A stretch of DNA of 64,000 nucleotides. It comes from Amoebophrya sp. A120 (Eukaryota; Protista; Dinoflagellata). Numbering within the stretch: position 1 is the first letter of the stretch; the number at the start of each line of letters is the position of its first letter. Location of the stretch: contig CAJINV010000001.1 of assembly GCA_905178155.1 (NCBI GenBank), positions 1,305,767 to 1,369,766 of the forward strand. Reading direction: 5' to 3'. The position numbers were made by a program, and so were the translations under genes. Below the pieces are notes generated by a model that worked only from the letters and a program-made list of their open reading frames with translations, was not told where the DNA came from and did no database searches. This document shows, piece after piece, positions 1 to 64,000 of the stretch.

Positions 1-123
1 TGGAGCTCCGAAACCTGTCATGCGCGCTCCTGTGCGAGTAGGCCAGACGTTGCGCATCTTGCAACACAAATTCCAGATTCTATTGTAACGCTTGATAAGA
101 TTGTAACGCCTGAGCGGTTTATA
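1..123. mobile_element. Right part of an introner truncated by the window edge (family I-like)
   Basis: Contains CTGTCATGC and GCAACACAAA motifs and ends TGTAACG..TGTAACG..ATA, like the right TIR of 27115-27349. Confidence 0.55.
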
Positions 124-3106
124 CCGCACCGGGCTCGTGGGACTGGATCATTGCGCAGGCAGAGAGGTTATCAAGTGCAAAAATGTCTGGGTCTGGAAGG
201 ATGCAAGGTTTGTCATGCACACGCTGCATGACTCCTGAAGTCTGTGACGCATGCTCTAGCATCACAGATTTTGTGAGGGCTTCCTGATGCCTATACTGCA
301 TGAGAAATGCCCGCTCGCCGTGGCAAAGACTGGACCTCTTTTGCTGTTCACGCAATACAGATTTTTGTAGAATCCAAATTCAGCATCACAAGTTGCATCC
401 TTCCAGACCCAGACATTTTTGCATTTGATAGAGGTTCGTCCAGGACCTAAAAAAACCGGTACGCGAGTTCGATATGAGAGTGCATAAGTATTAACCCCCC
501 CCCCGCCCATTTGTAGTATCTGGCATGAACATCAGCAATACAAACACCTGTGCAACATGACAATTTCATGGGCCGAAGGTACTACTGTTTGGGCTTCCGA
601 AGTAGTTTGTCACGTAAACAGTGCGCCGGGGAAGTAAATGGATTTGCGGTTTTGCATGTAATATGACAAATGATGAGGGGGAGGGGGGTTGTGCACTCTG
701 TCTCATACTCGAATGGCTGTATGTGGAAGAAGAGGACATCGTGAAGTCTCCCCCCGAAAATGATAAAAACGAGGAACGCGGCGAGGGCCATTCTTCGGTC
801 CTATCAACATCTTCGCGAAAAACTACTCACTCAGACTCATCTGCTGCTCCGCCGGTCAGCCGCCTTTTGTCTGCCTTTCAAGAGTACGCGACGCTACACC
901 CCGGTCGTGGGCAGCTGCGACAAGCACAGCCAGCGTCCGAAGTAGATCATATGGGAGTAGAATGTAAGGAACAAAGCACAATAAATCACCACAATAAGAA
1001 CACCCTTCCTCCAGCAGCTTGGAAAGATGACCAAACGTGTACTTCTTCTTTGTCCCGCTCTCAACTTTCGTTGGAGATGAGCGACAAGCAGCCACACAGC
1101 ACGATCACTCCTTCTTCGCTGGACTTGCATCAAGGAAGGGCTTCTGCGCCCACTGCTCGTCCCGACGTGTACGATGGTTTAATATTCGATGCACCAGCAG
1201 ACCACCCGGAGGACGCGTCTTCAACGTACCACGCGCCTTGCGGTGCCGCTCCGGCCGCGCGGTCCTGCGTTCGGTGCCCTCAACAAGGCGGGACCAGGAG
1301 TGAAAAAATGCCGAGAGGCCGCGCCACGTTTGGAAAAGCAGCAAATGTGGAGTACAGTGGCTACGAAGATCTTGGGCGGAGTGCGACCGACAACAGGCAC
1401 TACCTGCGGTTCGTGCGAACCAAAGAGCAGTGCAACTGGCCGCAGGCGCCCTTGATAACACATGGCGGGACCTGGAATCACGTGGAGTGCGTGAAGAAAC
1501 CGCTGTATGGGCCGGTATGAGAGTGAAAAAACAAAAATCGTACCTACAGAGTCTTTACGTATCTACTGATTACTTATTTGCCCTCCTGACATGAACTACA
1601 AGCGGCAGCCAGCGTGATCACAACTGCAAAATCGACTACGTTGTAGACAGTGACTTTTTTTGTCTCTTCATACCCCGGTTTTCATTCCTACGAGCTCATC
1701 GGCGAGGTGCACCACGTAGTGCCAGAAGTGTGCCAAAGTTTGCTGGACCGTGAACCTAGTGCCGCGCGTTCTCGTAGTAGTACATGTACAACTGGCACCA
1801 GCCGCAAAAACATTGACTCTGCTCCTGGTGACAGAGACACCAGTCGTGAACCAATTGCGGCGAGCAGTGGGAGAATTTCTCGGCGGGATGAGTCCATTGC
1901 TTCTTCTTCCTCGTCAACCAGGTCTGAGGGAAGAGCCATCACGTCTTCTCACGATGTTGATGTCGAGAAGACGAATAAAAGCTGCAGCAGTAAAAGGACT
2001 ATGACCGCAAACAACACAAAGGATCTTCAAAATGATCTCCACATTGGCTTCATCAAGCCGTCGCTTTGTCCCTACTTTGGTCCTTTCTCGCAGAGCCTCC
2101 GGCCGGTGATTTCGTGCGAGGACAGCGACAGAGGGACAACATCAAGAGGAATGAAAATTTACCTGATATCCTGATTAAAAACGTACCCACACCAGAGTCA
2201 AGATGGGGACTTTGCAACACAAACCTAGGAGTTTTGGGAGTCACGCATGACAAGCTTCAGTCCGTAAGGTAGTGCAAGTTAGCAAGGAAAGCCGCATCAC
2301 AAATCGATCTGCTGATCCTGTTTACAGCATTACAAGTTCCCAAACACGATTGAAAATGCCTGTCATGGGGTTGCGCATCACAAATGTTCCTGTCATGGCA
2401 AATCTGCATGACAACTCTGGGGTGGGTACGTTTTTACATAGGATACCTGAACCTGTCCCACCCGGACCTGCTTTCGCGCACGACCCGACCCAGCCGCATC
2501 CTGGAGGTGTGGACGAACATCGGAAAGGCGTACGTAATATGGATTGCAAAAATGTCTGGGTCTGGAAGATTGCAACTTGTAATGCTGTCTTTGGATTCCA
2601 AAATAATCTGTATTGCATGACCAGCAACAGGACTCCAGTTTATGTTACGCGGAGAGGGCATTTCTCATGCGGAATAGGCATTAGGAAGCCCTCTAAAAAT
2701 ATGTGTTGCTAGATCATGCATCACAGACATCATGAGTCTGCCAAAATATGCATGACAAACGTGGCAAGCTTCCAGACCCAGACATTTTTACATTTGATAC
2801 GTAAAGCAGCACCAGAAGTGGCGACACAGGGTGGCGCTGGATCTCGTGGCAGGCACGAGAAGGGTGGAAACAAGACAACATGGAGTTTATTCGAAGATGA
2901 TGCCGCGAAAAGAACGGAGAATAGTTTCAGGTGGGTTGGAAAATCAAGATTATTGCTTCAACGAGAATACAGTTTGCAAAAATGCTAATGCACTACTAGT
3001 AGGTCGTTGTACATCAAACGGTGCTGCTGAGGGTCAGCTTGAAAGTTGCATCTGCACTCCACAGCTTCCGGAGAGCTTGGCCGCCGAAATCGTCAAATTC
3101 GCATGA
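124..3106 (+). CDS. 5'-truncated multi-exon gene, unknown Ser-rich protein
   Basis: Removing introners 169-430, 473-707, 2167-2445 and 2538-2799 (each plus one TSD) and the GT-AG intron 1515-1646 joins ORFs 621-1520, 1650-2174, part of 2384-2620 and 2831-3106 in one frame (..AERFVQDLKKPVREFEWLYV..YGP|TVTFF..KIYLNLSHP..KAYVKQHQK..IVKFA*). No domain recognised. Confidence 0.7.
169..430. mobile_element. Introner family A
   Basis: TIR TATCAAGTGCAAAAATGTCTGGGTCTGGAAG; TSD GAGGT/GAGGT; 262 bp. Confidence 0.92.
473..707. mobile_element. Introner family B
   Basis: TATGAGAGTGCA...TGCACTCTGTCTCATA; TSD TTCGA/CTCGA; related to 31902-32127. Confidence 0.85.
2167..2445. mobile_element. Introner family C
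   Basis: TATCCTGATTAAAAACGTACCCAC...GTGGGTACGTTTTTACATAGGATA; TSD CCTGA. Confidence 0.9.
2538..2799. mobile_element. Introner family A (opposite orientation to 169-430)
   Basis: Family A TIRs; TSD CGTAA; 262 bp. Confidence 0.92.
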
Positions 3107-3571
3107 ATATGCAAGCCAATAAAAGAGATAAAAGAACCTTTTTGTAGACAATCAAGTGCTTTGTTTGTAAGTAGTTCCTTCCAAAACTCGTTTCGATATA
3201 GTGACCATAGGGACTAAATTTACTCGCCGATGTGAGTAGACTAATAAAATATGTATGACCACATCAGGAACTCTGTCTTGATGCTCCTTCTGCGTTCTCT
3301 TCTTCTGTGTTCCCTTCGTCTTTTTCGTTGTTTCTGTGGCTTTTGGTCTCGCGTTTCGTTTCCTCTCGGCTATCGTACGGCTACTTGCTACAACTAACGA
3401 GACGTCTGAACGAGGTTTTGTTGAATTGGCTTTGTCGTCGTCCATCTGTTCATTGTTGCCTATGCATTCTTGTTTGTGAGCAGCATTTACTGCTCCAACC
3501 CCCCGTGCGCGGTAGTAGCGCGACCGGCTACCGTTGCACTGGAGCGCTCTCGGTCGTCGTGTGAATTCAGA

Positions 3572-6500
3572 ATGGTCGCCAAAGAACGGAATAGTTGCCA
3601 CGATCGCGGCCCCCGGCGACGAGTGTTCGTCGTCGCTGCTGCCGCTTTTCGTGGGTGCTATCATGATAATACCGCCACCGCGCTGAAAATTCCATTATGG
3701 ATTGCAAAAATGTCTGGGTCTGGAAGATTGCGAGATTTGTCATGCTTGTCTGGCATGACAAAAGAGTTTGTAATGCGTGCCCAAGAAGAGACGCTTTTGC
3801 CTGTCATGCAAAAACGCAGTTTCTCATGCGAAAAACGCAACACAAAGAAGCGCAGATATTTCTCATGCTTGGTTGTGCATTACAGAGCATTCACTATTCC
3901 CAACACAGCATCACAAGTTTCCAGACCCAGACATTTTTACATTTGATATCCATCCCCTATTGGCAACGACCAGATCTTCACGAACGGACCACCGGGACAG
4001 GCCAGCCATGCTGTGCCGCATATTACAGTGAAAAATGCCCCCACCCCCAGCTTGGCAGCATTTGTATTGCAAACCTTTCCAACAGAAACATTCCCCGTCT
4101 TGCATATCTCAGCATCACAAATTTTCCATGCTGAATAGGTCAAATTTGTGTTGCGAAGTAGCCCAACAGCAGCCGGATCTGTTATGCACAAGGCACCTTG
4201 CGCACCCTGATTCTGCATCAGAAACGCTCGCAATCCTTTTATGCAAGACAAAAAGCTTTCATTTGGAAACTTTTCATGACAAACTTCTGCAAATTCCGGG
4301 GTGGGGGCATTTTTCACTGTAATACCGCAGCAGACTGCTTCTCCGCAGGAATTGCCTTCTTCTGCATCAAGTTCCCGCCTCGTCTCCGGTGCGTCTACTG
4401 CGACATCGAGCTTCATGAATCAGTACCAGAACAATGGTCTGCAGACGAACAACCCGGAGGATCCAGTCGTGCAAGCGCCGCAAGGGCGTTTGGCAGGAGA
4501 TCAAAGTCTTGCAGGAACGGCGTGGGACCCGAGACTTTACGACGCGACGGCGCAAGCGGGCGCCGGACCAGGATTTACGCCGCAGCTCCAGGAGCCAGGA
4601 CAGCTGCAGAACCAGCTTCCACTGCAGGGCCAGCTGCAGGGAGCAGCCATGCCGCAAACAGTGCCCTTCATGCCACTGTACGCCAATGGTTACAACCCCG
4701 GGCAGGCTGCGACGATGGCGATGCAACCGCCCTTCGCGGAGGCTTTTAATCCCAACGCAATGCCGCCAGGACAGAACTTTTACACTAGCAACTGGAATGC
4801 TGTTGCCCCCCCGAGCTTCATCTCTCCCCAAGAACAGCAGCAGCAGCAGCAGCAATATGCTGCCCAGCTGCCTTCTGCAGCTGGCACACTCGTCACCGCA
4901 AGCGATCATGATCCTCTGCAAGAACCTGCCACAGGTGGTCCTTCGTCCCACCAGTTTGTTGGACGTGAACTACGAGCAAGACCTACGACGTCTTCTGTGG
5001 CAATATCAAGCAAGATTCCGACAGCGAAGAGCGCGGATGATGGGGGACCAGTAGAGAAGATGAGTGAAAATGAAGACAGGTCTCCTTCCGCTGAAACTTT
5101 AGCAGAGTCTTCTGCGATGTTGTCGCCGCCGCAGGCACAGCAGGCTGGTCCCCTTGAGACGACGACCGAAAATGCGCGCGAAGAACTTCCGGGGCAGCAA
5201 TTCCTTCCAACTCCGAGCACAGCTACTGTTTCGCCCGTTGACCAGCAAGTGTTGTCTTTTTACGGCAGCGCGCCACCTCCGGCGGCCGTGGTCGCGCCGA
5301 TGATGTCCGCTTCTGCACCGACCAGCGCGCCCATGATGTCCGCTTCTGCACCGCCTCCGGCGCCCGCGCCGCAGCAGTTTGTGGATCCGAACGCCGTGTC
5401 GACGCTCGTGCGGCAGGAACTGCAGTCCCAACTCCAGTCGCAATTGCAGGCGCAGCTCCAGCCGATGCAAACCCAGGTGAACTCGCTGGGGACGCATATC
5501 CTGTGCAAAAGTATCTGACTTATGCGTACTAGTTGCAGCCAGGCATCACAAATCCATACTTTCAACTTTAGATAGCATGACAAACTCCATTTGTGTTCTT
5601 GGGAAAATTTGTGATGCAATTTATACGACGTAGTATCGGATACTTTTGTAATGCATAACGCAGCTACCGCAGCAGTTTGAGCAGCGGCTGACCGACGTGG
5701 CGACCAAGAAAGAGGTCGAGCAAGCGGAGCACGTGGTTCTGAAGACCGTGGAGGAGGAGGCAGAGAAGAAGATTCAGGAGGCGGGCAAGAAACTCGGGGA
5801 GGAGTTCGAAGCCGGGGCGAAAAAGCAGGAGGAGGCCCTGATGAACAAAATGTCGACGGTGGAGAAAGAGCTGCAAACTGTCGAAGAAGGGTTTCAAGAG
5901 AAGGTGAAGGAAGTGCAAGCGGCGGAAAAAGACATCCAAACAGAGATCAGCACGGTGTTGGATTTATGGATCTGGCAAAACATTTTCGTAAATTACTGCA
6001 AGGTGAATAAACGCATGAAATAAATGCGATCACTTGGACGGCCGGTCCCGCTTCCCAAGTAGACATGGCCAACATTCCTACTCAATCTCAACAAAAAAGC
6101 ATTCAAAGGAGCGTTTGTTTCTTGCAGAGCTGTGCACATCCGTTTTTTACGCAATGGGTTTTGCAATCCATACTAGACTATTGAGAGGAAAAATCCCCCC
6201 TCCCCATATCGAAAAGGTATCTTTCCGAAAATTTGCGTTGCTGATTTGAGGTCACAAATAGCATTTGTCTTGCAGGAAGACAAGGGCACCAGAAGCTTCC
6301 GCCCCATTATGGAAGCGATTTGTCATGCTGCTGGGCCTAAAGGTCAGCCGTTTGCAATGCTGAACAACTAGACCCATAGGCCCCTACCTAGCCTGGGGAT
6401 CTGGCCGCAATGCCTTCCTGCAAGACAAATCCGATTTGTGTACGCAAATCCAGCATCACAGATTTCCTTTTTGATATGGGGTGGGGGCTTTTTTCACTTT

Positions 6501-7414
6501 GATATAGACAGCCAAAGCGGCCGGTGAAGTGCTGGAAAAGGCGAAGGAGGAGAACGAATTGCTAAAAAAAGACGTCGCAAAGGTACTTACTTACGTAGTT
6601 CATCGATCTGGTGTGATACCTCGTGCTCTACTGAAAGAAGTGAAGGCGTGAAGATGGAGATGAAGAAAATGCACGACTTTATCTTTCTACTTGAAACATA
6701 AATTTTACAGATGGGTCAACATCATCACTCTCACTGAACTGATCATCTCAGGTTGACACGACTTTTCACAACGTGATGGAGCAAAGTTCAGCGGTCCAGA
6801 ATGCCACCGAAGCTGTATGAGAGTCGTGCACAACTCGTTCCGCTGCTCCCGCTGGTTCGTTCTGCAAAATGCTCAGCAATGTGCATGAAAACCTTCGGAG
6901 GCCCAAGCAGCACTGCGATGCTCTTGCTGTAGAAATGAAACAGAAACATACACTAGAGCAAATGACCGGGATTAGTGGGACGCGTTGTTCACTCTCATAG
7001 GCTGCCAGTGCCCAATGGAAAACCATGGAGACGGAGCTGACCGGAGAGATGCAACAAGCGAACGCAAAGGCCGACGCAGCACTCACTGCCTCCAATGGCC
7101 ACGAGGAAACCTTGGAATATGCATTGCAAAGAAAAGTATCGTACTAGTAGTAATTGCAATACAAATTAGCGCAGCACGACAAATCAAATTTCTCGTCCTG
7201 ATTTAGCTTGAAAATGAGATTTGTGTCGCATGCCTGCCATTATTACGAGCGCGATACTTTTGCACAGGATATGGAAAAGGCCGCGACGATTCTGGAGGAG
7301 GTAAAGCAGAAGGTGGACGCTGATGAGGAAACGCTGGGGGCCTTAGATGGTAAGGTTGGGGACTTGCAGAGCGCTGTCGGGGCCAGCGTCGCGTCGCCCG
7401 CAGTCACGAGGTAG
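3572..7414 (+). CDS. Multi-exon gene: Gln/Pro-rich N-terminus with a C-terminal coiled coil, function unknown
   Basis: ATG 3572 frame joins ORFs 4301-5518, 5697-5954, exons 6508-6582 and 6752-6815, and ORF 7208-7414 once introners and GT-AG introns (5955-6507, 6583-6751) are removed; the second half is E/K/A-rich. Start codon uncertain. Confidence 0.72.
3696..3948. mobile_element. Introner family A
   Basis: Family A TIRs; TSD TCCAT. Confidence 0.92.
4021..4324. mobile_element. Introner family D
   Basis: Perfect TIR TATTACAGTGAAAAATGCCCCCACCCC; TSD CCGCA. Confidence 0.92.
5497..5657. mobile_element. Introner family E
   Basis: TATCCTGTGCAAAAGTATC...GATACTTTTGTAATGCATA; TSD ACGCA. Confidence 0.9.
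5965..6172. mobile_element. Degenerate introner-like element inside a GT-AG intron
   Basis: TATGGATCTGGCAAAAC...GTTTTGCAATCCATA inverted ends; no matching TSD. Confidence 0.55.
6179..6504. mobile_element. Introner family D
   Basis: TATTGAGAGGAAAAATCCCCCCTCCCCATATC...GATATGGGGTGGGGGCTTTTTTCACTTTGATA; TSD TAGAC. Confidence 0.88.
6816..6999. mobile_element. Introner family B-like
   Basis: TATGAGAGT...ACTCTCATA; TSD AGCTG/GGCTG. Confidence 0.82.
7118..7271. mobile_element. Introner family E (opposite orientation to 5497-5657)
   Basis: TATGCATTGCAAA...TTTTGCACAGGATA; TSD TGGAA. Confidence 0.9.
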
Positions 7415-8201
7415 GAGCGCCGCTGGGGGGCTGGAGGGCGATATGGAGCTGGTAAGAAAGTACGTCGCCGGATGAATAGATGACATTCTTTTCATAAAGA
7501 ATAAGTTTCTGGCTCGGCGGTATGATCATTTATTTTCCGGTGAAGCCAGCGCAAATAAATTGTAAATTTTTTTTTCCTCCGCGTGTCACGCCCGCGCTCT
7601 CACGAACGTAAACCTTTCATGTGTGTGCTGGAGTGTGTAAAACATAAAGGATTCGACCTGTGTCGGGTTCTACTTTTGAACAAAAGCGATATACAAGCTA
7701 GATACTCCTGTGCGTAGACGAGAATGGATTCATGCGCGTTGCTGATGATAATTGTTCTCTTGTGGATGCCGTTTACGTTTTGACTTTTCCAAATTTGCTT
7801 TCTTGACGAGGAACGAGCTGTAGAGATGCGGAAAAAAAGCCCCGGAGCTGCTACTTGAGTTGCGCAAATAGTTGAAAAATCAACGTGGGACGAAAGAAAC
7901 AAGATGCTGCGTCAGTCGTTGTTGAGAAAGCTGTCTATTTCCAGCTGCGATCTAGACAGGCTGCCATGATGACCAAAACAGATGACTCAAAACCGAAAAT
8001 TTCTATAGTGTAGAGGTGCGGCAGAAGAATTTCAATATCGAAAAAAAGTAGAATATTAACATCTTTCTTGACAAAAGTGCTTCCAGAAGAAGAACAACGA
8101 ACATCATGCTTCCCTATTAGCGCAGCGTATCGTGCCTTCAAGCTGCATTTCTCCCGAACAGCTCCTTGCTTCGCACTTTTTAGTGAACCACGCAAACCAG
8201 C

Positions 8202-11200
8202 ATGCCGCCCGTGAAGCGAGAGCGGCGCGGGTCCCCGTCGCCCAGCGGCGACCCGAGCGACATGCAGGAGCAGGGCAGCCTGCAGGGGAGCCAAAATCCG
8301 TCCGGACCGAGCGCTCGGAGAAGAAGAGTAGAAGATCCCAGTCCAGTACCCAACAGGGAAAAATAGGGCGTGTAGTCGTGATGTGCTCATCGATGTTGAT
8401 CTTGGTACGTATAGACTTAATATCTTAGGATTTTTATACAACTGCACAGGCGTTCTTTACAAGAACTTCATGTAACCACGCACAGGGACCAGCGCCGGAA
8501 TGTGTGCGCGACATGAAGATCTTCATTCGCTAGCAGTCAGAGCAAAAGTACTATACTAAATGCGTTTTCGTCCTCTACTTGCGGTGAATCTCCATCTCTA
8601 TTCTGACGCAAGGCAATGAGCAAGAGCATTCTTCTGGACTACGACTACCCAGAGACATTTTTTCCTTGCATTTCCCAGTCCCAGCCCCCCGGGTGGACCA
8701 GGAGGAGGCGAAGGTCCGTCCGCCAGCCGCAGCAACCACTTATCGGGAAGTACTTGATCGTCTTCTTCTTCTGGGGGCAAATGTTTATTTTCCAAAGATC
8801 CAAAAGAGAATAGAAAAAAAATGTTTTTTCAAAAGATCGGTGGCAACATCTTGTTTGAATGAACCGTAAAATGATAAATTCCAAGAAGTCAAACATCAAA
8901 AGTAAATCGCAAAAACCAGCCAACGCCGCTTCCTACCAGGAAGATGGGGATTGGGATCTGAAGCACGAGAAGCTGGACAAGGCGTCCGACATGACGGACC
9001 GGTTGGGCCACAAAATCCGGGAAAATTTCAAGTTTTTCATCCGCACCTTCCAAAGCCCGCGGCAGGTCGTTGACATGAAAAAGAAGAAGGGCGAAGACTC
9101 CGATAGCGAGGAGGACGACGACAAGAGGGATGACGAAAAAATGGAGTACACCTACGTCGAACGAGTCAAACAGATGGTCACGAAGGGCAAACGAACCTTG
9201 ATTGTCGGTATTTTTCCTCTGGAGGGGGTAGCTCCGTAGTTTTGTTTTTGAAGACTTCCGGCCGAGGAAAAGCAAAAGATAAGGGCGACTGATGAGTCCA
9301 CCAATTATCTTCGTCGTGCATATAAAATTCACATAGATATACATATCAGATTTCCGCCACCTGTACGGCAAGCCGGAGTGTGCCAACCTGGCCTGGTGGC
9401 TCTCCCAGTTCCCCGCGAAGGTGTTGCCCTTGCTCAACGAGGCGGTGTCGAAGCTCTGCGTGGAAGAATACAAGGCGCACGGGAGGGATAAGGACGAAGA
9501 GGTCTGGGTTTCCATCTCCAGCTTTCCGTGCTCAGATTCGATCCGGAAGTTCCGCAACGAACATTTAAACAATTTCGTCACCTGCGAGGCCGTCATCACA
9601 AGGAGAACACAGGTACGTAGGATGGTTGATTTTCCGTTTTATGCATTAGTAGCAGAGAAGGAGAAGAAGATCGATTTCTACTCCAGCATGACGCGGTCGT
9701 TGAATATGTTTAGCTCTGTCGACAGATGACACTAGGACACGCCATATTCGTTGTGTTGACATCCATGCGACTCCCGGGCGAAAGCCAAGCATAGGCTGAA
9801 TTCCGGTTTTTTTGAGAAACAAGTAAGCAATTTATCATCGACGCGGCCCTGACGGATTTTTTCTCACGCACAGGTGCGCAACTGCTGCTACAACAATCAG
9901 CCCCTTCTTCTACTTCGCGCGCCTGGCATGCTTGCTGTGGCCATGCTACTTGCGCAGTATAGATCGTGCCTCTTCTTCTAGAAGCTCATGTTCTACAAGA
10001 AGCTGCTCTGTGTAATTGTACTAGCGGTGCCCTGGGCCACCCCGTTGCTCCACAAGCACAAGTTGGCCTCCAGCTTTTACCGCATTTTCGCCGCGCGCAG
10101 CCAAAAAACAAAACGCAAACGCAGGAAAAATCGTATCCGTTCGAAGTGAAAATCGAGGATGTCCTCGATTATAGATTTAGAACACAAAAAGCAAAGGCTT
10201 GCGAAACAAAGTGGCTTTGTTTTTTGTTTATGTCGTTACCGGCCTCATCAACTATCAGGTGTTTAATCAGCTCCAGAACCTGTATCTCACGTGCGACCAG
10301 TGCGGTGAAATAAACGGCCCATTCTCAGTATGCCCTGCGACTACTTATTCAGGCTCGGCGGGAGAAACGCAAAACTTGCTATTGATGCTTACTAACTTGT
10401 AGAGCAGTTTTTTGTGCAGCTCCTCGGAATAAGCTGCTTTGCGACCCCCGCGGATGAAGCACGTACTCATATTAACCTCAACGCAGAAGTGCTTAGAAGT
10501 TTCCTGTGGAATTATAATTCTCTGCTTGCCTGAACCTGACCGCGTGTTTGCAATGCATAGACGGCAGTAGGGGCCGAATCCGATCCGTTCAAAAACAGAA
10601 CCTGTTCAAATCCCGACTGCCAGAGCAGGTATACTTACGTTTTTGCTGCAGTTCATACATTCATTCCCTCATGATTATTTTCGGCTTCTCGTTTCACACA
10701 ATTTTGCCTATGCTTATGGTGAACCGGTATTCAAAACCAGGACAAGTAGCACTAGACCAGGGAAAAATCGCAAAAATGTAGTGTAGCCCCCCCGTAAAAA
10801 AAACAGGTTCGGGTTCACGGTGAATGCGGAGCGCACGACGTATCAGAACTACCAGCGCGTCACCTTGCAAGAGCCCCCGGGTTCCGTCCTGGCGGGGCGC
10901 ATGCCGCGGAGCAAAGACGCGATCCTGTCCGGCGAACTGGTCGACACGGTGAAACCCGGCGATATGGTGCAGGTTACCGGAATCTACCAGGCGCAATACG
11001 ATGTGGAACTCAACGCGCAAACGTCGTTCCCGGTGTTCAAAACCGAGATTCTGGTGAACCACGTGGAGAACATGCACGTGGAGAAAATGCTGGCCCTCAC
11101 AATATCAAAAGCAAAAATCCCCCCTCCCCATATCGAAAAGGTATGTTTCCGAAGATTTGTGTTGCTGATTTGAGGTCGCAAATCACATTGGTTTGTGTAC

Positions 11201-14200
11201 ACAAATCCAGCATCTTGGCTCAAGACTTCTTGTCTTGTGGCCCATTTCCCACAATTAGAGGCGGGGCCGCCACCCCCGCGTGATCATCTTGTTTCAGGAG
11301 CTCATCGTGAGTTCCAAAGATCCGTAGCGGCTCTACATAACAGGCGCCGGGTGCGGCCGGTCAGCCTCTAGATCATCGCTAGCGTAGTTCGATCATTCTG
11401 ATAGTGATAAAAAGGAAAAGTGCTGCGTTCTTTTGTTGCACTCCCTCGGTAGGCACGCGCGTGCGTTGCCGAGCATCTGAGCGGCTCCTGCGTGACGAGT
11501 GTCACCGCCCGTCGTTTCGAGTTGGGCTGTCCTTCTTCTGTCCTCACGAGCCGTCCCTATCGGCGTACCGTTGTGGTTTCCTCGATCGCCACTTAGAGGC
11601 TCTCCGCGATGGTCTTCTTCGTCGGGTGGATAGCGGCGCGCATCGAGTTTATGCGGCCTGGGACTTCCGTGGAACCAGCACGAGCTTCCTGGCTTATGTG
11701 GTCCTGCTGCGGAGTGGGCAGTCGGGGTACCTGTCGCTGGTTGCGGAGGCCATCTCGAAGTCCCCGATAGTGGATGGAGTTCTCCCGCCCATCTCCGAGT
11801 CACGAGGATGCCGCGCCCACCAGCGGATTGCCCTTCGGCGCTGGAGATCAGGGACTTTTATTTACTTACTTATTATTTTTGTCTGTCCTCATCTGCGGCT
11901 CTGTCTATCGTGAATTTGCATAATAAGTAAGTCCACTGTACCTGCGCCAAAAATATACTTCTCCTCATTCGTTTGTCTTTGTGTATCTCGGTTTTTCCTT
12001 TTTGTTGTGTTGTGGTAGTGGATTATTTAGGGCCGCTTCCCTCATGGAAACCTTATTCCTGACCTCAGGCGCGTCGTAACGTCTCCTCTGGAAGCGGCTG
12101 TGCGCGGCTCTTACGTACAAGGTGGAGGCGGTGATGGTGTTGACGGGATGACTACGGAGATGGTTTTCGGATTATCTTCATCAGTTTTTCTTGCCGGGGG
12201 CACCGTGGCTGACCCATCTGTGTCAGTGCGCGGACCACACCATCAGCTGTGATAGCGGCGCCCCATCTGCGGCGTTCGGTGTCCCCCGTGCGCCGGGTCC
12301 TGCGTGGTGCGACGTTCTCGAAGCGGGCGAGCTTTGCGGCACCAAGGTGGTGGCGGTTGTGGTGAGGGCGAGACGCGCCCACTTTGACCATCCCCGAGTG
12401 CGACACCAAGGTGGAGGTCGTAACGTGGAGTGGGTTATCCGTCTCTGGCCACGAGTGGTGGTTTCCAGCGTGATGCGCTGTCTGTCCGACATCGCCCGCA
12501 GTTCTCCGGCACAGTGCTGTTGCGTTAGCAGTTGCTCTTCGAGATTGAAGCTGCGCAGGACGAAGACGAGGCGGAGCAGCTCTGACGGAACTGGGCAGCG
12601 CGCGGCCTTCGCACCAGGAGCGGAAGCCGATTACTCAGCTTTCTTCCCGGGGGCTCCGGGGCTGACCCATTTGTGTCGGTGCGCGGACCAGCCCATCTGC
12701 GTTGAAAGCAGCACCCCATTCGCGGCGTTCTGTGTCCCCTGTGCGCCGGGTCCTTTGCAGCGTGCGTGGCCTTCTTGCTCGGCTCGGCCTGTTTTGGTGT
12801 CGCGTCGGTGGGTGTGCGTCAAGCTGAGTGGAGTGGAGCGAGATGCGCGTTTTGTGCTTGGGGGTTGTTCGACGGGATTCTTTTTGCGCCGAGGATTTCT
12901 AGCTTGTGACACGCCGCGTGTTCCCGCGGACTCTGTTTTGTGCCTGCTCGTGCTCGGAGATGACGTTGCTGTAGCCGCCGGAGATCGCGGCTTTCCATGA
13001 TTTCCTACGATGCCGCTGGTCCTACAAGAGCCCTTTCGCCTTCATCCCAGTGCTGTCGCTGACAGACCTTGGGCTGATAATCCCGTTGCAGGAGGTTCGG
13101 TCCTTGGCGCGTCTTCGCCACCGGCAGGAGTCAGGATGGGTAGGTGGGTCTCCTTGTTATTGCCTGAGCTTGCTCAGGCCTTCGCTGCTTTCGGTGGCTG
13201 GTGGCCGCTCTTGAGTTTCAGGTGTGGGTCGGAGTCCGTTTGCCTCTCGTCAGTTTGGACGGAGTGCTCTCGTTCAGCCACCCCCCGGCGGTCGACTGTC
13301 GGCTATCTGGCTCCCCCAGCTCATGATTGCGGCGTTGGCTGGTGATGACAAGGTTGCGGACAGTTGACTTGTCATCTGTCTGGTTCGCTCACTTTGCTGC
13401 CACGACTGTTTGGTCCCCGGTCCCCTGAGGCGGGGGGATACGGGTTACCTGGTCGGGATGTCGCGCGGTAGGTGTCTCTCACGTCCCTAGCTCTTCGTAC
13501 TCGCCGCTGAGTACAGTCGAGCACCTTGGTTGATCGCCACACTGTTTCATAGTGCTGAAACGACCCGGCTTTCACTAGGGGGAGCATTCGTACATTTTGT
13601 GCCCTCCGGGACTATGCCTCTGCTTCCGTCTAAACTGAGGGGTCCACTTATCCCTCTCGGTATTCGGTCGCAGGGAAGGGTTGCCGGGGTCTCCCTCGCA
13701 TCGGTTCTCGATGTCGGGTGTGAGTTTGTGACTGCGGGGGCAGTGGTTGGCTTAGGTTTGTGGAGTACTTCTGAAAAGAGGCTCCCATTCCTTCTTCCAG
13801 GCAGTGATCCTAGATCGCTGCCACGCGGAGCCACCCCCGTATTTCACCCCCAGGGGGTTGTGGACCTGGCAAAACCGATGAGTTCGGGCTGCTGACTGTT
13901 CCACCTCCCCTAAGTGTGATCATTTCCGCCTCACGCCTCACGCCTCACAAATCCAGCATCAGAAATTCCGTTTTGGTACACGCCTGGTTTCAACTCGGCC
14001 TTGTCCAATTTGTATCCCGCACTGGTATTTGCGTTGGTTGTTTTGGTCATGACGTTTTGCGCATGACATTTCGCGCTACCACTTGTGTGTAGTTCGCGAT
14101 ACCGACGGGTGTCCATGTCGGTTACTCCGTTTTTTGGCCGTTTGCATGCGTCTCCACGTTGGTTTGTCTTGCGAGACTCTCCTTTTCTAGTGGTGGTTTT

Positions 14201-17200
14201 TGAGTTGTACCAGTGTGATAGTGCCAGCTTTAGGGCGTTTTTAGATATAGTGGAATTAGAACTTGTTTTTTGGTAGTACTCCTTTCTATACTTTTTTTGA
14301 TCCCTCGGTGCTAGTGGGCAAATTTGTACGAAGTTATTTCTACTCAGATAACAACACAGCTCACTACGCCGCCTTCCCAGGAGCTGTTGTTGCTATCTTT
14401 CGGTAGAAATCACACCGTCCAAATAATCCTACTAGAGTTTACCGGACTTCATTTTTGGCTCCTGGGATTTGCATGTAGTCGTGTTGCTGAAAATGTTTAT
14501 CAACAGCCGCTGATGGAGAAACATTTTCAACCGCGACCGTCTTGTATAAGAATGTTCATGATTGTGCTACCATTGCTATTGGGCATACTGGTTGCTTTGG
14601 GGCATTTTCATACATGGGCGGCATTTGCTACGTGGTACGGGTGTCCCGTGATTATCGGGTGACCAAGTTCCCGGTGTGCGCGGAGGTATCGCTTGTGGAG
14701 GGCGGAGTTTGTGCAGGCTACCGCACATGCTTTACGACGAGATCATGCACATTGCGCGGCTGTCAATTCGGGAGTTTAGGGTGCCCATCTCCGTCTTCCC
14801 GCTGGGTTCAATCTGAAAATATTCGCAACACCGCACTGCTCTACTCCGACTTACCCTCATTCTATTTCCTCGATTTCTCGGTGCCAGGCCATGCACTTCT
14901 CCGTCTTACATTGCGAACCGGGTCGACGGGTGCACATATTGAAAAATAGAAAGTTGGGATGGCAAGACAAAAAAGGGCAATTTATTATTTATCAAGGGCG
15001 TTCCTACTAGTGCCGCTCGGGCTTAGTCATAGACATAGCGTTACCTCTAATCCTTTATTGGTTTTAAAAAAGTAACCAGGCCTAGTTCGTGATCTCCGGT
15101 GGAGAACTACAGCATGCAATTCCTAAGTTAGTCCCTGGCTCGGTCTGCTAATCCGGGTAAGTAGCAACATCGTCGTGCTTCTCTACTAAATCGCTTACTG
15201 GTGCCTGCCCACTCGGGGAATAATTACATAAACGGCTGCCGCTTGTGGTGGTCAGAGGCGTTCGAGTCTAGTTAGTCCCTAGCTGCGCGCTACTCTTTCA
15301 GTTCGTGCGGGCTCCAGGTGCTGCGATCACCGGCAGGAGCTTAACAACAGCGAGCATAAGGACGTTAGATTTTTGATTGCTTTACATTACAAGACCGGCA
15401 CCTGTGTCGGCCCGCCGAAGTTTCGCGCGCGGGTTCAGCAGTCTTCTTTCTCGCGAAAAAGGTGAGTCTCCTGACCCTTTCGGTCGTCACCACTCCGCCG
15501 GTATTCGTGCTTGCGCGGTACCTCACGATGACGATGACGATGGTTTAAGTTTTTTACGTATAGTCTAAACAGGGACGCCCAGCCCTTAGCCATCCAAAAT
15601 CAGAAATTCCGTTTTGATATGGGGAGGGGGGATTTTTCCTTTCGATACACAACGGACGAGATTCAGGAATTGAAGAATCTCTCCGAGGAGACCGTATCAA
15701 ATGCAAATATGTCTGGGTCTGGAAACTTGTGATGCTGAACTGTGCACGACTGAAATAGTTCCCAAGGCAGCCAAGCGTGACAAGTTTGCCGAACACTTTG
15801 TTTGCCATGCGCAATCCGCATGACAAGCTGCGCTTTTATGTGACAAAAGAGGGCGTTTCTTTGTTGGTCATGCAATACAGATCTTACAGGAATGTAGGAT
15901 TAGGATTACAAGTTCCATTTTTCCCGACCCAGACATTTTTGCAATGCATAGACCGACATCAAAGACCGCTTGATCCAGTCCCTGGCACCCTCCATCCACG
16001 GGGAGCCCCACATCAAAACCGCCGTCGCGCTTGCCATGTTCGGTGCGGTGTCGAAAATTGCGCCGGGGGGACACATATGTGTTGCAAAAGTATCGTACTA
16101 GCATAAATTGCATCACAAATTTTTTCAAACGGAAAAATGGAATTTGTAATGCTGATTCACCTAGAAAGGGGTATTTGTCATGCATGATAGCAATTACTTA
16201 GTACGAGTGCGATACTTTTGCACAGGATAACATAGAATCCGCGGCGATTTGAATATTCTGATTTTGGGCGATCCCGGTAGACTGGGATTTCTTTTTGTTT
16301 TAGAAAAAAAGCCTGCTCATGTGAAGAAACGCGCATTCAAATCAGTAGAAGCTCCTACGACGTCCTGGTTTTGGAGAGGACGTGGTCCCGAAGTACAAAC
16401 AAAGAGTCTTGATGCCACACTTGTTTTAGTTACGACAAAGGTTAGTAATGAGAAGCTACATGCTGTTGACAAGTAAGTACCTACCGTCTTTCGCATATAG
16501 TGGTCGCTTCGAGACCGTTGATTTCATTCACAGGTATGGCGAAGTCGCAATTTTTGAAGTACGTGGAAAAGACGATGCCCCGGGCGGTGTACACCACCGG
16601 CAAGGGTTATGGAAGTGTCAGAATCGAAATTGACAAAATCGGAAAATTTGTGATGCACAAAATCGATGTCAGTTGGAGCCTCAGTGTCCAAGTGGCGCAT
16701 GACAAATTTCGGGAGCACCAAAATCCAGTCTGTCATGCTGCTTGGGCAAAGAAGACTGCTCCAGTCATGCTACTCTCCTGGCAGCGCGTTGTATACCCCT
16801 AAGCAGGCTTACAATCGGTCCCATTTGCCTGCTCCCCAATACAGGCCATCAGTGCCCTAGTACATTTTATGCATCACAAATTATCTCGATTTTGTCGATT
16901 TCGATTCTGACACATCCATAAGGGTGCTTCCGGGGTCGGTTTAACGGCGGCGGTCGGCCGGGATCCGGTCAGCGGCGAGTGGGTGCTGGAGGGCGGGGCG
17001 ATGGTGTTGGCGGACCAGGGTATCTGCCTGATATGCAATGTAAATTTCCCGTACATGTACAAAATGCATGACAAATTTCGCTCACTTGTAGTGTCCAACT
17101 TGTCATGCTAGACTAGGATTGAAGGCAAGTTTTGTTATGCAGAGACTGCATTTGTACACGTACGGCAAATTTACTGTGGATACCTGATTGACGAGTTCGA

Positions 17201-19716
17201 CAAGATGAACGATCAGGACCGTACCTCCATCCACGAAGCGATGTATGCATTGCAAAAGTATCGTACTAAGTAGAAATTGCATGACAAATTTTTGTAGAAG
17301 GAAAAATGCAGTTTGTCATGCTGTTTTACCTTCGGAAGAAGATGATTTGTCATGCATATTTGCAATTAATACGAGTGCGATACTTTTGCACAGGATATAA
17401 TGGAGCAGCAGACCATTTCCATCGCGAAGGCCGGCATCTGCGCGTCGCTGCAGGCCCGGTGCTATGAATTGCAAAAATGTCTGGGTCTGGAAGATCCTGA
17501 AACTTGTCATGCACGTTTTGCGTGAGGCGTGACGTCAGTGATGCATGCCCCAGCATCACAGATTTCGCGAGGGCTTCTTGATGCCTAGTCCACATGACAA
17601 ATGCCCTCTCCGCATAGCAAAAATTACGTTCCCTTTGCGGCTCATGCAATACAGATTTTTTTGGAATCCAAACGCAGCATCACAAGTTGCATTCTTCCAG
17701 ACCCAGACATATTTGCAATCCATAGGTGCTCCGTGATTGCGGCGGCAAACCCCCGGCAGGGCCGGTACGATCCGCAGCTGAACTTCGCCCAGAACGTGGA
17801 CTTGACGGACCCCATCTTGTCGCGATTCGACGTCCTTTGCGTTTTGAAGGACGTTCCGGACACCGGCCGTGACGTGGCGCTGGCGGATTTCGTGATCTGC
17901 AGTCACATATGAAATGCAAATATCCCTGGATGTCTGGAAACCTGTAATGCTGAATGGTCATGAGTGACAGTACGCCTCTAAGTGCAGTATTGCATGACAA
18001 ATTTTTCAAACGCTTTCTCATGCTTAGTGCGCATTACAAACTGCGGTTTTTCATGACGAAAGCGAAACAGTATGGTGCTTTTGTTGCTTTTACGCAAGAA
18101 TACAGATTTTTCTGGAGTTGTCCTGGCCAGGCAATACAAGTTCAACCTTTATAATTCCAGACCCAGACATATTTGCAGCTGATATCCCATCCGCTCACAC
18201 CCGGACTGCGACGAGCAGACCAAGAAAAATTTGAAATCGAAGGGCAGCGGATTCCGCTCCACGATCGAACCCTTGGAACAAAACAAGCTGCGAAACTACA
18301 TCATGTACGCCCGGCAGAACGTCAAGCCCACGGTGTCAGATTTGGACCGCGACAAACTGGCAAGGTTTTACCAGGAAATCCGACGAGAAGCCGCCGGGAA
18401 CAACGCCAACGGCACTGTCATGACGGTAATACTTCATTTTTGTCCGGGTAGTTTCTTTACGTTAGTGCCTTGCATGACTGAGTGCCGGCGCCACTCTTGG
18501 CAAAGGAAAAAAAAACAGCTTCGTTCGTTTTTCAACTTTGAGAACGTTGCCACGTGCGGTCGCTGCACACAAAATGAGTGCCTACACAAGTAAAGTGCGC
18601 TTGCGCACATACAAGTATAGTAAATACCAAGAAAAATAAAAATGTTGAAAATCAGGTCCGTCACGTGGAGAGTATGGTCCGGATGGCGGAGGCTTTCGCG
18701 AAGATGGAGCTGCTATCAACTGTAAAAATGTCTGGGTCTGGAAGATTCTGAGATTTGTCATGCATATTTCGGATCACGCAAATGGCGTCTGATGCAGGCA
18801 AAAGCATCACAGGTTTTGAGCAAGCTTCATGATGCCTGTCCCGCATGAGAAACTTCCTACTTGCGTGCCAAGAAATGGACAGCTTTTGGCGCTCATGCAA
18901 CACAAGTTTTTGTGTGTTCCAGAGTTTGCATCACAAGTCCCAACCCTTCCAGACCCAGACATTTTTACATTTGATAGCTGCGACACCAGGTGAACAAACG
19001 GGATGTGGATAACGCCATCGCGACGATGCTGGAGTCCTTCTGTCAAACGCAAAAACACGCCTACGCACAGGAGCTGCGTAAAAAGTTCGGGCACTATATT
19101 GTCCAGGTATAGATATGAGGGCGGCTCGTTTTCGATTTCATCCAGAAAACATTACAATGTTATGTAATACTCCGGAATAATGTCAGATCAACATACATGC
19201 TCAACAAAGAAGCGCAAACAAAATTGTGCTTCAAGAATCAACACTATTCTATGCAGGTGCAAGACCACCATCAACAGCTGAACGGATTGCTTTCCCGGCA
19301 GCTCACGCGCGCCGAGCTGCTCATTAAAGACGAGCAGACAAGAGTGGCGCACGTACTTACTTAGTTTCTGTCAACATTTCTTGCGGTTGGGCTATAATTT
19401 TCTTGCATGGCAACGCAGAAAGTGAAAAACTTGAAACATTGATTGCGGCCTAAATGCAACAGCTCAGAATGAATGCGTTTATTTACTCTCCGCGGATAAA
19501 ACACTTCCCCAAACTCAGGTGAAAGAAGCAGACTTCGTGAAGGAAGCCAAGCTCTACCTGCTGCAGGATTCGGTCAAGGATTACCTGAAGAGCGATCTTT
19601 TCCGAGAATCTTTTGTCATCGACGAGGACCTAGGCGGAATTCGGCGCATGACCGAAGAAGAGCGCTACCAGCAGGACGACTTTTCTCTGCCGGCCTTCAT
19701 CACGCCAAACCGATGA
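8202..19716 (+). CDS. MCM2: DNA replication licensing factor MCM2 (multi-exon; 5' exons uncertain)
   Basis: Spliced translation gives MCM2-type motifs: zinc finger [61 protein letters not shown], Walker [32 protein letters not shown], Walker [34 protein letters not shown], arginine finger [23 protein letters not shown]. Stop TGA ends at 19716; the 8202 start is tentative. Confidence 0.95.
11215..13945 (+). mobile_element. Nested insertion 1, probable retroposed sequence
   Basis: 15-bp TSD CACAAATCCAGCATC (11200-11214, 13946-13960); starts TTGGCTCAAG; ends in (CGCCTCA)n repeats; no recognisable protein. Confidence 0.7.
12196..12754. repeat. Diverged ~105-bp direct repeat pair (about 12196-12301 and 12649-12754)
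   Basis: Both copies read GGCTGACCCAT.TGTGTC.GTGCGCGGACCA...GCGGCGTTC.GTGTCCCC.GTGCGCCGGGTCCT. Confidence 0.8.
13976..15598. mobile_element. Nested insertion 2, unclassified
   Basis: 18-bp TSD ATCAGAAATTCCGTTTTG (13958-13975, 15599-15616); only short unrecognisable ORFs. Confidence 0.68.
15695..15950. mobile_element. Introner family A
   Basis: Family A TIRs; TSD GACCG. Confidence 0.9.
16076..16229. mobile_element. Introner family E
   Basis: Family E ends; TSD ACACA/ACATA; removal gives GGH|RIRGD. Confidence 0.88.
16608..16920. mobile_element. Introner family G
   Basis: TATGGAAGTGTCAGAATCGAAAT...ATTTCGATTCTGACACATCCATA; TSD AGGGT; removal gives TTGKG|ASGVG. Confidence 0.92.
17032..17182. 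mobile_element. Introner family H
   Basis: TATGCAATGTAAATTT...AAATTTACTGTGGATA; TSD CCTGA; splits Walker B CL|IDEFD. Confidence 0.9.
17244..17397. mobile_element. Introner family E
   Basis: Family E ends; decayed TSD CGATG/TAATG; removal gives HEAM|EQQT. Confidence 0.88.
17463..17724. mobile_element. Introner family A
   Basis: Family A TIRs; TSD GGTGC. Confidence 0.92.
17908..18184. mobile_element. Introner family A (variant)
   Basis: Family A-like TIRs; TSD TCACA/TCCCA. Confidence 0.88.
18714..18976. mobile_element. Introner family A
   Basis: Family A TIRs; TSD GCTGC. Confidence 0.92.
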
Positions 19717-21601
19717 AGAGAGGCGAGCGCCAAACCGACGAAGGTTGTAGGCGTGCTAACCAGCAGCTCTTTTTCGCATTTGCTACAGGAATAATCGACC
19801 TGCAACGTCGCTAAAGGGCGATCATAACATCGAAGTATTTTAGTTTTAACGCTACAACCATTTTTTATCACAAGTAATCGCAAGAGCTCCGAGCTCTGCT
19901 TCTGCTCTTGCAGAAGTTGAACTCGTTGCTGGTATAATGTCTAGATTGATAAATTGACACTTAGACGACCTATTTCAGGTTTGTTTTAGCATACTAATCC
20001 AATAGTAGTGGAACAGGGCCAAAGTTGCCCTGATCGAAGGTGTTTAGAACCCCACAGTAAGTTCAAAATGGGCGCAGGAAGTATTAGAGGTGGGGAGACC
20101 AAAAGTGTCTCTTCGTCTAGAGGTGGGGGGTTTGATTTTCATTTATGGTAGGAACCTACTATACCAATCTGGACACCACAGCAAGGAAACATTCGATCGA
20201 ATTTGGACTGTTTTTTTGTAAGATTTTCACGATATTTTTTTGGCAAAATCAAAAAAGACGGTCCGAAAAGGCCGATGGCGTCTGAGTGCGTCAACCGCTA
20301 TGTGCACCGGGACGAATGGATTTTGTTGTCTAGAACGCCTTCCTCCGTCTAACTACAATCTTGCGCGTTTCGTTTTTTTTTCGGTTCGATACCAGAGTGA
20401 GGATGAAGTCGGAAACCTCGTGCTCGAATTTGTTTGTAGTTTCGCGAGAACAAGGAGGGTTGAGGGTGAGGCGACTTTTACGAGTGTTACTTGACCATAC
20501 CGCTGCCGAGACGACCATAGTTGTTGTCCGTAGAAAGCCAAACTGCCTTTCTTTCGTTCGTGCTGCCAAAGAGTGTGAGGCTCTTTCCGTGGTGAGCTGT
20601 GTGTCTGATCGAAGCAAAGTGTAGTCGCTGGTTGGGTTCTGCAAATGGTTTTTCCATACATAATTTTTTCAATAGCAGGCCGAGGAGAGGACAAAGGAAT
20701 TTCCATTTATCAGACCAGCTCAGGGAGGAGCGCATGCTCCCTCTGGTAACCGTAAGGAAAATGTTCTGGTAGACGAGGCAGAAGTTACTGTACTTGCACT
20801 CTCCCAGGACAACGAACGTACGACGAAATTAATAAGGGAATAACGCCGTCGGGCAGCTCTCATCTTTCACTGCGCCACAAGCACTTCGCGCTCCAGAGAG
20901 CAAGACCTGTTTAAGCGGTGGTCGTGTCCAGCAACTAGTTACGCAGCAGTCCTCGTTGCAAGCGCTTGTTGCTTCGTGCCGGGGTTGTTTCTGGTACAAC
21001 AACACGCAGGGAGCTACAGGTACACCTTTATTGTGCAGCGTGAGAACGTCGAGTGTCTCGCGAAGCGCGGAGGCATTTGAACTGCCGCGCTCTGATTCTT
21101 GTCGCGGGTGTACTACTAGTACCAGAATCGAAGCGAGAAGAACACCACTACGCGCAAGAGTGCGACGTAACACGCTCGGAAGAGAACAAGAATCTTCGGA
21201 GCACCTTTGTTCGCTTCTGACCAAAGGTGGCGCGGACGGCCGAAAACAAGAAGAATTTTGTTGAACAAGATCACGCTTTCTTTTCCCGCACAAAGCAGAG
21301 GCCGACCTTCCCAGAGGACCAATCTGTAGTCGCCAGCAATCCGTCGTGCGTCGACGCCGCCGGAATAGGCCAGCAAAAGTTTTCTCAGTCAACACACAGA
21401 GTAGAAGCAGAAGCCCAGCACCAGAGGAAGTACAGTAAATAATCTTCCCACATAGTAAGTTGAGATCCAGATCTTCCTAAAGAGGGGACCGCTGCAGGAC
21501 CGACGGTCAGACGATCTATTTCTTGAGACGCAGCAGGCCCACCAAGACATCCACCACGCGACAACACCTAGAAAACCTGCAAAAAGACTACAGCAGTGAA
21601 G

Positions 21602-24198
21602 ATGGGGAAGAAAGGGAAGGGAAAGAAACTCTCCCCGGAGGAGAAGGCTCGGGAGGAGGCCCTCCTCGCCGAGGCTGCGGAAAAGAAGGAGCTCCAGTTG
21701 AATACGCATTGCAAAATTCTCGTTCGTAGTATAAATTGCATCACAAGTTTTTTCATCAAAAACTACAAACACGCAATTTGTCATGCTAAAGCAGGTCGAA
21801 GGTTACTTAGTTCAGTTTTGTCATGCACGCTTGCAATTAGTACGAACACGACACTTGAACTTTTGCAATGCATATTGAAGGCGAAAAGGCTCAAGGCAGA
21901 ATGCGAGGGCGAGGAGCGGCTGTACAACACGTTTTTGCAGGAGCGGGAGAAGGTCAACTACTTCTGGATTGTGGAGAAGAAAACCCTGGCCGAGAAGCAG
22001 GCCGACCTGCGAAATCAAGAGAGGCAACTGCAGGACCAGGAGGAGAGACACCAAATCGAATTGAAGATGTTCCAACAGAGACTGAAGCACTTAAGGTAGA
22101 AGTTTTACATATGTGGATGTGGTGACTTGCTGCACCTGTATTCGCTTGTTTGTTGCGCCTCTGGGGAGTTGTTGAGTTGATGACTAGGCATTGACCTTGT
22201 TGTGGATTCTCGTCATGTTGCTAATTCGTATCTTGAGAGGCAAGTCGGTGGTAACCAGAGTAATAAATTCATAATCTTCTCTATGTCTCAGGTATCACGA
22301 GCAGGATGAAGTAGTAGAGCTGAAGCAGCAGAACGAATACAAGCTCAAACTGCAGGAGGACAGGCATCGACTCGCGGAGGGGGAAGTCCGAAAAGACAAG
22401 GGAGCGGTGAAAAAGGAAGTAAGAACACAAGAAGTCCAAGTCGAAGAATACATCCGTATTGAATATTTATCGAGTTTAGCTTCAAATCAACACGTCTTGT
22501 TCTGCATGTTCACTTTTTTGCGATAAAAATGCAATCCGTATAAAACACAACAGTGGTTGTTAGTTTGATCATCCAAACCCATCCGCATCCCCTCCACACA
22601 ACGACCAGGTTCCCTGAAGTTGCAGCAAGACGCGAAGATCCAACAGCTCCGGCTCGAGTTCGACGCCAAGGCGCGGGATTTGCAGGCGCACGCCGCACAG
22701 AAGATGAAGTCCGTAAGGGACGAGATGGAAAAGCAGCGGCAGCAGGAAAAGACCGGGCTAGAGGACGCCACCAACGCGCATATCGCGAGGTGTATGGCGC
22801 AAAACGCCAAGGATTTCCACGAAATCAAACTCTACTACGGAGACATCACGTCGTCCAACTTGGAGTTGATAAAAAGGTACCAAATGTTTGTGAAAAAACA
22901 AAGAACACTAGTTTGGTATTGATTTCGGAAAAATTCGCTGCTGCGCTAGTTCGTGTGGAAGAAGGACTGGGACGGTGCTTTTATCGGAATACACACACTA
23001 AATGCACGAGGGGAGTAGATGCATGTAAAAAAGTTGATGCGCATGTTGCTGAGAAAAAAAATTCGCAGGCTAAAGGAGGAGCACGCAGAGTTGAAGAAGC
23101 GGGAGTCCTCGGATGCGAAGCAAATGTACGACTTGCAACAGAAAAACAAGCAACTGGCAGAGCCGTTGAAGAAAGCGCAGCAGGACGTGGAGAGGCTACA
23201 GGAAGAAGCGCAGTTGTATGCGCAGGACAAGAAGCGCTTGGCAAACGTGAAGGCAAAGATAAAGGATCAGGAGACGCAATTGAACACTAGGGCGTTCCAG
23301 AGCGAGGTACTTATGCTAAATTACTGTTTGCTCCTGTCATGCAAATTCATACTACTCGACGGACGGGTCGATTTCGTTTCCGTTTGCTGCTGTTACCGAT
23401 CCTGGCGCATCAAGACAGATACAGATTGTCTCCCATTAATAAATCAGGTCTTGCTGCAGCAGACGGAGCGGGTAGAAAGGGAGCGCGACGAGCTGTACCA
23501 TAAATTCAGTGACTGCATCTACAAAGTGCAACAGCGAACGGGCTTGAAAAACCTGCTACTCGAGAAAAAGCTCTCCACCCTTGGCGAGCAACTGGAGATT
23601 ACAGACGCGGAGGTACAACTGCGATCGATATTTTGCGAGAATCTGTGAGCGATCTTTCTCCTTCGTACGCATGTCATGGCTTCTTCTTTTGTTTTCTGCT
23701 CGAAATTAAGTAATACCGCAAGTGAGTCACTACATTCGAGTAAATGAATTTGATGACAGACTGTTGCAAATGCGAACCTGTTCTTCAACTTTCAGGTGTC
23801 CGAGCTTATTGCTTCCGCACAAGGCGCACCCGGGGTCGCATCCAAGATGGAGGATTTGGTCCGACATAAGAACGAACAAATCGCGTCGCTGCACACTGAG
23901 GTACTTACTACGAACCTTCCGTTGACAAGGAGCCATTCTCTTCTTGATGCAAGAGCAAGCGTAGAAAGACAAAGATTCCTTTCGTTTTCGAACCTCTCAT
24001 ACACGGACTCCGCGCGAGTAGTACTAGTTCTCTTCTTTTGTGTCTGTTCCTAATTCCGGACCTTTTATTTACCCGAAAAACCAAAACTAACAGCTTCAGC
24101 GGGTACGGGATGCGCACCACACGATGACGAACTCGTACGGGTCGAAACTTGCCGCTCACGGCGTGCCTGTAGAGGAGCTTGGCTTTGTTCCAGCATGA
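21602..24198 (+). CDS. GAS8: Dynein regulatory complex subunit 4 / growth arrest-specific 8 (trypanin-like)
   Basis: Spliced coiled-coil protein MGKKGKGKK..ERLYNTFLQEREKVNYFWIVEK..ERHQIELKMFQQRLKHLRY..FHEIKLYYGDITSSNLELIKRLKEE..VQQRTGLKNLLLEKKL..GVPVEELGFVPA*, matching GAS8/DRC4 hallmark blocks; mostly GT-AG introns. Confidence 0.92.
21703..21874. mobile_element. Introner family E-like
   Basis: TACGCATTGCAAAA...TTTTGCAATGCATA; TSD TTGAA; frame restored (LQLK|AKRL). Confidence 0.87.
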
Positions 24199-24721
24199 GA
24201 AATTGATTTAGAACTACTCGCGGCTCTTTCGCGAGAAATCAAATCGATCTCAGTCCGATTCGTTGTCCGCAAAGTAAATCTAAATTAAATCGTCCACTCT
24301 TTTATCAGCAATAAACAAGTCTCATGCAAGATAGTGACACTGGTTAATATTCTTTTATTTACACACTCACGACCAGCTGCCCTCTGTTCGTAGGAGGTCA
24401 ACAAGGTCGGAAAAGAGCAGTACTACACGATAGTACTGCTCTCAGTAATACGGAGTTTTGAATTTGGCTTGATTTCACAAGAGAAGTTTTGAAACAGAGC
24501 ATACAGGCTGGGGAAACTCATCTATCATTTGTGCTCCAAGTCGTGCTCTGTTCGTGGCTGCGAGATGAACCGAGTTAGAAGTAACTTCAACACAACTCTT
24601 GTACCGACAGAAAATGATCTGCTTAGCTCTTTTACGAAACCTCTCAGCTCTGTCGAAGCTCGGGCTTCGGAATTCTTGTAAAATGAATTTTGACAAGAAC
24701 TTCACAATCAGGACGCGGCTT

Positions 24722-25482
24722 GTGCGTGCGCAATGCCAGCGTAGACAGGTGCTCTCCTGTCTTGTGAATGCTAGCAAATGGTCGGCGAATGCCTTCCCAG
24801 CGTGTGGTGGCCTGCAATTGCAGGCGTCGAAGCAATAGGGCGGTGGCTGGCGAATGCCAGCGCTGACCCCACAGCTTGGCAGCGTCCAGCGTGCGTTGGC
24901 GTTGCAAGGGTGGCCAGCGAACGTTGTTCCTGGGACTCCTGCGGCCAGCAAAGAAGCGGCGGCGCCGCGAATGAGTGCCATGTGGAGGAGCGCCGCCCTG
25001 CACTTTTGTGCTAGGTATGCAGGACGCGTGCAGGGAAATCACGAAGAGCGCAGGCCAAGGGCTTGCGGGTGGCTCCGTGTTATGACGCGAGCGTGCCGGC
25101 CTCCCTGAGCAGCGCTTGGGATATTTGCGTGAGGTCGGCCCCCTCGTCGACGGATGTTTGTCGGCGCTTGGGAAATGTATCAACATCCGCTCCTCGCGGA
25201 CCTCACTCACACGTGCGCGCAGCGTCCGGTTCTCGCGGACCTTGCCCACACGTGCGTGCAAAGGTTTGCACGAAATCGATGACATGGGGGTAGCCTGCTG
25301 CGGCAGCTGCTTGCCCATGATCTTCCCTGCAGGGGGCCCGTGGCTGGCGCCGTCACGTCCCCATGATGTGCATACTGGCTCGAGGTGTCGCGGACACCAA
25401 CTACATAACAAAAAGGGCGGCTAGCTGTTGCTAGTGTTTCGCCCTCGCCCACCACTTTATCGAGACTCGCCGTGAAGGAAAT
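24722..25482. mobile_element. 761-bp GC-rich insertion flanked by a 43-bp exact direct repeat
   Basis: TAAAATGAATTTTGACAAGAACTTCACAATCAGGACGCGGCTT at 24679-24721 and 25483-25525. Confidence 0.75.
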
Positions 25483-25956
25483 TAAAATGAATTTTGACAA
25501 GAACTTCACAATCAGGACGCGGCTTCTGTGCAATTATCGAATGGCCTTGCCTGCAAAAAACGTATACGTTTGCAGGATGTTGAATTGGAGGGAATCGTCA
25601 TTCTTTCGCGCAGCGTCGGTAAGAACGAGTGGCTGTTGATATGTCGGTGAGAAGATTCATTTTGTCACTGTGAAGCAAGGCGAAGAACCAAGGAAATAGG
25701 TGCTATAATTTTTCGCTGCACGAGGATGGAGAGGCAGACGAGGCGAGGGTCGCACACGTCCATCGAACATCAACCTGTAGCTGAATTCAATTTTGGATTT
25801 TTATTTTATGATATCGCATCGATGACAGTGCTGGGAGCGACTTGCGCATCTGAACCTGTTGTTCCTCTCAATCAATTTAGTTAGTACACCAAAAACTACT
25901 GAAACATTCTTTGTGTCCTCCAGGAAGGACGATACGCTGGAACAAGCCCTTCCAAG

Positions 25957-28353
25957 ATGGTAAAAACAGACCCGGGGGAGATCCCCCTGAACCGGTTTTG
26001 CCCCCAGGCGGTGGGGGACCAGGCCATGTCCCAGCGGGCCAACGCACCCAAAGTCAGCCTCTCGAAATGCACACGCGAAATGCGGAAGAGTGTGTTTATT
26101 TCCAAGGAGGCAAGTAAGGGGGTTATGCCGGCCTGGACGCCCGGGGCAATATACGACGTCGCCAAGAGCACCCTGAACCTCGAGTCAGGTACTGCTTTTT
26201 ATTCTCTATCATGGGGATTTCTTCATATCTGTATCTGTTTTTCTAATTTAACAAGCTTGACCGCATGACCGGCGTAAGAAAGCAAAGCCTCTAATGCCCA
26301 CCGAGAGTGAGTTGTGACAAACACAAAACTGGTCTGCCAGGTCAGAAGTTTAACATGGGTCCGCAGAGAACGTTCGGGAAATCGATATCAAATGTAAAAA
26401 TGTCTGGGTCTGGAAGAATGCAACTTGTGATGCTGAATTTGGATTCCAAAAAAATCTGTATTGCATGAGCAGCAAAGGGAATGCAATTTTTGCTACGCGG
26501 AGAGGGCATTTGTCATGCGGAATAGGCATCGCGAAACCCTCAAAAAATCTGTGATGCTAGGGCATGCATCACAGACATCATGGCCAATGCAAAACATGCA
26601 TGACAAATCTCAGAATCTTCCAGACCCAGACATTTTTACATTTGATAATCGAAGAATAAGTACGACTGGGAGTCAAAGAAAGTGGACCATTTGTCCGGCA
26701 GGGTAAACGAAATCGCGAACTTGAACAGGTAATATAGTGATACAAGTACTTCGTTCTCGGAGAAATATAAATAACAGGAGTAAGCAGGTCAACATCTAGA
26801 AGACTGCAAAGTTGATTTAGTTGTCTTGCAGCAGAGGACTGTGCCTAGTCTACAGCATTTCCATCACATCACGGCTGATGATTTTTCCTACAGGACTCAC
26901 CTCATATATGAGACAAAAATCTTCATCCAAAACAACAAACCAGATGGAGCAAGCAGAGGGAGATATGTTTCACGCAGGAGCCGATTGGTCTCGCAAACAA
27001 CATCGAGATCTTCAAGGCGCACCCGATCGCTTTTCAGGGCCTAGATTCTCCCGGACCCGGCCCCAAGCCCGACATTAGTAAGACCAGCAAGTTTCCCAAC
27101 CCACCCAAGATGCCTATGGGGTTCTCAAACGTTACATTCTCAACTGTTACATGATTTGTCATGCAAAATGACCATGATCCGCCAGACGATCAAGCTGCTT
27201 CGCATGACAAATTCTCGGAAGGCTAAATAGCACTGTAATCCGGATCAAACCTGTAATGCAAGACGCGCAAGGTTCTCCCTCTCACCTGTGCTAGTCTTGC
27301 ATTACAAATTCATGTAACAGTTGAGAATGTAACGTTTGAGAACGCCATAATGCCGTTCGGCGTGAAAACCAACGTGGGGTCGATGTACGCCGGCGATCGG
27401 AGCATAAATCCCGACATCGGACTATTGCAATGAAAAATGCCCCCTCCCCATATCAAAACGGAAATCTGTGATGCAGATTTGTGGCCACAAATCAGCTTTG
27501 TGATGCTAGAAGGCAAAATATGCGGACTGTAGTGCTGCCTAGCGTGGGAAAGCCTTGCAGCTCCAAGATGACAGGAGGCAACTGGAAGTGGGAAACAGCA
27601 TGACAGATTGCCTGCAATTTAGGCCGCAGCTTCGTCACTTGGCCTTCTAGCAATACAAGTCGATTTGTGTACTCAAATACAGCATCACAAATTCGCGCGT
27701 CTTCCGTTTCCGATATGGGGTGGGGGCTTTTTTCAATTTGATACGGACCCAGCTCCTACCCGCCAAGGACGTCCCTCGGCAACCAAATACTCTCACAGTG
27801 CGGCAACGCCACGACAAATTTGTTTCCCAAAGCGCCGAAATTTGGCCGCGCAATAAAGAGTCAGGAGGAAGGTAGGGGAGTTATGGTTTTGAATTTTTTG
27901 CTAAAGTAGTATCAAGCGCATGTGGTCATCAAACAGGATTGAAGTGCGCTGATTGAATTTATATGTTTGTATATGATTTTTATAACTGCATCAACCAGGT
28001 CCCAACGTGCACATGAACCTATCGGCGTTTGGGCCACAAGTCCGCGGCGACAAGCGCAGCGAACAGACGGTGGGCTTCGTTTTGGGAACACGAGCACAGG
28101 CACAGCGAATGACAAGATGCATGACGGAGATGGATAGCGGTAGATTTTTTTTTTGGTGTTGATGAGTAGAAATGGTCCTTGCATGCGTCTTCACGCTTCA
28201 CGCAGCTGTTCCGCAGATGAGACTGATTTATTGATTTTGATCCGAAACGACCATGCAGCTGCTCCGCCCGGGAAGGTGCGTTTACCGCACCCAGCCTTGC
28301 CTGCGGAGCGGAAGGTCATCGCGTTTTCCGGGTCTCTCGGCGCATTTTCGTAA
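25957..28353 (+). CDS. SHIPPO-repeat-like (ODF3/STPG-type) putative axonemal protein
   Basis: Spliced frame contains TPGAIY, SPGPGP, IGPSSY and SLGNQILSQ segments resembling PGPGxY repeats; introners at 26386, 27115 and 27423 excise in frame. Some exon boundaries are tentative. Confidence 0.6.
26386..26647. mobile_element. Introner family A
   Basis: Perfect ~30-bp TIR; TSD ATCGA. Confidence 0.93.
27115..27349. mobile_element. Introner family I
   Basis: Near-perfect ~39-bp TIR TATGGGGTTCTCAAACGTTACATTCTCAACTGTTACATG; TSD ATGCC. Confidence 0.93.
27423..27743. mobile_element. Introner family D
   Basis: Family D ends; TSD CGGAC. Confidence 0.9.
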
Positions 28354-29049
28354 AGTGGCTGGCGGGGTCGTGGTTCTTGCTGCGGTGCTTTGTGCGAGCA
28401 GTGGTCGTCAGCGTGTCTACTGAGAGCGTCGATTGTCACAGAATGTCGATATCAATAGAGAAATTGATGTAGCCTGAAATAGCAATGAATGTAGTCTTAC
28501 GCAAGCCAAATGTTGAATGCGAGAAAGAAACCCTTGTTTCACCTCTTGATTATATTAAGTATAGCGCAATTTGAAATCACTTTCGATACAGTGTAGCACT
28601 GCTACCCACTGCTCTCTTAATGTAAAAAACCAAAAACGCGAATTTTCATCGGAATAGGGAAAGCCCAGAAACGGAAATTGACAGACGGATGTCGCAAGAG
28701 GTGCGTGCACCTGCAAACAGTGTCGTGAGCTTTCGAAAGATGATTTTTACGGTGGTGATTTGCACCGAAGTGAACCTGTATGATATGGAATGCGGCTGGG
28801 CTCCGTGAGATGCCACGAGCTATTTACTTACTTAGTACAAATAGGAACAGGAAGTCCTACGAAGCCGACCGGCCAGTTCCGCCGTTGTCTCTTTTTTAGC
28901 GGCTGAGTAAGTCAGTGTTCGCCTCTACTGGTTGGTCTCAGAAGACCACACGAGAGAGAGCACAAATGTAGGGAATGCAAATGGCCGAGCAATGAGGGCG
29001 CTCGCTGAGGCGCCACAAAAAGAGTCCTAATGTCTAAGTACAGCCAAGC

Positions 29050-30700
29050 GCTCACGGAGTGCCGTGGCTAACTGAATCCAAAGCCTAGCGGGCGTCAGCC
29101 TCTCCTGCTCTCTGCGGGCCCTTTTGGATCGACTGCGCCAAAAGGCTGCAGCTCGTCGGTGTTGCTCTATTGCCTGGGCCGGCGAGGGCGGTCGGCGGCG
29201 TTGCTCTATTGCCGCCCGCTTGGTGGCCGCCCGCTTGGTGGCCGCCCGCCCTCTCGGTCGGCCCGTCGCGGCCGCCGGCGAAGCGAAGAACGGCGCCGCC
29301 GCCGGCGTTTTCCGGTGGGGACCTGATGGGCGGCGGGGCGAGACCGGTGTCGCGGGGGCTCGGGCCGATGTTTGGGCGTTCGGCCCGCCGCTGCCCCTCT
29401 GCCCCTGGCGGGCCCCGTTTCTTTGTCTGCTTCTTGCCGCGGCCGGGGGGGCGGGCGCCCTCGCCCCCAACGGTCGCACGCTCGCCCGCCCATCCTTGTT
29501 GCGCCCCGGCCGGGGGGCCTGCTAGCTAGCTTGCTACGTTCGCCCGGGCCACCGCCGCTCGGTGGCCCCGGGGATCGATGGGAGCCGCCCGGGGGGCGCC
29601 CAGCGGGGTACCGGAGGCGGGGGCGTTGCTTGCAGGCCGCACGGCAAACAGCCCCGCGGGGAAACTCCGAAGCGCCGCAAGGCCGGTAGGGGGGAGGCCA
29701 ATCATGCCAAGGAAGCCTGCAGCCCCGGAGCGCAAGGTTTGCGCCGACCACATGTGCGCGCTGGCTCATTGGGAAGGGCCCGCGGCCGGGCGCCAAAAAG
29801 AAAGCTTCCCAGAGAGAACATGCGCGCCCAGATGTCCCATCCTCTGCGACTACATAGCGGGAAGGCGGGCGCGGTAGGAATAAAAGAAGCCCCCGCAGAG
29901 GTGGAGGCATGTGAAGCGCGGAAGGCAGGGCGGGCCGCGTACTTGTGGCGCGGGCCAGTGCAGTGCTTGGGCGCGTGGGGCTTCTGCCAAGTCGGCAGGC
30001 AGCGTGCGAGCTCAGGCGGGGCTTGGGCCAGCGCCGAATGTTGCCCGCCGCCACAGACAGTTTCCGGGCGGCCCGGCGCGGCGGCTGCATCATCCACATC
30101 TATGGCGAAGCCGGAACCCCCGAGCCAGCCGCTTCGGCTAGGCCATCGATCCCGCAAGAACTTTCAAAGGACGGCGAGCAGTAGCGGGCCTTTGTTTCTT
30201 TTGGGACGGACCTCGCTAGCCAGGCCGGGCGGGCCATGCACCACCCTGGGCCAGCAGTTCGGCCAGGACCTAACCGCGGGCCATCCTTGGATGGCCTGAG
30301 GTTCGCAAGCCATCCAGGTCGGGCGGGCCCCGTCGGCCCGGGTGTTTTCCGTTGTTCCGGTCTCTCTTGCGAAGGAAGGCGCCAGCGGGCGCGCTTTTTG
30401 GTGGTGCATGCCCGGCGACGCATCTCAGCGCACGGCGCGTCTCCGGCCCCAACCTGGGTGGCTGGGCGCTCGCCTTTGCAGGCGGCGGCCCCCTCTTACT
30501 CTGACCTGATTGCGCCTCCCTTGGTCGGCTTCGGCCCGCCGGGCGTCGCGCTCTCTGCCAAGTGGTAAAGCGCGCTCGCAGCACGCGCACCATGCGGGCA
30601 CTTCGTTGCCTGGCTGCGTCCCAAAATGATGGCCGTGTTCGCGGCATATTTTTATTTTCCATTGTTCGCCATCCACCGCCCCTGAGGCGAATGTTCTGCA
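29050..30700. other. Very GC-rich island, probably an inserted non-coding element; boundaries approximate
   Basis: Abrupt compositional shift, short internal repeats (GCCGCCCGCTTGGTG x2, TTGCTCTATTGCC x2) and only low-complexity overlapping ORFs; no convincing TSD or TIR found. Confidence 0.4.
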
Positions 30701-31016
30701 GACAGGCCTGGCGTAGCTAATTAGTAAGTATCGACCCTCTCAAGCGTTACGGCTTCTTTTGCGGAGTGGAGAAGACTAAAGCAACGCGTGTGTTGTCAAC
30801 CGCGATCCCACTTCTCAGAGCCACGCGTTCTTTCCCTACTTCGTCTTCGAGGACGTGAGAATAAGGGGAGAGCGATGGATTGCTTACGCCTTCCTTCCAC
30901 GGGCACAACTCAAGGATCATGCTGAAGCGCATTGCGGTGTTTATTTGCAAAAGCTGGTGTTTTATTTCAGACTGCAAAAGCCTAAGCCTTTGCCTCCCTG
31001 CACAGCAATATCAACC

Positions 31017-34000
31017 ATGACCCGTGTGACTTTCGTGGATACGGCGGAGCGCAAGGGTTCCTGCGACAGCACCGGCGCCAAGTCTGTGTGTCGGGACTCC
31101 CCTGACACAAGTCCAGCGCGAAACGCGATAAAGCCGTGGGAGCCAAAGCCCCGTCGCAGCACCACCATACAAATCACGTTCGCTCGAGAAAGGAATGCAA
31201 ATCCAAGCGTTTACGGCACCGTTCCGGACCTGCCCGCAGGAAGCACTCGGGAACGTTCCCGAGCCCTCATCGCACAAACGCGACGACGTAAGCTTTGCCT
31301 GTTTTTGAGCAAGAAGTAATATACGCCCATACAAAAAAATGCACTGGTCTGCGCAGCAGACAAAAATGAAGAATCATAGTTTAATCCACCACCCTACCAG
31401 GAGGTGTGCCGCAGGGCAACGGGCTCGCAATCGACTTGACCTCGGATGCGACGGAGATGAAGCAGCTGGCGGAAGCGATCGTGGACGACGAAAGGACGGC
31501 CCAGATGGCGGCCAGTACCGCCTACCAGGCCATGCACGCGACGCGGATGTACCACGAGCCCGAGAATCCGCAGATTGTCCGCCCGCTCCTCGGTTCTTCT
31601 TGCTACGACAGCTTGCTCTTCGACGCGGATCTACAAGACGCGTACCGCTTCGAACAGGCGCTGCGCTCGGTGGGTGCGAATGTACAGGCGAGGGATTGTG
31701 TGGGAGGTACTTTTTTTAGGCTGCTTTTCTAAGTAGTTTTGCTGATGGAGCGACAGCGACTGATAGTACTGATCCTGTTATAATGTAGAAACTGGTTCAC
31801 TAGTGTCCATTTACATTTTCATGATGTGCCGCGAAAGTAAGTAGACGCAGGAGGCGAACATGACAAACGATCAGGTCACGCTTTGATCCACCTGTTGGCC
31901 CTATGAGAGTGCACAACTCCCCTTCCCCCTCATTTGTATAGCATGAACACCAGCAATACAAACATCAGCACGGGTGGAGGCTACGCATGACAAATTTGTG
32001 AACCTAGTATAGTTCTGTTTGGGCAGCATCCGGAATTTGTCATGCAAACAGTGCTACAAGGCAGCGTCTGGATTTGAGATTTTGCATGACAAATGAGGGC
32101 GGGACGGGGGAGTTGTGCACTGTTATAGGCCCGTTATGCGGACCGACCCGGTGTTACGGACAACTGGTTCCTGGACCGGGTGAAAACTCTGCGGAAACGC
32201 TATCGTGAGGAAAAATCCCCCCTCCCCATATCGAAACGAAGTTTCTGATGCTGGATTTCCGTACACAAATCAGATTTGTCTTGCAGTAGAGGACTGCAGG
32301 CATATGTCAAGCCTCAGTCGAGAGGTTTTGACGTAGGCGCCTAGCATGACAAACGTGTATGCTCTAAGCCCAACAGCATCACAAACCGCCCGGAAAATGC
32401 GGGGCGCTCTCTGGACTTGCCTTCTTGCAAGACAGACAGGATTTGAGGTCACAAATGCGCATCACAAATTTTCAGACGGATACGTTTTCAATATGGGGAG
32501 GGGGAGTTTTTCCTTACGATAAACGCGGGAGCGACAACCGCTGCGCGGTAGACTCCTTGGGTGCAGCGCCGCTGCTCGCCGGCTTGGAAATGTATTCGCT
32601 GCTGTTCACCCGTGCTTTGCTGCGCACCGAGCTCGGCGAGACCTGGTGCCGCCAGCACTTGATCGCCTGTCCGCTGTACGCGATGAATAATGGCGAAGAA
32701 CTACAGGCTGAAAAAGGATCGGGAAATAATGACTCAGCCTCATCGGCTTTCCCTTCCTTACAGCAGCGTCGGGCCAAGATGCAGCAGCAAACGAAACTGC
32801 TGTCCGCGCTGAAGAAGAACTACCTCGCCGCAACAGAAAAATTACACCCAAGTCGAACTGCAGGGGGAGAAGTAGCACCACAGGTCGTGTCTACTGCATC
32901 TACTTCCGGTTGTTCACTAGCTGGTACCACCATTCCGGGGTTGCTCGAGATGATGCAAAGCGGTGCGGCGGCGCCGATTTTGCGCCAAGTTCCCTTCAAC
33001 AAGCACACCGGCCAGCTCTCCTGGTTTACCGCGCTTCACTCTGCCGCACTGAAGGGGAATGCAAAGGCGGTCGTTTTGTTTCATCTCCTCGGCTTCGACG
33101 TAAACTACTCGTGCAGTGCGAACCAACAGGAATTTATGCCTACGCCGAAAGGTGGTCATGGTCTTGCTGCCGCAGCGGGAGGTTTGTACAATAAGCCACT
33201 GCTGAAAGCGTCGCAGAGCGAAGATCTCGACAGCTGCCAGCAATTTTCCCCGAACGGAAGCACTACGTCCAGCAACTTTTTTGCCAGTGCCGTCCGGCGC
33301 GGCAGGTCGGCCTCGCACCAGTCGTCCGCGAGCGGGGTCAGTATGATCCACAACAAATTGATGCGCCAGCAATTGCAGCTCGGGGGCTTACCGACGTCGA
33401 AGAGGGAACAAAACATAGATGAGCAAAATGGTCCGGCAAACAACGCGAACAATAGCGGAAGACCCGGGTCTTTGGATACCACCTCCAACTCTTCTTCCGC
33501 GAGAAATAACTATCCGAACTCGTCCCGCAGCGTCTGTAGCACCGGTTTCGGCGCCGGAATTGCGCACCGCCACGAGTCGCCCCTCTGGATCGCCATTCAG
33601 TACGGTCGCACGGAAGTGGTGCGGGCGTTGTTGCAGTGCGGATGCGTGCCGAAGGAAAATTCAAAAGGTATCTATAGGAAGATGCATTGAGCAGTAGAAA
33701 ATTTTTCTCTGTTGCTACTTGCAGTGAGTCATAAGTTGCTCGCGTATGAGTCAGTATGTGACTTCTCGTATGTTCACCATTATCATCATCGAGTGTGATG
33801 ACTACGATCGATGACAGGCGAGAGCCCCCTGCGCGTTGCCGAGCACCTCGGGTTTTCGGAGATCGCGACGTTGCTGCAGGACTACTACAATTGCCCGGGC
33901 GAACTGTACCACGAGACGTACTGTTTACCGACCGCTTCGACGGATGTTTGGCGGCACGCGCTGGACATCAGCTTTGACGCGGTGGACGCGCTGGCCGAGT

Positions 34001-35590
34001 TTATCGAGCACGGGAAAGTGGTCGTCACCTCCTACGAGCAGCTGTGCGACTGGTACTACTACCTGGCGCCCGCCAACTGGGAGCGGGTCTTCGCGTTTTG
34101 GAGTCTCTACTGCGAACACATGGAAGAGAAAAAGGTGGCTGGAGATGTTACTGGTACTGGTTCTCCAACCGCATCAAATACTTGGTCCTCCTCCGGTAAT
34201 ATTTCCTCCACGCCACCGTTGCTCCGGAAACCCAGACCCCGCGTTAGCATGAGCGCCGCGAGATTCTCGGGGAAGAACCACCCGATGCTTCTGTCGCACT
34301 ACTCCCCAGAAATGGATGTTTCCATCTGGAGCCCGAGTGGAAATAGTAAAACTAGCGTCGGCGGGATGATGAACGCTAAAAATGGCGAAAATGCAGACCA
34401 GAAAGACCACGCTGGTCGAGCATCTTCTGGGACTACTGGAACAAGCATCAATCAAGATAGTGACCGACTCTCTTTGTCGCCCTCGACGCCGTCGCGAGAA
34501 GCCGCCGCCCAGCAGAAGCTGCAGAATTTGCCCACAACACCTGAGCAGTTCACTCTCACTTCACCAAACGGTAATCATGTGTCTCTGACGAAGAGTGACG
34601 CGGAAGTGCAGATGAAATTGAAAACAAGACGCGAAGTAGGAGGCAACATTGCGATGAACAGGACCAGTAAAGATCTTCACTACCTCGTCCACCAGCCGCC
34701 AATTTTCGAGGAGAAGTGGTTTTGGGAGGAGGAAAAGCAGGCTTTTCCGGCTTCCTGGTATCAAATGCAAATATCCCTGGATGTCTGGAAGGATGCAACT
34801 TGTGATGCTGCGTCTGGATTCTACAAAAATCTGTATTGCATGAAAAGCAAAGAAAAGAGGTCCAGTTTTTGCCACGCCGAGAGGGCATTTCTCATGCGGT
34901 ATGAGCATCAGAAAGCCCTCGCTAAATCTCTGATGCTAGGGCATGCATCACAGACCTCATGGGTCATGCAAAATCTGCATGACAAACTCCTGCATTCTTC
35001 CAGCCCCAGACATTTTTGCAATCCATACCTGGGCGAGAGTAACGAAAACGGAGGACCCGGTAGAGCCGGAGGAACGGCATGAAGAAGGAGGACAACCACT
35101 GCATAATACATCTCCCGCCGAGGACCTGTATCGGGCGAGTTTCGTCAGTTCCCAGTATGATCGGCCGTCCAATATCGCGATCGACTTTGGCGTATCAAAT
35201 GCAAAAATGTCTGGGTCTGGAAGAATGCCAGACTTGTCATGCAGGTCTTCCATGACCCATGAGGTCTGGTATGTAGGACATAGCATGACAGATTCTGTGA
35301 GAGTTCTATGATGCCTATCCTGCATGAGAAACTGCCTCTCGATTAGGTCAAAAGTGGACAGCTTTTGGTAATGATGCAACACAGATTTTTACATGATTCA
35401 GAGTTAGCATGACAACCTGCTTTGTTCCAGACCCAGACGCATTTGCATTTGATATGGCGGCCGCCCGTCGGACGCTTCGAGGACGGATGATTTTTTTGCA
35501 AACGCGTACCTGCACTCCTCAGACTACTTGCTGCCGGGCCGGAGGAATTCCGAGCCGGACGATTTTCCCCGACCGGTCACTGAAGTTTGA
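31017..35590 (+). CDS. Ankyrin-repeat-containing protein (5' end uncertain)
   Basis: Ankyrin-like motifs GANVQARDCVGGHALIHLLA, FTALHSAALKGNAKAVVLFHLLGFDVN, ESPLWIAIQYGRTEVVRALLQCG and GESPLRVAEHLGFSEIATLL; four introners excise in frame; stop TGA ends at 35590. Confidence 0.8.
31902..32127. mobile_element. Introner family B
   Basis: TATGAGAGTGCACAACTCCCC...GGGGAGTTGTGCACTGTTATA; TSD GGCCC. Confidence 0.9.
32201..32521. mobile_element. Introner family D
   Basis: Family D ends; TSD AACGC. Confidence 0.9.
34759..35027. mobile_element. Introner family A
   Basis: Family A TIRs; TSD CCTGG. Confidence 0.9.
35193..35454. mobile_element. Introner family A
   Basis: Family A TIRs; TSD TGGCG. Confidence 0.92.
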
Positions 35591-36203
35591 GTTTTTTTGT
35601 AAAATGTTGAGAAATTGTACGTGCTAAAACTAACCCCAACGGTGATAGTGCTACTCTAGCTGCGCACCTGCACAACAACAATTTGCGAGTTGCTCTCGTA
35701 GCATGGATTTGCGTTTCTTTTGGCAGAACAAACTTGATGGAATGAATTTTATGCACCTTGCCACATCTTCTTTTCGTGTATGATTGATGCTCATTTTGTT
35801 TCGACATTTGCTTGTATTTTGAAAAATCAATGCACTTCTGCATGCGCATGAACAGTCACGTCATTTTTTTGTGGTCTTTGCAACGTCACTTAGTGCTGCC
35901 AGCTGCAGCCGTCTTCACACATAAATCATAGAAAAATTTACGTTACCATTTCCAAGAAGAAGTAAGCCACATAGAAATTCTTTCCATGAACGCGGTGCCG
36001 CCGGTAAGCTAGCTTCACCTGCTGGATCCTGCAGGACTTTCAACTATCGTCACAGTGTTAAAGTACTCTTCGCATTGGAAATAAATCTATCTTGCAACTA
36101 GGCTATGACTGTGTGTCCCCTTTTAGTCCTCTTCGGTAAGACTCGGTCCAATGTCTCTTGTCGTGCCTTACGATCACCAAGATAGAATGACAAGCGGTCG
36201 TTA

Positions 36204-39200
36204 ATGTCGTATTCAGAAGAAATAGACCCGGCTGGAATAAACGAAAGTTCTTCTAAATCACCGATCACAGAACTTCAATTTTTTGTCGTTTTGAAGAGCA
36301 AGCCTTTGACGAGACCGCAGACCCGGGAACGAAGATTCACACACAACGAACCAACTAGAATGAGTTCATCTTTGCATCAGCCTTCCAGTTCCTCCTCCTC
36401 CTCAACATCCAGGCTGCCACTTCCTGCGGACGACGAGCACGGCAACGAGCGACAAGAAGAACCGCACCAGCATGCAAGGTTCACCTCCCGCTCGCGGCCC
36501 GAGCGGCTGCTTGGTGGGGACAACTCTGATGAGGAGGATATTACCATGAATTTTGGGATGAACAGAAACACGCTGCTCGCGGGAGCTGCACCTGGTGGAC
36601 CGCAATCCTCGGCCAGCAGCGTCGTTGGGAAGGACAGCTACCTGAACGACGAAGACGAGGAGGAGGAGGACTTTGACGCGACAGACTGGAACAATTACGC
36701 CTTTCAAGAGCAGCAGCAGCAAATTATGTGGTCCTCTTCTGAGGACTCGGACGATCTGGAAAGTTACGATAGCGACGCCTCCCTGGAGTTTGCGCTTCTC
36801 GACAAGCAAAAATCGTTTATCAGCAAGCCCGCGGAATACATCGCGAATTACGTCGTCGACCTCCCCGGAGGGACGTCGGCGCGGCCCGTTAAGCTGAAGA
36901 TGAAAAAAAACATGCGCTGGGTCAAAACGAAGCCGCACAAGTGCTGCCCCAGGGTGGTCATCGGGTATGTTTTGGGGGGTGTTTCGATGGTGTTGTCCGC
37001 GTATTTTGGCCTGTATCTGGACCGGCTGTTCTTTCTCGACGGGGACGTTTATTCGGAGCAGTTTTTCGGAGAAGCGGTTGTAGAACTAGTACCTGAAGAG
37101 ATCACGATGACCTCCACAAAATTTGCTAGTACAGAGAGCAGGGATAGAACCATTTCAAGTTCTGGTGCGCTTCTGGGCAGCAACATTAATTTGAGCAATG
37201 AACGCAGAAACGAGAGGACCGAAGAACCGCGTGCGCAGGCGTTTCCTGGCCATGGTCTTGTGCGGAGAACTGCAGAGAAACTGTCCGACCTTCTGTCATT
37301 CGTGTGGAAGAAAACTTTCGGTGGGAACAAGATGAGTACAACGACCGTCGTGCTACAACGTGCAGCATCACCCAAGGAGAAGAAGATTCGCTTTCTTCTC
37401 CGCAGCTTCACCGTGAAAACGCCCGCGCGCACGAAGCGCGATTGGCTCGCCCAACTGGGAATGGACAAGGTCAAGGAGCTTCTGCTTTCAAAGGGCCCAC
37501 TGGGAATACTACGACGGAGTACAACTATTCCGATGTTGCCCGTCACGACGTCGCTCCTGCCCAGGTCGGATTTTTTCGTACGGACCGCTACTGAAGAGCA
37601 ACAGCGCCGTGATTTTTACAGCGAGATAGAAAATGTTGAACAACGTCGCGGGCAAATAATAAAACAAGCGGAAATGTCGGTGGTAAAAGATGCAGAGCCG
37701 ATTGCTGGTGCACAGCAACAAGACCAACATCTTCGCACTCCTTCGAAAAAACCTCCACGACGGTATCATGCAAACAATCCAAACCAAGACCAACCAATGG
37801 ATGAGTTTCCTGACCTGCAGCTCCCAGCGCGCAGCCGCGAACGGCGTGGGACGGGGACGACCATGACTGTAGCTGTATCAAATGCAAAAATGTCTGGGTC
37901 TGGAAGGTCACAACTTGTGATGTTGTCTGTGGATTCTAAAAAAATTTGTATTGCATGACCTGCAAGAGGTGTCGGGTTTGTCCTACGCGGAGAGGGCATT
38001 TCTCATGCGGTAGAGGTATCACAAAGCCCTCTAAAAATCTGTGATGCTACGGCATGTATTACAGACATCATGGCTCATGGAAAATATGCATGACAAATCT
38101 CCCAATCTTCCAGACCTAGATGTTTTTGCATTTGATAACCTGCAGGTGCTGCCAACTACCGCGAGTCCAGCGCGGCGTCGAGTGCGACCAGCGTGGTTCG
38201 TATGAAATGCAAAAATGTCTGGGTCTGGAAACTTGTGATGCAAGTCAGTCAATAACAAACGCACTCTAATGCGCCACCAAGCATGACAAGTTGCTTCGTG
38301 CTTCTGTGCTGCGTATTCCGCATGAGAAACTGCGTTTTTGCATCACAGGCGAGAGAGGCAGCTATTTGTGGCCACGCAATATAGAACTAAGGACCATGCC
38401 AGATCAGCATGACAAATCTCGCAATCTTTCAGACCCAGACATATTTGCATTTGATAGCTCGTCGAGGCAGGTGGAGCGCGCCAACGACGGCCAGGGTGAT
38501 GGTACCACAACAACAACCCGCGGGGGCACCCGCGTGGCGCCATTTGGACCGCACGCGCTCGCCGGCTTTGCCGAGAAGAAGTCTGCTACCCCCGCCGGAT
38601 TCGCTTGGGAACAGGAATACCAGTACCAACAACACGACCGGGGTCGCGCCTTACCTTCCCCGCAGAGCAACTGTGCTTGATGTTGTCCCTCCGCGAAGAA
38701 CCAGTGATCCAGGCGACAATCTTGATTCGGGCGGTGTTGGCAAGAATCCAGCTTCAGCTGCTCCAGTGTCAAATTCTATTCCCCGTGCAGCAGGTGGCCG
38801 TCCGTACTCGTCGGTCGAACAGCCTCTCTTTCAGTTCACTGTGCAGTGGCACTACCTGCAATCTCCGGTTGAAGACGAAGACGAGGAAGAGAGCAGTGCA
38901 AGAAGTGCCGTCTTCACTTCGGAGCAAGCAGCATCAAGGGAAGAGGAACAACAAACGGCTCATCTGGACCGCGACGCAGGGTCAGCGTCAAACAGCGAGT
39001 CGTCAGCATCCACTTCAGCGCCCCCCGCGGCACGGGTGTTCTCCTTCGAGTTGGGGAGCCGGATCGAGAAGCTGCTCGTCGAAAGACTGGAAGAGAGCGC
39101 GGAGGAAGTTGTGAGTGGTACAAACAAGGCGCAGCCGGTGGTCGACGAAAAACTTGATGTTGAGCACGCATCGGAACATGAAGGGGGCGAAATATTAAAG

Positions 39201-42200
39201 CGTCAGTGGGCACCCATGATGTACTGCGGGTTTGAGGACCGGGTACTGTTGACGCATCAGCAACCACAAGACGTCGATGTTGAACTACAACCCGGAGAAG
39301 TTGTTGCCTCTAGTACTACAACGGAAAATGTTTTCCGCGACATGGGCTGCGTTTTGATTCTCGCACGGCTGAAGACGGAGTTTTCGCCCCACCCCGTGCT
39401 CACCGAACCGGAGTTGGCGACGTTCGAGATGGGCTTGGAGAAGCTCGTCTCGCACAACCCGCTCTTTTTCTATGGAACCACGCCTGATGCAGAGCACGTG
39501 CAGTTTTTCCCAGGAGCCGGGGACAAGAGTAAAGGGAATGGACGCGTAGTTCCTGCTGCTGTTGAGAGTACGTCAGCTGGCGATAGTACAACGAACGTGT
39601 CAAAATTGAAGCGGAGGCGACGCTCCTCTTCGGCTGCAGGAAACCGCGAACGACAAAACGACCCCTCAGCGGCCGCGAGTGAAAAAAGTTGTCGTGCACA
39701 TCAAAACGGCGCTGCTAGACCATCTTCGTCCGTGACTGCACACGAAGATCGTGCGGGTGGAACTAAAAGCGAAGAATTTTGTTCTACTTCCGTCGGCGAT
39801 CACCGGGAGAGCGCGGGGACAGTCTCGTCGTCCAGGGCTGGTACAATTACAGAGGAGGACCATGCAAGAGAAGATAGGACAAGAACTACCCGCTCCTCGC
39901 GCTCGGGACTGCACTTATCTTCTGACGTCAAAAATGAAAGGGGCGAAGATCATGACGATCCGGTGGGAGGACCACAGGCTGCTGCACCCGCGGCTCTGGA
40001 GTCCATTGTCGAGGAGCAACCTCCGCCGGCCCCTGTTGCACCACCACTACCCTTTCACCACCCCTTCTTCGCCTGGGGCCCCCTGCATCCGTTCACGCTC
40101 TCGCGCCATTTGCAGAACAGCGTGAGATTGTCCCAGTTAGAGGCATCAAACAGGACCGTTTGTGAGGCTGCAAAAAACGATAAGGCGAAACAGGCTGTGG
40201 AAGTAGTAGGGGGACGAGAGAACCACGCAGCTGCTGTGTTCTTGCAATCGTCGATGACAGGAGGTACTAGCGGGTCGAACTCCGTTCTTGTAGTGCCACC
40301 CGATCACTCACATTCTCCTGCAGATGATCTTCGTCTACAACAACATTCCGCAAAAACAGCTGGCCCCGACAGCGTCAAATCGAATGCGACCTTATCATGC
40401 TCCGGTGCGGTTGTAGGTGCAGAAGCCTCGGGAACAACGTCAGCACGACTCGGTGAATCAACGGGAGAACCACGCGAGGCTCTTGCAGAGAAAAGGCATC
40501 CTCCAGAACAAAAATCAGAAGAGGGACTGGATTATTCTATTGGTCATGGCGGAACAAGAGCTGCGGCAGAGGTACCCGCTGACCGACTGTCTTCGAGAAT
40601 TGTCACAGAAACCGAAGTTCTGCGTCTAAAACCGGTAACGACACTAAACGCGCTCGCCGGACAGGTGCTTGACCAAAACAGCCGCGCATCTAGAGCTGCA
40701 GGGCCGAGGGTAGCAGGAGCCTCGGCTGTTGTGCAGCCAGGTCCTCAAGCTACTTCCATGCCCTCGAATAACCCGCACGATCTTCAAAGCAGGGCTGTAC
40801 TAAAAACGGCGACGACCACAGCCACGTCCGATCCTAACACCCCGAACCCGGCAGGTCTGCGATTCGCGAAACTGGTGGCCGACTTTTTTCGCACGTCGAT
40901 CGCAGACAGATTACTCCTTCTCGGCGGGGATCTTCACGACAAAACGCACTTTTACCTCGCACAGGGAAAGACAAAAATGTCCATTCGCGAAAGCTGTGTG
41001 CGCGACGATGAGGAGGAATTTGCGGACGATGTTGATCCGCTGCAGCACCCAGCGACCTCCACCTTGGACGCTGTTCCAGAGCATGGCTTACAACAGCGAG
41101 CGCAATCTACCACTTCCAGTGGCGTGCTTCCACAAGCCCAAGTGCATGGCACAGCAGCAACAGGATCGACATCTTCGGGAGGAGGTTCTTGCGCTGTTAA
41201 TATCTCGGATGGAGGCGACCCAGAGATCGGGTACACCACGCCGCAGGAGCTGGGGCATTTAGTGCGAGAGCGGTTCATGGAGTTGCTGTCGAAAGTAACG
41301 GCGCAGAATGATCGGCAAAATGCGGTTACAGGTGGCCAACAAGAAGGCGCATCGGAGAATGATCCGCTTTTGTTTAATGAGTTTTTCAACGCACCGCAGG
41401 CCAGGTGGCACATGATCAGCCAGAGAACCGTCGATAACGATAGTAACGATGACCAAGGAATTCCTGCGATCGTGGTTTCTCGGTTGGTTGAGGCGCCTGC
41501 TCCTGTCCCTGCGGAATCTACTTCGGAAGCACTGCCTTCGGAAGCACGGCGGCAAAGTGAGGCAGAGCTGCGAGCACTTGGAGATGGTGCAGGGTGTGCA
41601 AGCAAAGCTGAGTCAGATGAGCGTGGCAGTTCCACCGTAGGACCGACAGCACCAGAAGGGCCAGGCATGATAGATTGCAGTACTCCTACAACTGCTTATC
41701 AACCCCCTCGCGTTCATCTTCAAGGAGCTTCAGTTCCTGGCTCAATGCGAGAGGAGCAGGCTAAAGAAGCGGAACAGGCCAGCGCCAGGGATCATGCAGT
41801 CGCAGAAGCTTTGCGGTTGCGCTCATCTGACCTGCCTGTTGTACGCCAAGTTGTAAATAAACAAGCGTCGAAAGCAGGAGGTGCAGCGACGCCCAGCTCT
41901 CAAATGAGGAGGCAACTTTCGCCTGCCAGCTCACCAGAAGAGGGACCCTCTTGTACTAGTTCTGAACTAGAAGACGAGGTCAGTGGTCCAGAAGACGTCT
42001 TTGAAGGTGTTGCTGGGAAGCATGATATTATTAACGTGGAGGCACCTGCAGCTCCAGTAGTATCTAGGTCGACGATGTTGAAAACGGCAGCAGGTCGAGT
42101 CGCGGATGAATCCCCGGCACACGAACAGCCATCCGATCCACCTCCCGGGGCCCGTAAAAATCCACACCAATCAGGACGGGATAGTCCTTCGAGACCGATG

Positions 42201-42383
42201 AAAAATTCCGAAGCTCTGAATAGTCGAGGAGCTCCTGCTATATCACCTCGATTTGTAGTACCACGACAAGCTGCACCACCGACGCCGCGGCCATCCGAGC
42301 ACAACCGGGGAGATCCGGAAAACTTGCGGCGGGCAATAGACTATTACAATCTCCAGGATGAAGACATGCGGCATATCGAATGA
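36204..42383 (+). CDS. Large low-complexity protein with one putative transmembrane segment, function unknown
   Basis: ORFs 36204-37958 and 38409-42383 join in frame through mini-exon 38143-38200 after removal of two introners; hydrophobic stretch VVIGYVLGGVSMVLSAYFGLYL; the start may be ATG 36360. Confidence 0.75.
37876..38137. mobile_element. Introner family A
   Basis: Family A TIRs; TSD AGCTG/ACCTG. Confidence 0.9.
38201..38456. mobile_element. Introner family A
   Basis: Family A TIRs; TSD GTTCG/GCTCG. Confidence 0.9.
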
Positions 42384-43115
42384 GTAGAACAATTGGTATG
42401 AAATAAGTTCCGCTAGCTGCATTTGGCGGGCTCGGGCTGCCTTTTCTATTCTTGTCCTTACTTTCCCCTTTAATACGGAGCCGCGAGAGGCTTCCTTATT
42501 CACGACCTAGAGCTGCTTCATCCCGGTGGACGAAAATTAATGAACTGTGACAACTGTAAGTTGGAGACGAAGATCTTCGTTTCATGGAAATGTACGCAAA
42601 CTTTCTTTCTACACACACAATGTACACCACCATAAGTATACAATTAGATGGAGGCGATTTTCGTCAATGAAGGCTGGAACTTGTGCGAATGTGGGTGGTC
42701 ACGAACTCATCTTTCATCTGCTCTCAAGCAGTGTGTCGAGAATCTTCTATGTTCTGCTCTACTTTTTAACAACTACAAATTCTTCCACGAGCGCTGTAAG
42801 AAGTCGTCGCGAAATCAAGTGCAACAAGCAAAGGAAATGGCGGAGTTTGTGTAATACTCGTATGTATTGGCTCTTCTGGGAGCGTGAACGTGAGGCATTC
42901 AGGCTCTTGGTGAAGAAAAGTCAAAGGGCTGCTGACCAGTAGGGAGCGGAAGGAAATAATTTAGAGAACGTTGATGGAGAAAATCTTATGGGGACAAAAA
43001 GAAAGAACCGCGCAGCGATCTACTTTTGAAGGCAATGAATCTACTCGCAGCGGACTTCGCAGAGCCACCTTAGCACGGGACCTGCACCTCCCACCTTCGC
43101 AAGTCCAATCACAAG

Positions 43116-46100
43116 ATGGCGATCCCTGCCCTGCTCGAGGTTGAGATTCTCGAGGGGTCGGGGTTTAAACACGAGGGCTCGCACATGGTGGAGGCCAGAG
43201 TCGATGGCTTTCCGCCGCAGAGGACCGAGTGGGCGACGGACGATGATTACGCGTTCTTTTCCGGCGGAAGAACCGGAAAACGGTTTCTCAGCAGCGGTCC
43301 CCATGGCTGCATGCAGTTCAACAACGTCGTGTATCTGCAACAGATGGACCGGTTTGTCTACTTCACTTTGATTCACAAACGCATGTTTTCCGACCACAAG
43401 CGGTGTGGCGAGGCGTTCGTGAAGCTAGCCGCGCCCGTCGAGAAGAGCGTGTCGACGGCGAAGCTTTTCACCGTCGCGTTGGAGCACAAAATGCGGTTCG
43501 CTGGGTCGCTACAGGTGCGGATTTCCTACAGCTACCTCTCGCGGAACGGGCAGGCGCCGCGGATCGAGCGCCCGACAGGAGGAGCAGCGTATGCGAGTGC
43601 AAGAACAACTACTACATCCAGAGTCGGAGCATCTACATCAATGGCAGCCCCGCCGCGCGCTGGCACAACTTATGCGCCTCGTGCGGACGGGAGGGTTCTC
43701 TCCGAGGAGGAGGCGACCCGGCGGGAAATCGAGAAGGCTTTGCGCGCGGACGGCGGAGATTTGAGCGCGCAGGCAGCGATGCTGAACCAGTTTGAGCAGC
43801 GGAAGCAAGCCTCCTCGCCCTCCGCCTCCTACCATGCCTCCAGTCCCAGCAGTCATGGTAGGGGCTCGCCGGCGTCCAGCCCCGGAGGCAGTTCGCCCGG
43901 CACCACCAGCCCGGCGATGAGTCCGCAAATGGGAACAAATGTCGAACAAAGAGCCAGGCCACGAGGGCCACCACCGCGTGATGTAGCGGCAAGTGGTCCT
44001 AAGAGCACCTCGTCCTCATCCCGCGTGCACTATGTCCACGAGCCCCCGCCAACGCCACCGGACAGTCCCTTTCGCGGTCCGGGCTTCAGCAGCGCTGGTA
44101 GCTCGCCCGTACCGCCGTCGGCTGGTGGTCGTGTGCAACCGAATGGAAGTAGCCGTCATGATCAGCAGTCCTCTTCGACTTCCGGCCGGCGAGGAGAACC
44201 GCCGCCGAGCAACTATGGCAGCAGCAGTACTAGCAACGCGCACACGAATTATAGTACAACTAGTAGACCACAAGGCGCCACGAGTACAACTTCTAGTGCG
44301 GCAGCAGCTTCTAAAGGCAGACCACCCAACACTGCATCAGCAAGCGCCCCCGCGGGTGCGACGAGGCGCGCGACGGACCCAAGACCCGACCCCCGCCCGA
44401 AGAGCACCGGTGGTGGCCCTACAAGTGCCTCGGCGGGTGCGAAGTCAAATGATAACCATCAATCGCAGCCGCCGCCGAAGTATGAATTGCAAAAGCATCC
44501 GCATCGTACTCAGTAAAGATCGCATGACAAATTGGCTCAGTATGAGAAACGAAATTTGTCACGCGAACTCACCTCAAGAAGGCGATCGAAATTTGTAAAT
44601 GCATGATTGTGATTTTTACGCGATACTTTTGCACAGGATACGAAGAAGAAAGCCGCGCCGCCACCGCCGGAGCCGGAGATTGACCCGGAGGAAGCGATAT
44701 GCACTCCGCAAATATTTATAATGTCGGGGTTTGGAAAGTTCGACTTCGAACTTGTGATGCTGGTCTTACTTTCCTGCGAAATCTGTATTGCATAACAAAA
44801 GCCGCAGCCTCTTTTGTCATGCAAAAACGCACTTTCTGTTTGTGTTTCTCATGCGAGCTGCGTATGCGAAAGCGTTCTCGAGGACGAAAGTGGTCATGCT
44901 TGGCTTCATTCGGAAGCGTTTCCACCATCGTTCACATTTTAGCATCACAAGTATTTCCAGACCGCCCAGATTGATGATTTGCCCTGCATAAGCGAAGCGA
45001 GAAAAAGAGCTGGAGGAGAAGAGGAAGGAGATCAAAATGCAAGCCAGGGCGAGCCAGCTGGCGAAAGTGCGGGCCATGAGCGACACCTCGTCTCCGTCGC
45101 CCGCGACGAAGTCACCGTCACCAGTGTCCCCGGTGCAGCGGCGGGTCATCGTAGAGAAGGTGCGCAGCCCGGACACAGTGGGGGCCGCGTCATCATCGGT
45201 GACCGCAAGCCCGTCCGGGAAAGACGTAAGTAGTCCCGACGTGTCCGCATCTGGCAGTCCCAGCGCTGCGGCCGGGGGTGCGACGACGCCGGCGAAGGCC
45301 GCGTCGAGTATTGATCCGAATATGAAAGCGAGCAGTGCTGGGGTGAACAAGAAAAACAGCGAAGCTGCTGGTGGTGATGGAGCGAAAGAACCGCAACAAC
45401 AGCCCGCACCGGACGACGAAACTGCAACAGGAACAACACATCAATTTAGGTCGGCCGCTTCGAAACAAGCCAGCGCCCCCGCCACGGCTTCATCATCATC
45501 TGGGCTACCAAGAAGTAAAGCGTCAGCTGCGTCCGCCACCACCCCTCCTCCCGCAGTGGTTTCAACGGCACCAGCAACAACTGGTGCTCGCGATCCGTTT
45601 GACTTTGAGGTGCCGAGCGAGAAGGGCGAGCGCTTGCGCAAATTCCTCCATTATCCACGAAAAGAACGTTGTTAGTGTAAATTTGTGATTCGCAACATGC
45701 AAGATGATTGCGTCCGTCATGCTTGGCATCCATTGTAGGGTCCATCAAAGGGCGTTTTCACGACGTACTATCTGCGCATGACAGGTTTTTGCTGTCATGC
45801 CAGACAGATATGCTGTTCCTCCAAAAAAGTTACAATGTTTTTTTTTCTTGGATATCCATACGAAGAGGAACAGTACGAGCACTCGTGGTCCTGTTGCAGG
45901 ACCTGCTGCCAACAATCCCTACAACGACGCAGTTTACGGACACGGGCAGATGATGGCCCCGAAGACAGAACGCTTTATGGAATAGGGAATAGGGAGAGAT
46001 AGGGAGAGTAGGGAGATAGGGAGAGTCCCCCTAAAAGGGGGCAGCAAAAACAAAACCAAACTGATCGCAAACAGCATGGCACGGCCACGACAACATCTTT

Positions 46101-49100
46101 CGAAATCTGGGGTGGAAATGCTTCCGAGTACCCCCCTCCTCGGCGGCTCCTCCCGGGGTCGGGGAGGCGCGGAACCTTCCCTGAGGGGATTTATCCTCTT
46201 GCGGGCCCGTAAGGCTCAGGTCTTGCTCATCAGCTGGCGAAGGCGGAAAGGTAAAGTGGCCATTTCAAATTTCCTTCGATGAGGGAAAGTTGAAGTGGCC
46301 ATTTCAAATTTTCCTCGATGGGGAAAGTTGAAATGGGCAACTCGATTTTCCTTCGATGAGGGAAAGTTGAAGTGGCCACTTCAAATTTCCTTCGATGATT
46401 CAACGGGCGCGCGGTGCTCGTTCGCCTTCGAATCGATGCAACGCGCGCGCGTGCATGAATGCGCGCGCGAAATTTTTTTTGGTTCTACGGCTTACCAAAA
46501 CGGAGCATACCATCGCGATTCAAGGGGAATTAGGTTTACCACGGCTCTCCCTATTGACCTATTCTCCCTATTCCGCTCTCCCTATTCCCTCGATTCACTA
46601 CAGTCATATATACAACAATCCCTACAACGACGCAGTTTACGGACACGGGCAGATGATGGCCCCGAAGACAGACCAAGCAGTTAATCTATATACTATAGGG
46701 GCAAGAAATGTACTTGCTCCTCCCAAAGCTTCTGAAGGTTTGACCTTCTGAAGAGCTTCTGAAGGAAAAAACTTGATTTTCAACCTTCAGAAGGTCAAAA
46801 AAACTGGCCGGCTATTTTTCAGTGTAAAAAGCGCAGCATGAGCTCGCGCAAACGAAATCATCGCTCATTTTTTGCAACCTTCAGAAGGTTCAGTCTTCTG
46901 AAGGTTTTTTTTCACCTTCTGAAGAATTTTTTCGATTTTTTGACAAAAAATTCTTCAGAAGACTAAAAAAACGACTTTTTGAAACCTTCAGAAGGCAGGC
47001 ATTCTTCTGAAGAAGTGCGTTTTATGCCGACGTCCGAAACCTTCAGAAGACTGCCATTTTTTAAACTCAAAAAATGACGCAAAATCAGGACAATCAAAAA
47101 AAACTAAGAAAAACCTTCAGAAGACTAAAATTTCTTCTGAAGGTTTTTCGAAAATTGTCGCACTTTGACAAAAATGAAAAAAATAAAAAAAACACACCTT
47201 CAGAAGACTTTGATTTTTGAGTCTTCTGAAGGTACATCTTCTGAAGAACCTTCAGAAGGTCCAACACAATTTGGTGTTTTTGTTGCGCGCACCCAACTAA
47301 AAACTCGATTTTTTGTAAAAACGTGCGCAAAAAACCTTCAGAAAGATCTTCAGAAGCTTCGGAGCTTTTTCTGTTGCGCCGCCGATTTGTTGTTCGAGCG
47401 CCAAAAGCACTTTACTGCCACCTGTTTTTTCCTAAATGCAAGAAATATTATGAATGGGTCTGTCAAGTATTTCTGTTTTCTTGTTGAGGATTTTTTCCAA
47501 GCGGTGGACGGCAGAACGCAATGAGATCGAAGTTGCTGCTCCGCCTCAAGCTCATTTTTTTTTTGTGCTACGAGTGGATTTACGACATGACGCTACGAGG
47601 AGGACAAGTTTATGGCGGACGCTGCGAGAAGCAGAGATCAGGCGCAAACTGGACAACCAAAACTGAACGAGCACCTCGGCACTCTATCCTTAGGCAATCC
47701 TCAACAACAAACATGAAAATACTTGACGCGCAAATATTTTTTTTCTTTCATAATCGACGGGAAGAGCAAGTACGAGGCTTGCCCCGCGACGCAGTCGCGT
47801 GGATTGGTTCTTACGGACACGGGCAGATGATGGCCCCGAAGACAGACCCAGTTAATTGAAGGACTATAAGGGAAAAAATCAAAACTACCTTCAGAAGAAA
47901 ATTCTTCAGAAGACTCTTCAGAAGAGTCGACGAACCTTCTGAAGGTTCTAAAAAGAGCAGTTCAAAAAACGACCAAAGTTGAAAGGGAGTCAGATCCTGC
48001 GCCGCGAAAATTTATTTTTTTTTGTGAACCTTCAGAAGGTAATTACCTTCAGAAGGTCTGACTTTGACCTTCAGAAGGTTTTTGATCAAAAAAATCTTCT
48101 GAAGGTTTGGCACGCGTTGGCTTTGGACCTTCTTGAAGGTTTTGACCTTCTGAAGGTTAGTTTTTCAAAACCTTCCTGAAGGTTAAAAATGAAAAGGGTC
48201 GCTTTTTTCCAAAAAATGCAAAAAAAAAGGGCCAACCTTTTTTGACCTTCTGAAGGTCGAAAAACCTTCAAGAAGGTCTTCTGAAGGTTGGAGGCTGAAA
48301 ACCTTCTGAAGAATTCTTCTGAAGAAATGTCGGCTCTTCTGAAAGTTTCTTCAGAAGGTTTCTCCTGAAGGTTTGCCGAGCGTTCTCCGCGATGAGAAAC
48401 AAATTGCGCAACGAAAACGCCGCGACAGTGGCGCGAAAAAAGTGCAAAAGTGAAAGCTTTGCCAAAGCGCAACGATTCCGGATCTGATTCTGCAACAAGA
48501 TGCAAAGTGTCTTGTTGCAGAATCAGATCTCCGCTTCACCGGATCCGCAGCAAGGCCAATGCGAGCGATGCTGCCCTGCGTTCATTGACTCTTGCGGGCG
48601 GTACGCCGCCGGAAGCTAGTAAGCTAGGGCGCTCAGTCTCTGGAAGCTAGTAAGGCCAATTTCTCGGCTGGGCCAGGGGTCTGACAAAAGTTGAAGCCAT
48701 CAAAAAGGGCAAAAGGATTCAGGATCTGACTACGTAAAAAAACTGCAACGCTTCGCCTTTCCTGATCTGGTGCGCAGCTTTTTCCTGGGTTCATGAGTTA
48801 CGCCACGAGACGCACCAGGCGAGCTTTTTCCTGGCTTCTTCCTGATCTGACCGGCCCTCTGAAGAGTTGCCAATAAACCCGGCCACTTTTGTAAAGCGAG
48901 ACGCGGCAGCGGCCCTCAAAGATGGGGGCTAGAAGCCGGCCGCCTTTGGCTTTTCCAAATTTGGCCACCCTGAGAGAAACCAGACGGGGCTACTTTATTA
49001 GGGGCGAAAAAGATTTTTTCAAGACAGACACAGAATGTGACAGAGATGCGGGCCAATCTTAGTTCTATTCTGAAGAGTTGTCGCATTTTTTCCCACGCGG

Positions 49101-52076
49101 CGCACGCCGCGTGGATTGGTTCTTACGGACACGGGCAGATGATGGCCCCGAAGACAGACCAAGAGTCCTTCTCTTCCAGTTCCTCGGGCGGATCCCCGTT
49201 TTCGCGCGTACCCGGCCCTGGCTTTGCGTACTCTCCGTTTTCGTCCACACTGCCGCCGGAGGGCCGCGTGGGAATAATCAATGCAGCTACCGGGGGAACC
49301 GGAACAAGTAGGGGCTATAATAATCTTCACACCGCCCCGCGACCGCCGGTAAACTACATGTCCTCGAAAGAGCACGTTGTGCAGCCTCCGCTTTACGGCT
49401 ATGGAAATCTTCATGCCGATGCCGGGCCCGGGGGCGGTTCTTTTCAACAAGCGCCACATCAAGGGCAACATATTTACAACTTGCAGCCCGAAGATCATGT
49501 TGACACTTCTGTGTATAATCATCATTCTGGCCGCCCACCAGCAGCAGAAATTGCCGACTCGCAAGTAGAGCGGCCAGGAGCTGCTGCGACGGCGACAGGG
49601 GCGCACGGACCGTTCTACAACCCGCCGGGTGTCGTGGGTCGAGTGGCAGGACAAGAGAGGTTCTTTAATGGGAACATGAACAACATCAACGCGCAAAATG
49701 ATTATACCAGCGACAACTACGGACACGCACGACATCCTCCTGCAGGGGTACCGAATTTGATTCCGTCTGGCGCCACCTCCGCGACGAATTTTTCCTCGCA
49801 CTACTCGCAGGGAGGTTTGTCGTCCTTCGTGATGCCAGCAGACCCATACGCCGGTCCACCGTGGGCCCCCGCTCCATCGCAGTTTTTGTCCTTGCACGGC
49901 CCGGGGTTCGTGGCGCAGGGAGACCTTCCCACGAGTGCGCTCCATTTTGATCATATTCCCGCTTCGCACCAACACCAAGCCGGGAGGGGAAGGGCCGCGG
50001 CCCAACCAATGTCGGTGAAGATCTTTCCTGGTCAAGAACTACATGCTCCTGCTGCAGCTCCTCCAACAAGCGAGACGATCGTTCCAAGAACGATCGTGGA
50101 GCAACGAGAGCCGAACCAGACGGCCTCTAGAAGTACTACAGTTGTGCGGAAAGATTTGGAGATCAAGCCGAAGCGACTTTGGAACGACGATGATCCCTGG
50201 ACGTCGAGTGTGATCCTCAGTGAAGATGAGGAGGACGAAAGAGCCGCTCAAAAGTTCCTCGGCCCCTCTGGACAGTTACAGTTGTCCGGAAAGAACAACT
50301 CTGCGGGACTACAGTGGGAAAGTTTCCTCGGTCGCATCAACGACGACAGCAGCGACGGGGAGGCACACTGGCTGGACGACGAGGTGGAAGATTTTGTTGG
50401 AACAAAACCCCTATATGCCACCACCAACCAGGAGACGCAAATAGAGACAGCCCTGCAGGTAGCGAAGCCGGGTACTGCGGGTCGTGCACTGCGGCTCAAT
50501 CTGGGTAGTAGTCGTTCCGCAAATAACGACGCGACTTCCACGCTGCCTGGAAAGAGCCGAAACCCATTTGCGGAAGTTGTAGAGCTGCCCGGGGGCAGCT
50601 CGAGCTTGCTAAGTAGTGGAGGAGGGCGGGGCAGTAGTACAACGACCGAGATGATGATGAATTCTGTGGCAGTAGAGGACACGACGTCAAGAGGACATTA
50701 TCATCGTCATCATCATCATCGTCTTTCTAGCGGACAGCAGACGACTTTTGAAGACTTGAAGATTCAAGTTCAGGAGATTCTGAATGCAGTAGCGGTCGTG
50801 AACAGAACAAGCAGTACTTCTGGTTCATTTGGGAAGATGCCGCGACAAACCGAGACCACGACGCCAAAAATTGCTGACCACGACGTCCACAGTAGAGGCC
50901 AACAAAATAGTATTAAACTGCCTTCCACGAAGATGAAAGAACTACAAGCCCCTGCAGCTCATGTGCTCTCCGGCACTGATCTGCACCTGTCCTTGAGCAT
51001 CCGACAGCAAATGACTTTCTACGACGAAGACCACGCGCGCAGGCCCGCCCTCTGGTTCGATCCCGACCGCGAACAGAAACTGAAGCTCGCCGCGGAAAGC
51101 GAACGGCAGAAACGGTTTGCGACGTTGCTGCGCAGTGTGACTCTGGATCAACAGGCCGCGCCGAGCGTCGACGTGCAGGCGGTGCTGCGGGAGCATAAAG
51201 AAGGAGCAGTCTTGGTTGTGAAGACTGATGCTACAAAGGAAATAATTAAAACCGCTACTTGTAGTTCTACCGCCGAGTTGATGTTGAATACAAACAGTAC
51301 TAGCGGGAGGTCCTGCGGCTTCAGCGGGGGAAAAATCCTGAATGGGGACGTCGAAAACAGTTCAAATTCTTCTATCCTATGTAGAAACGTCCGCACCCCA
51401 GAGTCAAGATGGGGAATCGGCTAGACAAATCGACAAGTTTTGGCTGTTTTGCATGACAAATTTGGACTCGTAGTGTAGTGCTGTTGGAGGTAGTTCAGCA
51501 GCATAACAGATCTAGTATACCATTCTGATTGGAGCATGACAAATTCCAAAACACGAATAGAAAACGCTTCTCTATGGGGCTCTGCATGAGAAACATTCTC
51601 AGCATGCAGATTTGCATTACAACTGTGGGATGGGGACGTTTTTAAATACGATATCTTCGTCCCCTTCGTCAGGAGATCTACTCTGGATGAACGGGGAAAA
51701 GAACGACCCGAAAAAAATAAATGGTGCGACCATTCTTAGTTCATCTTCTTCATCATCCTCCGCTTCCAGAACTGTGGAGGAACAGATGGCTTCACCACCC
51801 CCACCGCCACCACTGGAGAAAGGAGTAAATGAAAAGACAGCTGTATACAGTGCAAAAGTGTATCGTCTTCGTCCGAGGAAGTATCTATGTTGAATCGCAT
51901 GACAAATTTTCTCACAAAGAAAATTGGTAGTTGTCATGCATGGCTAGTGCTATTGGCATTGGTACGAGCAGTTGTACGATATTATCTGTTGCAATGCATA
52001 AGCTGCTGACTCTGGCGAGGTGAAGGCTCCCGTGAACGCGGGTTTTTCAGAACTGTTGCAGTTCGCAGCATCCTGA
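43116..52076 (+). CDS. Protein with an N-terminal C2-like domain and a long low-complexity tail, interrupted by five introners and three long-duplication inserts
   Basis: C2-like pattern LLEVEILEGSGF..MQFNN..VYFTLIHKRMFSDHKRCGEAFVKL..AGSLQVRISY. ORFs 43116, 45037, 49037 and 51612 join in one frame (..KFLH|TKRN..NNPYNDAVYGHGQMMAPKTDQESF..) when all inserts are removed. Confidence 0.7.
44481..44640. mobile_element. Introner family E
   Basis: Family E ends; TSD CGAAG. Confidence 0.9.
44698..44990. mobile_element. Introner family A (degenerate)
   Basis: TATGCA...TGCATA with decayed family A TIRs; TSD AGCGA. Confidence 0.85.
45652..45854. mobile_element. Introner family J
   Basis: TATCCACGAAAAGAAC...TTTTTCTTGGATA; TSD TCCAT; inverted relative of 58449-58657. 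Confidence 0.9.
45970..46612. mobile_element. 643-bp insert flanked by a 60-bp exact direct repeat
   Basis: 45910-45969 = 46613-46672; subterminal (ATAGGGAG)n versus (CTCCCTAT)n inverted arrays. Confidence 0.8.
46245..46396. repeat. Four tandem ~39-bp palindromic units
   Basis: Unit GAGGGAAAGTTGAAGTGGCCA(T/C)TTCAAATTTCCTTCGAT with core palindrome TTGAAGTGGCCACTTCAA. Confidence 0.85.
46678..47810. mobile_element. 1133-bp CTTCWGAAG-rich insert with long target duplication
   Basis: Starts CAGTTAAT, ends hairpin+ATTGGTTC; duplication 46637-46677 recurs at 47811-47848 (38 bp) and 49123-49163 (41 bp). Confidence 0.8.
47849..49122. mobile_element. 1274-bp CTTCWGAAG-rich insert, same termini as 46678-47810
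   Basis: Starts CAGTTAAT, ends CGCGTGGATTGGTTC; 38-bp duplication 47811-47848 = 49123-49160. Confidence 0.8.
51373..51653. mobile_element. Introner family C
   Basis: Family C ends; TSD TCTTC. Confidence 0.88.
51844..52000. mobile_element. Introner family E (degenerate)
   Basis: TATACAGTGCAAAAG...TTGCAATGCATA; TSD AGCTG. Confidence 0.85.
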
Positions 52077-52853
52077 AGATCATGCGTGTGAAGGATCATC
52101 GTATGCGCGTTTTATACTAACCGCATCTAGCTATTTCTAGGAGTAGCATGCTGGCATGCGACAGACGACGAACATACTAGGTTATTTTTCACGACCATGG
52201 ATATTACAAGAAGATAAAAGAGAAACACACGGTGGAGGTCCTCGCAGCACTACACAAAGAGCGCGCGTTTTTGAGTTGATGTTGATGCTTTACCTAGTTG
52301 TCAAACGACTAGCATGAAGATTTTTCATGGCAAGAAGCATGTTTCAAAGGATCTTGTTTTGCTCAACAGATTTTGATGTAGTTAAAGCAAAAATATAGAC
52401 GTAGTGTTCGCGCAAAAAACTTCTGTGTCGTTCAACTCGTGACCACCGCATGGTTGGAAGAAAGTGCAAGTCGTGTGAATTATGGTGTCAGACAAAGCTG
52501 TGTACCAATAGAATGGAGCATGATGAAACAAGTAGAACAATGACGATGTGAGGACAAATAGAGACTGCTGCGGCGTTTCAACCTGAACTGCTCAAGAACT
52601 GGAGCAGGTAATTTCTACCACCTACACGTTGTAGAGCACTGAAGATAGAGTGCGAAAAGAACTTCAGAATTTGTGTAGAAGTAAAAATTCCAGTATCACC
52701 AGTATCTGTATCAGTAGGTGAAAATAAGCAAAGGAAGTTGTAAGTAGCATAGCGCATGAATATGAAAATTGTGTGTTTACAACGTCGACCACGATAGACA
52801 ATTTTCATATCTGTCGTTTGATCTTGTACTTGAAGCGACAACAAATAGACAAA

Positions 52854-55800
52854 ATGTTTGTGAATCCGTTGAGTGGTGTCGCCATGGGCGGAATGGGAGG
52901 AGGTGGCATGTTCGGAGCGGCCCTCCCAGCTGCCTCGCCAAACGGAGACGGTACCGGGGTTTATGTTGATAGTACAGAGGTGGACGCAGTAGAGGCACGG
53001 CTGGGCCACACGTGATCATGAAACAGGAGGGCCAGATACAGATTGAAGTTGGTACGACCTTGCGCAATATAAAAAAAGCCATGATCAAATACAAGCGTTC
53101 TTTGATTCGAATTCAGGTACTCCGGGCGGCGGCGCCTCTCCGTTCGGCGTCGGTATCATGAGAAAAAAGTGTTACAGATACACATTTGTTGGAGTTTCTG
53201 CATCACAAATTTTCTCTTAATGGCAGAGTAAACATGTAATGCGAAGATCATAAGGGAAAACAAGAAGGAAACGAGGTTCCCAAGCATTTCCTGCATGAAA
53301 AAGGTTGTCTGTGTTGCCGGTCTTGCATGACAATGCGTAACTGTAACACTTTTTTCTTGCGATAGTCGGGGGCATGATGCCACTGTCCCAGAGCTCTGCT
53401 GCTGGCGGCAATATCAAATGTAAAAATGTCTGGGTCTGGAAGAATGCAACTTGTGATGCTACATTTGGATTCCAAAAAAATCTGTATTGCATGAGTAGCA
53501 AAGGGAGTGCAATTTCTGCTACGCTGAGAAGACATTTGTCATGCGGAATAGGCATCAAGAAGCCCTCAGGAAATCTGTATTGCTAGGGTATGCATCACAG
53601 ACATCAGGGCTAATGCAAAACGTGCATGACAAGTGTCAGAATCTTCCAGACCCAGACATTTTTACAGTTGATAGGCAACGCGCCCAGGCAAAAAAACTTC
53701 GCACTTCCTGTCACAATCAAGGCACTGAAAAACGGGGAGCGAGGTAAATGAATGTGATGAATTATTTTTCTAGGGGAACTTTCACTTAAATATTTCAATG
53801 TGTAAAATAAAGTGAATCTGAATTATGTGTTGGAGTGTCTGCGTTTTTGCTTCAATGTTTTTCCTTACCTTTCATCGAGCAAGGAATCAATATGCACGTC
53901 GCGGCGTGAGAGGGAGCAGCAGAAATTGAATTCATACGAAACTACTACAGTTGATGACAAAGAGTACAAAGTGTACGGCGTCGTGAACGCCAAATCAGTG
54001 ATGCTGGTGGCCCAAATCGTTACGCTGAAGCGTGTATCCTGAGTAAGAACGTCCCGACCCCATAGTAAAGATGGGAAATCTGCTAGACAAATCAACAAGC
54101 CGTGGTAGTTGTTGCGCATGACAAATTTAAGCTAGTGCAGTGTAGTCGTGTTGAGCTAGTGCAGCAGCATCGCAGAGCTTCTTGCGCGTCGTGCTGATTC
54201 GAGCACCACAAAGCTCAAGACACCACTAGAAATAAACGCTTCTCAGCATGGGTCTCGTCCGCATGAGAAACGCTTTGAGCATGCAGATTTTCATGACAAC
54301 TCTGCGGTGGGGACGTTTTTACTCCGGATAGCGTGGCGGCCAAATGACGGAGATGGTGCTCGATGACTCAACGGACTATGAAATGTAAAAATGTCTAGGC
54401 CTGGAAGATTGCAACTTGTGATGCTGCATTTGGATTCCAAAAAAATCTGTATTGCATGAGCAGCAATGGGAATGTAATTCTTGCTACGCGGCGAGGGCAT
54501 CGGCTTCGGCATTTGTCATGCGGATAGGCATCAAGAAGCCCTCAAAAAATCTGTTATGCTATGGCATGCATCACAGATATCATGGCTCATGCAAAACGTG
54601 CATGACAAGTCTCAGAATCTTCCAGACCCAGACTTTTTTACATTTGATACGGACACAATAACGGCAACATGGTACTTACTACAGTGTTGCGAATGCTGCG
54701 TTTCTTGTCAACATTGCAATAGGAATTATGTACTTCTAAATATGTTCAATTAATAGATACTTTCTGGCTTTTTCTTGTTTGTGTTTTATTTAGTGACGAC
54801 CTAATATGACATCAAACACGAACTTGTTTTTCTTAAGGTTCGGGCAACCCGCAGACTATTCGGTAATCGGCGATATTATATCCCCAAAAAAAAAAACTGT
54901 TACTGTAACTGGCATCCGTCTTAAACAGGAACCGTTGCAGAGGACTTAGCATTCCGCTCCCTACTAGGAAAAGCTGCGACTTGATGTCAGAAGCATTGAA
55001 CAAAGAGAAGATCTTTCCCCTCCTTGCATCTGTTTGTAGATGTTCTTGAGCATGACAAAACATCAAGACGTTCATTCTCAGAGATGAAGTTCCGCGAGGA
55101 CACAAGTTGAGCCTGTAGCAGTTTCAATATTTTCAGTCGATAGATTAAGGAGAAAATGTACATTCGAGTGGCTTGCTCGCTGCGCACAAGAAATATCGAA
55201 TGCAAAGATGTCAACTTCTTGGTCTGCACGATGGATTTTTGTGCAGCGTTTCGATCTTCACGTAGATGGTCCGGATTGTACGCAAAAGCATTTCAATTTT
55301 TGCCTTTATTGCGCAAGCCTCTTGATGCCTGAATTGCAATTGCATGAGAATAAATTCGATATTTGGGTTGCAAGAGATGGGCAGCAACTTCTGGCGCCGC
55401 GCATGCAACACAAATAATTCATTTTGCGTGATTCAGTTCGTGCATCACAAGTTTGCATCCACTTACTTTACAGACCCAGACTAGTACATATTTGCAATGC
55501 ATAAGGAAGGACGAGGTACAACTTTCTGCACAGCACATCAATGTAGCAAAGGGCGACGACATTGCCCACCACTTTGCTGACGTCGCATACACCGCGTTGA
55601 CCTACATAAAAGGTAAGAATTCATATTTTTAAGTATCTTCATCTAGGCCCTGACCAGTACTTACAACCTCTCCTCCTCCTCCCCGTTCGTCTCGCATCCG
55701 TGAGAATGGAATTCGATACCGATCAGCTCTGGACGAATCGCTTTGATGCTGTGAAGATTTCGGAACAAAACAACTCCAGGTAAAGCTAAATCCGATAGTA

Positions 55801-56505
55801 CCAGCGCGCCCGCTTCGCAGTCGCAGCCGGGACCGAGTCCAACGGCACCCACTGCTGTGCCACCAACCGCAACTGGGGATGTCACCATGACAGACGCAAC
55901 GCCAGCGGCACCCAGCACGGCTGCCGCTCCTAGCACGGCCGTTGCGGCGCCACCACCAGCCGCCCCAACAAAGGAGCTGAAAGCCCTGATGCAAGAGTAT
56001 TATTTTGCATTCAGCATACTCCTTGTTGTTTGTTGTTGTTTTCCGCTTAGCAAGCAGGATGGAACTTCTACTTTATATTTCGTGATGGAACTCGAACTTC
56101 TACAATTTTAATTTTTGGTTCTAATATTCATTAGATTCGAATGAAACAACTTACCATCAGGTGCTTGAAGGCTAAGGGCGAAACGGGTGGAACTTATGCG
56201 GAGGTGGAAGCATACTGCAAATCGCAATACAGTCCCGAATATCCACTGCAAAAGTATCGTACCTTTAGTACTACTAGTCGCATCAACAATGCATGACAAA
56301 TTTGGTTGGCCACCTGAATCTGCATGAAAAAATATCTAGTTCTTGACTGAAAGAATTTGATGATGTCATGCTGATTATACTAGGACGATGCAGTACTTTT
56401 GTAATGCATACCGAGGAAATCAAGAAGCTATGGGAGAATCTCATCGACGAGTGCGACTTGTTTGCAACCATCGACGACGATCACTACAACTTCGGGGATA
56501 TGTAG
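52854..56505 (+). CDS. RPA2: Replication protein A 32-kDa subunit (multi-exon)
   Basis: Gly-rich N-terminus; OB-fold blocks LPVTIKAL, VMLVAQI, MVLDDSTDTITATW, YIRVACSLR, DDIAHHFADV; winged-helix end IKKLWENLIDECDLFATIDDDHY; stop TAG ends at 56505. Start tentative. Confidence 0.85.
53154..53364. mobile_element. Introner family K
   Basis: TATCATGAGAAAAAAGTGTTACAG...CTGTAACACTTTTTTCTTGCGATA; TSD GTCGG. Confidence 0.9.
53412..53673. mobile_element. Introner family A
   Basis: Family A TIRs; TSD GGCAA. Confidence 0.92.
54035..54330. mobile_element. Introner family C
   Basis: Family C ends; TSD GCGTG. Confidence 0.9.
54377..54649. mobile_element. Introner family A
   Basis: Family A TIRs; TSD CGGAC. 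Confidence 0.92.
55194..55503. mobile_element. Introner family A (degenerate)
   Basis: TATCGAATGCAAAGATGTC...TTTGCAATGCATA; TSD AGAAA/AGGAA. Confidence 0.82.
56240..56410. mobile_element. Introner family E
   Basis: Family E ends; TSD CCGAA/CCGAG. Confidence 0.87.
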
Positions 56506-56512
56506 GGGAGCT

Positions 56513-56771
56513 TATGGATTGTAAAAATGTCTGGGTCTGGAAGGTTGGAACTTGTAATGCTAGCTTTCCATACCTAGAAAATCTGTATTGCGTCACTAAC
56601 AAAAGGAAAAGTCGCAGCCTCCTTTGTCATGCAAAAACGCAGTTTCTCATGCGGATTGCCTATGAGAAAGCGTTTTGGGAAGTTGTCATGCCGGACTGCA
56701 TTCGGAAGTGTTTTTATTATGCACATTGCAGCATCACAAGTTTCCAGACCCAGACACTTTTGCATTTCATA
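56513..56771. mobile_element. Introner family A in the RPA2 3' UTR
   Basis: Family A TIRs; TSD GAGCT; 7 nt separate it from the stop codon. Confidence 0.9.
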
Positions 56772-57805
56772 GAGCTACAGCTAAAGCAATTTACCGCGGT
56801 CGGGGAGCTGCAGCTAAAGGAGCAACTACTACGTCGCATTTGGTCAATGAGCAGGTTCACAGACAGGAATCAATTGTTTATGTCACAAAGAATTTGTGTC
56901 ATCAAGAAGGAATCAAATTCTCACTCGCACAGATACGCATTCCTGAATTTATCTTACCCGACATTGGTGAGCAGGGCCGAGATCGTTGCGGATTTATTTC
57001 GGGTTGCGTTCTTCGTGTGTGTGACTCTGAGTGTGTGTGAGAGTGTGTGCTTAGTTACCACGACAAGAATAGCTGACCGGTGTTGTTACGTTACGAGAGA
57101 AGCGACTATTTATTTATTCAGGGTCCTCGTCGAGCAGCTTCATTCCCTGCTTCTTGTCGTTTTTCGTTTACGTATTTACGAAAGCGATGAGTGTGCGGCA
57201 CACTACTTAGTACGAAACTGATCTATCGTGCGGATGTTGAGGAATGGATAAGAATTGTTTCGGCCAAGAAGATGCGGGTCCACCCGGTCGGGGAAAGCAA
57301 AGATGACCCAAGAACACAAGATCCGAGCAGGCCTGATTTCCCGTCTCCAAACCTGACTCCGGCAAGCAAACCGCGGGCAACATGAGCCCTTGTCTACACG
57401 TACTTTCGCTTTTTGTGCCGCTTTTCTGGCAAAACCAGACACACAAGACGATTATGCCTCTCTACAACTGTCATTGCATATTCATTGCTTCGGTCAGACC
57501 CTGTAGTTTACAGTATCAGTCTCTGTGAACGATTGCTTCGAAGTGCATCAACGGCTTCAAAAAACAGGTACGGTGACCAATTTTTCGGTGACTCGCTCTC
57601 AACCGCGAAACAACTAAAAAGCGGCTACTAGGGCTACAGCTACAACATCCTACGACTCCATATCCAAGTTCTTTGTTCTGGTGGCCGGTGCCGGCTGCTA
57701 CCTTAAGAACTTATGTCGCGGGGATATTAATCCTCGTACTGCATAACTTCTACCAGCAACCTCGTCCTCCTGAATCAACAGCACTCCTCTCCGCGCAAAA
57801 ATAAA

Positions 57806-60800
57806 ATGCGAGTCAATAAAGCGAGAAGTTCTTTCTGCTCCGTGGTCCTGGTGGTGTCTGGTGGCGGAAATTTATTTTCCAACACAGGATGGTGCATAGT
57901 GAAGAACCTTGTGCACAGCAAGAAGCAGCAGCAAAACCAAAACCGCATCTTCGTGGTGGACCACGAGGCTGCTTTGTCGACAAGTCGTGACGCCGAAACG
58001 AGCGAAAATATCGTCCAGAAAAACGCGTCTACTCCAGAGTTGTCATGCAGATTTGCACTTACAGGAAAAATGGAGTGGAACGCCTGCAGTGCGCACCCCA
58101 TGAGAGGCATTTTTTCCATGTCGTTATCGTCTAGTTTCAGCATTTGTAAATAAAATACCGGAAGTGAAGTCTTCACTGTGAAGAGCAAGTGGATATATAT
58201 AGGATTTATGATAAAAATAAAATATGGCTTTGTGAAGATGCGTCTGTCCCTGCCAAACTGCACTGCAATACAGAATACACAGGAATAAACCGCCCCGCGT
58301 GAGGACAACTCCCAAAACTTCTGTTGCTGAATTTCCAACTCAACTCTGGGGTGCGAGCGACGTAGTTCTTACACAGGATAGAAAGTAACGCGGATCAAGT
58401 ACTAGAAGACGCGTTTTCTCCAGCAGCGAGTGAATTGGAGCAACAAGCTATCCAAGAAAAAAATATTGTAGGTGTAACTTTTTTGGAGGAACAGCATTAC
58501 AAATTTGTCTGGCATGACAGCAAAAACGTGTCATGCGCAAATAGTACGTGAAAACGCCCTTTCATGGGCCCTACGATGCATGCCAAGCATGACAGACGCA
58601 ATTATCTTGCATGTTGCGCATCACAAATTTACACCAACAGCGTTTTTTTCTTGGATGCAAGCTGTCGGCGAGCAAGGACAGGTGGTGCCGGCCACGTTCG
58701 ACGAGACAAAACAATGGATGCAGTACAACTACTACAAACAGTATCTTCCCGTCGAGGAAAATTATCCGCAAGACTTCTACTCTGCAAGAAGACCAACCAC
58801 GGCGGAGCTACTCGACTTCTTATGCATTGCAAATAAACGAAATAATCGCCATCTTCGTACTAAAAGTATTGCATTTTAAGTACAGACATACAATCTTTTA
58901 CTTTTTTAGCAGGAAAAACAAAACTTGTAAATGAATGCGGACTTGTTCTTACCTTAGGAAGCAATGGATACCTACGTCATTATCATGCAGAGCTGCAATT
59001 AGTACGACGAGTGCGATTTGCTTTTGCAGTGGATGCGTCTCCTGTAGCGGCAATGTCACCGACATCTCCACCCCGTCCTTCGTCGTTCCCCCGTGGAAAA
59101 TACTGGTCCAGCACAGTTTGAGGCTGCAAGGGCTGGTGGACAATCTGGATGCGTTCGTCCACACGGAGATCGGAAAAAGTAACCTGGACCAGCAAAGCGA
59201 GACGCTGGCGTTGTTACTTCCGGAGAGATGGGGCCTGACCGCGTACGATGCCGATCTAGCGCTGCGCACGCGACGAGTGACCGGGCGCTGGGCCCCTTTT
59301 TTGAAAAACCTTTACTGCCCACCTGGTCGGTTGCAAGCGTTCCAAGACCGCGATCGCAATCAGGACTTGTTGCTGGACAAGGCGGAGCAGGTCGAGTGGG
59401 GGTGCCCCGTTTCGGCGGACACCAACAAGGATGGGTTTCTGGACGGTATCGAATGGGGGCAGCACTGCGACTATCAAATGTAAAAATGTCTGGGTCTGGA
59501 AGAATGCAACTTGTCATGCTGTCTCTGCATTCTAAAAAAATCTGTATTGCACGACCAGCAAGAAGGGTCCAGTTTGTGCTACATGGAGAGGGTATTTCTC
59601 ATGCGGGATAGGCATCAGAAAGCCCGCTAAAAATCTGTGATGCCAGGCGATGCATTACAGACGTCATATGTCATGTAAAATCTGCATGACAAGTCTGGCA
59701 CTCTTCCAGACCCAGACATTTTTACATTTGATAGCGACCGGGAAAACGAAATAAAGGGAAGTGGGCCAGCGAAGGACCACGACGTTGCTGCAATAGAGAA
59801 CAAAAAACAGCCACCCCAAACAACAAGCACCTGCCAACATAAAGAGCGCGCATCCTCCTCCGACGACACCCACCATCCTCCTCCCGGACCTTCCTTCCAT
59901 CCTCCTCCCCGGCCTTTCCTCCTCCCGCCGGAACCTTCCATCCTCCTCCCGGCCCTCCCATCCTCCTCCCGGACCACCCATCCTCCTCCCCGGCCTTTGG
60001 TCCTCCCTCCGGAACCTTCCAGCCTCCTCCCGGATCCCCCATCCTCCTCCCCGGCCTTTGGTCCTCCCGTCGGAGACTTCCATCCTTCTCCCGGACCTCC
60101 CAGCCTCCTCCGGGGCCCTCGCTCAATCCTCCTCCGAGGCCGCTCATCCTCCTCCCCACCCACCCTTCCATCCTTCTCGGGGACCTTCCATCTATCTTCC
60201 TCCCGGGCCTTCCTTCCTCCTCCGGGACCCCCTTCCTCCTCCCAGACCTGCGATCCTCCTCCGCTGCCTTCCATCCTCCTCCGGGGCCTTCCATCCTCCT
60301 CCCGGACCTCCTATCCTCCTCCGGGTCCGTCCATCCTTCTCTCGGGCCTCCCATCCTCTTCCGGGGCCTCCCATCCTCCTCCCCGGGGCCTTCCATCCTC
60401 CCCGGGGCGGGCACACGCGGGGGAGGTCGGAGGGGGGGCTGGAGGAGGAGGCCGGAGGACAGGAGGGGGAGGTCGGAGGACAGGAGGAAGAGGTCGGAGG
60501 ACAGGAGGAGGAGGTCGGAGGACAGGAGGAGGAGGGCGGAGGACAGGAGGAGGAGGTCGGAGGACAGGAGGAGGAGGTCGGAGGACAGGAGGAGGAGGTC
60601 GGAGGACAGGAGGAGAAGGTCGGAGGACAGGAGGAGGAGGCTGGAGGACAGGAGGAGGAGGTCGGAGGACAGGAGGTGGAGGTCGGGGGACGAAAGGAGG
60701 GAGCTCGGAGGGCCGGGCCAGGAGGTCAGAGGACGGGGCCAGGAGGTCGGAGGACCGGGCCAGGAGGTCGGAGTGGGGCCGCCGGGCGGCTCCGGTCCTG

Positions 60801-63800
60801 AAGTGGGGCCTCAGGCGGGCGCCTTGCGCAACCGCTAGACCTTCCCGGCAGTGCTGCGTCCGGGTTGGCTGCTCCCCCATGCGAAGCAATATAATGCCCA
60901 CGCCACACTACGCCCACACGACAGGCGCCAAAGGCGCACTTGGGGCTTGCGGTGGTTAACCACGGTGGGACGTTCCCGCTCTCGCCTGATAGTTGTTGGC
61001 TTCATTGCTTTTGTCTCGCTTTTTCCTGTAGTTGTTTCTGTTGGCAGTTGCTATCTAGTGGGGCTGTGTTCTCGGTGTTCGATTGCTAGTAAAGGGAAGT
61101 GGGCCAGCGAAGGACCACGACGTTGCTGCAACTACTCACCAGAAGGAAATTGTAGCAGATACTTCGCGAATTTAAGCAGATCCAAAAGTTGCCGCTTTTT
61201 ATCATTTTATTTGGCATTGTGAGGACGAAGGTCAAGCCTTGGTCGTCAAGGTAGCAGGTCCAGGTGGCACTCCCCATGACGTCCTGGCTGCATGCTGGAG
61301 AAGCTTACCGCTGAATCCGCTTGCGCGAGGGTTACGCACTCGCTTGGGCCGATAGGGATATTAGAGAGGGCGACTGAGAAGGGCGGTCGGCCCCTCCAGC
61401 CAACAAAATTCGGCATTGCTGCCCCAGTTGCCCTCTGACCTGCTTCTAGTATTTTTGTTGGAGCAGGCGCATTCTTTAGCCTCACCATGATGGTGCTCCA
61501 TCTTCATTTTTGCGCTATGCAGCCTCACCTCGTGCGCCTGCGTTGCCTTGCCCCTGTTTTACGATGTGGCGTCGCGTTTTCAGTCTTTACGGCACATTCG
61601 TAGAGGCACACGCGGCCGCTCGGAAGCAAAGCAGCCCGCCGCGACGTTTTTACTCGCGCGCGCCAAAGGTTTCGGCGCAGGGGTGTTGCGCGTTTCATAG
61701 GGTGGCCGGGAATAAAAAAAAAACAGCTGGCGGCCGCGGCGCGGAGCCACTGCACGAGACGCGGCGCCACTTCGCGAAAGCATTAAAAGCGAACAAATGT
61801 TCCGCGCGCAGGTCGCGGAAACAATTCGCAAAGCCAATAAGTTAGGCCCTCCGTGTGGAGGGTTGAGTGAAACTGTCGTGCTTCGTTGGACAGGAAAGCT
61901 CGGCTTCTTCTTGCGTCGCTAGCGGCCCACAAAGAAACCGGCCCCTCCGCCCGGAGGGGGCGGCTTCTTTAGGACCCGGAGGTTCCGAAAGTGCCAACTT
62001 TCGTTGTTTTCTGGGTAAAAGGTAGCGGTCCGGCTATCAAACAAACCGCCCCCTCCGCGCGGAGGGGTCTGTTTCTTTCTGGGCCGCCAGCGGCGGGCGA
62101 AGAAACCGAAAATAAGAAATCGACCCCTCCGCGCGGAGGGGTCGATTTCTTATTTTCGGCGCGCGCCGAAGAATTTGATTGAGGCGCGCCACGTTTCGCC
62201 CTACATTTTTTCGTTGTGTTGTTTCTGGAAAATCAAAACTCATGGTCACGCGGCAACTTTTTGCCCCTGGCGGTGTAGGGGTCGACCTTCGTTGGATGGA
62301 GTTAACTCTGCAGTAGTGGCGCCCGGTTTTCTTACAAGCAGCCGGCCGCCTTGTGCGATGGATCGGCGACGCACTCTCCCCTGCCCTCGCCAAGGCAGCC
62401 GCAGCTTCTCTGGCGCCGGGCAATCTGCTTAAATTATTGAAGTATCTGCTTCTACTACCTGATACACAGGGGAAGTGGGCCAGCGAAGGACCACGACGTT
62501 GCTGCAACTATACCGGGAAGTTCTATTGCAAATAAGCGGCAATGCCGCAAAGTCCTGCGAAATCCATGCNAGTGGGCCAGCGAAGGACCACGACGTTGCT
62601 GCAACTATACCGGGAAGTTCTATTGCAAATAAGCGGCAATGCCGCAAAGTCCTGCGAAATCCATGCCCCGCGAACTTGCGCCTCTGTTGGCCTGGGACAG
62701 AGCGGAAAATATTTACTACAAAGGGCCGCCGCAGCACTGTGAGTGCATTTGGGGAGCAGGGCCTCGGTATTTGGAGAGGAGAAGTCCTTTCCTTTGTAAG
62801 CTGACCGCCTTTCACTACGCACCATAGCCAAAAGCTGGCAGCTGCAAAGTCGAAACCGCTCGCGAAAGCGCTGCGAAAGAGGCAAGACCAAGAAAGGCCA
62901 CAAGTAAGTAGGAAAGGCCATGGGCCACCCCAGTAGCCCTGCCAAGCAAGAGGCTGCGCCCGTCGCAACGTCCTTCCGCCAACGAGTTTCCGGACCGGGC
63001 TACCTAGCGGCCGCCGTGTCGCCCTAGCTTTATTTCGGCCGTTTTAGGTGCATGGGAGTCCTACACTATTTTTTTAAAACTGTCCTTGTCCTACACTCAG
63101 GGATCCTACTTATACTCACGGCTCGAGACCTTAGACCCAGCCTCTCCTGCGCTCCGGCGCGCGTGTTGTCGCACACGCGCTGCGTGACAGGGCGACGCGG
63201 TGGGCCGGGGGCTGGCGCGACGTTCCGTTGCATGTCGAACACGCGCTGCGTGACACGGCGAGGCGGTCGCTGGCCCGGGATGGGGGCGACGTTCCGTTGC
63301 ATATCTTGGATTCTAGATTTAAATAAAAACAACCTATTCCGGGGGGGAGGTTGTTTTTATGTGTGGAGAAATTTAGAATCACGGCCACAGTGCAAGATCC
63401 TGAATTTCGTCGCACATAAAAACGACCTATGCCCGGGAATAGGTTGATCTTTTGCAAATCTAGAATCCAGGATATGGGAGAGGTTGATTTGATTGCTCCG
63501 AAATTTTCGCAGACACAGAGTCAACCTTTTGGAAGCAGAGGTTGATTTTATGGTCGCGAAATTTCCGGAGGCATAGAATCGACCTCCTGGAAGCAGAGGC
63601 TGATTCTATGGCCACGAAGTTTTATTTTCTACAGCCATTGGCTGGAGAAGACGCGGCCCAAAATGCGCATGCTTTGCCAATTTTAGTTCAGGCCCTATGC
63701 CAGATTAAGGAAGCGCAATGGACGAGACCGGGATTTCCGCAAAGAAAGCAGGATTGCCGCTTATTTCAGTATAGAGAGTGGGCCAGCGAAGGACCACGAC

Positions 63801-64000
63801 GTTGCTGCAACTATACCGGGAAGTTCTATTGCTTCACAGGCTACACCAAATACCACTGCTACACGCGGGAGCCGTCGTGATTATGATGTGAACTACGACG
63901 AGAACACCGACAGCGGTTTATCCTGAAGAAAAACATGCCCACCCCATAGGTGTCATGCAAATCCGCAAGCCTAAAATCAAATGTCTCTCATGATGATGAT
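57806..64000 (+). CDS. 3'-truncated multi-exon gene with an EF-hand motif, interrupted by introners and three long-duplication inserts
   Basis: In-frame joins across 58009, 58449, 58821 and 59472; canonical EF-hand loop DTNKDGFLDGIE; reading continues CDRENEIKGSGPAKDHDVAATIPGSSIASQATPNT.. when the inserts at 59794-63776 are removed. Confidence 0.65.
58009..58380. mobile_element. Introner family C (degenerate, enlarged)
   Basis: TATCG..CCAGAGTTGTCATGC...AACTCTGGGGTG..CAGGATA; TSD GAAAA/GAAAG. Confidence 0.8.
58449..58657. mobile_element. Introner family J
   Basis: TATCCAAGAAAAAAA...TTTTTTTCTTGGATG; TSD CAAGC. Confidence 0.88.
58821..59035. mobile_element. Introner family E (degenerate)
   Basis: TATGCATTGCAAA...TTTTGCAGTGGATG; TSD CTTCT/CGTCT. 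Confidence 0.8.
59472..59733. mobile_element. Introner family A
   Basis: Perfect family A TIR; TSD GCGAC. Confidence 0.93.
59794..61089. mobile_element. 1296-bp foldback-like insert flanked by a 42-bp exact direct repeat
   Basis: 59752-59793 = 61090-61131; imperfect inverted ends; CCTCCT tract followed by GGAGGA tract. Confidence 0.8.
60455..60690 (+). repeat. 21-bp minisatellite GGAGGACAGGAGGAGGAGGTC (~11 units)
   Basis: Directly visible tandem repeat. Confidence 0.9.
61135..62469. mobile_element. 1335-bp insert flanked by a 41-bp exact direct repeat
   Basis: 61094-61134 = 62470-62510; 28-bp subterminal inverted repeat (61154-61181 / 62423-62450, 25/28 match), each 19 nt from an end. Confidence 0.82.
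62627..63776. mobile_element. 1150-bp insert flanked by a 56-bp exact direct repeat
   Basis: 62571-62626 = 63777-63832; inverted repeat AAATAAGCGGCAAT at 62627-62640 / 63753-63766; internal foldback at about 63300-63476. Confidence 0.78.
63919..64000. mobile_element. Left part of a family C-like introner, truncated by the window edge
   Basis: TATCCTGAAGAAAAACATGCCCACCCC..TGTCATGCAAAT. Confidence 0.7.

Follow-up and report, generated by a model that had tools for sequence, protein, structure and literature searches.

Stacked introner-like inserts at one exonic site of Amoebophrya sp. A120 and their possible role in building an in-frame protein repeat

Introduction

About two thirds of the introns of Amoebophrya sp. 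A120 are non-canonical (PMC7789003, Table 1). The genome paper describes many introners bounded by direct repeats of 3–5 nt, reports that U1 was not found, and records that its authors saw no clear splice signature in the introns (PMC7789003). Introners derived from helitrons occur in other species (PMC12130899), and the Helitron2 elements CRe-1/2/3 of Chlamydomonas can leave target duplications of 7–19 bp, with some of 44–443 bp (PMC3627910, section 8).

Here we describe a 64,000-nt stretch of the A120 genome (the window, in whose own coordinates all positions are given) that contains two arrays of long inserts separated by duplicated coding sequence. Our reading, to which we assign a probability of roughly 0.45, is that several A120 families of 0.6–1.3-kb rolling-circle-like introners reuse one exonic site, building protein repeats and exposing a splice code. 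If this is true, each return insertion duplicates 13–21 codons, the inserts are spliced at their own ends, and transposon insertion would lead directly to protein repeats that keep the frame, in a lineage known for the rapid evolution of its proteins.

Host gene and structure of the first array

The source organism is Amoebophrya sp. A120, and the first 149 codons of the host gene are 100% identical to the annotated protein P0003 (1600 aa). An AlphaFold model of aa 1–149 (pLDDT 83) retrieved C2 domains as the top PDB matches in a fold search (best E 8.7e-6), and on this model the N-terminal domain is a C2 fold; a Pfam scan of the host protein, including aa 1–149, gave no match. The initial annotation had spoken of C2-domain reading frames, which is right as to the fold and wrong as to the plural, a single C2-like domain (aa 1–149) being located at the N-terminus of the 1600-aa host. 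Among 15 relatives of this domain, three (P0014, P0016, P0018) were fused to a caspase-family (Peptidase_C14) domain. No orthologs spanning the repeat were found, P0007 being alignable at the N-terminus alone. The features of the gene and of its array (array 1) are as follows.

43116–43562, plus strand: start of host gene GSA120T00011052001 (P0003, 1600 aa) with its predicted C2-fold domain (100% P0003 match; structure model and fold search)
45910–45969, plus strand: repeat copy 1 (60 nt), close to the 3' end of an exon reaching 45974
45970–46612, plus strand: insert 1 (643 nt); annotated intron 45975–46614 (640 nt)
46615–46680, plus strand: mini-exon of 66 nt with repeat copy 2 (46613–46677); sole P0003-compatible placement
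46678–47810, plus strand: insert 2 (1133 nt), with Helitron2-like ends; annotated intron 46681–47809 (1129 nt)
47810–47851, plus strand: mini-exon of 42 nt with repeat copy 3 (47811–47848); P0003 placement
47849–49122, plus strand: insert 3 (1274 nt), of the insert 2 family; annotated intron 47852–49121 (1270 nt)
49122–51371, plus strand: long 3' exon opening with repeat copy 4 (49123–49163); P0003 alignment, and X3 contig from 49123

An exact-repeat search returned the array just as the initial annotation had drawn it, with three inserts between four coding copies at 45910, 46613, 47811 and 49123. An exact 60-nt repeat is present at 45910 and 46613, copies 2 and 4 share 41 nt, and copies 2 and 3 share 38 nt, which makes the duplications 60, 41 and 38 nt long, in agreement with the 38–60 bp given there. 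All four copies have a 36-nt core in common (45934, 46637, 47811 and 49123), and four exact 36-mers within 3.3 kb are far beyond chance occurrence. When the flanks are joined through a single copy, the reading frame stays free of stops over 1496 codons (43074–51424), bearing out the claim that removal of the inserts leaves the frame intact, and the proposed history of repeated insertion with target duplication is likewise supported. The same annotation had remarked that the repeat lacks the AGGT needed for exact canonical splicing; indeed, no GT/GC/GA..AG or AT..AC register exists within the array 1 repeats, whether per unit or over the whole array, a lack that is to be expected because most A120 introns are non-canonical. 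The longest ATG-started frames within inserts 1, 2 and 3 encode 72, 116 and 56 aa, respectively.

Ends, family and target of the inserts

Seven inserts with long duplications were identified in the window, and only inserts 2 and 3 are alike. Their likeness is confined to the ends and to a palindromic 9-mer, with a global identity of 0.58 against 0.55 for shuffled sequence; the CTTCWGAAG motif occurs 18 times in insert 2 and 14 times in insert 3. Insert 1, which carries purine/pyrimidine subterminal inverted repeats, is unrelated to both and has no further copy within the window. Insert 3 carries a 10-nt asymmetric inverted repeat and a 3' hairpin. In this family the 3' asymmetric inverted repeat is situated upstream of the hairpin (–11 to –13 kcal/mol), 28 nt from the end in insert 3 and in the metagenome locus L002 and 25 nt in insert 2, thereby falling into the interval of 20–30 nt before the hairpin that marks Helitron2. 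At the 5' end, where Helitron2 has its inverted repeat 0–2 nt from the terminus, the offset is 16–17 nt. A 5' hairpin using this repeat is found in insert 2 and is absent from insert 3 and L002. The sequence of the inverted repeat varies among inserts 2, 3 and L002 with pairing preserved, and the inverted repeats of inserts 2 and 3 are subterminal and do not begin with TAT. The A120 introner definition names an inverted repeat of 8–20 nt that links both ends.

The 3' end of the family recurs as loose ends in X3 and at the metagenome loci L002/L019 (a single locus) and L006; the other 24 of the 27 metagenome matches, which showed no similarity to the window, were treated as chance. The metagenome assembly concerned, JACKZZ01, includes an organism resembling A120 that carries the insert 2/3 family, and L006 also carries ordinary introners. 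All six right flanks (the window, three from X3, L002 and L006) read TTANRNAC, a motif derived from these same flanks and whose TTA was forced by the search pattern for L002 and L006. The full-length copy at L002 has no target duplication, so that a specific target is combined with absent or variable duplication, as in Helitron2. Since TTANRNAC occurs 34 times in the window, the motif does not account for the pile-up. The first four bases of insert 2 (46678–46681) and of insert 3 (47849–47852) are identical to those standing before the target in copies 1 and 2, a feature that the L002 copy does not show. These four bases may be target-derived, in which case the duplicated units would measure 45 and 42 nt and the element would lie inside the second copy.

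The insert 2/3 family appears to work like Helitron2 by analogy of its ends and target. Because its 5' repeat sits deeper inside than in Helitron2 and a transposase was not found, the inserts are not classed as members of Helitron2; no autonomous partner was found, and viral scans gave four unrelated matches, two of the scans returning nothing. In the mechanism that we propose, non-autonomous elements would insert and repair would duplicate a long, variable target stretch; inserts 2 and 3 would enter immediately 5' of TTANRNAC, by rolling-circle integration of the Helitron2 kind. For these two inserts we give the rolling-circle route even odds.

For this integration step, a competing account is that a non-LTR retrotransposon carried the inserts along in SINE-like fashion, its two nicks setting the long duplication. 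In favour of it, non-LTR elements are present in A120 (PMC7789003), long variable duplications are made by R9 (126 bp) and by Dualen elements (median 900 bp; PMC9977147), and inserts 2 and 3 have a duplication with a fixed left edge. Against it stand the asymmetric inverted repeats with the 3' hairpin and the full-length L002 copy without duplication. The inserts also lack a long frame and a 3' poly(A) or tandem tail, with which a tail-less SINE would still be compatible. We regard a SINE-like origin as doubtful. A group I or II self-splicing intron was rejected, as none of 29 Rfam matches reached the gathering score and none was an intron family.

Excision of the array 1 inserts

P0003 carries the repeated peptide four times, at aa 717, 738, 753 and 767 (spacings of 21, 15 and 14 residues). 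Exactly one intron placement per junction is compatible with P0003, and the resulting model equals P0003 up to aa 1516. The annotated introns of 640, 1129 and 1270 nt are all non-canonical and uniquely placed; three unique placements in a transcript-based model agree with the non-canonical intron of the A120 introner definition. All three junctions retain a few insert-derived bases in the mRNA model, the cuts in inserts 2 and 3 fall at homologous relative positions, and the array 1 introns add 21, 15 and 14 codons in frame (63, 45 and 42 nt). Skipping of either mini-exon would be frame-neutral because of their lengths (66 and 42 nt).

The A120 gene models were obtained from transcript and protein alignments, ab initio software having been judged unfit (PMC7789003, section 25), and the three junctions would therefore exist in RNA. 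Gmove links junctions through a graph to the longest frame (PMC7789003), and the four copies therefore need not all lie in a single mRNA molecule. Judged from sequence and gene model, each insert is likely spliced at its own ends, so that four peptide copies would stay in the mRNA. The initial annotation had suggested removal of the inserts at the RNA level or by DNA recombination between repeats, leaving a single copy. The first of these routes gains support from the P0003 splice sites at the inserts' own ends; neither recombination nor collapse to one copy is supported as the main outcome, given that P0003 keeps four.

All three array 1 introns start with N-T-A and end with A-T-N5. For comparison, the donors of three A120 introner families are N-T in 67–71%, and in 56–62% once GT donors are set aside (56 of the 58 A120 rows of PMC12130899, Dataset S2). 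In all six exonic inserts of the two arrays, the predicted pairing of the ends is stronger than in shuffled sequence (z between –2.2 and –6.5; –5.4 for insert 1). We propose that each insert would leave as a non-canonical intron with the N-T-A start and A-T-N5 end seen in the annotation, its two ends brought together by the predicted base pairing, and that only those insertions would survive whose duplication plus end offsets makes a multiple of three. Non-canonical excision at the insert ends, combined with survival of in-frame insertions only, is in our judgment probable.

A second array and the boundary rule

Two further features with long duplications are located in the window.

59752–63832, plus strand: array 2, with unrelated inserts at 59794–61089, 61135–62469 and 62627–63776 and duplications of 42, 41 and 56 nt
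24679–25525, no strand assigned: single insert of 761 nt with a 43-nt duplication, apparently intergenic

The boundary rule was read from array 1 alone and then applied elsewhere. Sites obeying it were in frame for all three array 2 inserts, with the donor within 3 nt and the acceptor within 1 nt of the ends; splicing at these sites would remove 59793–61088, 61132–62468 and 62629–63777 and gain 42, 39 and 57 nt with stop-free read-through. By chance, an insert would have such sites with a probability between 0.013 (narrow windows, picked after seeing the data) and 0.13 (windows of 8 nt); for three inserts together the figure is 2e-6 to 2e-3. Splicing of array 2 is a rule-based prediction. Canonical splicing within the array 2 repeats has single GA..AG registers only. 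The single insert at 24679–25525 has no in-frame rule sites on either strand.

Exactly one rule-obeying register was present at all eight of the nine other annotated junctions that could be resolved. The check is in large part circular, as any TAT...ATA element with a 5-nt duplication necessarily satisfies the rule. The window is rich in such TAT...ATA introners of 150–320 nt; 21 of 34 candidate pairs carry a direct repeat, and it measures 5 nt in all 21. Because it is exactly 5 nt long, these introners are length-neutral under the rule. The N-T-A ... A-T-N5 code could cover most non-canonical introns of A120, and the clear signature missed in the genome paper was probably obscured by short repeats that blur the intron borders. 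For the recognition of non-canonical introns without U1 in Amoebophrya, the unambiguous borders of these inserts provide a precise, testable rule.

The left edges of the array 2 duplications shift by 4 nt. A single N at 62570 is flanked by an exact duplicate of about 96–97 nt (62474–62666), which is likely a scaffolding artefact. Two annotated proteins correspond to the array 2 exon, each with one copy of the repeat and each differing from the window by one residue; on account of this difference they probably derive from a paralog outside the window. A further protein search found no multi-copy protein model for array 2, and the single copy suggests the ancestral state at this exon. A Rubicon/DEF8-type zinc finger, considered as the array 2 host on the basis of a sequence motif, was rejected as the annotated frame is another one. 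Protein P0005 starts within 57806–58834, and its later part is P0004, one residue off the window; it is probably a chimeric model jumping to a paralog outside the window. Elsewhere, two long regions (about 11300–13950 and 29000–30700) have a skewed or high G+C composition; the former seems to break up an ordinary introner, and both are possibly larger mobile elements.

Alternative accounts of array 1

The RNA-like contigs of X3 skip three ordinary A120-type introns just upstream of array 1. Within the array, one contig breaks off at 45963; its successor starts at 49123 and continues without interruption to 50300, where the examined stretch ends. These ends bear on the possibility that the whole 3189 nt is lost inside the repeats, by RNA processing or DNA recombination, and that one peptide copy is left. 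They match exactly the simulated raw graph that contains a one-copy mRNA together with unspliced insert 3, whereas the graph of a four-copy mRNA breaks at 45941 and 49134, unlike X3; the contigs would fit four copies only if loops of 60–65 nt were pruned, which the depths make plausible. One-copy removal also agrees with the stop-free one-copy join and with the single copy carried by the annotated proteins of the array 2 exon, which, however, probably come from another gene copy. It is contradicted by P0003, which requires three junctions with insert bases, and by the boundary rule: none of the 61, 42, 39 and 37 one-copy registers in array 1 obeys it, and the count is zero in all eight tests over both arrays. 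An apparent one-copy product could also result from slippage of the reverse transcriptase where repeats lie close together. On balance, we consider one-copy removal improbable and retain splicing of each insert at its own ends.

Depth in X3 amounts to 13.8 over the upstream exons and 72 over the downstream exon, and parts of inserts 2 and 3 (their 3' parts) are covered at 13.9. As insert depth is about equal to upstream exon depth, splicing may be inefficient. The same figures would be expected if the inserts were so poorly spliced that the gene is effectively split, its 3' exon mostly transcribed or trans-spliced from within insert 2 or 3. A 3' depth bias would, however, yield the same pattern, and contig depth reflects expression poorly. 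The three gains each keep the frame, and this suggests that the full protein is under selection; a split gene is, in our view, highly improbable. As for the remaining runs, X1 and X2 contain 87% and 85% of the sequence words and may be the source data, X9 and X10 contribute no reads, and X11 contributes 343 reads at 90–95% identity over one introner only, so that these last three runs do not bear on the array.

An assembly artefact, in which different single inserts at one site, carried by separate alleles or cells, were concatenated by way of the repeat, is likewise highly improbable: the assembly does consist of short-read scaffolds ordered on Nanopore contigs (PMC7789003) and array 2 does contain a gap with a duplicated flank, but copies 2 and 3 differ in extent and are each self-consistent, the gene model uses both mini-exons, and the authors split scaffolds where Nanopore reads showed breakpoints (PMC7789003).

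Origin of the stacks

At least five unrelated families are represented across the two arrays, and the extents of the copies fit sequential insertion at a hot spot and crossover of alleles within the duplications equally well. In the last step of the proposed mechanism, stacking would arise either by repeated hot-spot insertion or by crossover within the duplications between differently loaded alleles; this is the weakest part of the reading. A process of targeting or of allele stacking is suggested by the occurrence, within 15 kb, of two independent stacks made up of unrelated elements. The array 1 inserts, themselves likely mobile, likely build a protein repeat insertion by insertion.

Comparison with known systems

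The arrays bear some resemblance to CRISPR-like and casposon arrays, in which a Cas1-type integrase duplicates a fixed repeat; in the present arrays the duplications vary in length and position. The published introners of A120 (PMC7789003) share with our inserts the genome, repeated non-canonical introns, paired ends and target duplications. They differ in that the reported direct repeats are 3–5 nt long and length-neutral, compared with 38–60 nt retained in mRNA and stacked at this locus; inserts 2 and 3 are also longer than the 40–1000 nt covered by the intron analysis of that paper. Amino-acid-adding introners (Gozashti et al. 2025, PMC12130899) are, like these, transposon-derived introns that alter the length of the host protein. 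Of the 58 A120 rows of that study, the 56 considered include no element classed as a helitron, and their listed duplications reach at most 11 nt. Direct repeats at intron borders are likewise known from dinoflagellate IRIBs (PMC5032977), where they are 2–11 nt, contain GG and occur once in the mRNA, and from the ILEs of Polarella (bioRxiv 2020.10.14.339549), whose duplications are 3–8 nt.

On the side of the mobile elements, CRe-1/2/3 of Chlamydomonas (PMC3627910) resemble inserts 2 and 3 in their 3' asymmetric inverted repeats 20–30 nt in and beside a hairpin, in a 5' T, in a fixed target, and in having copies with and without variable duplications. Unlike inserts 2 and 3, which encode no protein, have the 5' repeat 16–17 nt in and target TTANRNAC, the CRe elements encode Fanzor1, and the relevant sections of PMC3627910 do not describe them as introns. 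Replitron-1/N1 (Craig 2023, PMC10288648), an HUH element, inserts in an oriented manner, makes variable duplications and has fuzzy ends with additional bases on one side, much as inserts 2 and 3 open with four bases also found before the target; its terminal repeats are short and direct rather than inverted, and it is not described as an intron in the corresponding parts of that paper.

The initial annotation knew of no description of this intron or element type. Introners of A120, introners that add amino acids, and the variable duplications of Helitron2 and Replitrons are in fact published, and it is the combination that was not found. Searches of the open-licence literature brought up no account of stacked arrays, of this boundary rule, or of long duplications that persist as coding repeats. 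Introners, added amino acids, short border repeats and HUH-type variable duplications are hence the known components, and the long retained duplications, their stacking and the splice code appear to be what this locus adds to them.

Follow-up and report, generated by a model that had tools for sequence, protein, structure and literature searches.

Stacked inverted-end inserts with long target duplications in an exon of Amoebophrya sp. A120: a likely variant of introner insertion

Introduction

How do three unrelated inserts of more than a kilobase come to lie side by side in one exon, each between exact copies of the same few dozen coding bases, and what becomes of them in the message? The question is raised by a locus of Amoebophrya sp. 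A120 that we analysed within a 64,000-nucleotide stretch of contig CAJINV010000001.1 (hereafter the window). Introners of Amoebophrya A25 and A120 are characterized by inverted repeats and by direct repeats of 3-5 nt (3-8 nt surveyed), one copy of which is spliced out, and introns longer than 1000 bp were excluded from that analysis, as set out in the relevant sections of PMC7789003.

Structure of the stack

Sequence comparison places four copies of one target segment on the forward strand, at 59752..59793 (target positions 1-42), 61090..61134 (1-45), 62470..62529 (5-64) and 63777..63917, the last running from position 9 through the remainder of the exon and backed by RNA-like contigs and a protein match. 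Between them lie E1 (59794..61089; 1296 bp, 66% GC), E2 (61135..62469; 1335 bp, three internal palindromes) and E3 (62530..63776; 1247 bp as assembled, internal 58-bp repeats and an 81-bp hairpin), each with imperfect inverted ends. The interior of E1 has a C-rich 20-nt tandem arm opposite a G-rich 21-nt tandem arm. The initial annotation of this stack, which will be referred to as array 2, had proposed copies starting at 59752, 61090, 62470 and 63777 with duplicated spans of 1-42, 5-45 and 9-64, all of which we confirm; the segments flanking E1, E2 and E3 are exact duplicates, of 42, 41 and 56 bp, respectively. Joining the exon without its inserts does give an open frame, as had been claimed, and the product corresponds to residues 285-340 of the public protein P0002, while retention of E1 in the message would stop the frame near 60957. 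The right ends of all three inserts are AG on the sense strand (chance 0.0003, post hoc), which tests nothing because many donors would permit in-frame removal.

That every insert has its own inverted ends was also borne out, imperfect as these are: 1/500, 0/500 and 0/500 base-shuffles match the scores of E1, E2 and E3, respectively, and own ends pair with scores of 26-41 as against 10-14 for cross-element pairs. The inserts are indeed unrelated in that blastn finds no likeness of E1, E2 and E3 to one another, nor to the rest of the 64-kb window outside the target copies. Searched against Pfam, 38 window frames gave no relevant match (0/38) and no partner enzyme, transposase included, and among insert frames the one match (1/38) was low-complexity and sub-threshold. 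Rfam returned 24 matches over 44000-64000, none at gathering score, E2 had no match in phage records, and inspection of the right ends revealed a poly-A or simple-repeat 3' tail on none of the inserts.

Four of the 11 listed sequencing runs were examined, of which X1 looks like DNA (all 30 bins covered), X3 and X5 are RNA by guess, and X9 is uninformative for the array (139 reads, all partial fits, with depth confined to 3 of 30 bins near a common introner). E1 contigs have depths of 42.9 and 44.5 in X1, equal to those of contigs from other loci (39.8-62.6, median 42, for the 12 listed of 17), which is single-copy depth, and E1 is therefore not a rare allele. Bin depths in X1 rise to 232-600 over E2 and 110-299 over E3, indicative of multi-copy repeat families, and the suggestion that the inserts are captured cargo is accordingly not supported. 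A relative of E2 in X3 gives a match that extends to 61130 on the left and ends exactly at 62469, which fixes the right end of E2 at that position.

The assembly has an N at 62570 between identical 96-bp copies (62474-62569 and 62571-62666). We consider the N and the exact repeat that follows it (62570..62666) a likely artefact of a scaffold join that repeated 96 bp, in which case the true length of E3 would be ~1150 bp; a fifth target copy at 62571 originates from the same join. The join repeat (62474-62666) starts exactly at target position 9, which is the right-junction position of E3, and judging by the sequence this start might reflect E3 units arranged in tandem or as circles instead of a chance break.

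Inserts with long duplications (38-60 bp) number seven in the 64 kb and are grouped 3+3+1. The proposal of an insertion hotspot is upheld by this grouping, as even one triple within 25 nt occurred in just 33 of 2,000,000 uniform simulations, a post hoc comparison.

A sister stack and its protein

The other triple, array 1, is a sister stack on the forward strand 13 kb upstream of array 2 (45910..49163; sequence and public protein P0003). It comprises Ea (45970-46612), Eb (46678-47810) and Ec (47849-49122). The target is duplicated over 60, 41 and 38 bp, respectively, and each insert has inverted ends whose score was reached by 0/500 shuffles. Eb and Ec are related, having identical first 8 and last 15 bases, a right junction in common and a GC-rich hairpin close to that junction. 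The initial annotation had attributed both arrays to the same process, which holds for their anatomy, namely the long duplications and inverted ends, and finds no support as regards the capture of cargo.

One public protein, P0003, covers the array-1 gene, maps exactly on 43116-52073 and contains the motif YGHGQMMAPKT four times. It is reproduced by exactly one donor-acceptor pair per insert (45975-46614, 46681-47809 and 47852-49121), none of them GT-AG, such that the inserts are removed alone and both target copies stay, which lengthens the message by 63, 45 and 42 nt and the protein by 21, 15 and 14 amino acids. In the other five introns of this gene the element is removed together with one 5-6 bp repeat. 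The four peptide copies suggest that each insert is its own non-canonical intron and that the duplications are kept as in-frame mini-exons, and on the basis of this gene model array 1 is quite probably spliced insert by insert. Annotation of A120 was based on transcript alignments according to the part of PMC7789003 that describes it, so the model probably reflects RNA. Splicing guided by paired stems, as had been envisaged, thus receives support at array 1 through P0003, with the qualification that the duplications remain and the original exon is not restored.

The geometry of array 1 requires that Eb preceded Ec and that Ec entered exactly at the Eb right end. Any insertion order fits array 2, where, from left to right, each entry lies 4 nt from the preceding right end. 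Growth of the arrays in one direction, with each element placed beside the last right end (an offset of 4 nt at both steps of array 2 and of 0 nt from Eb to Ec), would accommodate these distances and strikes us as a rather unlikely rule.

The seventh insert with a long duplication is a single one of 761 bp (24679-25525), which has an exact 43-bp duplication and inverted ends that are not significant (63/500 shuffles). A 28-bp repeat at 16202/17370 was considered as a further long duplication and rejected, being an introner end.

Transcripts and a probable second copy of the exon

The host exon upstream of array 2 (59040..59466, forward strand) matches two public Amoebophrya sp. A120 proteins, P0001 and P0002, at 99% and starts a 203-aa block common to both, which begins at 59040 and passes the array-free junction once. 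The first exons of P0002 are at 57806-58819 and those of P0001 lie outside the window; RNA-like contigs exit the window at 63917, indicating that the array-2 exon is internal. Both proteins have K where the window has Q (59460), and a codon run matching the K-version of the block is absent from the 64-kb window. With the exon downstream of the array as query, P0001 and P0002 were the only proteins recovered, hence no annotated protein with a repeated array-2 target. Among metagenome contigs, P0002 gave 149 pattern matches of which none was confirmed, and Pfam assigned no family to P0001, P0002 or P0003. Two public gene models that are neighbours but differ in their N-termini both contain the exon block 59040-63917, and two or three copies may exist.

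The upstream exon is followed by an introner of the ordinary kind (59467..59733), 260 bp long with inverted repeats and a 5-bp direct repeat, which is missing from one DNA-like and both RNA-like contigs. The DNA-like contig is one of two X1 flank contigs, with depths of 67.5 and 70.1 or ~1.6x single copy, a ratio that repeats may inflate. It contains 25 words not in the window and retains two neighbouring introns, indicating that a second, emptier version of the exon exists in DNA. A second gene copy is the likely explanation, the alternatives being DNA-level loss of the introner or polymorphism.

Among the contigs listed for X3 and X5, one in each joins 59759 to 63777 without introner or array, and depth in these runs is 0 in all six E3 bins and 0-2.2 on E1. 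Both contigs have a synonymous change at 59297 that is absent from the window and from the X1 contig. Since neither the RNA contigs nor the two proteins agree with the window at these positions, we lean towards the array-free RNA deriving from the second exon copy, with array 2 sitting in a spare duplicate. The upstream exon of the window is itself transcribed (depth about 8), which counts against a spare duplicate, and short-read contigs drop minor forms. All words of the array-free form are already in the window (0/154 absent), so such contigs cannot order the inserts.

The same contigs might instead record splicing of the window's own transcript, with the whole 4-kb array removed and one target copy left. 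In addition to the near absence of depth on E1 and E3 and the transcribed upstream exon, this reading can draw on a GA..AG register within the repeat and on P0002, which links the window's 5' exons to the array-free block. It is nevertheless unlikely given that the RNA contigs and both proteins bear letters not in the window, that an introner-free version of the site is present in DNA, and that the array 1 model removes inserts singly rather than en bloc. The earlier expectation that array 2 itself is spliced is therefore not supported, as the array-free RNA carries what are likely the letters of another exon copy.

Origin of the inserts

We give about an even chance to an explanation of the locus as a whole in which three hairpin-ended non-coding inserts were placed serially by target-primed copy-in, in what is likely a spare exon copy. 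An enzyme encoded elsewhere would act in trans, its first nick setting the right end of the insert and the second junction falling 36-56 bp off, perhaps aided by a few shared bases, whereupon fill-in would yield the target duplication. Either the target copies now present or the end of the insert already in place might then attract the next insertion. In a host gene on which the cell depends, array 1 being the example, pairing between the ends would likely allow non-canonical splicing of the insert alone, and the retained duplication would become a mini-exon extending a peptide repeat. CRE/SLACS are among the non-LTR retrotransposons with long duplications and repeated use of a site.

Our preferred, still tentative candidate for the enzyme is the reverse transcriptase/endonuclease of such a non-LTR element. 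The part of PMC7789003 that covers mobile elements reports autonomous non-LTR elements in A120 and no transposase, and long variable target duplications (R9, 126 bp; Dualen, over 50 bp) together with repeated site use are described in excerpts of PMC9977147. The seven inserts have long and variable duplications of this kind (38-60 bp), but differ from non-LTR elements in the lack of an ORF and a 3' tail, in their inverted ends and in the presence of unrelated inserts at one site. Tail-less inserts argue against copy-in, as do the fixed ends of Eb and Ec, which would suit DNA elements, and the TIR DNA element is the class of most A120 introner families in the family data of PMC12130899. Microhomology at the left ends is weak, that of E1 being equalled by 14/586 and 113/584 exon windows and that of E3 by 8/586 and 27/584, and E2 has none (431/586).

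The inserts could alternatively be non-autonomous DNA transposons, mobilized by a transposase whose cuts are staggered over long and variable distances, or else joined correctly at one end and through repair at the other. This possibility, which we regard as doubtful, would account for the inverted ends, the internal repeats and the common fixed ends of Eb and Ec, whose duplications are 41 and 38 bp. Bacterial IS1202-group elements combine inverted ends with 16-28 bp duplications (PMC10132070, in part), and duplications of 111-250 bp are occasional at retroviral insertions (PMC5488345, in part). Against it, A120 is without a reported transposase in the account cited above, the ends are degenerate and unlike between inserts, and duplications in the catalogued A120 TIR families are 2-11 bp (58/58 rows); the short duplication of fixed length that marks TIR DNA transposons (MITE/foldback) is not found around the array inserts.

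Less probable than DNA transposons is a rolling-circle (HUH) source, of either the Helentron/HINE or the Replitron type, that would make non-canonical duplications. The inserts resemble HINE, DINE-1 and HLE2 in subterminal inverted repeats and central tandem repeats, as these elements are described in portions of PMC4067079 and PMC11417382, and Eb and Ec further have a GC-rich right-end hairpin followed by TT, as in HINEs (PMC4067079). According to the section of PMC10288648 concerned, the duplications of Replitron-1 and of some Helitrons in Chlamydomonas are variable, and the entry of Ec exactly at the Eb right end would also be in keeping with this mode. However, E1, E2 and E3 lack the right-end hairpin (fold energies -12.2, -4.6 and -8.0, compared with -18.6 and -19.9 for Eb and Ec) and are followed by TA, GG and AG rather than TT. 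HINEs, moreover, leave their target unduplicated in the same portion of PMC4067079, so that the unmodified TT target of Helentrons and HINEs is not what is seen here.

An assembly artefact in which one-insert alleles were concatenated has little to recommend it beyond the N join within E3 and the fact that short-read contigs do not give the insert order. E1 is at single-copy depth, the similarly built array 1 is mirrored by a four-copy protein with junction-specific residues, and long duplications would persist even with merged alleles; the array 2 stack is very probably real DNA.

CRISPR acquisition duplicates a few dozen bases at each insertion and builds a repeat-insert array, but array 2, to which such acquisition had been likened, shares only this geometry and is not a CRISPR-like system, its repeats being shifting 41-56 bp coding segments, its inserts of kilobase size and cas-like genes absent from Pfam matches in the 47 frames and proteins scanned.

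Relationship to known introners

The array inserts are similar to Amoebophrya introners as portrayed in PMC7789003 in that they are non-coding, have inverted ends (inverted repeats being found at both ends of E1-E3), insert in exons, include repeat families (E2 and E3 by read depth, with E1 single-copy) and, in the array 1 model, have non-GT-AG junctions near the stem. They are unlike them in having repeats of 38-60 bp (41-56 bp in array 2, instead of 3-5 nt), in keeping both copies according to the array 1 model, and in occurring three to a site. The A120 introner families of Gozashti et al. 2025 have duplications of 2-11 bp or none in all 58 A120 rows of the data concerned (PMC12130899), which also include families of ~1.1-1.2 kb with short inverted ends (fam103, fam135); that scan may have been blind to long duplications. 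Gain or loss of amino acids is ascribed to some introners in the same source. Repeats are 4-8 nt in the relevant part of the Polarella preprint, and the passages of PMC8557442 available to us give no duplication lengths for Chlamys. In mainly the open literature, covered for most papers at the level of listings, there was no account of introners that are stacked or that make long duplications.

These comparisons point to a likely introner variant with duplications ~10x the catalogued length, reuse of one site and a likely role in building peptide repeats. It is about equally balanced whether some introners form a class whose entry duplicates 38-60 bp of exon, which revisits its site and is spliced alone, so that every insertion brings an intron and an in-frame peptide repeat. 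If so, mobile elements would be driving the formation of tandem protein repeats and of new mini-exons. Known introners conceal their insertion, since the splice takes the element and one short duplication; the long duplication codes for 14-21 residues and seems to be kept at array 1, tying intron gain to growth of a protein repeat. This would offer a candidate explanation for two features reported in Amoebophrya, rapid protein change and varied junctions. The significance of the locus rests largely on the array-1 protein P0003 rather than on array 2.

The P0003 junctions are free of sliding ambiguity and would therefore pin the splice sites relative to the stem; U1 was not detected in Amoebophrya in the pertinent section of PMC7789003. 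Three unrelated elements at one site point to a targeting rule, and array 2 provides a warning that, for a duplicated exon, RNA lacking the inserts does not establish splicing.

Other features of the window

A GC-rich block at 29000-30720 (up to 66%) has no long flanking repeat and no Pfam match in its 7 frames. At 11103-15650, some 4.4 kb of inserted sequence apparently interrupts an introner of an MCM gene; the insert has an internal repeat spaced by 453 bp, and Pfam matches were obtained in 0/11 frames. Introns of 260 bp with inverted repeats and 5-bp direct repeats abound in the window, as known for Amoebophrya from the introner sections of PMC7789003. One such 260-bp family has at least 15 copies, mostly 70-92% alike and in both orientations, including those at 169-431, 2537-2799, 26385-26647 and 53411-53673.
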